Made by a program: the position numbers and the translations under genes
Shown: positions 1 to 64,000 of the stretch, piece after piece
How the letters are laid out: each line of letters begins with the position of its first letter
Numbering within the stretch: position 1 is the stretch's first letter
Notes under the pieces: model-generated
The model's database searches: none
Seen by the model: only the letters and a program-made list of their open reading frames with translations
What the model was told of the DNA's origin: nothing
NCBI GenBank assembly: GCA_002269645.1
Contig: NIVC01003372.1
Location: 1-64,000, forward strand
Reading direction: 5' to 3'
Length of the DNA: 64,000 nucleotides
From: Macrostomum lignano
Lineage: Eukaryota

Positions 1-130
1 AACCAACCCGCCTACCTTTTGTATTCAACTTAAACAACAGAATACGGCTCGTATGTGAACTGAATAGAAGTGGAAATAAAAAACTAAAAAAGCTGCATCA
101 GTTGCCACCCATTCACGATATAATATAATA

Positions 131-1289
131 TCATGCATAATGATGGGGATGGTGAGGTGATGATGAAATACGGAGGCAGAAGTGCACTAAGTCACACATA
201 CATGCAGTGACTAGCCCAAGTAAAGGCTGCTTGCTCTGTAAGTGCGACGCAAGAAACCCCCCCATCCCAAATTTGAGCGTCGTTCCGTCGCACTTCAAGA
301 TTCGTCGGGTTGATAATAGTTTTCGCTGAGTTGTCGTCATGAAGACGAAGTGTCGCCCGTTTGTCTCAGGAACTGTCACATCCTGCAAATGAAACTGGGC
401 AGGTACATGTCTAGGATCAACTTGAAATGTACGTCAACAGGTTCCATAGGGCGATCTTTTTTGCGTCTGTAATTTGCATTGCGACTAATGACTCAATACT
501 AAGCACCTCCTGCACTTCAGGTGAAAATTCTCTTACCTTCTCCTCCGCGATAATTCTAGCAGAGGTAAAACAACATGCGCTTTGCTCCCTCCTTTACCTC
601 CTTTGCTGCCTTTCTCTTCTGAGCTGGCCGATCAACTGGATCGCACGTGTGCGGAGCAAGGGATTCTATGGTTCCATCAGCACGGCGGACTGCGGAGCCA
701 TGACAGTGCAGTGATAAACGCTTAGTGCAGCGATAGTATGTGTTGCCATTTCGCCGCGTTTTTTCATCCATCAGATGGCCAAGGTCTCGTTGGACATACT
801 ACACTAGAAGGTCTTTTCCGTGACTGCATCCTGCACCTGTAAGAATCTCAAAGGGCTGGGGAGGTGGGCTGCGAGGCGTGCAAGCTCTGCTGGAGGAATT
901 TGAATGGATTCTTCCAGAGCTGGATCAGGGTCATTGAAATCTGGATACTGGTAAAGAAAATTTTCTGCTTGTGCCGGAATCAAATGCACTGGTTCTGGAT
1001 TTTCAGCAGGCAGAGGAACAGCCGCTGGTCCAGAATTCGGGGCTTGTACATGTACCTCTGCAGCATCTGCAGCTTGAGACACTGCTAAGTTACCTGCAGG
1101 AGCCCGTCTATTGCATTGATTGCAAAGCCAAAAAAACTCACCGACATTTCTCATTGCAGAATACTCATCGATTGTGACGCAACTATCGCATGCACGGTGC
1201 TGCCAATTCAAGCATTGAGAACACTCAATTGCTTCTTGTCCTTCGCAAACTGGCTGCAGACAGACTACACATGGATATGCGCCTGCCAT
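131..1289 (-). mobile_element. Decayed Mutator-like (MULE) transposase: PHD finger + FLYWCH-type zinc finger + start of DDE domain, frameshifted
   Basis: ORF 804-1289 has a C4HC3 PHD pattern (CVVC..CSQC..HRAC..CNQC). ORF 556-771 has YYRC-x5-C..H-x-C (FLYWCH/WRKY-like). Bases 388-131 read RHFVFMTTTQRKLLSTRRILKCDGT, resembling the RHLIF..Q..LL......DGTF motif of invertebrate MULE transposases. The segments lie in different frames. No TIR was found. Confidence 0.75.
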
Positions 1290-3231
1290 TTTGTATCTAA
1301 GTGCTTAGACTACTGTCAGTGAATGAGACAGATGAATTTTGAACAGGGCATGAAATTTACCCAGTTTTTATTCCTTTAAACAAGTAAATTAGTCTCGACC
1401 AATAAGAGAAATGGAAAAAGCTACACCAGATTTTATATGAAGAAGAGATTTGTTTAATACGAAATATGTTTACACCTCTTTGGGGCCTACTATAAGTAGG
1501 AAATTAAGACTCGTAACCATTTTTGTTTTAGCCCTGCAATATACTAATAAAATTTTGACTGCCTGTCTAAACCCCCCCATTGCAACCCACATCTCCCCAC
1601 CCGAAGCTATCCAATAGTAAACCAGCTGTCATTTTCCGTGACCCCCACCCCAGCTGTGGCCATCTTGGTGTGTGGCCATCTTGGTCTTACACCCCTAGCT
1701 ACCCTTTTTGTACACTGGAAAATCCTGTTGTACATTTCGCCTTCCAAACTATGGCACATAGGCCAACTGTATCAGTGGTATCACAACAATCATTATATAT
1801 TAGCCTAGAATTAGAAAGGTCAAAGCAAAGGCTTTGCACGGCAAGCAAGCAAAGCCCATTTCCTTGAATTAGCCATGGCTATAACTAATAGCTTAATGAA
1901 AATATTAGCCCCATAGGCTATTATATATTAAGTTTTCTCACTGAAACCAAAATAATGGCTGAATGATTTTTAATCCATTTAGGCCCTACCTATGCTATAT
2001 AGTATGAATGTAAATCTGAATTAAATTACAAAATCATAGGCATAAGCACAGATAGGCATAAACAATTTTGATTGAAAATTATGGTTAGAGAATTTTCCAG
2101 TTGCAGAATAAGACTAGAAGGCATGAAACCTGGACTTTTTAGGCTATAAAGCCTAAGGTAATATGTTTATACTGCACAAGAGAAGATGCAGAATGCAATT
2201 AGAATATTCGGATAATTGTGTTGAGATAAACAAAAATTAATACTAGTTTCGTCAAAAAAAATTATAAAACAGTAATCAAGTCACAAAATATAGTTTTTTA
2301 TACTTCATAGTTTAAGTATTCATTTACTTCATTTTAAGTATAATTTGGTGCACAGTTTTTCTAATATAAGTATTTTAAGTCATAAATTGGGTTTATAACA
2401 TGATTCTTCAAAAACAAAGTCATATTTCAGTGAATAGCGCTACGTCCTTTTTGTTTTCTTATGTTCATAATATTACATGTAAGTTTCATTTCAGTCTGAT
2501 CAAACAACTCAATGAATAAATACGTAAGTGGCATTAAATAACAGTTCCCATGCAGATTACATAAATTGTAATTGCAGTGTGCAGCAGAAGTGCAAGATTT
2601 GTAATTTAAAAATTCTATTCCCTCTACTCAAACAAGTAGTATCTTAAAAATTGAGAATTACAGGAATTGCAATCTTCGTATAAAACGAAATTGTAATTTT
2701 ATGAAATTGCCTTACGAAAATTGCATTTATGTACGAAACCGTAATAAAATTATAAGATTAATAATTTCTTCGCAATTTCGGGGGTCATGTGGCCCGCGGG
2801 TCGCTGTGTATTGGGGGAGGGGGAGTGCGCGTGTTCTGCGTTCAACGCAAATAAAACCCTCGCGTGTTTGGGGAGCAGTTAAATTTAATGATCCCCTCGG
2901 AAAAGGGGTTGGGCTTAGGCTGTGTGTACATAACAGTTGTACAATGTAAGCAGATAGCTAGGACTGTGCCGAGATTCAATTGGTTTTATTATCGGCGCCT
3001 TTAGTCAGCCCCTGCATTGGCTGGGCGGACAGACTGGTCGGGGCTAAAGGCTCTTTTTTATTGATTTTTACAGACGAAAAATCTTGTACGCTGGGTCCTT
3101 CTTAAGGAGGCGAATTTTCAATTCAGGTTTATTTCTCTCCAAATCATAATCGATTGTGATCTCCAATCTGATCTGCCGATTTTGCAATTTTCTTCTGTTT
3201 ACTCATTTTTTATATTTACTATTTGCTTAAA

Positions 3232-4113
3232 ATGCCACCGAAACGCGGAAATATTTCCCGTTCTACACGCGCTGCATCGGCAGCCAAGAAGCGCAGGGCG
3301 TCGGAGACACCCGACGAGCGCCATCATCGTCTTGAAGCAAATCGACTGCGCACAGCTGAATGCCGTGAAGCCGAGGACGAGGCGGTCCATCTGCATCGCC
3401 TGGAGGCGCAGCGGCAGCGCCAGAGTCAGCATCGCGCGGCTGAGTCTGCTGACGACTGCGAAGGCCGTCTACACGCACAGGTAGATTGGCGTGGAGATAG
3501 CTAAAAGGGGTTCTTATATTTTATTCTGCTATTCAAACAGACATTTCGTCATTTCGTCAAATGGTAGATAAAACAGAGCCCATTTCTGTTTTAAATTTAA
3601 GTTAAAAAAATTTTCTCATTAAGTAATATAATGTCCTGCTAAGTTAGGATAAATATATTTAAGATGGACTTTACAACTATTTGCTTAAGCGATGGGTTTC
3701 TAAGAAAAGAAGAATGGGTTTGCTTTGAAAGAAGTTTTTAAAAATTAAAATGTTTTTCTTAGTAACACTTCACTTTAAAAAACCATTATACCTACCTTCC
3801 ATGCACACATCTCTATTCTCTTTACCACACTTTTTGACGAAATGACAAACATGACTATTTAAAAGGGTATTTGACGAAATTTCCGGTCACCTTATGTGCG
3901 GCTGCTCATTCTTGGAGACTATTAAACTTTCTGCATGTAGATCTGGATTTTCAAGGATAAGTCCTGATAAAAATGCTCTTTTTTCATTGCCACAGGCTGC
4001 TGGATCTGGCACACCAGCCACATGTGCTCGGTCGCATGGACCGCCAATGTCCGCACTGAAGGGCGCTACGCTGGAAGGACGAGCCAGCTAGCATTTGCTG
4101 CCGTGCTGGAAAG
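3232..4113 (+). mobile_element. Helitron RepHel 5' remnant (STPR repeats + zinc-finger exon), pseudogenised
   Basis: 3232-3480 reads MPPKRG followed by 23-aa repeats (ETPDERHHRLEANRLRTAECREA / EDEAVHLHRLEAQRQRQSQHRAA), with a GT donor at 3481. The exon at 3996-4113 (cacag|...aag|gtgagt) reads LGRMDRQCPH*RALRWKDEPASICCRAGK, the CPHC.AL.W..E....CC..GK motif of Helitron RepHel N-termini, with TGA at 4057-4059 in place of Cys. No Rep or helicase sequence follows. Confidence 0.75.
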
Positions 4114-4566
4114 GTGAGTTGACATTCTTTATTTAGTATACTAAATTTCGTGCTCACTCAAGCTCACTGCTGTCTTTTGATTCTATAATTGAGACTAAAA
4201 GTAAAAATATATTGTCACTTGCTTTTATCTAAAATTAAATTATGCAAACAAATAAAAGAAATGCAGATGATCAATGGACAATGAGCAACCATTATTTAAA
4301 ATCTGTTGAACACATGCTTAATTTCTGTAAGTAGTGTAACAATTCAAAAAGAAGTGAGAAACATGTAACACGCATGTTAACAAATCATTTTTGTTGGAAT
4401 TTTAGCTTTAAGAAAAAACAGAGAATCTAGGAAATTAATTATTTCTTAACTCTCATACCTACACTATTTTTTGTGTCGAGAAAAAGAATTTTTTAAGACT
4501 TGTCACCTGTTGTTATGATAAACTATCTTTTCAATCAATTTATTATTTAACCTTATTTGAAGACAC

Positions 4567-4850
4567 GTGAGGGGTTGAGAAAGTTTTCTTGGAAATGGGT
4601 TGATTGAAATTAGTTGCTGACACCAATGAAGTGGGGCGAATTCCACGTTTGAATTGCCGCCGGCGTTGAGTTCACACGAATAATCCGGAAATCGCGCAGA
4701 CGAATCACAACGAAATCCTTTCTCCTGTTTTACTCCAAATGCCGGGTTCTCTAGTCTGGGGGGGAGGGTAGTCGTAATCGTAGCGGAGCAGTCGTGTAGC
4801 GGCGCGGTCGTTCAAATGATGAGACACCGTAAATTTGCTGAGCTTGTTAC
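4567..4850. repeat. Conserved structured core, copy A (truncated)
   Basis: Shares ttgccgccggcgttgagttc..ccggaaatcgcgcagacgaatcacaacg and gagggtagtcgtaatcgtagcggag..gttca..gacaccgtaaa with copies B-G. Similarity stops at ~4850. Confidence 0.85.
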
Positions 4851-5858
4851 CCGTAACGCAAAATTTCGTATCGATACGTATCGGAGACGACCCCCTGAAT
4901 TCCCAAAGTCTCGTCCCAGGGATAGTACTTTTGATAGTTGTAGATACGTATCCGATATGTAATTTTGAGACGTCCTAGGGACGGTCCCAGGTGACTTCTA
5001 TGAGACCTTAATAATGACAATCCACCACAGGCATATTGCTCTTACTTTTTGCACTTTTGAGTTTTGCAATCACGTGACCTGGCTGCTTGACTGAAATGTC
5101 AGACTTTTTTGACAGTTTTGGGGAACTGATACGTTGACAAATAACAAAGGCGAAAGTGAAAAATTAGCAACTGAGAATTTTCACTGAGCAATGCAATTTC
5201 TTTTCTCTTTAAAGAGACGTAGCAAAAAGGTTTTATTGGCCGACCAAGTCGGACTACGTCGGCGAATAAAACGTCAAGCCTGACGGGCAAGCCGGGGGAG
5301 TTATTAGTCGCTCTCTACGTCTGCGTCGTCGTCGATCTGTCTGTCACATTTCGATTTCCGCATCATTCGTTTTAGAATGCTGCCGATAAAAGAACGGGCA
5401 CCGACGCATCCTAACTGACGTCGCAGTGATTTTGAGTCCAGCACGATTCATGAAAAGTTGGATTTTAGATTTTGCCACAACTATACGTCTTTATTTAAAA
5501 AATAAATAACGCAAATTAAGAGACTCACCGATTGCACAGTCGGCCACTGGCGCAGGTAGTTTTTGCTCCCCCCCCCTCTTCGACCTTCCATATTGTATTG
5601 GCACAAAACGGAAGGTTTTGCTGTCAATATCAGCATTTTCAGCATTAGTTTGACAGCATTTTCTGCCCGACTAGCACAATACTTCCTCTACAAGAAGGGT
5701 TACGGCAAATAATTAGTGATTGGTAACAACAGCAAAGCTCCAATTGAGTAACTCACATAATTATTGCCATTTGGGAATTCAGAAGAAAGATATTAGGATA
5801 TGCAAAAATGTTTTCCACAAAATTTAAAGCATTTTATTGAACTATAAAGTTCAAGATT

Positions 5859-7053
5859 GTTTGTTTGTTAAACAAAAGGGTCCTAAGGGGGACCCGCGGA
5901 TCAGCCACATGGAAGGGCTCTGCCGCGACAGGCACTGCCAGGGGCACAGCATTAGCTGTTTTTAGAGCCCGATATACCCCGATTGGGATGGAGATTGGGC
6001 CCGGCATAAAGCACGGGAGGCGAAGTGGACCTAAACCTACGGTACAAGACACCGCCAAACCAACAGTGGAATCAGGGACGGTGCTAAGACCGAGTCCACC
6101 CAGGCCACCCCCCCCCCCAGCAGACAGGTCCTCGGGAGTGCGCGAAAAACAGAATTGGATATACTACTTAAAGCCGTCCAAGAGCGGGGAAACCCAGAAG
6201 TCTTGGAAAGGAGCCGTCCAAGAGCGGGGAAACCCAGAAGTCTTGGAAAGGGCTAACTATTGGAGCGAGTCTGGGAGGCTTGTATCCGAGGGCGAGTCTC
6301 CTATCAAGAGGTAAACCAGAAAACCCTCCTATAGGGCTGCAAGCCACAAGGGCATCGCCTATCCAGCTCATTATTGGGGGGCAGGCCAAGGGGTCGAGAA
6401 GAGGCACCAGGGGCAAGAGGACACCAGACTCAGCCGGTTGTCCCCGGTACGGGACGAACATCCTTCCCAGGACACCAATCCACTGTCAGGATGAGAGCCA
6501 GAGACACGCAAGCAGGGACCGTCAGCAGGAGCCAGTAGATGGACCCAAAAACAGAGCAGGGTGGACCGGGCAGTGGCAGAGCTCATTACTCCGAGAGATT
6601 GGACGGCTACATAGGCCGGGATTTGATAAAACCAATACTGTAATGGGACTAAAACATAACTGGAGGAGCACCTGAAACCACACAGGCCCCCTCAACCTGT
6701 TACCCGGGGCTCAGCCTCAGGGCTGGCAGTCTACTGGGCCTACCGTGCACCTTTGTGAATCGGTCATTTTCTTTCCTGCAGGGCGGGTACGACCGGGGGG
6801 CTCAGTCCCGTCCTAGCCACACTGCAGTCCAGAGTACCTACTCACTCTGGGCACCCCCCCTTAAACCAAGGCCGAGGGCCGAAATTCTATTGGTTAGAAA
6901 AGATAGGGTATATTTTTGAACAGGCACAGCCCCTCCGGGGCGGACCCTTAGTTATTGGGCTAGCCGAAGCCAGGCCAATCGGATTGCGCGCAACCCTTAG
7001 ACAAGCTACCAGAGAGGCAACCAGGGTAAAAACAGTCAGAGACCGTCTTTACG
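5859..7053 (-). mobile_element. 1.2-kb non-coding retroposon with SL-like 5' head, 3' stem-loop and (AAAC)n tail
   Basis: Exact 12-bp TSD AAGTTCAAGATT at 5847-5858 and 7054-7065. The minus-strand 3' end is gggtcc-ccctta-ggaccc followed by ttttgtttaacaaacaaac. The minus-strand 5' end is CGTAAAGACGGTCTCTGACTG. There is an internal 40-bp tandem duplication at 6172-6251 and no recognisable ORF. Confidence 0.8.
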
Positions 7054-8147
7054 AAGTTCAAGATTACCGTAAAATGTATTGTGCATAAATTATAAAATGA
7101 TAAGGGCTACAGGCCTAGTCTGTTTTTATAAATTTGCTTAACTAGCTATTACTATTATTACCTCATTCACAAATATGATTTAACATTTGTGACTAAAGAA
7201 TGTACACTGAAGATACTAAACTAAAGTCATATTATACTGGATAGAATAATCCGCATAACTGTGGCTTCTAATTGATATTGATATGAATATGAATCTGAAT
7301 CAGAGAGTCTGTACGACATACATACGACCGACCCACACGACGTTACAAAAATCAGGGACGGCAAAAATCAGAGAAGGGACGAATTCAGTCCATGGACGGG
7401 AAGAGGAATAGAACTAGCGATGGACGAGAGAAATAAAAAAATCAGCGGATGGGGAACTTTTTAAAAAATTATTTTCGCATGCAGTTATTGTTATAAAGTT
7501 CAGATTTCAACCGTGGCATCCCGCCTGCCACCAATACGTACCTTTTACTTCAACTTGATAAGTTACTGTGACGTTACCAAAAACGTAGCTTTTAAATACT
7601 AAAAAATGTCTGTTTTAAAGTATTAAAATGACTGAATTTGTTTGGCACCATAATAAAAAGTAATTTTAAGTACCTTTTAAACACGAAAAACATATCTGTT
7701 CGTTCGATTTTATTGAAACGTATTTGAGACCTATCTGATGCGTCCGATTGTTATTCGGGTTCAAAGCGAGGGACGGAAACCATGTATAGTTTGATCATAA
7801 GTTTGATTATTTGCATGGGTCTGGGGGCGCAACGAGAGGCAGACGAGAGCTCGCTTTTGATCATCAAAGGTTTGGGCGCCATTGCTACTGGTGTTTCAGT
7901 GTGCGCATTATGTCTCCTTCTTATATTAAATGTGCATGTGCAGTGTCATTCTTCGTTTTATGCGAAATTTTTTCACACATTTACCTACATTATTTTTGTT
8001 TGCTCTGTTTCCTGCATGCTCATTTGCATTTTTACATCTCACACAACCTCATTTTTCTCAATGTGAGAAATATTTCGCATAAAACGAATTTAACTATTTT
8101 AGTTAAGCCAGTAGATTTTTAGTAATTATTAGAGATTTAGTATATTG

Positions 8148-9371
8148 TGTGATGCCTGCGCTTCCTACTCTTTGATGACTACTGCTGCTGCCTACTAGCA
8201 CACTCTGTCTGTCCTCAACAACTAGCACGGCAGGTAGCTGGCCTGAGTGGTCTATCACTATGGTCCGAGAACCCTTAGTCTCTATTAAGTTACAATCAGA
8301 TATTAAACCGAGTTGGTAGTTGGGTTGCTGCCACCTTGTAGGTCTACAGGTAATATCCTTGACAGGCTGTCCCTAGGTAGGCCTACTGTTAAGTAGAGAA
8401 TGAATAAGACAAGACAAAGTCAGTTAACGTTTATTAATGTGAATAACGGTCACAGGCCGATCCTAAAATATCGTTTAATTGCTCAACTGGTGTCGCAGTA
8501 ACAATCCGTAAGCCTATGAGGTGTCGCTGATGTTGCCCAACAGCGTAGGATGTAGGCCACGAGACCAGGTCCAGACGGTGTTGAAGGTCTGGCGAGCTGA
8601 AGACACAAAAGGCCTGCGGCAGTCTTAACGAGCAATGGCAGCTGCAACAAATGTTTGCTTGCTGGTTATCCCTAGGAAAAGCGTCTAGCGAATTTGCCTA
8701 AGCTAGTTAGTCTAGGAAAAGCATATAGGAATACTAGCTCTTGCTCGAAGCCAAGCAGGCAGTCTCCGAACGAGGATCGGAAGACGAGGATCCGAAGATC
8801 GAGAGCGAGATGGTCTCTTTTGGGCCTTCACCTACTCTGTATTTATACTAAAATCTGGGGGTCTCAGGGCCAATGGGAAGCTCAGAGGCAGTTCCGTGGC
8901 AGATTCCATGGCAGTTCCGTGGACTACCCGGAGCCAGGAACGATCTTGGAGATGTCCATAAGACATCTGCCTCATCACGAGGCCTCCGCATGGCCTACTG
9001 GTACACTGCTTGCATGTTGCAGCATGCAAGGAGTGCAACAAGACCCCACGAGAGCCTACCCCGGGCGGAGAGCTATGCTCTCGTTCCCGCTGACTAACTA
9101 AGACTACTAGGGAGAAATATCCCACTGACTAATGTTTCTATTTTTAGCCCATTGCAGACTGCGCTAGGGGGAGAGGGGGAGAGAGTTTCTCTCCCTGTCC
9201 CGCGACAGCTGCACACCTGAGCCTGCACAAGGGAAGAGGAGGAAGGGACGGGAGCGCTGCAAGCGCACAGGCCCTATGCCCAGCTCCCACTGCTACAGCC
9301 CAAGCACTAAATGACTGTGGCTAAGAGGGGATCCCAGGAGCAGCCTATGCTAGCAATGCTGGATCACCACA
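8148..9371 (-). mobile_element. Solo LTR (~1.22 kb), probably Ty3/Gypsy-type
   Basis: TGTG...CACA termini with an imperfect inverted repeat (tgtgatgcc / ggatcaccaca). 4-bp TSD ATTG at 8144-8147 and 9372-9375. Minus-strand TATAAATA at ~8839-8846 and AATAAA at 8430-8435 are in U3-R-U5 order. Confidence 0.65.
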
Positions 9372-9693
9372 ATTGTACGGTCATATTCAATTTTGTCTAA
9401 TTTTTCAAAAAAATCGAATTTATTGAATTAATTGAAATCATTTTCAATTCTTTCAATTTAATTTGATTAAAATTTATAATAAGTAAACTAATTAAAATAA
9501 AATCAAGAAAGTTATAGTTTTCTGCAAATCAAATATTTATTTTACTAGTGTCCAAATTCCTCTATAAAAGAGTAGTTAGTCGATATGAAATCTATAATGT
9601 GCATTTTTTGTTGTTTAAGGATAGTTCTTGATTTATTCTATTACTATTTACATTTTATTCAATTGTATTCAATGTAAAAATGAAGAATTCTAT

Positions 9694-9953
9694 GGGCCTT
9701 TTCATATTGCTTGCTCTGGTTCCAGAACCAGAATCAATTTGTGAAGTATAACTTTTTGTCTCCATAACTAGAGGGAGATACGTGCTATAAAGTTTTTATT
9801 ATTGAATGACAATCACCAAGAAGAAAGTGAAAAATTGTGCTAAGTTAGGTTGTTAAGGCAGTCAAATATTAACAGAGTTTAAGAGTTATACTGCTGTTTT
9901 TCTTGGAATTCCGAACCGATTCTGGTTCTGGAATTGGTAATATGAAAAGGCCC
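9694..9953. mobile_element. MITE, PIF/Harbinger (Tourist)-like
   Basis: Imperfect ~40-bp TIRs: gggccttttcatatt..tccagaaccagaatc and gattctggttctggaa..aatatgaaaaggccc. The 3-bp flank TAT is present on both sides. GGGCC termini with a 3-bp AT-rich TSD are typical of PIF/Harbinger. Confidence 0.6.
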
Positions 9954-10465
9954 TATTTTCAACGTAAAAATTAACATTCTTAATTGGTCGAATCACCTTG
10001 ACTTTCAAAAGATATGTACTGTAAACTGTATTTCTAAATTCAACCTTTTAAGACGTAAGACTTCTAAATTCACTGATTAAGTTAAACAGATCGAAATCCT
10101 TTCGAGTGCATGCTAAATAATTTCGCACTGATTTCTTGCACACGATAAATTATGTTTGGGATTAAGAGCAGAGAAACAAAATATTGTGCTCAAAAACATT
10201 TCCTTTGTCGATTTCTTGTTCTTTTATTTTTGCGAAAGAAATGAAACTGCGTATTTTAAATAAAAAATTTAGTAAAAATCCATTTTTTCTAAAATATTTT
10301 GTCGTTGTCTTCCGTAACAAAGATTAACAAATAGATTGATTTCTTCTCATACTTAAGTTTTCTTGTGGTTTTAGTAGCAGATTCTTATAGAAATTGTCAA
10401 AATAAATTTTTTTGTACGATCATTGGTCCATGTACAAACTTTTTTTCAATAACAAAAAGTTGTGT

Positions 10466-10900
10466 GAGGTGGGGGTGGAGAAGAAATTTGTTGGGCGGCG
10501 TTTGAATTCGGCGGTTTGAATTGTTGGTCGACACCAGTGAGGTGGGGCGGATTCTACGTTTGAATTTCCGCCAGTGTTGTCTCGGCACTCGTTAACCCGG
10601 AAAATTTCACGAATGATGTGTGGATTCTTCTCCTTGGATACTTCGTCTGCCGGGGTCCTCAATTCCGGGGGGAGGGTAGCCGTAATCGTATTCGAGCGGT
10701 CTTGTAGCGGCCCGGTCGTTCAGAATGGGTCCTCAGACACCGTAAAATTCGTAAACTGTCGAAATGCTGTTTTGTTACTGTCAGTAGTAAAGTAGCGCTG
10801 CCACCACCGTAATTTCGTATTACGGAACGATAAGGGTCTCAGAGCTTTCTTTGAGTTGAGACTGATTGGTTATTTTACGCCCCGCGGGCAAATGACTCAA
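10466..10900. repeat. Conserved structured core, copy B
   Basis: Runs gaggtgggggtggagaag ... gccggggtcctcaattccgggggagggtag ... gtagcgctgccaccaccgtaatttcgtattacggaacg ... ttttacgccccgcgggcaaatgactcaa. Confidence 0.9.
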
Positions 10901-11966
10901 TAGAGACTGGGGCTTCGATTAAGAACAACTGAATAAGCAATTATTATTATTGTGAACTAAATATTATCGCTATTATTAAAGTAATAGATAAATTGTTATT
11001 ACTATTGTTGTTAACTATTAAAAGAAAAACCTCGAGAGATGGATTCGGCCGTGCCGAGGGCGAGCTAATAAATTACAAGCGCTTAGTCGAGAAGGCTGTT
11101 CTAGTTAAACGCAAATTAAATATTAACAGCAGACTCGTCAAGTCAGTATTCAAAAGTCAGAGAACAAAAGTAAAGTAAAGAGCAAAGCGAGCAAAGCGCA
11201 TGAGCAAAAGGTTCCAACAACAACGTTGTAAATATTAATTTTGCAAGGATAACCCAGGGGTTAGGACAAAGGATGGGACAAGGGAAAGGACAACGAAGGA
11301 AAATGGGAAAAACTTCAAAGCACTAAAACAACAGAGGCCACGGGAGGGAACAGCGAAAGGAGCAGACGAAGGAGCAAGGGCGGGGACAACCGGGGGAACA
11401 AACATGGGAACAAACATTGAAAGCATGACGTCAACCGTCATCCGATGGAGTCTAGCTGGTCGTCCCGCCGTTGTCCGCGCTGGAGGCCTGCCGTCGTTCA
11501 CCCCAGTGGTAGACCGGCCTAGCACATGTGACCTAGCTTTGAGAACGACCCTACGTCGAATCGTCTAAACTTCTATTTCGAAAATTTCTCCAAATACATT
11601 GCCCTATAATATATTGGCCTAACAGGCTAATTGCCTGAGCCAAATTCTTACTACTACAGGCAGTGGGAAGGAAGTTTACATTAAGAGTAAAAATTTCGAT
11701 GACGTCAGGATGGCGCAAATGCAAATACCGAGTTAGTAATTCCGCACAGTGACATACATCGGGTGGAGCGGAGTCCGGCGGACAAGTAGCGGCCTCGCCT
11801 GCCACACTCTCCTGCTAATATTTCAAAGGCTCGTTTGCCCCCTGCATATGCCACTATGTGACGCGACCCTTCTTTGTTCGGTGCTGACGGCTATGCACTA
11901 TCAATAATAAATTGAGTCTTCGTAACAAGAGAGTCTTATGTTTGAACTTTGACTGATTGTATTTAA

Positions 11967-14183
11967 TATAGCATTTTGCAGCCCATTTGGGCTAACGCGC
12001 TTTTAATTTAATCCAAGATACGTTTGCCAATGTAACAGAGCTTTTGTCTATGGTAGCAAGGCTGGCGCAGTGGCATTTAATTTGGTTCAAAAAGCATCCA
12101 TTTGGTCCAAACACTCGTGAGCCATTTGACAAACTCTTGCCTTCTCTCAACCGTCTGCAGGTTGTTGCGCACCGCTGGAATGTCAGCGTCTCTACCAAAA
12201 ATTTTAAGTTGCTTTGTAGAATTTTCTTTAATTGTTTATTGAATAAGAGCAAGGCGGTGGTTCATTTAGTTATTTACCAACGGAACTTAGATCAAAGAGA
12301 AAACAAGGGGAGAGCGAGTGATTTGTTTCACTGCCGCCGCCGTGTATTTATAGCTTTGTTATTGTCTTCCGGAAATTTCTAGAAAGATTTAGCTAATTTT
12401 AACAAAGCGAAATAACCCTTTAATTATATACATTACGTAAATATAATTAGAACATTAATACTTAAGTGATAATTAATTATTTACTATTTATATGCGTATG
12501 TTATAGATTAGCTGCTAACTCAAAGAAGTTTCTGGAAATAGTTTTTGACTTTTAGAAATCTGAAGAAATTTCGGGAAAGTCATTAAAGTACGCTACAACA
12601 GTTCCCCCCACGGGAGACGGAGTCCCTAAGTATGACGGTTAATTAATGTTAATTAGATGCTGGGTTACCGTGAATAAAGTCCAGGTTGAAATTACGCTGC
12701 TGAAAATTAATACAGATGACGACTGGGTTCACCGCGAGACGGATAGGGGCAGCTGGGCTCGCACTGCGGTCGAGGAGTTCAGACTGATTGTACATTATGG
12801 CGGTTAACAAGTCCGTGGTCTCTGCGGCACTGCTCCAGGATGGCGGTTTGTCGCTGTAGTTTGGAACGACCTGCGGGTTATTGCCGGTTTGCAGACAGAC
12901 GACTCCCGAACTACGGATAGGCGCCAGGGATCAAGGCGGGTAGTCGCTCTGCGGCTGAAACAGAACCGAGAAGATTCATGGGTGTCGTCCGGGTTAGGCC
13001 AGCTGGTTGACCACCGGCTTATCGAGGAACCTCGTAGTAGGTTGCAATGTGTAGACTCGCCAGTGGTGCCAGCCGGTTTATTGTGGATTGCTAATTGAGT
13101 TCTTCGCGATGGATGAGACCCAGTGCTAACGTCGCGTCTGCGCGGTGCTGCGGTTGATGTCGCTGGTACGTATACGTGGAGGTCATACATGTAGCTGCGC
13201 GGATGGCTCGATCGGATGGCCGTTCGTGAGCCCGTGTAGGCGTAGTTTATTTGGTCACCGACGAGATACCGTGTCGTTTTTAGATGTGGGAACAGGGAGG
13301 TTGGCGACGGTTTAGCTAAATTTATATTACATGACGGCGACGGGAGACACGCTGAGAAGTGATGACGCTGGGCAGTAGACAGTGGTGTGCTATGTTTCGG
13401 CGTTGGTAGCGACGGCGGTGCTGATCGCGAATGATGGCATGATGAGCGGTCACGGGCGTGCGTATGCACACGCATTCTGAAAGAGATCGCTCGACGCCTC
13501 ACCGGACCATTGTAGAATTTCTTTAATTGATTATTGAATAAGAGCAAGGCGGTGGTTCATTTAGTTATTTACCAACGGAACTTAGATCAAAGAGAAAACA
13601 AGGGGAGAGCGAGTGATTTGTTTCACTGCCGCCGCCGTGTATTTATAGCTTTGTTATTGTCTTCCGGAAATTTCTAGAAAGATTTAGCTAATTTTAACAA
13701 AGCGAAATAACCCTTTAATTATATACATTACGTAAATATAATTAGAACATTAATACTTAAGTGATAATTAATTATTTACTATTTATATGCGTATGTTATA
13801 GATTAGCTGCTAACTCAAAGAAGTTTCTGGAAATAGTTTTTGACTTTTAGAAATCTGAAGAAATTTCGGGAAAGTCATTAAAGTACGCTACAGCTTTTCC
13901 AGAGCTCTGCTGATAGTCGAAATCTGATAACCTCCTTCGTGTTCACCTCCGTCGAGTGCTTCGATCACAAGCCAATGACATTCGTTCAACAGCCTAGCAT
14001 ATGGTCCACAATTCTGGGACTAAGCTGCAAATGAACTAAATGGACCAAATTGGTGCTTGTTGGACCAAATTAAATGCCGCTGTGCCAGCCTTGCTACCAT
14101 AGACAAAAGCTCCATTACTTTGACAAACATATCTTGGATTAAATTCAATGCGCGTAAGCCCAAATGGGCTGCAAAAAGCTATA
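11967..14183. mobile_element. Element bounded by ~143-bp inverted repeats (MITE/foldback-like), interrupted by an LTR element
   Basis: 11967-12109 is the reverse complement of 14041-14183 at roughly 85% identity by eye (gcagcccatttgggct..cttttgtctatggtagcaaggctgg..catttaatttgg). The element is about 0.53 kb once the nested LTR element is removed. Confidence 0.55.
12215..13892 (-). mobile_element. Young non-autonomous LTR retroelement (TRIM-like), 1.68 kb
   Basis: LTRs at 12215-12597 and 13511-13892 have TGTAG...CTACA ends and differ by only about two changes near one end. 4-bp TSD GCTT at 12211-12214 and 13893-13896. On the minus strand there is a putative PBS TGGTCCGGTGAGG 1 nt inside the 5' LTR, a PPT GGGGGGAA at 12602-12609, TATAAATA in both LTRs and an intact AATAAA in the 3' LTR (12235-12240). 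No gag/pol is recognisable in the 913-bp interior. Confidence 0.88.
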
Positions 14184-14529
14184 GTATTATTTATTTGAAC
14201 AGACCGGATAACCTATTGCCGTTAAATTATTGGTGGTAAGCTATAGCGAACAGGCACCAGGCGGCGGACCAACCAAAAAGCACGCACGAGGCCCAAGAAA
14301 ATTGAGCGCAAAATCGCGATTTAACCGTCTTTTAAATATAACAATACTCGTATGTCTATGAAGGACACAGTAAAACAAATTTTAAGCGTACAATATTGAA
14401 TACTTTAAAATTCGCTTATGAATAGTAAATAAATTAATATAATACTAAAGAGACATATTTAATATCAAATTATTTTTAAAAATTAAATATCAACATCGTT
14501 ACAACTAGGTCCGATTTAGTGATATATAT

Positions 14530-14968
14530 GAGGTGGGGGCGGAGAAAAAAGGGGGGGTGTTGAAAAAAAATTGGAAACTTTGGCGGTGAATTTGGCTGGT
14601 TTGCTGACACAAATGAATTGGGTGATATTAACTTTGAACTGCCGCCGACGTTGAATTCGCACGAATTAAATCCGGAAATATCGCGCAGACGAATCTCAAC
14701 GAAATTTTCTCCTGATACTCCGACTGCCGGGGTCCTCAATTCCGGGGGGAGGGTAGTTTCGGTCGTAGACGAGCGGTTTTTGTTAGGCGCGAGCGTTCAG
14801 AGAGGGTCCTCAGACACCGTAGTTAATGCGCTTCGATTGCTTGACTGATTACTGTTAGTAGAGTAGCGCTGCCACCACCGTAATTTACGTATTACGGAAC
14901 GTTGAAGTCTCAGAGCTTTCTTTGAGATGAGATTGGGTTATTTTACGCCCCACGGGCAAATGACTTAA
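14530..14968. repeat. Conserved structured core, copy C
   Basis: Same ordered motif series as copy B. Confidence 0.9.
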
Positions 14969-15552
14969 AATAGGCTATGGCTTTTGATCCAGAACGTAGA
15001 AGACAAATTATAATTGTTGCTTATTTATTAATCGGTAAACAAAGTTATTATAAACAAGTTATTGTATTCACACTCGAGCAGCGACTAACGATTCAAATGA
15101 CTGGGGTGCCGCGGTGCGGGCTCTCACTTAAACTAAACTTAAGTAACTGTCCGGTTGAGCAAAATTAATAAAAGTTAATTTAACGTTGATTAGCAGAATA
15201 GGGGGGGTCAGAAAGGGAGAAAGGGATCGGAAGGAAAGAAAGGCATGGAAAAGCAGAAGTCTAGGGGAGAGACAGGCGCAAGGGGCGGGGTTAAATACCC
15301 CAAAACGAAGGACACAAGGTGGTCGACATAGCCCAGAAAATGGGGAAGGCGAAAAACTAGAGTCCAGAAAGAGGTAACAAAAAAATACCGCAGAAAATAC
15401 ACAGAAAAACAAAATAACCATAAATTGGGCATACAAAGCCAGAAAATGGGGCGGGGAGAACAGAAAGAGGGCAGAAAACGTCATATATGCGCCAGGGGGT
15501 GGACAAATGGGGGCCAGAAAGGGGCGAGCTTAATTTTAATGTCCAGATAATT

Positions 15553-15978
15553 GAGGTGGGGGTGGAGAAGAATTTTCTTGGAATGGGCGGCTTTGAAAAT
15601 TTGCTGACACCAGTGAGGTGGGGCGGATTCCCGTTTGGATTGCCGCCGGCGTTGAGTTCGCACGAATAAAGCCGGAAAATCGCGCAGACGAATCACAACG
15701 AATTTCTTCTCCTTTTACTCCGACAGCCGGGTCCTCAGGTCCGGGGGAGGGTAGTCGTAATCGTAGCGGAGCGGTCGTATAGCGGCCCGGTCGTTCAGAT
15801 TTGTAGACTCAATGGTCTAGACACCGTAAATCTGTTTCTGAGTTGTTGAGCTGATTACTATCAGTATAGTAGCGCTGCCACCACCGTAATTTCGTATTAC
15901 GGAACGTTGAGACCTCAAAGCTCGTTCGGAGATGAAATGAGTTTGGTTGTTTAACGCCCCACGGGCAAATAACTCAAG
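15553..15978. repeat. Conserved structured core, copy D
   Basis: Same ordered motif series, 1023 bp after the start of C. Confidence 0.9.
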
Positions 15979-16631
15979 ATAAACTGTCAAGGGCTTCGAT
16001 AAATGAACAACTAGTAAATTATTATTAATAATTATTGTTAATTGCGCAAGCGGTAGTTATTAGAGATTAATATTAATTTCACGAGATGTCCACGGCCGGT
16101 GCCGGGTGCCGAACGACTAACTATTAAGCGAAACTATTAAAACTTACTTAGCGGAGGCAAAAACTATAAACACTAAACAGAAACTGTATAAACTCAAACA
16201 CTAATGAACGAGCACAAACCACGGAGTTTACACGAAGAAGAACGACGAATACGGAAAAAAACGCGCGCGCGCGAAAAAACCAAAAGGCGGCCCGAAATGG
16301 CCTTATAAAAGGGGAAACAATGTCGTCCGGACAGGGATGGGGCAACAGATGGGGCAGGAAGGCGAAGGATGGGGCAGACGATGGGGCAGCGGACGACACT
16401 AAAGCCGCAAACGGGAATTAACAAAAAAATTGAGCAACGGCAAAAGATGGGGCGAGGGATCGGGCGAGGGATCGGGCAAGGGACGGCGCACCGAGTGACG
16501 GAAAAACAGAGAGTCATGAGCAAGTGTCACCACACGGCGCCATCACGTTCGTCGGTCAGTGGTAGATCGCCCTACCACATAATGTTATTGTTATTAAAAT
16601 CAATTTTTGAAAAATAATCAGTGGTGATACT

Positions 16632-17041
16632 GAGGTGGGGGTGGAGAAGAATGAAAAAATTTGAAAGTTGGTGGGTTTGAAATGTTGGGTTTCTTCGAAA
16701 ACCCGAACGGCATTGAGTTCGCACGAATTAACTCCGGAAAATCGCGCAGACGAATCTCAACGAATTTCTTCTCCTTTTACTCCGACTGCCGGGTTCTCAA
16801 GTCCGGGGGAGGGTAGTCGTAATCGTAGCGGAGCGGTCGTGTAGCGGCGCGGTCGTTCAAAGCGATGAAACACCGGAGGTTGTTGACACCGTAAATTAAT
16901 GTGTCGATTTGCTGAGCTTGTTGCTTTCAATAGGGTAGTTGCTGCCACCACCGTAATTTACGTATTACGGAACGAGTAAGTCTCAGAGCTTTCTTTGAGA
17001 TGAGAACTTGGTTATTTTACGCCCCACGGGCAATGACTCAA
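16632..17041. repeat. Conserved structured core, copy E
   Basis: Same ordered motif series, 1079 bp after the start of D. Confidence 0.9.
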
Positions 17042-17602
17042 GAGAGACTAAGGCTTAAAGTTAACGGAAAAATAAATAGAATTATTAAGTTGCAGTTTAC
17101 TTCGGTTATTATTATTGTTAAATTTGCAGGCTGAATAACTGACGAGGTTTCTCCACGGGTGCCGGAGGCACAGGCTATTAAAAGAAAAACTGTAACTTGG
17201 CGACTAAACTACTCACGCACCAATGAATTTTAACTATTCACGCAAAATAACTATTAAACGCAAGGCTGTTAAGACGGAGGATCAAGCTAAGAGAATAATA
17301 GTAAAAGCGGAAAAGGGAGGGAAGAAGAAGGGGAAAGAGGAAAGGCATGCAAAAAAACGCGCTGAGCACAATGTTTAAGTAGTACGTTGAGAAGGGCAGC
17401 GAGAGGAGAAAAGGTGACAAGGGCAGGACACCGGGCATGGACCAGACAGAAAAGCACAGGGACAAATGGGGAGAAAACGCAAAAACATCGACAAGACAAA
17501 CAGGGCCAAGGACAGGAGAGGGAGAACTCACACCGGAGGTTGGAAGAAATGACGACAAAAATCCCGGGTTTGGAGGGGGGCGGGTAAAATCCCGGGGATG
17601 TT

Positions 17603-18009
17603 GAGGTGGGGGTGGAGAAGATAAAACAAAATTTGATATTGGAGGTCGGCCGGTAATTCTTCGAAACCGGTAGCGTTGCGTTCGCACGAATAAAAACCGG
17701 AAAATCGCGCAGACGAATCACAACGAAATTCTTCCCCTTTTACTCCGACTGCCGGGTTCTCAAGTCCGGGGAGAGGGTAGTTGTAATCGTAGCGGAGCGG
17801 TCGTAGAGCGGCACGGTCGTTCAGTTGTAGGAACTCCGGAGTTTCTGCCTCCGTGAATTAATGCGTCGAAGTGTTGAACTCGTTACTTTTAGTAGGGTAG
17901 TTGCTGCCACCACCGTAATTTACGTATTACGGAACGTTTAATGGTCTCAGAGCTTTCTTTAAGTTGAGACTGATTGGTTATTTTACGCCCCACGGGCAAA
18001 GGATTCAAG
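17603..18009. repeat. Conserved structured core, copy F
   Basis: Same ordered motif series, 971 bp after the start of E. Confidence 0.9.
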
Positions 18010-18606
18010 ATAGGCTATGGCTTATATTAACTGGATAGGTATTAACTGATTAATTGACCGTCTGTTTATTATTAACGCAAAGAAAGTTACTAATTCAAGC
18101 AGGTTATTATTGTTAAGAAAAATTAAGCTACAGACGAAAATGAGTTCGTGGACGCCGGTGCGCTAATAAACTAAGGATGAATTAAACTGTAACTGAAACA
18201 CACGAAAACACAAGCGCGAGCGAGAACAATGGAAACTAAAACAAAAATGGAAGACGAAAAACGGGGGAAGGTAAAGATTAAGAAATTCAACCGAAAACAC
18301 ACTTATTTATACAATGAAATTATTAAATTCCCAGGTGTGGGGCCACGACTTATCAACACCGGGGCCACACACGGGTCCACACTCAGGTTATAAAACAAAA
18401 GCCGCAAAAATACACACAAAATTATTAAAACTCAACCAATGAAAATTATATTGACCAACTAAGGAAAAATCTATAACAACCAATGGTCCAAACACGGGGC
18501 CAACCGGGGGGAAAAGGGTGAGGTCACCGTCTGCCGTTGGCCGCAAGGGTTGGAAACTTACGAAAAGATGGCACGCAATTAAAAATAGAAAAATTATTAA
18601 AATATT

Positions 18607-19036
18607 GAGGTGGGGGCGATTTAGATTTGCGGGTGGTCGTTGGGAGAATATCTGTCCGGTGTTCGTCTGTTTGGAAGTCGAGTGTTTGCGGCTCAGGCCT
18701 TCGAATTGGCGCCGTCGTTATCTCGCACGAATTGAATCCGGAAAATTGGTGAACGAATCCCAATAGAACGACTTGTAGTTGCTCCGTCTGCCGGGGTCCT
18801 CAATCCCGGGGGGGGGGGTAGTTTAGTCGTAGGCGAGCGGTCTGTGCTTGGCGCGAGCGTTCAGATGCGGGTCCTCAGACACCGTAAACTCAATGTACCT
18901 CGTATTCTTGTTGTGTTACTAACAGTAGAGTAGCGCTGCCACCACCGTAATTTGCGTATTTCGGAACGTTGATAGTCTCAGAGCTTGCTTCGAGATGAGA
19001 CTGGGTTATTTTACGCCCCACGGGCAAATGACTCAA
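18607..19036. repeat. Conserved structured core, copy G
   Basis: Same ordered motif series, 1004 bp after the start of F. The left half is more diverged. Confidence 0.9.
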
Positions 19037-20685
19037 GATAAGCTATGGTCTTGATTAATTAACGATAATTAATTGGCTTATTAAGTAATTGAAACGGATG
19101 ACAACTAACTAAATTATTATTATTTTATTTAAACGACGATTGATGAAGGCAGGTGGTGCCGCGAGAGCGATTACAAATAATCAGTTATTAATGAGATTAG
19201 TTACTATCAATATAGGCTAAAGAGTATAAGGTTGATAAAGCAGATTGAACTCGGATTAAAACAGTAACTAAACGGAGTAAAACAAAAACGGAGTAACAAA
19301 CAGGAGTGAAATTCTAGCACCCCCCTGCGCAATATTTATAGTATTTTAATGGTACATAATCTTGGCATTAACGAACAGAAAAAGAGAAACTTTAAATTTC
19401 ACTGGACCATGAGGTCATAAATATGTACCAAAGAAAAATTACATTGGGAAAATGGGCAAAAATTAAAGAGCACAAAAAAGGGCACAAAGGCCAGAACCAG
19501 GGGACCCAGGGCCAGAACCGGGGAGCGGGAGATGACGGAAGGGGTGACGTAGGGCAGCACCATAAGGTGGACATAGGAGGGCCAGACCCGGAACACGACA
19601 AAATTACGACCAGAAACGGGGAAGATTACATTTTCAAAAGTTCAAGTGGGAGGCTCACCCTACCACAATATTATTAAATGGTGGCAACCCCACTGCCACA
19701 ATGTTACGTAAATTTCAGTTAATGTTTTCCACCGATCAGTGGCATCCCACTGCCACAATACCATCTACCACCGCATATAATTAATAATAATGTATAATTA
19801 TTTAAATAGGGCCTACCTTGCTTTCAGACAATGTTTTCAATTAATCTCTTTTGAATAAATTAAACATAAAGGCTAAAGCATGAATTTGCATTGAATAGAG
19901 TTTTAAATACATAGACCTTGGCCCTAGGTCTAGTATCATTTCATTAAAGCAAATTATTATTAAATCATTAAAGCATTCCTTCTGGCCATAGACATCATTT
20001 TCTGGCGTGTCATCACATTGACTGATTGATGTACCATTTAAAACTCGAAAATAATATTGCAAAACAAACTGGAAGATCGCCAGAAAAAATTATATGGTTT
20101 ATATTAAATAGTAGATAATCATAATTTGTAGCAAAATAATAAATGTCTAGGATAGGAATAGCTAATTATATAAAAGCCTATTGTAAAATTATATTAATTA
20201 TAGTATTTGCTCTGGTAAATTAATGTAATGAAGATAAAGACTATTTGTTGTCTCTGTACGTTATCTCTACGTAATAATAATTTTGGTCACTCTTTCAAGT
20301 TTCAATGATATTGACTTCAAGACAAAATATTGAATGCTTTAATAATATTTTTGATACAGTATTTTCTAAAAGTAACATAAGCCTAGTGGTTTATTTATAT
20401 TTATTAGTAGGCCTAAAATAGAGTCAAATGCATTCAATTTATAAAATTAGAATATTTTGCTTTTTAAAAAACAAAAAAATTATACATTACTAATGCCTTG
20501 AAATAAGATAAATATAGGGCCTAGAATCAAATTGTTATTTTTTATTTCCTTATTATAAAATTGAAAGCTTTCTTTAAATGTACATATTTTCTTTTTGATT
20601 TAGAATTGAAGGTTGGTTGATTTTGTAACTAGATTAGCTAAGTGCTTGTATATAAAAATATTAATATGTATTTCTATTTCCATAT

Positions 20686-21470
20686 GGCTCATTCCATATA
20701 AGATGGACATATTTGGAAAATAGAAAAAAGTCTATATTTTTGCTTGCCATTGCCTAATTAGCCTATTTTTTACCAAATGTTTATATTGTGCAATATATAC
20801 AATCTAAGAATAAAGGAATGGTAAAATGTTGGATTAGTATGTTATCAATTGGCAAAAAGTCATTTTTGTAAAAATTTGGACATTTTTCGAAGCAAAGGAC
20901 ATCATTAAGATTTTGTACCTTTTAAAAACAAATAGAAAGCTTTTGAAGGTTGAAACAAACTATAGATAAAAGTATAGTACTTGCATCATCAGATAAAAGC
21001 ATTGGTGACCAAATAATCTATTATATTTTTAATGTATTAGTACCTCAAAGTTACTGAATTGACAGAAAAAAATATGTTACGACCATAATGTTACGACCAT
21101 AAGGCGGCCTTTTCTTTTGTATCTTTGTTGCCTTTTGAGTTTATATATTCTAATAAAAGAATATGATTTCTAAAGATGTTCTTAGTCAAATTTTAAAAAT
21201 TTATTGCAAAATATCAAAAATGAAAAATGTTATAAGACTTTTACCTTTTAGTTTCTATATGTCAAAAATCCTGTCGTTACGACCATAAGTGTCATTTAAG
21301 GTTTAATAGCATCTATACTAATGATGATATCTATATGAAACTCTATAAATATATTCTAGACAAAATAATCTTTCATTTAAAATATTGGTTTAGTATATTC
21401 TATTATTAGATTTCATTTTATAAGTAAAAATAACCTGTCATGTTACGACCATGCTTATATGGAATGAGCC
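20686..21470. mobile_element. AT-rich MITE with 17-bp TIRs and 4-bp ATAT flanks
   Basis: GGCTCATTCCATATAAG at 20686-20702 and its reverse complement at 21454-21470, with ATAT on both sides. Four internal copies of GTTACGACCAT at ~21076, 21090, 21276 and 21442. Confidence 0.7.
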
Positions 21471-21712
21471 ATATGCATATTTTATATTGAATATAGACAT
21501 TATAACATTGAAACTAGCTAGGAAGTTTTATTAACTACATTGCCATAGTCTGGACTATTTGGATTTTTGGCTATACAATATGAAAAACCCTTTTTTTAAA
21601 GTCAACTATAAATTTCCTTAATTTATAATTATTTAAAATGTTAATTTTATTTGAAAACCAGTGTTTAAATGTTTAAATTCATATTGCAGCTATTGCTAGC
21701 TGGGGTGCATAT

Positions 21713-24700
21713 ATGCTAGACCTGCTAGAGCGGCTGCTGGTTCACGGTGACTTGTCAGTTGGCAGTCAGCTGTTCAGCTTAGACAATGAGACTGTCCTCA
21801 GCGAGGCTGATGAAGCTCTGGCTTATGTGCGATTGCAGTGTCTCAATGGTACATTGGCAAGCAATGGTGGCTGCAGTCAGGGGCAGAACCTGGCCCTGAC
21901 ACCTGGTCAAGTGAGCCCTTTAATTCATTAGTATGATTCCTCCTTGTGACTGTATTCCTCTGGATGCATTGATCTCAACCCCTCATTCTCCCTCTTCAGT
22001 CCAGCGCTGTGGAACTTTGCGTTGCAAGAATCTGTCGCTCATTGAAAGAGACTGGCAAACTGGAGGCTCACCTGCCTGCCCTGCTCAAACTGCTGGCCAG
22101 ATGTGCCGAATTGCCATTGGCTGGTAATGTGTCAGGCTCTGATGGCTGCGGAAGCGACCCTCTACCAGTAAGACTGGCCAGCGATCTGCTGTCCTGTCTG
22201 TTCCAGGTAACTGCAATGCTGATAGTCACCTCTAGTGATCCTTGACCCCTTCCCCATCCTGCAGATCCGTCACTGATTCTCTTTTCCCACCCTGCAGATC
22301 CCTCACTGATTCTCTTTTCCCACCCTGCAGATCCCTCACTGATTCTCTTTTCCCACCCTGCAGATCCCTCACTGATTCTCTTTTCCCACCCTGCAGATCC
22401 CTCACCGATTCTCTTTTCGCACCCTGCAGATCCCTCACTGATTCTCTTTTCCCACCCTGCAGATCCCTCACTGATTCTCTTTTCCCACCCTGCAGATCCC
22501 TCACTGATTCTCTTTTCCCATCCTGCAGATCCGTCACTGATTCTCTTTTCCCACCCTGCAGATCCCTCACTGATTCTCTTTTCCCACCCTGCAGATCCCT
22601 CACTGATTCTCTTTTCCCACCCTGCAGATCCCTCACTGATTCTCTTTTCGCACCCTGCAGATCCCTCACTGATTCTCTTTTCGCACCCTGCAGATCCCTC
22701 ACTGATTCTCTTTTCGCACCCTGCAGATCCCTCACTGATTCTCTTTTCCCACCCTGCAGATCCCTCACTGATTCTCTTTTCCCACCCTGCAGATCCCTCA
22801 CTGATTCTCTTTTCGCACCCTGCAGATCCCTCACTGATTCTCTTTTCGCACCCTGCAGATCCCTCACTGATTCTCTTTTCCCACCCTGCAGATCCCTCAC
22901 TGATTCTCTTTTCCCATCCTGCAGATCCGTCACTGATTCTCTTTTCCCACCCTGCAGATCCCTCACTGATTCTCTTTTCGCACCCTGCAGATCCCTCACT
23001 GATTCTCTTTTCCCACCCTGCAGATCCCTCACTGATTCTCTTTTCGCACCCTGCAGATCCCTCACTGATTCTCTTTTCGCACCCTGCAGATCCCTCACTG
23101 ATTCTCTTTTCGCACCCTGCAGATCCCTCACTGATTCTCTTTTCCCACCCTGCAGATCCCTCACTGATTCTCTTTTCCCACCCTGCAGATCCCTCACTGA
23201 TTCTCTTTTCGCACCCTGCAGATCCCTCACTGATTCTCTTTTCCCACCCTGCAGATCCCTCACTGATTCTCTTTTCCCACCCTGCAGATCCCTCACTGAT
23301 TCTCTTTTCCCATCCTGCAGATCCGTCACTGATTCTCTTTTCCCACCCTGCAGATCCCTCACTGATTCTCTTTTCGCACCCTGCAGATCCCTCACTGAGT
23401 CCCCCCATCCTGCAGATCCCTCACTGAGTCTCCCCATCCTGCAGATCCCTCACTGAGTCCCCCCATCCTGCAGATCCCTCACTGAGTCTCCCCATCCTGC
23501 AGATCCCTCACTAAGTCTCCCCATCCTGCAGATCCCTCACTGAGTCCCCCCATCCTGCAGATCCCTCACTGAGTCCCCCCATCCTGCAGATCCCTCACTG
23601 AGTCTCCCCATCCTGCAGATCCCTCACTAAGTCTCCCCATCCTGCAGATCCCTCACTGAGTCCCCTTCCAGATCCAGCGGGTCTCCCCGACCCCAATCAA
23701 AGCAGAATGCTGTCCAACTCTTCCCTTACCAAACCGCAGGCGCGGCACAGCAGCTCCATGCTGTCCTCATCTCTGCCTGTGCTGGTGAAGCTGCTCAACT
23801 GTCCTAACTCATCTTTACGGCGCACAGTGAGCAGCTACCTCAGCCTGGCCAGCGCTGGCCGAGCACAGCTTCTGACCAGCCATGCTACACCTCTAATTAT
23901 TGCCGCCTGCGAAGGCAACCTGAGCTTAGTTGGCCTGCTGTGCCAGCTGCAGCAGCACTCGCCAGACGCATTTGCTAAGCATTCCGACGATTTGATTTTG
24001 TTGCTTAGGTGCGGACTGGTCTAATTATTCTGAAAACCTTGATTGTTGATGCATTTTTCCATTTTTCTAACAGAATTCTCATGCTCCGTTGCCGGGGCCC
24101 CTATTTTTAAACAGAATAGCCCCGTACTTTTTATATTTTAAGGATTGCCGCTCTTACACCCTATTAAGGATTGCCCCATTCCTACCCCCTTTCTAAGAAT
24201 ATCTATTCTTTCCTTTCTAAGAATCACTCTTTACCCTTTCTAAGAACTGCTAATCTTTTCCTTTTCCAAGAAACGATATTGTTTACTCTGTTTCAAGAAT
24301 CGCTATTCTTTCGCTTTTCCAAGAATCGCGCTTTTTCTCTTTTCACCCAATCTTATTTTTCCCCTTTTCTAGGCCTATTCTTTCCCTTTTTCCAAGAATC
24401 GCTATTCCTTTCCTTCCAGGAATCTATTCTTCCCCTTTTTCCAAAAATCGCTATTCTTCCCCTTTCTAAGAATCGCTATTCTTCCCCCTTTCTAAGAATC
24501 GCTATTCTTCCCCTTTCTAAGAATCGCTATTCTTCCCCCTTTCTAAGAATCGCTATTCTTCCCCCTTTCTAAGAATCGCTATTCTTCCCCTTTTCTAAGA
24601 ATCGCTCTTCTTTCCCTTTTTCCAAAAATCGCTATTCTTCCCCTTTCTAAGAATCGCTATTCTTCCCCCTTTCTAAGAATCGCTATTCTTCCCCTTTCTA

Positions 24701-27700
24701 AGAATCGCTATTCTTCCCCCTTTCTAAGAATCGCTATTCTTCCCCTTTCTAAGAATCGCTATTCTTCCCCCTTTCTAAGAATCGCTATTCTTCCCCCTTT
24801 CTAAGAATCGCTATTCTTCCCCTTTCTAAGAATCGCTATTCTTCCCCCTTTCTAAGAATCGCTATTCTTCCCCCTTTCTAAGAATCGCTATTCTTCCCCT
24901 TTCTAAGAATCGCTATTCTTCCCCTTTCTAAGAATCGCTATTCTTCCCCCTTTCTAAGAATCGCTATTCTTCCCCTTTCTAAGAATCGCTATTTTTCCCC
25001 CTTTCTAAGAATCGCTATTCTTCCCCTTTTCTAAGAATCGCTATTATTCCCCTTTTCTAAGAATCGCTCCTATTCCCCCTTTTTAAGAATCGCTATTCTT
25101 CCCCCTTTCTAAGAATCGCTATTCTTCCCCTTTTTCAAAAAATCGCTATTCTTCCCCCTTTCTAAGAATCGCTATTCTTCCCCTTTTTAAGAATCGCTCC
25201 TATTCCCCCTTTTTCCAAGAATCGCTATTCTTCCCCTTTCTAAGAATCACTATTCTTCCCCTTTTTAAGAATCGCTCCTATTCCCCCTTTCTAAGAATCG
25301 ATATTCTTCCCATTTTCTAAGAATCGCTATTCTTCCCCCTTTCTAAGAATCGCTATTCTTCCCCCTTTCCAAGAATCGCGATATTCTTCGATTCCAGAAG
25401 CCAGCCAGTCCAGGACAGTCGGCAGCTCAAACGCGACCTGCTCCGCCTCCTAGCCGCCATGTCCTTGGCCACGCCCGACTGCCTGCTGCCTCACGCTCGA
25501 GCCCTGCTAGGCCAGCTGGACGCCGACACGGCCGAGTGCGGCCTCCCAGTTCTTGTCAACATCCAGCGCCGCAACCCGGCGGCCTGCCTGCCCCTGGTCT
25601 CCGCCCTGTCTGCTGTTCACCCTGCCTGGCCTCTGGCTGTCCGCTCCCTAGCTGAAATCTTTGCCCGCCTACTGGCTGCCTACCCCAGTCAGTTCGAACC
25701 GGTTGCCGACGTATTGACCGCGCACCTGGCGCTGGCTAATTCCGGTCGGCTGGCCTGCCAACTGCTGGCGTGTCTGCTGCAACTGGCCCGGCTCAATCCC
25801 AGACTATTTGCCGCTTCGTTGGAAGCTCGAATACCGAATCTTCGAGCGGCCCTAGCAACGGCTGGCTATCGAGTAGAGGCTGCTGCTGCTGCCGCTGCTG
25901 CTGGCGCTTCGAACTCCTCGCTTGTTGAGGCTGGTCAATTATTAGATAGTTTAGAGTGTTTGGCTATAGACTGCTTGCAGCAGCAGCAGCAGCAACAGCA
26001 GCAACAATTGCAACTGCAGCAGCAACAGGAGCATCACGGCAGTAGTCAGCATGTAGTCAGCTGTTTAATGCTGCCCAATTCCAATCGAAGTTCGACTGGC
26101 GGCGGCGGCAGCTCGCGGCGTATTGAACGGGCCAGATCGCAAGCAATGCCGTCAGCTTCTATGGTGGCCTATTTCGGATCCGGCGCTGCTGATGACGCTG
26201 GTGAGATGTTTGTTATATACTGAGCTGGGTAGGGCCCAACAAGACCAGCTTTTGCTATGACTGCGACCAGTTATTATCTCTTATATGCGATAGTTAAACA
26301 TCCGATTTCGGTGTCCTAAAAACATTTCTAAAGCATTCTTAATTTAGCTCCCTAGTGGTCCTTAATTTAGCTCCCTAGTGATCCTTAATTTAGCTCCCTA
26401 CTGATCCTTAATTTAGCTCCCTAGTGATCCTTAATTTAGCTCGCTAGTGATCCTTAATTTAGCTCGCTAGTGATCCTTAATTTAGCTCCCTAGTGATCCT
26501 TAATTTAGCTCCCTAGTGATCCCTAATTTAGCTCCCTAGTGATCCTTAATTTACCTCCCTAGTGATCCTTAATTTACCTCCCTAGTGATCCTTAATTTAG
26601 CTCGCTAGTGATCCTTAATTTACCTCCCTAGTGATCCTTAATTTACCTCCCTAGTGATCCTTAATTTAGCTCGCTAGTGATCCTTAATTTAGCTCCCTAG
26701 TGATCCCTAATTTAGCTCCCTAGTGATCCCTAATTTAGCTCCCTAGTGATCCTTAATTTAGCTCGCTAGTGATCCCTAATTTACCTCCCTAGTGATCCTT
26801 AATTTAGCTCCCTAGTGATCCCTAATTTAGCTCCCTAGTGATCCCTAATTTAGCTCCCTAGTGATCCCTAATTTAGCTCCCTAGTGATCCCTAATTTAGC
26901 TCCCTAGTGATCCCTAATTTAGCTCCCTAGTGATCCTTAATTTAGCTCCCTAGTGATCCTTAATTTAGCTCCCTACTGATCCTTAATTTAGCTCCCTAGT
27001 GATCCCTAATTTAGCTCCCTAGTGATCCCTAATTTAGCTCCCTAGTGATCCCTAATTTAGCTCCCTAGTGATCCTTAATTTAGCTCCCTAGTGATCCTTA
27101 ATTTAGCTCCCTAGTGTTCCTTAATTTAGCTCGCTAGTGATCCTTAATTTACCTCCCTAGTGATCCCTAATTTAGCTCCCTAGTGTTCCTTAATTTAGCT
27201 CCCTAGTGATCCCTAATTTAGCTCCCTAGTGATCCTTAATTTAGCTCGCTAGTGATCCTTAATTTAGCTCGCTAGTGATCCTTAATTTACCTCCCTAGTG
27301 ATCCCTAATTTAGCTCCCTAGTGATCCCTAATTTAGCTCCCTAGTGATCCCTAATTTAGCTCCCTAGTGATCCTTAATTTACCTCCCTAGTGTTCCTTAA
27401 TTTAGCTCCCTAGTGATCCTTAATTTACCTCCCTAGTGATCCTTAATTTACCTCCCTAGTGATCCTTAATTTACCTCCCTAGTGATCCTTAATTTAGCTC
27501 CCTAGTGATCCCTAATTTAGCTCTCTAGTGATCCCTAATTTAGCTCCCTAGTGATCCCTAATTTAGCTCCCTAGTGATCCCTAATTTAGCTCCCTAGTGA
27601 TCCCTAATTTACCTCCCTACTGATCCTTAATTTAGCTTCCTAGTGGTCCCTAATGAGATTTCTAATGATCCCTTATGAGACCCCATGCAGACCCCTAATG

Positions 27701-30700
27701 ACCCAATTCAGATCCATAATGAGACCCAATGCAGATCCCTAATGACCCAATGCAGATCCCTAATGACCCAATGCAGATCCCTAATGACCTAATGCAGATC
27801 CCTAATGACCCAATGCAGATCCCTAATGACCCAATGCATATCCCTAATGAGACCCAATGCAGATCCCTAATGACCCAATGCAGATCCCTAATGACCCAAT
27901 GCAGATCCCTAATGACCCAATGCAGATCCCTAATGACCCAACCCAATGCAGATCCCTAATGACCCAACCCAATGCAGATCCCTAATGACCCAATGCAGAT
28001 CCCTAATGACCCAATGCAGATCCCTAATGACCCAACCCAATGCAGATCCCTAATGACCCAATGCAGATCCCTAATGACCCAACCCAATGCAGATCCCTAA
28101 TGACCCAACCCAATGCAGATCCCTAATGACCCAATGCAGATCCCTAATGACCCAACCCAATGCAGATCCCTAATGACCCAATGCAGATCCCTAATGACCC
28201 AACCCAATGCAGATCCCTAATGACCCAACCCAATGCAGATCCCTAATGACCCAACCCAATGCAGATCCCTAATGACCCAATGCAGATCCCTAATGAGACC
28301 CAATGCAGATCCCTAATGACCCAACCCAATGCAGATCCCTAATGACCCAATGCAGATCCCTAATGACCCAATGCAGATCCCTAATGACCCAATGCAGATC
28401 CCTAATGACCCAATGCAGATCCCTAATGACCCAATGCAGATCCCTAATGACCCAACCCAATGCAGATCCCTAATGACCCAATGCAGATCCCTAATGACCC
28501 AACCCAATGCAGATCCCTAATGACCCAACCCAATGCAGATCCCTAATGACCCAATGCAGATCCCTAATGACCCAACCCAATGCAGATCCCTAATGACCCA
28601 ATGCAGATCCCTAATGACCCAACCCAATGCAGATCCCTAATGACCCAACCCAATGCAGATCCCTAATGACCCAATGCAGATCCCTAATGAGACCCAATGC
28701 AGATCCCTAATGACCCAACCCAATGCAGATCCCTAATGACCCAATGCAGATCCCTAATGACCCAATGCAGATCCCTAATGACCCAATGCAGATCCCTAAT
28801 GACCCAATGCAGATCCCTAATGACCCAATGCAGATCCCTAATGAGACCCAATGCAGATCCCTAATGACCTAATGCAGATCCCTAATCACGCGAATTCAAC
28901 ACCGCGCTTACAACCCCCGTTGCCCGCAGACAATGAGCCGGTATGGACCGAGCAGCATCGCCAGCAGGCCATCACCCTGTCATCCGATGCCGCAGAGAAA
29001 TTCTGCTCCAAGCACTATCGCAAGCTCGTATCGTTTGTGTCCCGCGCCAAGCTGCGCCTGCCGGCTCCCTGCGCAATCTGGATGGACGTTAAAAAACGCC
29101 GTCTGCTGTCTAATAAGCGCCGGCTATGCTTGGGCTTCCGGTGCGAGGCCAACTCGGAACGCTGCTTGAACACCTGCCCGACTACTCCGCTGTTTAGCAT
29201 GCTCACTGCTCAGCCTCGGCTCTGGCTGCATCTGCTGTTCTTGATTAAACAGGCGGAGCTGGGCCATGCCGTGTCCCAGCGCCACCCGGACATGCTGCCT
29301 ATTCGCAGCCTCTGGTGCAGCCTGTTAGATGAAGCTGAGTTCTTGCCAACAGTCACTAGCGCTTTCCCGGCCTTGAGCCAGCTGGACTCCATGCTCAGAG
29401 AGTTGCACAGAAAACGATTCTTTGATCTGTTTGAGTTCAATGGCGCCTACGGTATGTGGTGCTGCTTTGAGTGCAACCACAGCCCAGCCAGGCCTAGTGG
29501 CCCCATGCGCTGCGAGATCAAGAAGAGCGGCAGTCTGGGCGGCTGGCGTGTGTCGCAGATCAGCCTGCAGGAGGCCGACCAGATGCTGACGGTGAGTTTA
29601 GAGATATCCGTAATTGGGATCCGTGTAGCTTAGTTGCTAAAATATCCCCTGATTGGGATCTGTGTAGTTTAATTTGCTAAAATATCTCCTAATTGGGATC
29701 TGTGTAGTTTAATTTGCTAAAATATCCCCTGATTGGGATCTGTGTAGTTTAATTTGCTAAAATATCCCCTGATTGGGATCTGTGTAGTTTAATTTGCTAA
29801 AATATCCCCTGATTGGGATCTGTGTAGTTTAATTTGCTAAAATATCCCACCTAATTGGGATCTGTGTAGTTTAATTTGCTAAAATATCCCACCTAATTGG
29901 GATCTGTGTAGTTTAATTTGCTAAAATATCCCACCTAATTGGGATCTGTGTAGTTTAATTTGCTAAAATATCCCCTAATTGGGATCTGTGTAGTTTAATT
30001 TGCTAAAATATCCCCTAATTGGGATCTGTGTAGTTTAATTTGCTAAAATATCCCCTAATTGGGATCTGTGTAGTTTAATTTGCTAAAATATCCCCTAATT
30101 GGGATTTGTGTAGTTTAATTTGCTAAAATATCCCCTAATTGGGATCTGTGTAGTTTAATTTGCTAAAATATCCCCTAATTGGGATTTGTGTAGTTTAATT
30201 TGCTAAAATTTCCCTTAAATATGATCTATGTTGTTTTAGTTACTAAAAATTCCCTAATTGGGATCTGTGTATTTTTTGTTACTAAAATATCCCAACAATA
30301 CGCTCCTATAATATAATCTGGCTCCTAGAAATTTCCCTTGAATGGGGTAACTTCAAACGCTCGAATTCCACTGAATGGGATCAGTTCAGCTTCTACCCCC
30401 CTCTCCTAATGAGCTCCCATAAGCTCGGCCTTCACGCATGACTGACCGATGCGAGTGGAGATATTGGCAGTTTTATTTTTAACAGATTGGATTCCGTCTT
30501 TAGCTTGCGACTTCAGCGCAAAAGTACATCTTGATGATATATTCTCCCTCTACGTGTCAGGCCGCTGACGGTGGGGAGGGCTGGGCCCTGGGACTGCACT
30601 TCTGTTTCAATCTGCCCAGGCAGTCTCGTTAATCTCTGGTTCTTTTAGTCGATATTCTCCGCTCTCTCTCCCCTCTGTCCCCTCTTTTTCTCGCCCTCCC

Positions 30701-32069
30701 CCCTCCCAATTTGAATGCCTCGCGGGGACTTCGGCGCGTCAAGTCAGTGCGAGTCGCGGGTGTCGTAAAGCCCCCCTGCAACTCTAGCGGGTGCATTTCT
30801 AATAATGATCTCAGTGTATAAGTAATGATCTCCCAAACCGTAAATTATGGCTGGCTGGGAGGTTGGCTATTCGGCCTGGCTGACTTCTCTGTCTGTCAAG
30901 TGTTTTTTTTCGTTTTTCGACGTTCATTTCAAATTCACGAATAATGATGATGGAGCTTAGCGGGCAAGTTTTATAGGGGGGGGGGGGGGTCTGAGGTTAA
31001 GCCTCGGTCTGAAAGGCAGCCTGCCAGTTTATGTTGGCAATGAGCTTCCAAGTGCATAAAATTCCCTCAAATATTCTTAGTAACATGAATAAATTTTCTT
31101 TCTGTGAGTACGGTACTCTCAATTTTCTCTAAGGGAGTCGCTCTGAGAATCGCCCCATCTCAATCTCATGTGAGAATCGCCCCAACTCAATCTCATGTTA
31201 GAATCGCCCCAAAATAATCTTATATGAGAATCGCCCCAACTCAGTCTCATATGAGAATCGCCCCATATCAATCTCATGTGAGAATCCCCCCAACTCAATC
31301 TCATATGAGAATCGCCCCATCTCAATCTCATGCGAGAAAAACCCATCAATCTCATATGAGAATCGCTCATCAATCTCATATGAGAATCGCCTATCAATCT
31401 CATATGAAAATCGGCCCATCTCAATCTCATATGAGAATCGCCCCATTTCTATCTCATGTTAGAATCGCGCCTTCTCAATCTCTTATGAAAATTGCGCCTT
31501 CTTAATCTCATATGAGAATCGCCCCAACTCAATCTCATGAGAATCGCCTTAACTCAATCTCATATGAGAATCGCCCCAACTCAATCTCATGCGAGAATAA
31601 CCCATCAATCTCATATGAGAGTCGCCCCAATGCAATCTCATATGAGAATCGCCCCAACTCAATCTCATATGAGAGTTGGCCCGCCGCATCCCCGCAGGTG
31701 GTGACGCCCCGCGTCACCAAGAGCCTCAGCCTGAAGGCGGTGAAGCCCAGACGTCGGGCGAATCACGACGCGCCGCGCGAACTGCAACTTGAACTGCAAT
31801 CTGGCGGCACCCTACGGGTCAGACGAATTCAACCAGTTGAACCCGAGCCGCCAGATCGATGTTCCACAGGTGCGACAACAGGCGCCGCAACCATCGACTA
31901 TCGTTACACTCGAGCAGCTTCCAAGGAACAGAATCCTCAGCAGCATCAGCAGCTTCAGGACGACGCCAACTGGTTTCATTCGATGCAGTGCGCTCTATCC
32001 AGGTCACTGTCCGCTCAGTATCTCAGGCACAAGAGGCGGTCGGCTGCGACTACTGGAGTCGCTGCTTAA
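21713..32069 (+). CDS. VEPH1: Ventricular zone-expressed PH domain protein / melted homolog, 6 exons, 836 aa
   Basis: join(21713..21910,22000..22206,23740..24008,25398..26200,28930..29591,31698..32069). All junctions are GT-AG with compatible phases, 2511 nt in total. Motifs match VEPH1/melted as recalled: GDLSVGSQLFSLD, AVELCVARI, RLASDLLSCLFQ, VSSYLSLA, VTSAFP..RFFDLFEF..W.CF.CN, and a C-terminal PH-like domain. Confidence 0.9.
22262..23670. repeat. Intronic minisatellite (VEPH1 intron 2): 33-bp unit, then a ~28-bp derivative
   Basis: (cagatccctcactgattctcttttcccaccctg)n for about 34 copies to ~23395, then (catcctgcagatccctcactgagtctccc)n. Explains the 400-aa ORFs in the track. Confidence 0.97.
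24400..25380. repeat. Intronic minisatellite, 25-26-bp unit
   Basis: (ttctaagaatcgctattcttcccct)n fills VEPH1 intron 3. Confidence 0.97.
26340..27640. repeat. Intronic minisatellite, 23-bp unit
   Basis: (taatttagctccctagtgatcct)n in VEPH1 intron 4. Confidence 0.97.
27690..28885. repeat. Intronic minisatellite, 21/26-bp unit
   Basis: (gacccaatgcagatccctaat)n with ccaac insertions, VEPH1 intron 4. Confidence 0.97.
29610..30220. repeat. Intronic minisatellite, 40-42-bp unit
   Basis: (aattgggatctgtgtagtttaatttgctaaaatatcccct)n, VEPH1 intron 5. Confidence 0.97.
31140..31680. repeat. Intronic minisatellite, ~27-bp unit with an internal palindrome
   Basis: (aatctcatatgagaatcgccccaactc)n. TCTCATATGAGA is palindromic. 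Confidence 0.95.
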
Positions 32070-32179
32070 TGTATATTACGATTATTATTAGCACGGTTTG
32101 TTCACTCTTGCTCACTTTGATTGATTTTACTGTCTGTGTTTTTGTGTTTTTTGTTTTCCTGTGATTTTTTGAGAGCCTG

Positions 32180-33215
32180 CCTATCGACCCATTGGTTTTG
32201 AAGGCCTGACAGTCTTATTGACCCATTAGTTTTGAAGGCCTGACAGTCTTATTGACCCATTGGTTTTGAAGGCCTGACAGTCTTATTGACCCATTGGTTT
32301 TGAAGGCCTGACAGTCTTATTGACCCATTGGTTTTGAAGGCCTGACAGACTTATTGACCCATTGGTTTTGAAGGCCTGACAGTCTTATTGACCTATTAGT
32401 TTTGAAGGCAGAAGGCCTGACAGTCTTATTGACCCATTGGTTTTGAAGGCCTGACAGTCTTATTGACCGATTGGTTTTGAAGGCCTGACAGTCTTATTGA
32501 CCCATTGGTTTTGAAGGCCTGACAGTCTTATTGACCCATTGGTTTTGAAGGCCTAACAGTCTTATTGACCCATTGGTTTTGAAGGCCTGACAGTCTTATT
32601 GACCTATTAGTTTTGAAGGCAGAAGGCCTGACAGTCTTATTGACCCATTGGTTTTGAAGGCCTGACAGTCTTATTGACCGATTGGTTTTGAAGGCCTGAC
32701 AGTCTTATTGACCCATTGGTTTTGAAGGCCTGACAGTCTTATTGACCGATTGGTTTTGAAGGCCTGACAGTCTTATTGACCCATTGGTTTTGAAGGCCTG
32801 ACAGTCTTATTGACCCATTGGTTTTGAAGGCCTGACAGTCTTATTGACCCATTGGTTTTGAAGGCCTGACAGTCTTATTGACCCATTGGTTTTGAAGGCC
32901 TGACAGTCTTATTGACCTATTAGTTTTGAAGGCAGAAGGCCTGACAGTCTTATTGACCCATTGGTTTTGAAGGCCTGACAGTCTTATTGACCGATTGGTT
33001 TTGAAGGCCTGACAGTCTTATTGACCCCTTGTTTTTGAAGACCTGACAGTCTTATTGACCCCTTGGTTTTGAAGGCCTGACAGTCTTATTGACCCATTGG
33101 TTTTGAAGGCCTGACAGTCTTATTGACCCATTGGTTTTGAAGGCCTGACAGTCTTATTGACCCATTGGTTTTGAAGGCCTGACAGTCTTATTGACCCATT
33201 GGTTTTGAAGGCCCA
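32180..33215. repeat. Minisatellite, 34-bp unit, downstream of the VEPH1 stop
   Basis: (ttattgacccattggttttgaaggcctgacagtc)n. Confidence 0.97.
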
Positions 33216-34484
33216 TCTATGTGAAAGCTATCCCCGATCGACCCCCAAATCGCGCTTTGCTAGCTTTCAACTATTCCCCTTCCTTACATGATTTTCTACA
33301 GTAGCCACAGAATAATGTTTACAATTTGATTTATTTTGCTTGGCTGGGAAAGGACGGGCACTGCACGGACACTAATAATAATATGATGTGTGAGACCTGA
33401 TATCAATAGCTTCCATAATTTCCCCGACTTGATATTGCTTACTCATAATTTGTGATTCCTCACGTTCAGCTCAGCAAACTGGCTGCTTTTGCTAATTGGT
33501 TGTATGTTTAATTAATTAATTTTGGCTATCAGCTTCATTTTGATCATTGATTTTCCTTGCAGTTTTTTCATGCTTCAACTAACTCAACTACTAATGTTTA
33601 GTAATGAGTAGTAGAATACGCGCTTATTAATAAAATTAAAAGCATTTTCGATGTTGATTCTATGCGAATTCCCGTTCACTCCAGCATTGTTTTATTTTTT
33701 AGAAAAATTAGCAATTTTTAGCCGATATGTTTTGAAAGACGAGTAATATTGTACGTGCTGTAAAAATGCGCTTTAATTTTGAAAGGTAAAAGTACATTGT
33801 GTACAATTATCGACATTGGGAAATATCCGAACCGCACCCTGTTCCTTAACGAGCTGGCTCTCCCTGTGATATCGACCAAAAACTTTGTTTTCTTCAGCTT
33901 AAACTATGTGATATTTTAAACTCGCGCCATTTCAATGATCAAAATTTTGCGATTTTATTTTCAAAGCTTTTTGCATTTTTATTTTGCTAATTATAAGTTC
34001 AGTTCACGCTTGTTTTCCGATCTGGTATTGTTAATTAATAATGTTCATGCGCGTCATACTCTACTGCTGAATTTTTAAGTAGCGTATCACGCGTATTTTT
34101 TATTTAGAAATGGTTCAATCAAAATTTATTTCTAATACCGGCAAACAGTATGATAAAGGCATCGTTTATTTTTCGAGTCAAATCACCTTATAAACAGCCA
34201 TGACAGCTGTGTCTGTATTAGCCTGCGATATTACTGTCAGCTTTTAATAGCAGATCACCTTTTTAAATAAAGATTTCGCAGATTTTTTACTTTACGTTTT
34301 GGTTATTATTGTCGTTGTATTTTTCTATTATTTTATTGTTTCCTGTTTTTCCTTCGAATTGCACAGAACTTAAAATACACTTGTTTACTACTGTTATTAC
34401 TGTATAAGATGTTTTATTTGCACCCGCTTAAATGCATGTTGGCTTGCTTTGTTTAAATTGTTATAATTGCTTCACACTGATTAT

Positions 34485-35220
34485 AGTAGGTCACTCCTAA
34501 TTACAGTAGGTCACTCCTAATTACAGTAGGTCACTCCTAATCACAGTAGGTCACTCCTAATTACAGTAGGTCACTCCTAATTACAGTAGGTCACTCCTAA
34601 TTACAGTAGGTCACTCCTAATTACAGTAGGTCACTCCTAATTACAGTAGGTCACTCCTAATTAGTATAGGTCACTCCTAATTACAGTAGGTCACTCCTAA
34701 TTACAGTAGGTCACTCCTAATTAGTATAGGTCACTCCTAATTACAGTAGGTCACTCCTAATTAGTATAGGTCACTCCTAATTACAGTAGGTCACTCCTAA
34801 TTAGTATAGGTCACTCCTAATTACAGTAGGTCACTCCTAATTACAGTAGGTCACTCCTAATTAGTATAGGTCACTCCTAATTACAGTAGGTCACTCCTAA
34901 TTAGTATGTTACTCCTTATTACAGTAGGTCACTCCTAATTACAGTAGGTCCCTCCTAATTACAGTAGGTCACTCCTAATTACAGTAGGTCACTCCTAGTT
35001 ACACTAAGTCACTCTTATTTGCAGTAGGTCACTTCTAACTACTGTAGGTCACTCCTAATTACAGTATGTCACTCCTAGTTATAGTAGATCACTCCTATTT
35101 ACAGTATGTCACTCCTAATTACACTATGTCACTTCTAATCTAAGCATGTCACTCAAAAAGTAGACCTCGGTCACTCATAACTGTAGTGGGTCACTCCTAA
35201 TTAAAGTAGGTCACTCCTCA
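34485..35220. repeat. Minisatellite, 20-bp unit, directly upstream of HTATSF1
   Basis: (taggtcactcctaattacag)n, decaying toward 35220. Confidence 0.97.
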
Positions 35221-35260
35221 GTCAAGTTTCTGTTTTGTAAAATTGAACACGTAAAAATGC

Positions 35261-38200
35261 ATGCTCGCCCCCAAGGCAATGTCCGAAGCAGACGATAACA
35301 ACGTCGATTTCGACACCCAACTTCGCCTGGAACGCGAGGAAGCCGCCGCAAAAGATGCTGCCAATGGCGTCTCGAACCAACGGACGAATGATAATGAGGC
35401 CAATAAAAAAACCCGAACTGACGAGGACGGCACCGTGTTCGATTGGGACGAGGACAAACAGGCTTGGTTTCCTAGAATCGACTCGGAAATGCTCATTCGC
35501 TATCAGCTTGGCTACGGCACCTCTGAGCAGCAGCAACAGCAGCCGATTGGAGGTCCGGAGTTCGACTCCCTGCCGCCGGAGGAGCAAGAGAAGGCTAGGG
35601 AATATTGGGAGCAGTATTATAATTCCCAGGAGTACAGGGACTGGTACGCTCGGTACAGTGATTCAGCGACTACTGCCGCAACTGCTGGGCAAGGTATGGG
35701 ATTTTATTTGAGCTATTTTTATCCCCAATTGTTTGTTAGAGTGTGTAGTACATTGTGATCCCAGTTTGGGATCTATAACACATTTTCATCCCAGTTCGGG
35801 ATCTATAACACAGTTTGATCCCAGTTTGGGATCTATAACACATTCTAATCCCAGTTTTGGATCTATAACATATTCTAATCCCAGTTTTGGATCTATAACA
35901 CATTCTAATCCTAGTTTGGGATCTAAAACACATTCTAATCCTAGTTTGGGATCTATAACATATTCTAATCCCAGTTTTGGATCTATAACACATTCTAATC
36001 CTAGTTTGGGATCTAAAACACATTCTAATCCTAGTTTGGGATCAAAAACACATTGTGATCCCAGTTTGGGATCTATAAAACATTTTGATCCCAGTTTGGG
36101 ATCTATAACACATTTTGATCCCAGTTTGGGATCTATAAAACATTTTGATCCCAGTTTGGGATCTATAACACATTCTAATATCCCAGTTTGAGATCCATCA
36201 CACTTTTGATCCCAGTGTAAGATCTACAGCACTTTTTATCCTAGTATGTGATTTATAACACTTTTGATCCCAGTTTGGGATCTATACTACATCGGGATCC
36301 CTTTAGTGCCTGAGTTCCAATTCCAAACAAATAATTTCCCCCTTAAACCCTTATTAAAACCCCTGCAGACGGTGAGTCTTCAACGGCAAGCCAGCAGCAG
36401 CAGCAGCAGAGCAGGAAACGCGAATTGAAAAAGAAGAAGCCAGACCAGCAGCAGCAGCAATGGTTCGAGGTGCCGCCAGACCAGAACACGCACGTTTTCG
36501 TGCAGAACCTGCCGCTAGACCTGACCGAGCCGGAGTTCATCGAGTTCATGTCCAAGTGCGGCATGGTGCTGCACGACCCGCTGACGCGCCGGCCGAAGGT
36601 CAAGCTGTACACGGACGAAGATGGCAATTTTAACGGCAGCGCCAGGTGCGGCTACATCAAGAAGGAGTCGGTGGCGCTGGCCCTGCAGATTCTGGACGGC
36701 TACCGGCTGCGAGACTGCGAGATCAGCGTGGAGCCGGCCAAGTTCCAGCCCAAGGAGGGGTTCGACCCCAGCAAGCGGAGGAAGCTCACTAATAAGGAGA
36801 AGAAGAAGGTGAGGGAGTCGGGTGTCGGGTTAAAAGGAATAGGGAGCTTTGTTCACTGGGAAGGGGAATTGGGAAGGATGGGGAGAATGCAGATTAGGGA
36901 ATTACGGGGTGAATTCAAATGGGGAATTTTAGGGAGAATTTAGATTGGGGAATTTAGGGGAGAATTCAGATTAGGAAATTGTATGGAAAGAATTCAGATT
37001 ATAAAAATATGGGGAGAGTTCATATTGGGGAATTATGGGAAGAATTCATATTGTGAAATCATGGGGAGAATTCAGATTGGGAAATCATGAGAAGAATTCA
37101 GATTGAGAAATTATGGAAGAGAATTCAGATTTGGGAATCATGGGGAGAATTCAGATTGGGGAATCATGAGGAGAATTCAGATTGGGGAATCATAAAAATA
37201 ATTCAGATTGAGAAATTATGGAAGAGAATTCAGATTTGGGAATCATGGGAAGAATTCAGATTGGGGAATCATGGGGAGAATTCAGATTGGGGAATCATGA
37301 GAATTCAGATTGGGGAATCATGAGGAGAATTCAGATTGGGGAATTATGAGAGAGAAATTATGAGAGAGAATCCAGTTTCGGAAATTATGGAAAAGAATTC
37401 AGATTGGGGAATCATGAGGAGAATTCAGATTGGGGAATCATGAGGAGAATTCAGATTGGGGAATCATGAGGAGAATTCAGATTGGGGAATTATGAGAGAG
37501 AAATTATGAGAGAGAATCCAGTTTCGGAAATTATGGAAAAGAATTCAGATTGGGGAATCATGAGGAGAATTCAGATTGGGGAATCATGAGGAGAATTCAG
37601 ATTGGGGAATCATGAGGAGAATTCAGATTGGGGAATTATGAGAGAGAATCCAGTTTCGGAAATTATGGAAAAGAATTCAGATTGGGGAATCATGAGGAGA
37701 ATTAAGATTGGGGAATAATGGGGAAGAATCTAGATTGGGGACTTATGGAAGAGAATTTCGACTAGATTAGGGATTAGGGAGAATTCAGATTAGGAAAATC
37801 CAGACTCGCTCCAACAGGTCGCATTACCGGCCCGCTACCAAACCCGCAGGTGAAAGAGCAGCAAACCCGCCTGTTGGCCTGGGCGCCCGCCGATTCCGCC
37901 GCCTCAGCAGACGGCGGCCTTGGCGTCAGCGCCGGCGCGAACGCCGCCCGACGCTCCGACCGGGTTTTGGTGATTTCCAACGTGTTTGACCCGTCCGAAT
38001 TCGACTCGGATCCGCTGCTGTTGGAGAAAATCCGCGACGATGTTGTGACCCGCTGCGCCCAGTACGGCCCGGTGCGCAAGGCCGTGGTGCACGATCGCAA
38101 CCCCGACGGCGTCGTGCTGGTCACCTTCGCCGAGTCCGGCCAGTGCAGCCTGGCTCTCAGCCAGCTCGATGGTCGGATGTTCCGCGCCGGCCGGGTGCTC

Positions 38201-38641
38201 AAAGCCGCCATCTGGGACGGCCGGACCAAGTACCACGTGGAGGAGACGGAGGAGCAGGCTGCCAGGCGACGGGCCATCTGGGAGCGGCAGATTCTTGGCG
38301 AAGATTGTCGACAGATTGGCCTCCCGACTACTGAGAGGCCGCTTGAAGGTCAGCCTGAAGGTCATCCTGGAGGTCAGCCTGAAGGTCATCCTAAAGGGCA
38401 ACCTGAAGGTCATCCTGAAGGTCATCCTAAAGGGCAACCTGAAGGTCATCCTGAAGGTCATCCTAAAGGGCAACCTGAAGGTCATCCTGAAGGTCATCCT
38501 GAAGGTCATCCTAAAGGGCAACCTGAAGCTCATCCTGGAGGCCATCCTGGAGGTCAACCTGAAGGTCAACCTGAAGTCGAAGCTGAATCAACCACAGACG
38601 AAGAAGAGCCAATAGCTTCGTCGTCAGATGACGATAATTAA
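35261..38641 (+). CDS. HTATSF1: HIV Tat-specific factor 1 / Cus2 homolog (U2 snRNP factor; RRM + UHM), 3 exons
   Basis: join(35261 or 35279..35693,36369..36808,37850..38641) with compatible phases. Motifs: WDEDKQAWFPRID..YQLGYG; RRM NTHVFVQNLPLD..KVKLYTD..YIKKESVALALQILDG..VEPAKFQPK; UHM VISNVFDP..DRNPDGVVLVTF..LDGRMF..AIWDGRTKY..EETEE. Confidence 0.95.
35750..36300. repeat. Intronic minisatellite, 30-bp unit with a hairpin
   Basis: (gatcccagtttgggatctataacacatttt)n. GATCCC-agttt-GGGATC is self-complementary. HTATSF1 intron 1. Confidence 0.95.
36930..37795. repeat. Intronic minisatellite, ~26-bp unit
   Basis: (gagaattcagattggggaatcatgag)n, HTATSF1 intron 2. Confidence 0.95.
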
Positions 38642-39459
38642 AATGCAAACAAAAATATGTATTATATGACTTATAAACACTACTTGAATGAAAAGTAGTA
38701 GCAGTAGTAAATATGAGTGCATTTTTTGCTATAATTTTTTTCATTTATTCCGCATGTGTTCAAAAACTAATGCTTTATTCTATATTAATTTGTAAGCAAT
38801 TCTATTTCTTATCTGTTGTCTGTAAAATATATGAAATTCAATATGGAATGCACAGACCAGTGGTGTGTGCCATCATGTGTGTGTGTGTTAATTAAATCTT
38901 TGACTTTATCGAATCTTTGTTATTTTATTTCGATTTAGGTTCAATGATGAAGTTTCAGAGAATCTGATTCGCCCACTTGCACAAGCTCAAAGTAACAGTC
39001 GGAAAAATTACTCAATCGATGTTTTGGGAGTCTGGACTGTTGTTGACCAAGAGATGAAGGGCTGAGATGAGCAGGATTGCGCAATCAGGGCTGAATCAAC
39101 AGTCAGAATGGAAGGCTTCCGGGGGTTGGTCAGGGCTCTGTGTAAACACGGCCCCGGACTGTTAAGAGGGCTCCTCTTCAATTATTTCATTTTACTGTTT
39201 ATTAACTCCTTCAAAGTAATCCGGGAATTGGCGATGCCTGAGGGCTCCGCTGGGGTTTGAGAAGGAATTTGGGAAATCAGTGTGCAAGAGAATGTCGCAG
39301 GCGGGCTGTTGAGATTAATGGCTGAGATTGACTGGGATGGATTGAATCGGGTTGCCTGTTAGACGTGTGAAGTCTAGAGACAGTTGAAATTCGTGAATAA
39401 ATATATTCATAGTTCCTGCCTGTAGGACTCTGAATGGGTTCTAAGGGCATGTATAGCAG

Positions 39460-40170
39460 TGTACACTGTTAGACACTGAAAGGGATCTACCTGTGCCTGT
39501 TAGACACTGTCAATGGGATCTACCTGTGCCTGTTAGACACTGTCAATGGGATCTACCTGTACCTGTTAGACATTGAAAGGGATCTACCTGTACCTGTTAG
39601 ACACTGAAAGGGATCTACCTGTGCCTGTTAGACACTGAAAAGGATCTACCTGTGCCTGTTAGACACTGAAAAGGATCTACCTGTGCCTGTTAGACACTGA
39701 AAGGGATCTACCTGTGCCTGTTAGACACTGTAGATTAGATCTACCTATGCCTGTTAGACACTGAAAGGGATCTACCTGTGCCTGTTAGACACTGTAAATA
39801 AGATCTACCTGTGCCTGTTAGACACTGAAAGGGATCTACCTGTGCCTGTTAGACACTGAAAGGGATCTACCTGTGCCTGTTAGACACTGTAGATTAGATC
39901 TACCTATGCCTGTTAGACACTGTAATTAGATCTACCTGTGCCTGTTAGACACTGTAAATAAGATCTACCTGTGCCTGTTAGACACTGAAAGGGATCTACC
40001 TGTGCCTGTTAGACACTGAAAGGGATCTACCTGTGCCTGTTAGACACTGAAAATAAGATCTACCTGTGCCTGTTAGACACTGAAAGGTATCTACCTGTGC
40101 CTGTTAGACACTAAATAAGATCTACCTGTTAGACACTAAATGGGTTCTGCATGTACCTGTTAGACACAAT
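39460..40170. repeat. Minisatellite, 31-bp unit
   Basis: (ctacctgtgcctgttagacactgaaagggat)n. Confidence 0.95.
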
Positions 40171-40924
40171 TAAGCCTAAGTGTCCCTGTTAGCACAATGA
40201 CGCAAATCGCTGAAAAAGTGGTTGACAAAGACATTTATTTCGGCTGCTCTTTCACCATTAAGCGCCACCCACCAAGCAGTGAAAACAAAGAGTTACCCAG
40301 AGAAGATTTCTCGTGTCCGCAAACAAAGCCAAAATGAAAAGCAACTTTCGCAACAGGCGCAGTCTCACGAGAGATGGGAGCAAGAAGTTGCGGGGATTGG
40401 GAATTGCGATAAAAATTCTGGAATTCTCGGGTCTACAGATGTGTGTGCCGAGGCTGATAACCGCTTCCATCACTGTAGCCTTCCCCACTTCCCACCCGCT
40501 GAGCAGCTGAAGGTCGAACTTATCCGAGACACTTCGAGTTTCCCCGCTCGCTTCCGTATTGTATTGTCAATCATCAGGTTAATCGCTGATAATGTAAGGG
40601 AAGAATTCTTTTTGGTGCCAAACAAACTTGGAAAACGAAATTGTAACTATAGACAGTTATATATGCATAGTGGGATCTGTTTAACTGACTGGGAAGTGTG
40701 TTTAGGCATCCCGCTGAGTGTCTGTGTCGGGGCTTATCTCCCTATTCTTCAAGGCCAACCCGGCCCTGGCAGTCGGTCATGCAGCACCTCGGAACTTTTA
40801 ACAAGGTTAATAAGTAGCTGAAACTTAAGATAAGAAGTTTTTCATGTTGCATTTTGTGCCGCATCATCTTAGTTTACTTCGGTGGTAATTATGGAGTTTG
40901 AATAGATAAAATATCATTGCAGAG

Positions 40925-41310
40925 GCGTCCCTTGGTGCTGGCGCCCCTTGGTGCTGGCGTCCCTTGGTGCTGGCGCCCCTTGGTGCTTGGCGCCCCTTGG
41001 TACTTGGCGCCCCTTGGTGCTTGGCGAAGTTGGGGCCATTTGGTGCTGGCGCCCCTTGGTGCTGGCGCCCCTTGGTGCTTGGCGCCCCTTGGTACTTGGC
41101 GCCCCTTGGTGCTTGGCGAAGTTGGGGCCATTTGGTGCTGGCGCCCCTTGGTGCTGGCGCCCCTTGGTGCTGGCGCCCCTTGGTGCTGGCGCCCCTTGGT
41201 GCTGGCGCCCCTTGGTGCTGGCGCCCCTTGGTGCTGGCGCCCCTTGGTGCTGGCGCCCCTTGGTGCTGGCGCCCCTTGGTGCTGGCGCCCCTTGGTGCTG
41301 GCGCCCCTCA
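40925..41310. repeat. GC-rich minisatellite, 16-bp unit
   Basis: (ccccttggtgctggcg)n. Explains five overlapping ORFs in the track. Confidence 0.95.
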
Positions 41311-41528
41311 AAAGTGGAAATGTTCCTCTTGAATGAAACAGAGCCATATAAAAATAGACACAAAATTAATGCTGTTGCCTGTTACCATGCAATTTTATAA
41401 ACCTTTCCTAATAACCCCTGCAGTCAAAACAACATTTTGACTCCATATACTGCAATAAGCGCCCCAGTACACTGCACATTTACCCAGCCTGCAGCTCAAT
41501 CAAAAAGCAACCCCCCAAGCCCTCCTAC

Positions 41529-41782
41529 ATGACAGCAACAAAATTTCTAAGATCGGCTCTGCAGCTATCTGTGAATCGGAATAAATTGATGACTAGCAGC
41601 TGGTGACGCTTGTCCAGGGTTTCTACTGGCGATTTTTTTAGTAGTCCATGCGCGAACGATGGCACATGGAGCACGAACTGCTGCTCTGTGTATTTTCTAC
41701 TTGCTTTTTCCGGCTGCTGCTTGGCGGCGTCCTTGTTGGCATCGGCGGCCTTCTTGTCGGCGGCGGCTTTCTTGGCAGGCAT
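41529..41782 (-). CDS. Probable first coding exon of an unidentified gene (MPAKKAAADKK...)
   Basis: GC3-rich codons at the N-terminus, a ctaat..caacag acceptor 6 nt before the ATG, and a possible donor gtagga at 41528. A phase-compatible acceptor at 40627 gives LFGTKKNSS.. and then a stop. No family was recognised. Confidence 0.45.
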
Positions 41783-41879
41783 GTTTGTCTGTTGAGATTA
41801 GGAAGCTGATGCTACCTTTATTTTTTAGGACTTTGAAAGTCTCACCTGCTCCCTTCATGAAATCTGTCGCCTCCTCAGA

Positions 41880-42100
41880 AGTAATGGCGCCCCCTCAGAC
41901 ACAAATGGCGCCTCCTCAGATGTAAATGGCGCCTCCTCAGATGTAAATGGCGCCTCCTCAGATGTAAATGGCGCCTCCTCAGATGAAATGGCGCCTCCAC
42001 AGATGAAATGGCGCCTCCACAGATGAAATGGCGCCTCCACAGATGAAATGGCGCCTCCACAGATGAAATGGCGCCTCCACAGATGAAATTGCGCCTCCAT
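41880..42100. repeat. Minisatellite, 20-21-bp unit
   Basis: (gatgaaatggcgcctccaca)n. Confidence 0.95.
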
Positions 42101-42479
42101 CAGAAAGAAAAAAGTAATGCTAACTGAGGTCCAACTGCTTGATTTGATAAAGTTTTTCACACTTTTCAATTTCAATCTACTGTCAATATATTTTATTTAA
42201 TCCTTTCTTCAATTCCGGACTGAGACTCCCCGCTGCTGCAGGTGCGGAGTGCAGGAGCTGTGTGGATTTCCTTGTTGTCAAGGCCGGTCTCTGGCTTCCT
42301 AAATCATAGCGACAAGATTCTAACAATCTTTGTCTGTCTGTCAAATTGCAGTTTTTTTGCGTTCGTTTCGAACCCTGCTGAGGGCATGACGTGCTGTTTA
42401 CATTGCTTCCTAGGGTTTTCGGACGGGATCGCTCAGCATGGGTTCTCCTGCTAGTTATAAAATAGGTGGGTAGATAGAA

Positions 42480-43165
42480 GAGTGAGAGGAGAGTTGATAG
42501 GATGGTAGATAGGAGGGTAGATAGGAGGGTAGATAAGAGAGTAGATAGGAGGGTAGATAGGAGAGTAGATAAGAGGGTAGATAGGAAAGTAGATAAGAGG
42601 GTAGATAGCGAAGTAGATAGGGAAGTAGACAGGAGAGTACATAGGAGAGTAGATAGGACGGGTAAAATAGGACAGGTAAGATAAGACAGGTAAGATTGGA
42701 CAGGTAAGATAGGACAGGTAAAATAGGACAGGTAAAATAGGACAGGTAAAATAGGACAGGTAAAATAGGACAGGTAAAATAGGACAGGTAAAATAGGACA
42801 GGTAAAATAGGACAGGTAAGATTGGACAGGGAAGATAGGACAGGTAAAATAGGACAGGTAAAATAGGACAGGTAAGATTGGACAGGGAAGATAGGACAGG
42901 TAAAATAGGACAGGTAAAATAGGACAGGTAAAATAGGACAGGTAAAATAGGACAGGTAAGATAGGACAGGTAAGATAAGACAGGTAAGATTTGACAGGGA
43001 AGATAGGACAGGTAAAATAGGACAGGTAAGATTGGACAGGGAAGATAGGACAGGTAAAATAGGACAGGTAAGATAGGACAGGTAAGATTGGACAGGTAAG
43101 ATAGGACAGGTAAGATTGGACAGGTAAGATAGGACAGGTAAGATTGGACAGGTAAGATAGGACAA
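42480..43165. repeat. Two adjacent minisatellites, 12-bp then 15-bp units
   Basis: (gtagataggagg)n to ~42660, then (ataggacaggtaaa/ag..)n. Confidence 0.95.
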
Positions 43166-43774
43166 TTATGGTGGAAAAAGACAGAAAGAAGCCAAAATAA
43201 GCAAAGCAGCATTGATATCCCAGACGCATGAATGGTTTTCGCAGATCCCTTAATCCGCGTGGGAGGGAGGAATTACGCTCACAGTTTAAATCCCGTTCGA
43301 CTGCAGGACAGAGCGCGCACTTGTCAATTCCACAGCCGAGTTTAATTGGCCTCTAAAACCAATGATGGCGGCCCTCGCGTTGCCCTAACAACTGCGGGGC
43401 CAATCTGGCAAGCATGCTATAGCTTGGCAATGCTTCTTATGCAACCACTGGCTGCAGCGCCGGTGGGCAGTGACCCCATGCTGAGCAGGAGGTCCCGGTC
43501 TGCTAATTAGCCGCATGCTTCAGGCTGCCTGCAAGCTGGAATGCTTCATCCAGCGTTTCCACGTGCCAGTTGCAGTCCAGCTAGGATGCAGCATGTGGGA
43601 TCAAGCGGGAAGCACGCGGGGGAACTTATTACGTGAGCAGTGTAAGTTTGGAACTGCGCTTAATATGCTGCCACCGCTCTATATAGTGGCCCAGGGACCT
43701 CCATGAAGACTTGGACTGGAACCAAACATTACGGAACTAATGTGGCCTGGATTCTCGAGAATTCTCGTCCCTCA

Positions 43775-44095
43775 TCTGCTGTATCCACCTCATCTGCAAT
43801 GTCCACCTCATCTGCAATGTCCACCTCATCTGCAATGTCCACCTCATCTGCAATGTCCACCTCATCTGCAATGTCCACCTCATCTGCTATATCCACCTCA
43901 TCTGCAATGTCCACCACATCTATGTCCACAAAATCTAAAATGTCCACCTCATCTGCAGTGTCCACTGCATCCACCTCATCTACAATGTCCACCTCATCTG
44001 CAGTGTCCACTGCATCCACCTCATCTACAATGTCCACCTCATCTACAATGTCCACCTCATCTACAATGTCCACCTCATCTACTATGTCCACCAAG
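43775..44095. repeat. Minisatellite, 18-bp unit
   Basis: (tccacctcatctgcaatg)n. Confidence 0.95.
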
Positions 44096-44519
44096 CCTTG
44101 AAAAGAGTTGTTTCTTAGAATCGAAACGTCTGATCTAAAGGTCTAAAATTAATCGAAAAGTTCATTTTCATTATCTTGGATTTCCAGCCTCCAGTCCAAG
44201 GTATGTAAAGGTCCTTGGTCAACAGCCATGCGACCCACTTAGCATAGTAATTTAGTTATATAGCTTTCTTTTGAAGAATTTTTAAAGTTAGTTAGGAAAG
44301 AGCGTAGCTCTAAAGCAATACAATGTTAATTGAAGGTGACACCAGATGTAAACAGTCTATGTGGTTTGCGAGTGCTGCGCCCCATAATGTTGATTATCCT
44401 GCTATGGGATCTGCCTGAAATATTGATATTGGTTCTGGGGAACATTAGAGTAATGTGCGCACGCGTTTCGAGCGTCCTCGACCCACTTTTTAAGTTGTGA
44501 TTCTCGATAAAAGCTGTGA

Positions 44520-46440
44520 TTCCTGACCCATTTTTAGAACTGAGATTCCTGACCCATTTCTAAATTTGGGATTTTTGACCCATTTCAAAATTTCGGATTC
44601 TTGACCCCTTTCTAAATTTGGGATTCTTGACCCATTTCAAAATTTCGGATTCTTGACCTATTTTTAAATTTGGGATTCTTGGCCAATTTTAAATTTGGGG
44701 TTCTGGACCTATTTCTACTTCTAAGTATTTTTGACCCATGTCTAATTCTTGGGATTCTTGACCCATTTCTAAATTTGGGATTCTTGACCTATTTCTAAAC
44801 TTAGGATTCCTGATTTCCTGACCCATTTCTGAATTTTGGATTTTTGACCCTTTAAATTTGGGATTCTTGACCCATTTCAAAATTTGGGATTCTTGACCTA
44901 TTTCTAATTATTGGGCTTCTTGACCCATTTCTAATTATTGGGATTCTTGACCCATTTCTAAATTTGGGATTCTTGACCCATTTTAAAATTTGGGATTCTT
45001 GACCCATTTTAAAATTTGGGATTCTTGACCCATTTTAAAATTTGGGATTCTTGACCCATTTTAAAATTTGGGATTCTTGACCCATTTTAAAATTTGGGAT
45101 TCTTGACCCATTTTAAAATTTGGGATTCTTGACCTATTTCTAATTATTGGGCTTCTTGACCCATTTCTAATTATTGGGATTCTTGACCCATTTCTAAATT
45201 TGGGATTCTTGACCCATTTTAAAATTTGGGATTCTTGACCTATTTCTAATTATTGGGCTTCTTGACCCATTTCTAAAAATCGGATTCTTGACCCATTTTT
45301 AAATTTGGGATTCTTGGCCCATTTATAATTCTTGGAATTCCTGACCCATTTCTAAACTTGGGATTCTGAACCTATTTCTACTTCTAGGTATTCTTGACCT
45401 ATGTCTATTTCTTGGGATTCTTGACCCATTTCTTAATTTAGGGTTCTTGACCCATTTCAAAATTTGGGATTCTTGAACCATTTTAAAATTTGGGATTCTT
45501 GACCCATTTTAAAATTTGGGATTCTTGACCCATTTTAAAATTTGGGATTCTTGACCTATTTCTAATAATTGGGCTTCTTGACCCATTTCTAAAAATCGGA
45601 TTCTTGACCCATTTTTAAATTTGGGATTCTTGGCCCATTTATAATTCTTGGAATTCCTGACCCATTTCTAAACTTGGGATTCTGAACCTATTTCTACTTC
45701 TAGGTATTCTTGACCTATGTCTATTTCTTGGGATTCTTGACCCATTTCTTAATTTAGGGTTCTTGACCCATTTCAAAATTTGGGATTCTTGAACCATTTT
45801 AAAATTTGGGATTCTTGACCCATTTTAAAATTTGGGATTCTTGACCCATTTTAAAATTTGGGATTCTTGACCTATTTCTAATTATTGGGCTTCTTGACCC
45901 ATTTCTAATTATTGGGATTCTTGACCCATTTCTAAATTTGGGATTCTTGACCCATTTTAAAATTTGGGATTCTTGACCTATTTCTAATTATTGGGCTTCT
46001 TGACCCATTTCTAAAAATCGGATTCTTGACCCATTTTTAAATTTGGGATTCTTGGCCCATTTATAATTCTTGGAATTCCTGACCCATTTCTAAACTTGGG
46101 ATTCTGAACCTATTTCTACTTCTAGGTATTCTTGACCTATGTCTATTTCTTGGGATTCTTGACCCATTTCTTAATTTAGGGTTCTTGACCCATTTCAAAA
46201 TTTTGGATTCTTGAACCATTTCTAAATTTGGGATTCTTGACCCATTTCTAATTATTGGGATTCTTGGCCCATTTCTAATTATTGGGATTCTTGACCCATT
46301 TCTAATTATTGGGATTCTTGACCCATTTCTAATTATTGGGATTCTTGGCCCATTTCAAAATTTGGGATTTTAAACCCATTTTTAAATGTGGGATTCAGGA
46401 CCCATTTATAAATCAAGGATTATAGACCCATTTTGAAACT
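44520..46440. repeat. Minisatellite, 26-bp unit with higher-order blocks
   Basis: (attcttgacccattttaaaatttggg)n. A variant block starting ctaaaaatcggattc recurs at ~45273, 45589 and 46011. Confidence 0.95.
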
Positions 46441-47124
46441 TAGGATTTGGTACATGATTTGAGCGACTTGTAGAGGCAGAGGTAGAACCTCCACCCCCCT
46501 CCCCGGCAATTATCCCTCAGTCTACAACCCCCCCCCGAGTAATCTCTCTAAGATTCACAAACAAAAGGCATTAACAGATTGAAGTTCCGCAGTTGTCTCT
46601 GGACTCTTAGGAATGCTTTCGGCCCATCCTATAAACTATCTGAAAAGACATGCAGTTTCTGCGGCCAGAAACCAACCAACGACTGACAGGAAATTTTAAT
46701 GGGTTTCCCTGAAATTGGAAATTTTCAACAACGAAAATGAGAATTTCTCGTTACGTTGGTTTGCTTGCGAATGAAATTTTTCGATAATTTTCGGAAGGCT
46801 ACCCCCGGCGGCTCGGGGCACCTGCCCTCGCTGTCCGAGTTTCCGTTGGCCGGGGGGGGATGGGGCACTCCGCTCTGGAATGTCCGGCCCTGTCCGGCCG
46901 GGGTTTCGAAAATCCCAGCGTGCGCCTCAAGAATGCGGCGTCGAATACCTTCGTGGGAGTATCCGGGTAGAGGGGGTGCAGTCAGGAATGGGTGACGCGG
47001 GATGAGTGACGTCCGCGGGAAATCACTACCGAGATTGGAGGGAGGACCAAGCCTCCCTATCGTCCCTATAGAGCTGAAAAATTACTTCGTGAAAATTTTG
47101 CCCCAAAATTGCGTCGGGTAGAAC

Positions 47125-47432
47125 TTAAATTAGTGTCAGGTAGAACATAAATTAGTGTCAGGTAGAACATAAATTAGTGTCAGGTAGAACATAAATTAGT
47201 GTCAGGTAGAACATAAATTAGTGTCAGGTAGAACTTAAATTAGTGTCAGGTGGAACATAAATTAGTGTCAGGTAGAACATAAATTAGTGTCAGGTAAAAC
47301 ATAAATTAGTGTCAGGTGGAACATAAACTAGTGTCACGTAAAACTAATTAAGTGTCAGGTAGAATAGAACTTAAATTAGTGTCAGGTAGAACTTAAATTA
47401 GTGTCAGGTAGAACTTAAATTAGTGTCAGGTA
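47125..47432. repeat. Minisatellite, 22-bp unit
   Basis: (aaattagtgtcaggtagaacat)n. Confidence 0.95.
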
Positions 47433-48009
47433 GAGTTGCCCTTGGACAAACCTAGGCTACGTTGTTTACTGAAGTCTGATAGAGGTGAGAAATGTGTTTA
47501 AAAGTTTTTTGCAAGCAACAGAAAGTTCGACATTGGAATTTCGGGAAAAAACACTGCGTTAGAATTTCGGAGTTAGAGGTGGTAGTTCTTGGGAAGCTTG
47601 CTTGAATCTGCTTCACACACCCCTCCTCTAGCTTCATTTGCTGCAATGGCGCGAAAAAAAGTTTTGCATTGCTTCTTTTCTCTCTCCTTCACCGGTGTTT
47701 GTTCCCTGTGAACAGCCGGTTCGACCTGTGTACGAGTACGAGTATAAGACGTTTTAGGCAGTAGCCATGGAGATTCAAAACTAGAATTCGGTCGCGACTC
47801 GCGATATATTTAGTCTACGCCAAATTGACTGCGGAACCTCTAACTCTTAACGTAACTGTAACCAAAAACCTAAAACCCTAAACTCTAACACCAACCAAAA
47901 ACCTTACACCGATTCCTAAACCATAAACCAGAGGTCGGAAAACTTTTTACACCCAGGGCCAGATAAAGCATTCAGCTAATGGATGCGTAGAAATGGGAGG
48001 GAATAGAAT

Positions 48010-48990
48010 ATTAGAGATGAGAGAGGAGAGGCGAGAGACGGGATGAGATAAAAGATAAGATAGAAGATAAGATGAGAGAGGGGAGATTGAAGAGGGGATA
48101 GGGGAGAGAGAAGAGAAGAGAGAGAAGTGGGGAGAGACAAGAGGGGAAAGAGAAGAGGAGAGAGAGAAGAGAGGAGAGAGAAGAGGGAAGAGAGAAGAGA
48201 GGAGAGAGAAGTGGGGAGAGACAAGAGGGGAAAGAGAAGAGGAGAGAGAGAAGAGAGGAGAGAGAAGAGGGAAGAGAGAAGAGAGGAGAGAGAAGAGGGG
48301 AGAGAGAAGAGAGGAGAGAGAAGAGAGGAGAGAGAAGAGAGGAGAGAGAAGAGAGGAGAGAGAAGAGAGGAGAGAGAAGAGAGGAGAGAGAAGAGAAAAG
48401 AGAGAAGAGAGGAGAGAGAAGAGAGGAGAGAGAAGAGAGGAGAGAGAAGAGAGGAGAGAGAAGAGAGGAGAGAGAAGAGAGGAGAGAGAAGAGGGGAGAG
48501 AGAAGAGAGGAGAGAGAAGAGAGGAGAGAGAAGAGAGGAGAGAGAAGAGAGGAGAGAGAAGAGAGGAGAGAGAAGAGGGGAGAGACGAGGGAAGAGAGAA
48601 GTGGGGAGAGAGAAGAGAGGAGAGAGAAGAGAGGAGAGAGAAGAGGGGGAGAGAAGAGGGGAGAGAGAAGAGGGAAGAGAGAAGAGGGAAGAGAGAAGTG
48701 GGGAGAGAGAAGAGAGGAGAGAGAAGAGAGGAGAGAGAAGAGAGGAGAGAGAAGAGAGGAGAGAGAAGAGAGGAGAGAGAAGAGAGGAGAGAGAAGAGAG
48801 GAGAGAGAAGAGAGGAGAGAGAAGAGAAGAGAGAAGAGAGGAGAGAGAGAGGGGAGAGAGAAGAGAAAAGAGAGAAGAGAGGAGAGAGAAGAGGGGAGAG
48901 AGAAGAGAGGAGAGAGAAGAGGGGAGAGAGGAGGGAAGAGAGAGAAGAGTGGGAAGACGAGACAGGAGAGAAGAGCAAGAGAGCTAAGAA
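48010..48990. repeat. Polypurine GA-rich array, ~12-bp unit
   Basis: (gagagaagagag)n, almost pure A/G on the + strand. Confidence 0.97.
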
Positions 48991-49809
48991 GAGACGTGAG
49001 TCATAGGCCTTGAGCGAGGCAGGGTGCTATTGTGAAGTTTCAAAAAACCCCGCGGCCCGGATCGAGTTTGCCGACGCCTGCCCTAAACCTACAAGTACAA
49101 TCCTAAACCTATGGAGACGAACTGGCTCGAGATAATCCTTTAAAAAATAAACTTGCTTAAATTTAAAATTAAACTAATATTAAACTACAAACCGAATCTA
49201 TGTACCAGTCATTGATTTCAAATGTACTTTATATAGCTCTATGATTATTAATATTATTATTATTATTATATTATTAATAAAGTGTGATTATTTGGTGGTA
49301 GAGCCACAGGCAGGGGACCCATATAGCAGTGGGACAGTCAGTGGGACAGGATCCCGGATGCCCCGCCCAACAGCTGACATCGAAGGGTTTTGCGAGGCCG
49401 GGCAGCAGCAGCTGTCACCGAAGGAGGCCTGGCACTGCAATCAGAGGCGGGGGTCATACATAAGCTGCTTTGCCTTCAATTCAACGGAGACACCAACTGG
49501 CGCTCCGTCTCTCTTAAGTCCCGTCTTTTTTTCTGGTCTCGGGTTGCTTGGGTCTCTGCTTCTTTTGCATCCCGCAATTTTTCGTGTTACCCCAAGGTTC
49601 GGCTCCCGCCCGCCCCCGGAGGTTCGATCTCGGAGTTTTTAGTGCTTCTTTTTTGCTGTTTTTCCTCTTGTCTGACACCGACTGGAGACACTGCGGGACT
49701 GGACTGTGCGGCGGGAGATTCGGGAATATGGGAAGTGGGCGGAGCCGCTGTTGCTGCTTTTGACTGACTGTTAACAGGGCTGTGTTCTTGATTCTACGTT
49801 TGAGACTCT

Positions 49810-50330
49810 CAGGGTGAGATCTTCTTTCAGGATCAAGAGAGATTTCCAGGGTAAGATTTTCTATAGGAGGAGAGGTTTTCAGGGTGAGATTTTTTATATG
49901 AGGAGAGATTCTCAGGGTGAGATTTTCTATAGGAGGAGAGATTTTCAATGTGAGATTTCATTTAGAAGGAGAGATTCTAGGGTGAGATTTTCTATAAGAG
50001 AAGAGATTCTCAGGGTGAGATTTTCTATTGGAGGAGAGATTTTCAGGGTGAGATTTTCTATTGGAGGAGAGATTCTCAGGGTGAGATTTTCTATTGGAGG
50101 AGAGATTTTCAGGGTGAGATTTTCTATTGGAGGAGAGATTCTCAGGGTGAGATTTTCTATATGAGTAGAGGTTCACAGGGTGAGATTTTCTATAGGAGGA
50201 GAGATTTTCAGGGTGAGATTTTCTATTGGGGGAGAGATTCTCAGAGTGAGATTTTATATAAGAGAAAAGATTCTCGGTGAGATTCTAAAGGTTGAGATTT
50301 AGTCAGGAAGGCTGGATTATCTGGGCGAGA
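49810..50330. repeat. Minisatellite, 33-bp unit
   Basis: (agggtgagattttctattggaggagagattttc)n. Confidence 0.93.
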
Positions 50331-51184
50331 TTCTATCTATGGGGTGATATTTTGTCTAGGAAGGCTTAGATTCTCAGGATGAGATTCTCAGGGGTGAGAC
50401 TTCTAGATGAATTATCCCGTTTTGCATGCCCACCAGTCTGTTGGTATCCCCAGCTACTTTTGTCGGCAAGGGGCAAAGCAGTCTGCACAGATCTGCAGTG
50501 AGTTATGATGCACAGCCGCCCTTTTCATTCAATCCCAGATCGTCATTGCTTTTTTGTACAGAGTTATACTATATCAGATTTAGTAAATTGCCTATATACA
50601 CATCTACACCGCGTCTTTGTGTACCGCATGGGCGCAGCGGGTGGTATCAGGGGATATCACCCCCCCCCACTGGCTTCTTGTCCTTGGGCTGCCTTAACAA
50701 TACTGCAAGTTGGTCGTGTCTCGTTTTATTGGTTAGCTATGGGTACAAAGACCACCGACAACTGTGGCTTGCACGTGGCCGCATATCTCCCCAACAGGGA
50801 TATTGTGTGGGAGGGGAAGGCCGCCCTGTCAGGTCTGGCGTCACCTGCTGTCATTCCGTTAAAAATCCCCTCCTGTAAGAAAGATGGGAACAGGATATCG
50901 GCGACCCCATAACAGACAGGATATCTTACAGATTCATAGAAGGCCAACAAAAACAGTAAAACAGGGGGTGGTGGCCGCCAACCACCAATCCAAGGGCACC
51001 TGTTGAATTCTGTAATGCTCTGAGTGCCCGACTGTCTGCTTTCGTCTATGTTCCATTATTTGTAGGGCCACTGCTTCAGGACACGCGCGTAATGGATCAA
51101 TCACAGATAGACACTTGCCGCGGAGGCCCGGCCTGCATGCACGATCTGTATGTTGGGGTTGTGTATCACTTAGTCTATTCCCCA

Positions 51185-54100
51185 TCTATCTAATCCATTC
51201 CCAATATATCTAATCTGTTCCAAATCTCTACAGTATATTCCCAATATATTTAATCTAATCCCTATCTATCTATAGTCTATTCCTAATTCTATTTAATCTA
51301 TTCTCAATCTATCTGTAATCTGTAGTCTATACCAAATCTATTTAGTCTATTCCCAACTCTATCTAGTCTATTCCCAACTCTATCTAGTCTATTCCCAACT
51401 CTATCTAGTCTATTCCCAATCTTATTTACGGTTGTAGTTTATCCCCAATCTATCTAGTTCATCTCAACTCTATTCTATTCCCAATCTATCTAGTCTATTC
51501 CCAATCTATCTAGTCTACTCCCAATCTTATCTAGTCTATTCCCAACTCTATCTAGTCTATTCCCAATCTATCTAGTCTATTCCCAATCTATATAGTCTAT
51601 TCCCAACTCTATCTAGTCTACTCCCAATCTTATCTAGTCTATTCCCAACTCTATCTAGTCTATTCCCAACTCTATCTAGTCTATTCCCAATCTATCTAGT
51701 CTATTCCCAATCTATCTAGTCTATTCCCAACTCTATATCTAGTCTATTCCCAACTCTATATCTAGTCTATTCCCAACTCTATCTAGTCTATTCCCAACTC
51801 TATATCTAGTCTATTCCCAACTCTATCTAGTCTATTCCCAATCTATCTAGTCTATTCCCAACTCTATATCTAGTCTATTCCCAATCTATCTAGTCTATTC
51901 CCAATCTATCTAGTCTATTCCCAACTCTATATCTAGTCTATTCCCAACTCTATCTAGTCTATTCCCAACTCTATATCTAGTCTATTCCCAACTCTATATC
52001 TAGTCTATTCCCAACTCTATCTAGTCTATTCCCAACTCTATATCTAGTCTATTCCCAACTCTATCTAGTCTATTCCCAACTCTGTCTAGTCTATTCCCAA
52101 CTCTATCTAGTCTATTCCCAACTCTATCTAGTCTATTCCCAACTCTATCTAGTCTATTCCCAACTCTATCTAGTCTATTCCCAATCTATCTAGTCTATTC
52201 CCAACTCTGTCTAGTCTATTCCCAACTCTATCTAGTCTATTCCCAACTCTATATCTAGTCTATTCCCAACTCTATATCTAGTCTATTCCCAACTCTGTCT
52301 AGTCTATTCCCAACTCTATATCTAGTCTATTCCCAACTCTGTCTAGTCTATTCCCAACTCTATCTAGTCTATTCCCAATCTATCTAGTCTATTTCCAATC
52401 TATCTAGTCTATTCCCAACTCTGTCTAGTCTATTCCCAACTCTATCTAGTCTATTCCCAACTCTATATCTAGTCTATTCCCAACTCTATATCTAGTCTAT
52501 TCCCAACTCTGTCTAGTCTATTCCCAACTCTATATCTAGTCTATTCCCAACTCTGTCTAGTCTATTCCCAACTCTATCTAGTCTATTCCCAATCTATCTA
52601 GTCTATTTCCAATCTATCTAGTCTATTCCCAATCTATCTAGTTTATTTCCAATCTATCTAGTCTATTTCCAATCTATCTAGTCTATTTCCAATCTATCTA
52701 GTCTATTTCCAATCTATCTAGTCTATTTCCAATCTATCTAGTCTATTTCCAATCTATCTAGTCTATTCCCAATCTATCTAGTCTACTCCCAATCTTATCT
52801 AGTCTATTCCCAATCTATCTAGTCTATTCCCAATCTATCTAGTCTATTTCCAATCTATCTAGTCTATTCCTAATCTATCTAGTCTACTCCCAATCTTATC
52901 TAGTCTATTCCCAATCTATCTAGTCTATTCCCAATCTATCTAGTCTATTCCCAATCTATCTAGTCTATTCTCAATCTATCTAGTCTATTCCCAACTCTAT
53001 CTAGTCTATTCCCAACTCTATCTAGTCTATTCCCAACTCTATCTAGTCTATTCCCAACTCTATCTAGTCTATTCCCAACTCTATCTAGTTTATTCTCAAT
53101 CTATCTAGTCTATTCCCAATCTATCTAGTCTATTCCCAACTCTATCTAGTCTATTCCCAATCTATCTAGTCTATTCCCAATCTATCTAGTCTATTCCCAA
53201 TCTATCTAGTCTATTCCCAATCTATCTAGTCTATTCCCAATCTATCTAGTCTATTCCCAATCTATCTAGTCTATTCCCAATCTATCTAGTCTACTCCCAA
53301 TCTTATCTAGTCTATTCCCAACTCTATCTAGTCTATTCCCAACTCTATCTAGTCTATTCCCAACTCTATCTAGTCTATTCCCAACTCTATCTAGTCTATT
53401 CCCAACTCTATCTAGTCTATTCCCAATCTATCTAGTCTATTCCCAATCTATCTAGTCTACTCCCAATCTTATCTAGTCTATTCCCAACTCTATCTAGTCT
53501 ATTCCCAACTCTATCTAGTCTATTCCCAACTCTATCTAGTCTATTCCCAATCTATCTAGTCTATTCCCAATCTATCTAGTCTACTCCCAATCTTATCTAG
53601 TCTATTCCCAACTCTATCTAGTCTATTCCCAACTCTATCTAGTCTATTCCCAACTCTATCTAGTCTATTCCCAACTCTATCTAGTCTATTCCCAACTCTA
53701 TCTAGTCTATTCCCAACTCTATCTAGTTTATTCTCAATCTATCTAGTCTATTCCCAACTCTATCTAGTCTATTCCCAACTCTATCTAGTCTATTCCCAAC
53801 TCTATCTAGTCTATTCCCAACTCTATCTAGTCTATTCCCAACTCTATCTAGTTTATTCTCAATCTATCTAGTCTATTCCCAACTCTATCTAGTTTATTCT
53901 CAATCTATCTAGTCTATTCCCAACTCTATCTAGTCTATTCCCAACTCTATCTAGTCTATTCCCAACTCTATCTAGTCTATTCCCAACTCTATCTAGTTTA
54001 TTCTCAATCTATCTAGTCTATTCCCAACTCTATCTAGTCTATTCCCAACTCTATATCTAGTCTATTCCCAACTCTATCTAGTCTATTCCCAACTCTATAT

Positions 54101-55875
54101 CTAGTCTATTCCCAACTCTATCTAGTTTATTCTCAATCTATCTAGTCTATTCCCAACTCTATCTAGTCTATTCCCAACTCTATCTAGTTTATTCTCAATC
54201 TATCTAGTCTATTCCCAACTCTATCTAGTCTATTCCCAACTCTATCTAGTCTATTCCCAATCTATCTAGTCTACTCCCAATCTTATCTAGTCTATTCCCA
54301 ACTCTATCTAGTCTATTCCCAACTCTATATCTAGTCTATTCCCAACTCTATCTAGTCTATTCCCAACTCTATCTAGTTTATTCTCAATCTATCTAGTCTA
54401 TTCCCAACTCTATCTAGTCTATTCCCAACTCTATCTAGTCTATTCCCAATCTATCTAGTCTATTCCCAATCTATCTAGTCTATTCCCAATCTATCTAGTC
54501 TACTCCCAATCTTATCTAGTCTATTCCCAACTCTATCTAGTCTATTCCCAACTCTATCTAGTCTATTCCCAACTCTATCTAGTCTATTCCCAACTCTATC
54601 TAGTCTATTCCCAACTCTATCTAGTCTATTCCCAATCTATCTAGTCTATTCCCAATCTATCTAGTCTACTCCCAATCTTATCTAGTCTATTCCCAACTCT
54701 ATCTAGTCTATTCCCAACTCTATCTAGTCTATTCCCAACTCTATCTAGTCTATTCCCAATCTATCTAGTCTATTCCCAATCTATCTAGTCTACTCCCAAT
54801 CTTATCTAGTCTATTCCCAACTCTATCTAGTCTATTCCCAACTCTATCTAGTCTATTCCCAACTCTATCTAGTCTATTCCCAACTCTATCTAGTCTATTC
54901 CCAACTCTATCTAGTCTATTCCCAACTCTATCTAGTTTATTCTCAATCTATCTAGTCTATTCCCAACTCTATCTAGTCTATTCCCAACTCTATCTAGTCT
55001 ATTCCCAACTCTATCTAGTCTATTCCCAACTCTATCTAGTCTATTCCCAACTCTATCTAGTTTATTCTCAATCTATCTAGTCTATTCCCAACTCTATCTA
55101 GTTTATTCTCAATCTATCTAGTCTATTCCCAACTCTATCTAGTCTATTCCCAACTCTATCTAGTCTATTCCCAACTCTATCTAGTCTATTCCCAACTCTA
55201 TCTAGTTTATTCTCAATCTATCTAGTCTATTCCCAACTCTATCTAGTCTATTCCCAACTCTATATCTAGTCTATTCCCAACTCTATCTAGTCTATTCCCA
55301 ACTCTATATCTAGTCTATTCCCAACTCTATCTAGTTTATTCTCAATCTATCTAGTCTATTCCCAACTCTATCTAGTCTATTCCTAACTCTATCTAGTTTA
55401 TTCTCAATCTATCTAGTCTATTCCCAACTCTATCTAGTTTATTCTCAATCTATCTAGTCTATTCCCAACTCTATCTAGTCTATTCCTAACTCTATCTAGT
55501 TTATTCTCAATCTATCTAGTCTATTCCCAACTCTATCTAGTCTATTCCCAACTCTATCTAGTCTATTCCCAATCTATCTAGTCTACTCCCAATCTTATCT
55601 AGTCTATTCCCAACTCTATCTAGTCTATTCCCAACTCTATATCTAGTCTATTCCCAACTCTATCTAGTCTATTCCCAACTCTATCTAGTTTATTCTCAAT
55701 CTATCTAGTCTATTCCCAACTCTATCTAGTCTATTCCCAATCTATCTAGTCTATTCCCAATCTATCTAGTCTACTCCCAATCTTATCTAGTCTATTCCCA
55801 ACTCTATCTAGTCTATTCCCAACTCTACCTATAGTTTATCCCCAATCTATCTAATCTATTCCTAATCTATCTAGT
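51185..55875. repeat. Long minisatellite (~4.7 kb), 20/21/23-bp units
   Basis: (agtctattcccaactctatct)n with length variants and apparent ~1.2-kb higher-order duplications. Confidence 0.97.
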
Positions 55876-56984
55876 CTAGTCCAACTGAAATCTTGTTAAC
55901 GAAGAAATGCATGAAAAAAGCAAATAATTTTCGATTCTGGTCTCCTTAAGCATGAAGGGCAAGAGGAGGCCGTTTGCAGTTCCACCTTCCAGTGCAGATC
56001 TGCAGCACTGAGCAGGCAAGGTTTTGCTGCACCACAAGCTGAGTACTGAACAGCTCAATCAAGAGCAAAATCTCTCTTATAGTCTGTTTTCGTCTTCCAA
56101 AGAAGCAGAATAATTTCATTTTTTTACGAATAGCAGCCTTTCCGTTTTTGCCCTGTATACTGTCTTTCGCAACTGCGCCAGAAGCAGCAAGCAGAAAGCT
56201 CGAAGAGACAGAGAGAGCGGCAAAATGCAGGTAAAAAGAACCCCACACAGTATCAATTTCGTCTCAAACGACAAAAACGATCGAACTGCGCAAGGAAGGA
56301 ATGAAAGCAATATCTTAAATATGAGACAGGCAGTGCAGAACTGCATGTAGCCATTTGCAATCGAAAATCGAGTTTGAAAACTGATTGATCATTTATTGTA
56401 TAGATAGGGCCAAAGTCTGATATATAGCTTGAACGGGTATATAGTAAACTTTTAAACACACAAGAAAATGCGTTAATTTATTAACGCTAGCGAGTTGCTT
56501 TCTTTTAGCAAAGCAAATTTGTCTTAAGTGTTGTTCTCAGCATGTTGTTCCTTAATCCTATCATAGATCCTCTGTAGTCTTCTGTGTTTTATTTGCAATC
56601 ACTTTACTAAATCTCGCTTCCGCCATACCTGTGCATTCTTGCTTCAATTGGTTCAGTTCCTTCTCTTTAGACGAGGATAAACAAACAATAATGAGTGATG
56701 AAGCATGCTCAATGCGCCTATATAGTCTCACTTCGTACTTTTAGATACTTTTAAAAGAAAGAAAATAAAAGGACAGCTAAAACCGGCTATACTGTGGATT
56801 GGGCATCAAAGAGGTCATCTGACCCTCCAGACTGACCAATAAAAAGGGCCTCATGTCATGGCCTGCAGTGGTCGGCTACTCGTCCAGCGAAGCCTCTTTA
56901 TCCGCCCTCTTGGGTCCTTGAAACTTCACAATTGGCAATCCGACCTGCTCTCAACGTTTGTCTATTCTCAGATGTCTTCTTAGC

Positions 56985-57290
56985 TCTCTCCTCTCTTTCC
57001 TCTCTTTCCTTCCTCTCCTCTCCTCTCCTCTCCTCTCCTCTCCTCTCCTCTCCTCTCCTCTCGTCTCCTCTCCTCTCCTCTTCTCTCCTCTCCTCTCCTC
57101 TCCTCTCCTCTCCTCTCCTCTCCTCTCCTCTCCTCTCCTCTCCTCTCCTCTCCTCTCCTCTCCTCTCCTCTCCTCTCGTCTCCTCTCCTCTCGTCTCCTC
57201 TCCTCTCGTCTCCTCTCCTCTCCTCTCCTCTCCTCTCCTCTCCTTTCCTCTTCTCTCCTTTCCTCTTCTCTCCTCTAATCCTCTCCTAAT
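56985..57290. repeat. Polypyrimidine microsatellite (TCCTC)n
   Basis: Direct reading. Confidence 0.97.
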
Positions 57291-57595
57291 CTAATCTAAG
57301 AGGAAGGATCGAGCGCCAATAAACTAATTCAGAATTTGCTCGAGATTTCCCAAGCCAGACTATGGCTGATCCCTCATTGGTTGCCGCAAAAATGCCCGCA
57401 AAGACAATCCCGCCAGCCAACCAGACAAAGCTGGAATCCCCCCCCCCAGCAGAGTTCCCATTCTCGCATTCGGGCCCCACCTCGAGCGGCACGCCATTCT
57501 CTTCACCTGAAATTCTCTTCACCCTCCTCAGTAAATAACTTGCCGGCGAGCCCCCAGACCCAGGCAGTTCAGGAATGACGCTTGGCACTCCAAGA

Positions 57596-62017
<4,422 letters not shown>

Positions 62018-62477
62018 GCTCTGCTTACTCTCGACTCGTCACTTGAAAACATTTTGATCATTCTCTGTTTCAGTTATAAAAATGATAAATAAAAGTAACA
62101 TTTTCTCTCTGATGCTACTACTTCCTGACGTGTTTGAGTTAGTAGTATGGTAGCAACTTTAGGCAAACTATTTCCTTCTGAGCCGTAGTTTTATAAATTT
62201 TATTTTTAAATGGACACTGTTTGGCAGAAATACTCTTGACAGCTGTTATAATCTGTATTTTACTGTTTTACTGTCGCGGCTCTCGATCCTGTTCAGTCTC
62301 AAATTTTCTCCCCCCGAGAAAAAAACCTGCCTGCTGCAATAATTTGCTTACTGCTTTGTAACTGTTCTCTTCTGGATTTTTTCTCTTGTTGTTGAGGTGC
62401 GGCCAGTAGGTGATCGTTTCTTGTGTATAGATTGATTAGATTCATGCCTTTGCTGCGGTCTGTCATGCCCTGCTCTG

Positions 62478-62523
62478 TCTTAGTGTCTGTCTGTCTGTCT
62501 GTCTGTCTGTGTGTCTGTCTGTG

Positions 62524-62558
<35 letters not shown>

Positions 62559-62607
62559 GTGTCTGTCTGTCTGTCTGTCTGTGTGTCTGTCTGTCTGTCT
62601 GTGTGTG

Positions 62608-62682
<75 letters not shown>

Positions 62683-62773
62683 GTGTCTGTCTGTGTGTCT
62701 GTCTGTCTGTCTTTCTGTCTGTCTGTCTGTCTTTCTATGTGTCTGTCTGTCTGTCTGTCTGTCTATCTGTCTA

Positions 62774-62814
<41 letters not shown>

Positions 62815-62905
62815 GTGTCTGTCTGTGTGTCTGTCTGTCTGTCTTTCTGTCTGTCTGTCTGTCTTTCTATGTGTCTGTCTGTCTGTCTGTCTGTCTATCT
62901 GTCTA

Positions 62906-62936
<31 letters not shown>

Positions 62937-62963
62937 TAGTGTCTGTCAATCTGTCTGTCTGTG

Positions 62964-63000
<37 letters not shown>

Positions 63001-63067
63001 TAGTGTCTGTCTGTCTGTCTTAGTGTCTGTCTGTCTTTCTGTCTGTCTGTCTGTCTGTCTGTCTTAG

Positions 63068-63126
<59 letters not shown>
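62478..63126. repeat. (GTCT)n/(GT)n microsatellite
   Basis: Direct reading. Confidence 0.97.
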
Positions 63127-63554
63127 ATCGATTCGCACTGCACTGGAATCAATCAAATCAGAGACAGTGTGCTCGCTTACAAGTTCCTTCCTTTGTTCTG
63201 TTTCTACAGCGTTGATTTCATTCTGCGGTGCTCAGTTTTAAAATATACAAAAAAGCGATTGACTTTGAACTTAAAGGGGCAAATTTAGCGACTTCTGTGG
63301 CTCTCGTTGCATTGTTGCCAAGGAGAATGGCTGCCCGCATACGCAGTGCCACAAATGGGTCACGGTATTGGTTTCGAATGCCAGCCAATCAGGACAAAAT
63401 TTAAAATAAATTTTTAAAGGCAAAGGGGAAGTGCAGTAGTACTTATTGCGGTGGCTAATCTCTGCTGGGCTGTGAATCCATTTTACGAGCGTATACCGCC
63501 TGCTTTGAGTCAAGGTGAGTTTGCGTCTGGTTAAAATCTGGTACTGCCCTGGCT

Positions 63555-64000
63555 CAGGGAAGTCAGGAGAGTCAGGCGGGTCTGGCGAGTCAGAGTAGTC
63601 AAAGCAGTTAGGGGAGTGAAAAGAGTCAGTGGAGTCAAGAATTTAAAGGAGTCAGCGGGGTCAGCGGAGTCAAGGGGGTCAGGGGAGTCAGGGAAGTCGG
63701 AGGGGTCAGGGGAGTCAGGGGAGTCAGGGGAGTCAGGGAAGTCAGGGGAGTAAGGGGAGTCAGGGAATCAAGGGGGTTAGGGAATCAGGGGAGTCAGGGG
63801 AGTCAGCGGAGTCAGGGGAGTCAGGGGAGTCAGGGGAGTCAGCAGAGTCAGGGGAGTCAGGGGAGTCAGGGGAGTCAAGGGACTCATGAGAGTCAGGGGA
63901 GTAAGTGTGGTCAGAGGAGTCAGGGTGGTCAGGGGAGTCAGGGTGGTCAGGGGAGTCAGGGTGGTCAGGGGAGTCAGGGTGGTCAGGGGAGTCAGGGTAG
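63555..64000. repeat. G-rich ~10-bp minisatellite, probably intronic
   Basis: (ggagtcaggg)n following a consensus donor aag|gtgagt at 63516. Confidence 0.9.

What the first reader, a model, noticed from the sequence alone, without database searches (positions are those of the whole stretch)
4567..19780. Array of seven non-coding, multi-hairpin ~430-bp cores separated by unique spacers: candidate unknown ncRNA family or cis-acting cassette system
Seen: cores at 4567 (truncated), 10466, 14530, 15553, 16632, 17603 and 18607, with C-G spaced 971-1079 bp. Motif order is fixed, and blocks such as gtagcgctgccaccaccgtaattt(a)cgtattacggaacg and ttttacgcccc(a/g)cgggcaaa are nearly invariant. The ~550-650-bp spacers cannot be aligned base-by-base but keep a common layout (AT-rich, GTGCCG motif, A-rich, purine-rich microrepeats). 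Variation falls in loops: CCGTAAT-(ttcgt/ttacgt)-ATTACGG, GCCC-(cac/cgc)-GGGC, GTCTCA..TGAGAC, and GTTGA(G/A)TTCG..CGAAT(C)TCAAC. No ORF is shared and I see no match to rRNA, tRNA, spliceosomal snRNA, SRP or RNase P. Inference: island-like conservation among otherwise saturated paralogs points to selection on structure or on binding sites rather than neutral satellite turnover. Possible models are tandem structured RNA genes with their own promoters (TGACTCA, CCAAT and CACCC/GC-box motifs are present), recombination or replication sites delimiting variable cassettes, or termini of a mobile element.
Basis: partly seen in the sequence, partly recalled or inferred. Interest (0 to 1): 0.82.

Follow-up and report, generated by a model that had tools for sequence, protein, structure and literature searches.

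The report
Nested solo LTRs of a flatworm retrotransposon
The seven "non-coding cores" are leftover ends (solo LTRs) of one retrotransposon family in the flatworm Macrostomum lignano; five of them jumped into one another and so mimic a 1-kb tandem array, which makes this ordinary mobile-element debris rather than a new RNA gene family.

Summary
A profile of the core finds exactly seven copies, all on the + strand, at the stated coordinates. The interpretation as an ncRNA family or cassette array does not hold.

- **Element ends:** each complete unit is a 1.02-1.08-kb element that starts TG, ends CA and has imperfect inverted termini.
- **Target-site duplications (TSDs):** each of the six complete units has a perfect 4-bp TSD: B TGTG, C TATA, D TAAT, E ATAC, F ATGT, G ATAT.
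- **Nesting:** units C-G are not tandem. C contains D and E, E contains F, and F contains G. The four right-hand ends pile up at 19640-19775.
- **Link to a retrotransposon:** the translated minus strand of the core occurs twice in an M. lignano UniProt gene model. The two occurrences flank a protease and an integrase, as an LTR pair would.
- **No RNA-gene support:** Rfam finds nothing, the cores fold no better than shuffled sequence, and covariation is weak.
- **Why the core is conserved:** it is the gag-proximal ~430 bp of the LTR. It was kept similar among active retrotransposon lineages while the rest of the LTR diverged before insertion. The intact TSDs show the copies have decayed little in place.

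One curiosity remains. All four nested insertions hit the last 14-61 bp of the host LTR, in the same orientation.

The parts
4568..4851 (-). Solo LTR A, gag-proximal conserved part (the 'truncated core'). It starts TGAGGGG and breaks off at profile position ~320.
   Evidence: nhmmer hit at 4571-4851. It is 85% identical to copy D.
4852..7059 (.). About 2.2 kb of unrelated sequence interrupting LTR A. Its identity was not determined.
   Evidence: There is no similarity to the other LTR copies. Read directly.
7060..7533 (-). Probable remainder of LTR A: an AT-rich stretch, a purine-rich stretch and the family's terminal hairpin GTGGCA..TGCCAC, ending CCA. The boundary is uncertain and there is no clean TSD (CACG upstream, ATAC/TACG downstream).
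   Evidence: The terminal hairpin motif occurs only at unit ends in the window. There is a weak match to the end of F. TSD check.
10465..11526 (-). Solo LTR B, 1062 bp, TG...CA, flanked by the TSD TGTG (10461-10464 and 11527-11530).
14529..15551 (-). Solo LTR C, left piece. C is the outermost element of the nest. Its other pieces are 16584-16630 and 19762-19775, giving a reconstructed length of 1084 bp. TSD TATA (14525-14528 and 19776-19779).
15552..16579 (-). Solo LTR D, 1028 bp, inserted into C 61 bp from C's right end. TSD TAAT (15548-15551 and 16580-16583).
16584..16630 (-). Middle piece of LTR C, lying between the D and E insertions.
   Evidence: Joining this piece to 19762-19775 restores the family's terminal hairpin GTGGTGATAC/CATCTACCAC.
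16631..17601 (-). Solo LTR E, left piece. The right piece is 19705-19757, giving 1024 bp. E is inserted into C 14 bp from C's right end. TSD ATAC (16627-16630 and 19758-19761).
17602..18605 (-). Solo LTR F, left piece. The right piece is 19672-19700, giving 1033 bp. F is inserted into E 53 bp from E's right end. TSD ATGT (17598-17601 and 19701-19704).
   Evidence: The end was corrected to 19700 by reading the output.
18606..19667 (-). Solo LTR G, 1062 bp, the innermost element. It is inserted into F 29 bp from F's right end. TSD ATAT (18602-18605 and 19668-19671).
19668..19779 (-). Pile-up of the right-hand ends of F, E and C with their TSD copies. It holds successive terminal hairpins, each ending ..CCACA.

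Best explanation
The seven units are solo LTRs of one family of LTR retrotransposons, probably of the Ty3/mdg4 (gypsy) type, in the Macrostomum lignano genome. The element's sense strand is the window's minus strand.

**How each copy arose.** Each copy came from a separate integrase-mediated insertion that duplicated 4 bp of target (shown). The loss of the internal gag-pol region by recombination between the two LTRs is inferred.

**How the apparent array arose.** Five copies arrived one inside another. D and E inserted into C, F into E, and G into F. Each time the insertion fell within the last 14-61 bp of the resident LTR on the + strand and in the same orientation. The left ends therefore sit about 1 kb apart, like a tandem array, while the right ends stack up at 19640-19775 (shown).

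**What the core and spacer are.** The 430-bp core is the end of the LTR that lies next to gag in a full element. I infer that it holds the promoter-proximal, R and U5 parts. Those parts must keep working for transcription, strand transfer and integration, so they stayed 75-90% alike among active lineages. The "spacer" is the rest of the LTR (U3). It evolves quickly and is full of slippage-prone purine/pyrimidine microrepeats (inferred).

**When the copies diverged.** The TSDs are all intact, so the copies have changed little since insertion. Their differences therefore arose between master lineages before insertion (inferred).
For: **Termini.** All six complete units begin TGAGGTGGGGG and end ..CCACA or ..CCGCA. 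The two ends are 8/10 inverse-complementary.

**TSDs.** All six have a perfect 4-bp TSD. For C, E, F and G the only properly nested pairing of four starts with four ends gives four matches out of four. A 4-bp match has a chance of about 0.006 per element at this base composition.

**Lengths.** Reconstructed lengths are 1024-1084 bp.

**Independent flanks.** Copies A, B and C have unrelated upstream flanks but the same start point.

**Link to gag-pol.** The translated minus strand of core F hits M. lignano protein UniRef100_A0A1I8GNL1 at two places. The 30-aa stretch FTVSRPIESTDLNDRAAIRPLDYDYNYPPP is identical at both. The two places flank Asp_protease (residues 647-739) and Integrase_H2C2 (residues 1250-1307). 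Copy D matches the first site at 91% over 32 aa.

**Species.** The window is M. lignano: the WAPL exons are 100% identical to P0001. M. lignano has 137 described LTR-retrotransposon families, mostly Ty3/mdg4 (PMC12801592).

**Divergence pattern.** Identity drops sharply from 75-95% to about 50% at the edge of the core. None of the 24 TSD base pairs differs. In-place decay therefore cannot explain the unalignable spacers.

**No RNA-gene support.**
Against: - No full-length element, primer-binding site or polypurine tract could be examined. The window has no gag-pol, and no DNA of other M. lignano loci could be fetched.
- The link to gag-pol rests on one chimeric gene model, seen only as protein.
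- No conserved TATA box or poly(A) signal was found in the sense orientation, so the U3/R/U5 assignment is inference.
- Copy A has no clean TSD.
- Seven of seven copies being solo, with the same orientation, within 15 kb is unusual.
Confidence: 0.87

Rival explanations
1. The units are non-autonomous cut-and-paste DNA transposons (MITE-like). An example would be a family moved by an integrase-like transposase, such as Ginger, which also gives TG..CA-like ends and 4-bp duplications. On this reading the retrotransposon in the UniProt model merely sits between two such copies.
For: The units have short inverted termini, 4-bp TSDs and no coding capacity, and all copies in the window are solitary.
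Against: The two core peptides that flank the protease and integrase in A0A1I8GNL1 are identical over 30 aa. That fits an LTR pair. Neighbouring independent copies in this window differ by about 20%. The inverted termini are only about 10 bp and imperfect, which is typical of LTR ends. From memory, Ginger-type elements have longer terminal inverted repeats.
Confidence: 0.07
2. The cores are genes for a new structured non-coding RNA, or host cis-regulatory modules, kept by host-level selection. The mobile-element features would be incidental, or the LTRs would have been co-opted.
For: Local hairpins are preserved: 93.7% of cells pair. Seven pairs show a change on both sides, against 2.6 +/- 1.3 in shuffles. 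Some hairpins differ in sequence but keep a stem at the same place in different copies: TAGAC..GTCTA in D, GGAACTCC/GGAGTTTC in F, GGGTTT..AAACCC in E and CCGGT..ACCGG in F (read).
Against: There is no Rfam match even at E<=5. Whole-core folding energy equals that of shuffles, with z from -2.7 to +0.2 on the + strand. The RNAalifold covariation term is +0.58. The structure tested was derived from the same six sequences, so that test is circular. Hairpins are expected anyway in a retrotransposon's LTR and leader. The copies were inserted one by one as mobile DNA.
Confidence: 0.04
3. The region is a macrosatellite. A ~1-kb unit was tandemly duplicated, and gene conversion then homogenised only the cores.
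For: Start-to-start spacing is a regular 971-1079 bp, all units have the same orientation, and copy B is a mosaic of the two core subtypes.
Against: Tandem duplication does not give each unit its own distinct 4-bp flanking duplication. It also does not stack the right-hand ends of four units together at one end of the block. Copies A and B lie outside the block, with unrelated flanks and the same precise termini.
Confidence: 0.02

Closest known systems
Solo LTRs of Ty3/mdg4 (gypsy) LTR retrotransposons, such as Drosophila gypsy/mdg4
   Same: TG..CA ends, short imperfect inverted termini, a length of about 1 kb and a 4-bp target-site duplication. Five of the six TSDs alternate purine and pyrimidine (TATA, ATAC, ATGT, ATAT, TGTG). 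From memory, this matches the YRYRYR target preference and 4-bp duplication reported for Drosophila gypsy. The linked polyprotein has an aspartic protease and an H2C2 integrase.
   Different: The superfamily was not established by phylogeny, because reverse transcriptase is missing from the only protein model seen. It is unknown which of the 137 catalogued M. lignano families this is, if any.
Clusters of nested solo LTRs at preferred integration sites: yeast Ty1 delta and Ty3 sigma elements upstream of tRNA genes, and fission-yeast Tf LTR clusters at promoters
   Same: Repeated integration into the same ~100-bp window, followed by loss of the internal regions, leaves piles of solo LTRs.
   Different: No tRNA or other known RNA polymerase III gene is present in the window. 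The target here seems to be the start of a resident LTR of the same family, or an unknown feature just to the right of 19775. All insertions share one orientation.
Helitron/Helentron non-autonomous elements (HINEs, DINE-1)
   Same: The layout is similar: a conserved left part, then microrepeats, then a terminal stem-loop (PMC4067079, PMC7492417). A decayed Helitron fragment lies next to copy A, and the window is rich in minisatellites and (GTCT)n.
   Different: Rolling-circle elements make no target-site duplication and insert between A and T or within TT. These units have 4-bp TSDs of varied sequence, have TG..CA ends, and flank gag-pol. This reading was rejected.
Tandemly repeated small-RNA genes (spliced-leader RNA, snRNA, 5S arrays)
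   Same: About 1-kb periodicity, with a conserved block plus a variable spacer.
   Different: There is no Rfam match and no excess folding stability. The units are individually inserted and nested, not tandem.

Membership tests
LTR of an LTR retrotransposon (solo LTR) | Terminal dinucleotides 5'-TG...CA-3' | tested here: met
   All six complete copies start TG and end CA. Copy A starts TG.
LTR of an LTR retrotransposon (solo LTR) | Short, imperfect terminal inverted repeat | tested here: met
   TGAGGTGGGG against the reverse complement of the other end, TGTGGTAGGG, matches 8/10.
LTR of an LTR retrotransposon (solo LTR) | Target-site duplication of 4-6 bp directly flanking the element | tested here: met
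   Perfect 4-bp TSDs in 6 of 6 complete copies: TGTG, TATA, TAAT, ATAC, ATGT and ATAT. Copy A is inconclusive.
LTR of an LTR retrotransposon (solo LTR) | Two copies in direct orientation flanking a gag-pol internal region | tested here: inconclusive
   Seen only at protein level. The core peptide occurs twice in M. lignano model A0A1I8GNL1, around Asp_protease and Integrase_H2C2. The DNA of that locus could not be fetched.
LTR of an LTR retrotransposon (solo LTR) | Primer-binding site and polypurine tract adjoining the inner LTR edges | not testable with these tools
   The window holds no internal region of this element, and no M. lignano genome is searchable here.
LTR of an LTR retrotransposon (solo LTR) | U3-R-U5 organisation with promoter and poly(A) signal | tested here: inconclusive
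   No TATA box or AATAAA/ATTAAA signal is conserved across copies in the sense orientation. Transcript data are needed.
Ty3/mdg4 (gypsy) superfamily | Placement of reverse transcriptase or integrase in the superfamily tree, and domain order PR-RT-RH-INT | not tested
   Reverse transcriptase is absent from the only model available. Protease comes before integrase, and the H2C2 integrase and 4-bp TSD are compatible.
Structured non-coding RNA family | Match to a curated family | tested here: not met
   Rfam gave no hit, either at gathering score on the whole window or at E<=5 on 14400-19900.
Structured non-coding RNA family | Folding more stable than shuffled sequence | tested here: not met
   z = -0.32 for D and +0.41 for F. 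All six cores on both strands range from -2.7 to +1.9.
Structured non-coding RNA family | Compensatory base changes beyond phylogeny | tested here: inconclusive
   The RNAalifold covariation term is +0.58. Seven double changes against 2.6 in shuffles, but from six sequences and a structure derived from those same sequences.
Tandem repeat / macrosatellite | Head-to-tail units produced by duplication, with both ends of every unit abutting the next unit | tested here: not met
   The right-hand ends of C, E and F lie together at 19672-19775, and each element has its own TSD.
Helitron / Helentron non-autonomous element | No target-site duplication; insertion between A and T or within TT; 5'-TC and 3'-CTRR ends, or subterminal inverted repeats plus a 3' palindrome | tested here: not met
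   4-bp TSDs of varied sequence and TG..CA ends. Defining features taken from PMC4067079.

The most novel reading that the evidence does not exclude
This retrotransposon family may home to itself. Its integration machinery would be drawn to the first ~60 bp of a resident LTR of the same family, next to the conserved terminal hairpin GTGGYAG..CTRCCAC. It would insert there in a fixed orientation, so the family builds pseudo-tandem LTR stacks. This would be a self-targeting integration preference not described for flatworm LTR elements. The alternative is an unknown tethering feature in the AT-rich DNA just right of 19775.
Probability: 0.3. Interest if true: 0.45.

Novelty: new member of a known kind. 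Interest (0 to 1): 0.2.

Why it matters
It removes a false lead. A striking "array of conserved multi-hairpin cores" turns out to be a stack of solo LTRs, not a new RNA gene family or cassette system.

It is also a useful worked example. Nested insertion near one end of an LTR can imitate a tandem repeat with conserved cores and variable spacers. Pairing ends by their target-site duplications resolves such a case.

The residual value is modest. The four position- and orientation-specific nested insertions hint at targeted integration in a regeneration model organism whose genome is very repeat-rich. This could be tested genome-wide at low cost.

Tried and rejected
1. **Known RNA families.** Rfam at gathering score and at E<=5, and ARAGORN, found nothing.
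2. **Relatives elsewhere by DNA.** An exact 19-mer scan of the metagenome, prokaryote-genome and viral collections gave only chance seed-length hits.
3. **HINE/Helentron or Helitron-terminus model.** I pursued this for a long time. The reasons were the decayed Helitron fragment at 3232-4113, the layout of core, microrepeats and 3' stem-loop, and the (GTCT)n arrays. I rejected it once the TSDs and TG..CA ends were found.
4. **Taxon identification.** Two ORFs, one with a weak Vg_Tdu match and one PHD-like, found no homologues. Exact look-ups of window ORFs, P0001 and P0002 in the assemblies failed. The WAPL exons finally gave the species.
5. **Spacer homology.** Global alignment of spacers gave only weak residual similarity, with z from 0.7 to 8.3, and there is no alignable block.
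6. **Promoter and poly(A) motifs.** A search in the sense orientation found nothing conserved.
7. **Literature.** A string search for core motifs gave nothing. The M. lignano LTR paper has no supplements held as text.
Full report
**Observation**

The repeat is real. A direct-repeat scan, a multiple alignment and an nhmmer profile agree. They find seven copies of a ~430-bp block, all on the + strand: 4571-4851 (truncated), 10466, 14530, 15553, 16632, 17603 and 18607. There are no others in the 64 kb.

Cores are 73-87% identical in pairs. Along whole units, identity is 75-95% for the first ~450 bp and then falls abruptly to about 50%, the level an optimal alignment gives here once recognisable similarity is lost. 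The spacers keep only a common motif order: an AT-rich stretch, GTGCCG, an A-rich stretch and purine microrepeats. No ORF is shared.

**Context**

The window is eukaryotic.
- Two exons at 21689-21910 and 22000-22208 are 100% identical to a WAPL-domain protein of the flatworm Macrostomum lignano. The window is therefore M. lignano.
- From 22 kb to 64 kb the window is packed with about 30 different minisatellite arrays.
- A decayed Helitron N-terminal fragment lies at 3232-4113.
- An element with 146-bp inverted ends lies at 11964-14186.

**The RNA-gene reading fails its tests**

- Rfam finds nothing at gathering score on the whole window, and nothing at E<=5 on 14400-19900. There are no tRNAs.
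- Whole-core folding is no better than dinucleotide shuffles: z = -0.32 for D and +0.41 for F. All copies on both strands range from -2.7 to +1.9.
- RNAalifold gives a covariation term of +0.58.
- Counting pairs on that structure shows 93.7% of cells paired, mostly because the pairs never vary. There are 7 double changes against 2.6 +/- 1.3 in shuffles. This comes from six sequences and a structure derived from the same sequences, so I call it inconclusive.
- Local hairpins do exist, and some keep a stem with different sequence in different copies. That is also expected in a retroelement's LTR.

**The key lead**

I translated the minus strand of core F and searched the representative protein library. 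It hit one M. lignano protein at two places. The protein is UniRef100_A0A1I8GNL1, a 3732-aa chimeric gene model.

The 30-aa stretch FTVSRPIESTDLNDRAAIRPLDYDYNYPPP is identical at residues ~205-235 and ~1790-1820. Between the two places lie a gag-like region, Asp_protease (647-739) and Integrase_H2C2 (1250-1307). After the second place come a mariner fragment and a family-3 G-protein-coupled receptor (GPCR). Copy D matches the first site at 91% over 32 aa.

Two near-identical copies in direct orientation around gag-protease-integrase are what an LTR pair looks like. The element's sense strand corresponds to the window's minus strand.

**The decisive test inside the window**

If the units are LTRs, they should start TG, end CA and carry target-site duplications (TSDs). 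They do.

| Copy | Coordinates | TSD |
|---|---|---|
| B | 10465-11526 | TGTG |
| D | 15552-16579 | TAAT |
| G | 18606-19667 | ATAT |
| F | 17602-18605 + 19672-19700 | ATGT |
| E | 16631-17601 + 19705-19757 | ATAC |
| C | 14529-15551 + 16584-16630 + 19762-19775 | TATA |

The "three hairpins" at the end of unit G, plus one more, are the stacked right-hand ends of G, F, E and C. The only properly nested pairing of the four starts with the four ends gives four perfect TSDs out of four.

Joining C's pieces restores the family's terminal hairpin. Reconstructed lengths are 1024-1084 bp. The termini TGAGGTGGGG and TGTGGTAGGG (reverse complement of the other end) match 8/10.

The chance of a 4-bp match at this composition is about 0.006 per element. 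Six out of six is therefore decisive.

Copy A (4568-4851, plus probably 7060-7533) carries a 2.2-kb insertion and has no clean TSD. The window contains no gag-pol of this element, so all seven copies are solo LTRs.

**What this explains**

- The ~1-kb periodicity is the LTR length. Each newcomer entered 14-61 bp from the right end of its host.
- The sharp left boundary is the LTR terminus. It is shared by A, B and C despite unrelated flanks.
- The "core" is the gag-proximal ~430 bp of the LTR.
- The "spacer" is the remaining, fast-evolving part of the LTR.
- None of the 24 TSD base pairs differs, so decay in place is small. I estimate roughly 6% per copy or less at 95% confidence. The 13-27% core divergence and the unalignable spacers therefore arose between active lineages before insertion. 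This fits selection on LTR function within the retrotransposon family. The assignment of the core to promoter-proximal/R/U5 is inference; no conserved TATA or poly(A) signal was found.

**Residual curiosity**

All four nested insertions lie in the last 61 bp of an LTR of about 1050 bp, and all share the host's orientation. Only 4-9% of alternating purine/pyrimidine tetranucleotides lie in that stretch. Five of the six TSDs are such tetranucleotides. From memory, this resembles the YRYRYR target preference and 4-bp duplication of Drosophila gypsy.

Three explanations remain open:
- The family targets the start of its own LTR.
- An unknown feature in the AT-rich DNA right of 19775 attracts integration, as tRNA genes do for yeast Ty elements. 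No tRNA or other known RNA polymerase III gene is present.
- The shared orientation, antisense to the + strand WAPL gene, reflects selection against sense insertions within or near a gene.

**Comparison and verdict**

This is a new or uncatalogued member of a well-known kind: solo LTRs of a probably Ty3/mdg4-type element. M. lignano has 137 described families of LTR retrotransposons (PMC12801592).

The HINE/Helentron model that I first favoured is rejected, because rolling-circle elements make no TSD. The macrosatellite model is rejected by the nesting.

The headline interpretation is not. The third option offered, mobile-element termini, is correct.

Interest is low, apart from the possible targeted-integration behaviour.

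Noticed in passing
window 3232-3480 and 3995-4113 (+): Decayed N-terminal fragment of a Helitron Rep/helicase gene. It has an arginine/glutamate-rich first exon and then ...MDRQCPH*RALRWKDEPASICCRAGKV followed by GTGAGT. An in-frame TGA sits where the conserved cysteine of the CxxC motif is expected. The motif was identified from memory, not by a database hit. LTR copy A starts 450 bp downstream.
   Followed up: partly
window 22253-63997: An extraordinary density of about 30 different mini- and microsatellite arrays, with periods of 4-64 bp and lengths of 0.2-4.7 kb. Examples are a 4.7-kb 21-mer array at 51171-55886 and (GTCT)n arrays at 57850-59391 and 62484-63126. Several units share a GGGATC/GATCCC motif. 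The first array follows a WAPL exon directly and its unit carries CTGCAG, so these may be intronic.
   Followed up: no
window 21689-21910 and 22000-22208 (+): Two exons of a WAPL-domain gene, 100% identical to M. lignano UniRef A0A1I8J079. That model skips the last 28 codons of the first exon, so it uses an alternative or mis-called splice site. The LTR nest lies 1.9 kb upstream, antisense to this gene.
   Followed up: partly
window 11964-14186: An element with 146-bp inverted ends (11964-12109 against 14186-14041, 89% identical). It contains an internal 392-bp direct duplication (12214-12605 = 13510-13900, 98.7% identical) around a 250-aa ORF on the minus strand with no Pfam match. It is probably a DNA transposon, lying between LTR copies B and C.
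   Followed up: no
UniRef100_A0A1I8GNL1 (P0002), not in the window: This 3732-aa M. lignano "G_PROTEIN_RECEP_F3_4 domain-containing protein" is a chimeric gene model. It fuses LTR sequence, retrotransposon gag-protease-integrase (without reverse transcriptase), a mariner HTH fragment and a real family-3 GPCR.
   Followed up: partly
window 559-1304 (-): Two adjacent minus-strand ORFs: a PHD-like zinc-finger ORF (Pfam E = 1.5e-4, below the gathering score) and one with a CxxC...HxC pattern (YYRCTKR...HCHG...HTC). Neither has a homologue in the 5.8-billion-protein search. They may be part of another mobile element.
   Followed up: partly
window 7513-7531, 11506-11525, 16559-16578, 19646-19666, 19681-19699, 19739-19756: The terminal hairpin of the LTR keeps its stem through paired changes: GTGGTAG/CTACCAC in B and D, against GTGGCA/TGCCAC in A, E and F. 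All nested insertions lie within or just beside this hairpin. It may be the feature the integration machinery recognises.
   Followed up: partly
window 60364-61647 (+): A 427-aa ORF that begins inside a 33-bp minisatellite. It is rich in Gln and His and has a weak Vestigial/Tondu motif (E = 4e-4, below the Pfam cut-off). It has no homologues, so it may not be a real gene.
   Followed up: partly

What the first reader, a model, noticed from the sequence alone, without database searches (positions are those of the whole stretch)
5859..7053. Retroposon whose 5' end is the start of the spliced leader
Seen: a 1195-bp insert with an exact 12-bp TSD, a 3' stem-loop and an (AAAC)n tail, which are hallmarks of target-primed reverse transcription. 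Its first 21 nt on the minus strand, flush against the TSD, are CGTAAAGACGGTCTCTGACTG. From memory, not looked up: the M. lignano SL begins CCGTAAAGACGGTCTCTTACTG and continues CGAAGACTCAATTTATTGCATG. That gives a 20/21 match followed by abrupt divergence, so this is not a normally trans-spliced mRNA, which would carry the whole leader ending in ATG. Established: NeSL, SLACS, CZAR and CRE retrotransposons target SL RNA genes, and SINE heads derive from small RNAs. Inference: this is either an SL-RNA-derived SINE or a non-autonomous element whose master copy sits inside an SL RNA gene and is transcribed from the SL promoter. I know of no described flatworm family of either kind.
Basis: partly seen in the sequence, partly recalled or inferred. 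Interest (0 to 1): 0.8.

Follow-up and report, generated by a model that had tools for sequence, protein, structure and literature searches.

The report
Retrocopy capped by a spliced-leader fragment
A 1.2-kb non-coding DNA copy of an RNA, inserted by LINE-type reverse transcription in a Macrostomum flatworm genome, starts with the first 21 bases of the worm's spliced leader. With only one copy in hand, it is best read as a reverse-transcriptase template-switch product, not yet as a new spliced-leader-derived SINE family.

Summary
Window 5859-7053 is a 1195-bp, GC-rich (56% vs 38.5%) insert flanked by an exact 12-bp duplication. Its sense strand is the minus strand. It ends in a stem-loop plus a short AAAC repeat. 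It starts with CGTAAAGACGGTCTCTGACTG, a 20/21 match to the published Macrostomum spliced leader (SL), starting at the leader's own first bases.

The window is M. lignano or a very close relative.

Nothing after base 21 resembles the rest of the SL or the SL RNA. The insert has no RT/EN ORF and is not inside an SL gene.

New finding: the SL/body junction sits at the top of a 12-bp hairpin. SL bases 2-13 form one arm, and the first non-SL bases (TTTTTAC) pair with SL GTAAAGA (chance about 8e-4).

My preferred reading is a structure-guided template switch or skip by the reverse transcriptase onto or within an SL-bearing RNA, either in this event or in an ancestor.

Precedents exist: partial leaders next to LINE/LTR elements in parasitic flatworms, SINEU, and U6-L1 chimeras.

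Interest is moderate. A genome-wide BLAST would settle one-off versus family.

The parts
5847..5858 (.). Left copy of the target-site duplication AAGTTCAAGATT
   Evidence: Read directly; identical to 7054-7065
5859..7053 (-). The whole insert: a 1195-bp non-coding retrocopy whose sense strand is the minus strand
   Evidence: GC 56% vs 38.5% in flanks, with sharp steps. No ORF over 150 aa on the sense strand. ORF pieces of 45 aa or more from all six frames have no protein relative. No Rfam family matches. No other copy in the window.
5859..5877 (-). 3' terminus UUUUGUUUAACAAACAAAC: a short AAAC repeat (about 2.75 units) that can also fold as a 7-bp A/U hairpin
5878..5895 (-). 3' stem-loop GGGTCC/CCCTTA/GGACCC
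   Evidence: Unique in the window even with 3 mismatches allowed; predicted in the fold of the last 60 nt, z = -2.6
6172..6251 (.). Exact 40-bp tandem duplication inside the body
   Evidence: TRF: period 40, 2.0 copies, 100% match
6954..7053 (-). First 100 nt of the RNA: four consecutive hairpins
   Evidence: MFE -39.4 kcal/mol, z = -3.96, 1 of 200 shuffles as good
7026..7053 (-). 5'-terminal 12-bp hairpin. The arms are nt 2-13 (SL) and nt 17-28 (GACTG + TTTTTAC); the loop is TCT; two pairs are G.U.
   Evidence: MFE -13.2 kcal/mol, z = -3.4, 0 of 200 shuffles as good; also seen
7033..7053 (-). SL-derived head: CGTAAAGACGGTCTCTGACTG, which is SL nt 2-22 with one change (T to G)
   Evidence: Matches the published SLs and the SL RNA gene in L001. 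The 15-mer is unique in the window.
7054..7065 (.). Right copy of the target-site duplication AAGTTCAAGATT

Best explanation
This is a young retrocopy made by a LINE's target-primed reverse transcription. The template was a non-coding RNA of about 1.17 kb with a LINE-type 3' end (stem-loop plus short AAAC repeat).

The first 21 bases come from the worm's spliced leader. They were joined to the body when the reverse transcriptase, near the 5' end of its template, switched to an SL sequence and ran to that RNA's cap-proximal end. The switch was guided by base pairing: the body's GACUGUUUUUAC is complementary to SL GUAAAGACGGUC, and ACUG is shared at the junction.

The SL-bearing acceptor could have been a separate molecule (SL RNA or any trans-spliced mRNA). 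Or it could have been the same molecule: an element transcript that had received a whole SL by trans-splicing, with the enzyme skipping the loop of the long-range hairpin and so deleting the SL 3' half.

Shown: the TPRT-type anatomy, the SL identity, the abrupt end of similarity, and the hairpin.

Inferred: the switch itself, whether it was in cis or in trans, and whether it happened in this insertion or in an ancestor whose descendants form a family.
For: TPRT anatomy:
- Exact 12-bp TSD, sharp composition step, and a 3' stem-loop with short repeat tail. By inspection there are no terminal inverted or long terminal repeats.

SL origin:
- 20/21 identity to the published SL, starting at the leader's own first bases.
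- The window is M. lignano or very close: its HTATSF1-like exons are identical in every in-frame block to M. lignano A0A1I8FK20.
- A second SL relic lies at 11906-11937.

Similarity ends at nt 21:
- No similarity to the SL 3' half or to the SL RNA intron part.

Junction geometry:
- It lies at the top of a 12-bp hairpin (-13.2 kcal/mol, z = -3.4).
- The 7 non-SL bases that extend the helix have a chance probability of about 8e-4, given the element's base composition (my calculation).
- The only SL mismatch (T17 to G) lies 4 nt from the junction, next to the shared ACTG. That fits a microhomology junction.

Precedent:
- Partial leaders next to LINE/LTR elements in flatworms, attributed to trans-spliced retrotransposon RNAs (PMC12582326).
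- Recurrent 5' addition of U1/U2 pieces to retroposons, and snRNA chimeric retrocopies (PMC4494074).
Against: - Only one copy is available, so the event cannot be placed in time, and a template switch leaves no unique signature.
- Classical U6-L1 type chimeras carry the whole small RNA. Here only 21 of about 109 nt are present.
- The hairpin and the loop-closing T-to-G change could equally be the product of selection in a replicating family.
- No partner LINE with the same 3' end was seen. ORFs of 90 aa or more in 1-22 kb have no RT/EN domain; no RT-like motif was seen by eye in the other ORF translations.
- A body of 1.17 kb with no coding trace is long for a 5'-truncated LINE. This hints at a dedicated non-autonomous element, whose normal 5' end is unknown.
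Confidence: 0.5

Rival explanations
1. An SL-headed retroposon family. A non-autonomous, LINE-mobilised family whose full-length members all begin with SL nt 2-22 built into a conserved 5' hairpin. The head is inherited and kept by selection, for example as an initiator element or a protein-binding mimic of the SL RNA 5' end. However the head first arose, this copy is an ordinary member.
For: - The 5' end coincides with the SL RNA start.
- The head is embedded in a strong hairpin. The single SL change closes the loop, and two G.U pairs make sense only on the RNA sense strand.
- The first 100 nt form four hairpins, z = -3.96.
- The 3' end is LINE-type, and the non-coding body is too long for a typical truncated LINE.
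- The copy is young: exact TSD and exact 40-bp duplication.
- Meeting it in a random 64-kb window is more likely if there are many copies.
Against: - There is no second copy or fragment in 64 kb.
- No spurious protein from any copy appears among 5.8 billion predicted proteins, a set that does hold M. lignano ML2 gene models.
- SL and snRNA genes use upstream promoters, so 21 nt are unlikely to make copies self-transcribing (PMC4494074).
- The papers I checked on the M. lignano genome, its LTR retrotransposons and flatworm SL RNA genes do not mention such a family.
Confidence: 0.3
2. A master copy inside an SL RNA gene. The element (or its autonomous relative) once inserted between SL nt 22 and 23 of one SL RNA gene, as SLACS/CZAR/CRE and NeSL-1 do in other phyla. 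It is transcribed from the SL promoter, so every transcript starts with the first 21-22 SL bases. A non-site-specific LINE then copies those transcripts to other sites in trans.
For: - The SL piece starts at the SL RNA start and stops abruptly.
- SL exons are known targets of site-specific non-LTR elements (PMC4640811).
- A source of this kind would provide the promoter that a retrocopy lacks.
Against: - This copy is not in an SL gene. Its flanks and TSD are AT-rich unique DNA.
- The element has no RT/EN ORF.
- Under this model the complementarity of the first body bases to the SL 5' end (about 8e-4) and the mismatch next to the junction are both coincidences.
- Ustyantsev and Berezikov describe eight 109-bp SL RNA gene copies and mention no interrupted one (PMC8629364).
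Confidence: 0.12
3. A classical SL-RNA-derived SINE. The head is a diverged copy of the whole SL RNA, carries its own promoter, and is followed by a body and a LINE tail.
For: The three-part layout (small-RNA-like head, body, LINE-like tail) and the structured first 100 nt.
Against: - Beyond nt 21 there is no similarity to the SL RNA (p = 0.6-0.86).
- There is no GTAAG donor and no Sm-like site of the kind seen in L001.
- No tRNA-like head and no Rfam match.
- The T5 run at nt 22-26 would stop Pol III.
- It is 1195 bp long.
Confidence: 0.04
4. A chance resemblance or an artefact: the 21 bases are not SL-derived, or the block is not an insertion.
For: Isolated 12-mer direct repeats are common by chance.
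Against: - A 20/21 match placed exactly at the block's edge has an expectation of about 2e-6 per window.
- The exact 15-mer is unique in the window.
- The composition step coincides with both repeat copies.
Confidence: 0.01

Closest known systems
Partial spliced-leader sequences next to LINE/LTR elements in parasitic flatworms (597 loci set aside in PMC12582326)
   Same: Same phylum. A fragment of the leader is the only SL RNA feature present, and it is physically joined to a retroelement. The authors attribute it to integration of retrotransposon RNAs that carried an SL.
   Different: Those loci were filtered out, not dissected. Which part of the leader they hold, their TSDs and their junctions are not described. 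Here the retained part is the 5' half, the junction is at a hairpin, and the host is a free-living macrostomid.
SINEU (crocodilian retroposons with U1/U2 snRNA-derived heads; PMC4494074)
   Same: The 5' piece comes from a Pol II small nuclear RNA gene that has no known internal promoter. There are T-runs inside and a LINE-type tail. 5' additions of snRNA sequence recur, and how the elements are transcribed is an open question.
   Different: SINEU heads cover much of the snRNA, the elements are under 500 bp, and they are documented as families with subfamilies. Here only 21 nt are small-RNA-derived, the element is 1.2 kb, and only one copy is known.
U6-L1 and other snRNA/LINE chimeric retrocopies made by template switching (from established knowledge; discussed in PMC4494074 and PMC4476161)
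   Same: One TSD encloses a chimera whose 5' part starts at the small RNA's own 5' end and whose 3' part carries the LINE-recognised 3' end.
   Different: U6 is usually complete to its 3' end. Here the switch landed inside the SL at nt 21/22, and it appears to be structure-guided.
SLACS / CZAR / CRE (trypanosomatids) and NeSL-1 (nematodes): SL-exon-specific non-LTR retrotransposons
   Same: They give a retroelement RNA that can begin with the first bases of the SL, because the element sits inside an SL gene (PMC4640811; details from my own knowledge).
   Different: Those are autonomous, encode RT and a restriction-like endonuclease, and are found only in SL genes. This insert has no ORF and lies in unrelated AT-rich DNA.
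SL relics in dinoflagellate retrogenes (my own knowledge, not looked up here)
   Same: Genomic retrocopies of SL-bearing RNAs that keep only part of the leader.
   Different: The relics keep the 3' part of the leader, because re-trans-splicing removes the 5' part. Here the 5' part is kept.

Membership tests
Non-LTR (TPRT) retrocopy | Target-site duplication of about 7-20 bp enclosing the whole insert | tested here: met
   Exact 12-bp AAGTTCAAGATT at both edges, coincident with the GC step
Non-LTR (TPRT) retrocopy | A 3' end with poly(A) or short tandem repeats, often preceded by a stem-loop; no terminal inverted or long terminal repeats | tested here: met
   GGGTCC/GGACCC stem-loop plus AACAAACAAAC. 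The two ends share no inverted or direct repeat (by inspection). The tail is short (2.75 units).
SINE with a small-RNA-derived head (tRNA/7SL/5S; SINEU) | Head homologous to a small RNA over most of that RNA's length | tested here: not met
   Only nt 1-21 match. The rest versus SL RNA gives p = 0.29-0.86 against shuffles. No tRNA and no Rfam family.
SINE with a small-RNA-derived head (tRNA/7SL/5S; SINEU) | Short (under about 600 bp), with Pol III-compatible internal promoter | tested here: not met
   1195 bp; T5 run at nt 22-26; no A/B-box-bearing tRNA-like head
SINE with a small-RNA-derived head (tRNA/7SL/5S; SINEU) | Many dispersed copies sharing the head, and a partner LINE sharing the tail | not testable with these tools
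   No other copy in the window. No RT/EN domain in ORFs of 90 aa or more in 1-22 kb. The M. lignano genome is absent from every searchable collection.
SL-gene-specific LINEs (SLACS/CZAR/CRE/NeSL-1) | Encodes RT and an endonuclease | tested here: not met
   No long ORF. ORF pieces of 45 aa or more from all six frames have no relative among 5.8 billion proteins.
SL-gene-specific LINEs (SLACS/CZAR/CRE/NeSL-1) | Inserted in an SL RNA gene, flanked by SL gene sequence on both sides | tested here: not met
   The upstream flank is AATCTTGAACTT and the downstream flank is the same TSD. The SL 3' half is absent from the locus.
Template-switch chimeric retrocopy (U6-L1 type) | The 5' part begins at the small RNA's native 5' end, and one TSD encloses both parts | tested here: met
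   Starts at SL nt 2, which is the first base of the M. hystrix SL as assembled; single TSD
Template-switch chimeric retrocopy (U6-L1 type) | The small RNA part extends to that RNA's 3' end | tested here: not met
   Only 21 of about 109 nt of the SL RNA (or of the 44-nt SL) are present
Template-switch chimeric retrocopy (U6-L1 type) | The 3' part is a 5'-truncated LINE or another retrotransposable RNA known on its own | tested here: inconclusive
   The 3' end is LINE-like, but the body has no coding similarity and no SL-less copy is available for comparison
Retrocopy of a normally trans-spliced RNA | Complete SL ending in ...TTGCATG directly joined to the body | tested here: not met
   The SL stops at nt 22. 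This remains compatible only if the reverse transcriptase skipped the hairpin loop.
SL RNA gene or pseudogene | SL exon followed by a GTAAG donor, hairpins and an Sm-like site (as in L001 616-725 and PMC8629364) | tested here: not met
   None of these features follows the 21-nt head

The most novel reading that the evidence does not exclude
M. lignano carries an active family of about 1.2-kb non-coding retroposons. Every full-length member starts with SL nt 2-22 folded into a conserved 5' hairpin. The leader fragment would work as a Pol II initiator/promoter element or as a mimic of the SL RNA 5' end. That would make it the first SL-headed retroposon family and a natural reporter of what the first 20 nt of an SL RNA gene do.
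Probability: 0.25. Interest if true: 0.7.

Novelty: new member of a known kind. Interest (0 to 1): 0.42.

Why it matters
If this is a one-off, it is a clean, datable example of a reverse transcriptase joining a spliced leader to another RNA at a hairpin. It gives a concrete mechanism for the many 'partial leader next to LINE/LTR' loci that flatworm SL surveys currently discard. It also warns that SL-seeded searches for SL RNA genes and trans-spliced 5' ends can be misled by such copies.

If instead it is a family, it would extend small-RNA-headed retroposons (tRNA, 7SL, 5S, U1/U2) to the SL RNA. It would also bear on the open question of how Pol II snRNA-headed retroposons are transcribed, in an animal where transgenic reporter tests are feasible.

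Tried and rejected
1. Rfam, on the whole window at gathering thresholds and on the locus at E up to 10. Only two meaningless sub-threshold hits; no ribozyme, snRNA, rRNA or SL family. ARAGORN found no tRNA.
2. Coding potential. All ORF pieces of 45 aa or more from six frames were joined and searched against 5.8 billion proteins: no hit. Exact look-ups of the 149-aa ORF and of a 427-aa window ORF found nothing on record.
3. Other copies. BLASTN of the insert against the window found only itself. The 3' stem-loop and tail motifs are unique. An apparent 'LLFNKQ' tail motif at 12.2 and 13.5 kb turned out to use different codons and is not the tail. Scans of viral contigs and of prokaryotic genomes were empty.
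4. The single metagenome scan went to the SL head pattern. It returned a genuine SL RNA gene (L001), not an element copy.
5. Empty-site test through a neighbouring gene. The PHD-finger ORF 4.6 kb away has no relative in the protein collection. The HTATSF1-like gene has only a contig-less M. lignano UniRef entry. No paralogous locus could be fetched.
6. A diverged whole SL RNA in the head was rejected by shuffle tests. A 22/30 match between the SL RNA intron part and the antisense strand (about window 6046-6076) rests on a 9-mer that is expected by chance. I discarded it.
7. DNA transposon or LTR element was rejected: no terminal repeats, and a 12-bp TSD.
8. Whole-element RNA structure is only weakly above shuffles (z = -1.8 sense, -0.96 antisense). 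Only the two ends are clearly structured.
9. Partner LINE in the window. Joined ORFs of 90 aa or more from 1-22 kb gave no Pfam RT/EN domain. Joining ORFs lowers sensitivity: the weak PHD hit was lost.
10. Literature. Full-text searches that combined 'spliced leader' with SINE, retrotransposition and template switching listed no SL-derived SINE among their top 20 results (the first attempt failed on a syntax error). Term searches of the M. lignano genome paper and the LTR-retrotransposon paper found no mention of SINEs, non-LTR elements or the spliced leader. A search for Macrostomum with SINE/LINE/transposable-element terms returned no relevant paper.

Full report
**Observation**

Window 5859-7053 is a 1195-bp block flanked by the exact 12-bp direct repeat AAGTTCAAGATT (5847-5858 and 7054-7065). 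The block has 56% GC against 38.5% in the flanks. In 50-bp bins the change is abrupt at both repeat copies: 0.22 to 0.52, and 0.50 to 0.22.

Read on the minus strand, the block starts CGTAAAGACGGTCTCTGACTG directly after the repeat. It ends GGGTCCCCCTTAGGACCC-TTTTGTTTAACAAACAAAC directly before the other copy. The 6-bp stem-loop is predicted by folding. The 'AAAC tail' is real but short, about 2.75 units, and it can also form a 7-bp A/U hairpin.

A 12-mer direct repeat on its own is weak evidence. About six such pairs per 22 kb arise in composition-preserving shuffles. The case rests on three things coinciding: the repeat, the composition step, and the two specialised ends.

**The leader and the species**

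- M. lignano: CCGTAAAGACGGTCTCTTACTGCGAAGACTCAATTTATTGCATG (PMC5173321).
- The 35-nt form used elsewhere starts at CGGTCTCT (PMC8629364).
- M. cliftonense and M. hystrix have the same leader, assembled from GCCGTAAAG and CGTAAAG respectively (PMC10468722, Table S3).

The insert's first 21 bases therefore match SL nt 2-22 at 20 of 21 positions, starting where the M. hystrix leader starts. I estimate about 2e-6 such matches per window by chance. The exact 15-mer is unique in the window.

A scan of metagenome contigs with the head pattern returned one contig, L001. It holds a genuine Macrostomum-type SL RNA gene: the SL at 616-659, a GTAAG donor, two further hairpins and an AUUUUUAG Sm-like site. 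This fits the published description of the 109-bp gene.

The window is M. lignano or a very close relative. Its HTATSF1-like exons are identical, block by block, to M. lignano UniRef A0A1I8FK20. That gene model is interrupted by frameshift-like stretches. The window also contains a second, degraded SL relic.

**What the insert is**

It is non-coding. No sense-strand ORF exceeds about 106 codons. ORF pieces of 45 aa or more from all six frames have no relative among 5.8 billion proteins. It matches no Rfam family and no tRNA. It has no terminal inverted or long terminal repeats. It carries one exact 40-bp tandem duplication.

Its anatomy is that of a non-LTR, target-primed retrocopy with a 'stringent'-type LINE 3' end. 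The exact TSD and the exact internal duplication suggest a young insertion.

**What it is not**

Aligned to the real SL RNA gene, similarity stops at nt 21. The following 60-200 nt score no better than shuffles against the SL 3' half or the intron part (p = 0.29-0.86).

So the head is not a diverged SL RNA. With a T5 run at nt 22-26 and a length of 1.2 kb, the element fails the defining features of a small-RNA-headed SINE. It also lacks an RT/EN ORF and does not lie in an SL gene, so it is not a SLACS/NeSL-type element.

No second copy exists in the window. No RT/EN domain was found in ORFs of 90 aa or more in 1-22 kb. None of the reachable collections contains the M. lignano genome. Whether this is a family could therefore not be tested.

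**New observation**

The SL/body junction sits at the top of a 12-bp hairpin.
- nt 2-13 (GUAAAGACGGUC, all SL) pair with nt 17-28 (GACUGUUUUUAC).
- The fold is -13.2 kcal/mol, z = -3.4, and none of 200 shuffles does as well.
- The 3' arm is GACUG (SL-like, carrying the only mismatch, T17 to G, which closes the 3-nt loop) followed by UUUUUAC. These are the first non-SL bases, and they pair with SL GUAAAGA.
- From the element's base composition, seven bases extending the helix by chance has a probability of about 8e-4.
- The first 100 nt form four hairpins (z = -3.96).
- The element as a whole is only weakly structured (z = -1.8).

**Mechanism**

The geometry is what a structure-guided template switch by the reverse transcriptase would leave. 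Two versions give the same product:
- In trans: the enzyme finishes the body's 5' end and continues on an SL sequence held next to it by base pairing (SL RNA or any trans-spliced mRNA).
- In cis: the element RNA had received a whole SL by trans-splicing, and the enzyme skipped the loop of the long-range hairpin. That deletes the SL 3' half.

The shared ACTG and the adjacent mismatch fit a microhomology junction. I prefer this explanation, at about 0.5, and leave open whether it happened in this event or in an ancestor.

Rivals:
- An inherited, selected SL-hairpin head of a real family (about 0.3). This overlaps with the best explanation, which leaves a family open.
- A master copy inside an SL RNA gene, read from the SL promoter (about 0.12). 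Under this model the hairpin is a coincidence.
- A classical SL-RNA-derived SINE (about 0.04). Contradicted.
- Chance (about 0.01).

**Comparison with what is known**

A 2025 survey of parasitic flatworms set aside 597 candidate loci where partial leader sequences lie next to LINE/LTR elements. The authors ascribed them to retrotransposon RNAs that had been trans-spliced (PMC12582326).

SINEU retroposons show recurrent 5' addition of U1/U2 snRNA pieces and an unsolved transcription mechanism. The same paper sets out how to tell a family from independent chimeric retrocopies (PMC4494074).

SL-exon-specific LINEs are established (PMC4640811).

Against this background, the present case is a new member of a known kind: a retrocopy with a small-nuclear-RNA-derived 5' addition. 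Two particular points stand out. The donor is the SL and only its 5' half is kept. The junction is at a hairpin.

**Verdict**

Interest is moderate (0.42). It would rise to about 0.7 if a genome-wide search shows many independent insertions sharing the same head.

Noticed in passing
window 11906-11937 (-): A second SL-derived piece: AAGAC--TCTCTTGTTACGAAGACTCAATTTATT. It matches the SL in 29 of 34 aligned columns, including an exact 17-mer of the SL 3' half. No GTAAG donor follows and I found no TSD. It is probably an old relic of an SL-bearing retrocopy or an SL pseudogene.
   Followed up: partly
window 7067-7074 (+): CCGTAAAA, an inverted near-copy of the SL start, lies in the flank 13 nt beyond the element's SL head. 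I estimate a 1-2% chance. No mechanism is assigned.
   Followed up: no
window 11964-14186: A composite repeat. 392-bp direct repeats (12214-12605 and 13510-13900, 98.7% identical, 1296 bp apart) are bracketed by 146-bp inverted repeats (11964-12109 and 14041-14186, 89%). It looks like a small terminal-repeat element or a recent duplication inside a foldback element.
   Followed up: no
window 14600-19090; also 4571-4836 and 10465-10949: A repeat family of about 1 kb period, with five tandem units of 72-87% identity and two dispersed partial copies on either side of the insert. No Pfam domain in its ORFs.
   Followed up: partly
window 22253-63997: More than twenty different minisatellite arrays (periods 12-40 bp, up to 226 copies at 51171-55886) fill the space between and within genes. 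This matches the high tandem-repeat content reported for M. lignano.
   Followed up: no
window 35255-38638 (+): An HTATSF1-like gene with two RRM exons. It is identical in blocks to M. lignano UniRef A0A1I8FK20, whose published model seems to carry frameshift errors. Its last exon encodes a 12-bp-period PEGH/PKGQ repeat.
   Followed up: partly
window 556-1289 (-): A PHD-finger-like ORF (161 aa, below the Pfam cut-off) followed by a Cys/His-rich 71-aa ORF. The 161-aa ORF has no relative at all among 5.8 billion proteins.
   Followed up: partly
window 60364-61647 (+): A 427-aa ORF with a weak Vestigial/Tondu motif (below cut-off). Its N-terminus is encoded by a 33-bp tandem repeat ([11 protein letters not shown], 5 copies).
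   Followed up: no
L001 601-725 (metagenome contig Ga0302322_100095745): A complete Macrostomum-type SL RNA gene in an environmental metagenome. A partial duplicate of its start (GCCGTAAA) lies 14 nt upstream, and an intron-less Na/K-ATPase beta-like ORF lies 1.1 kb downstream. So a Macrostomum relative was sampled there.
   Followed up: partly
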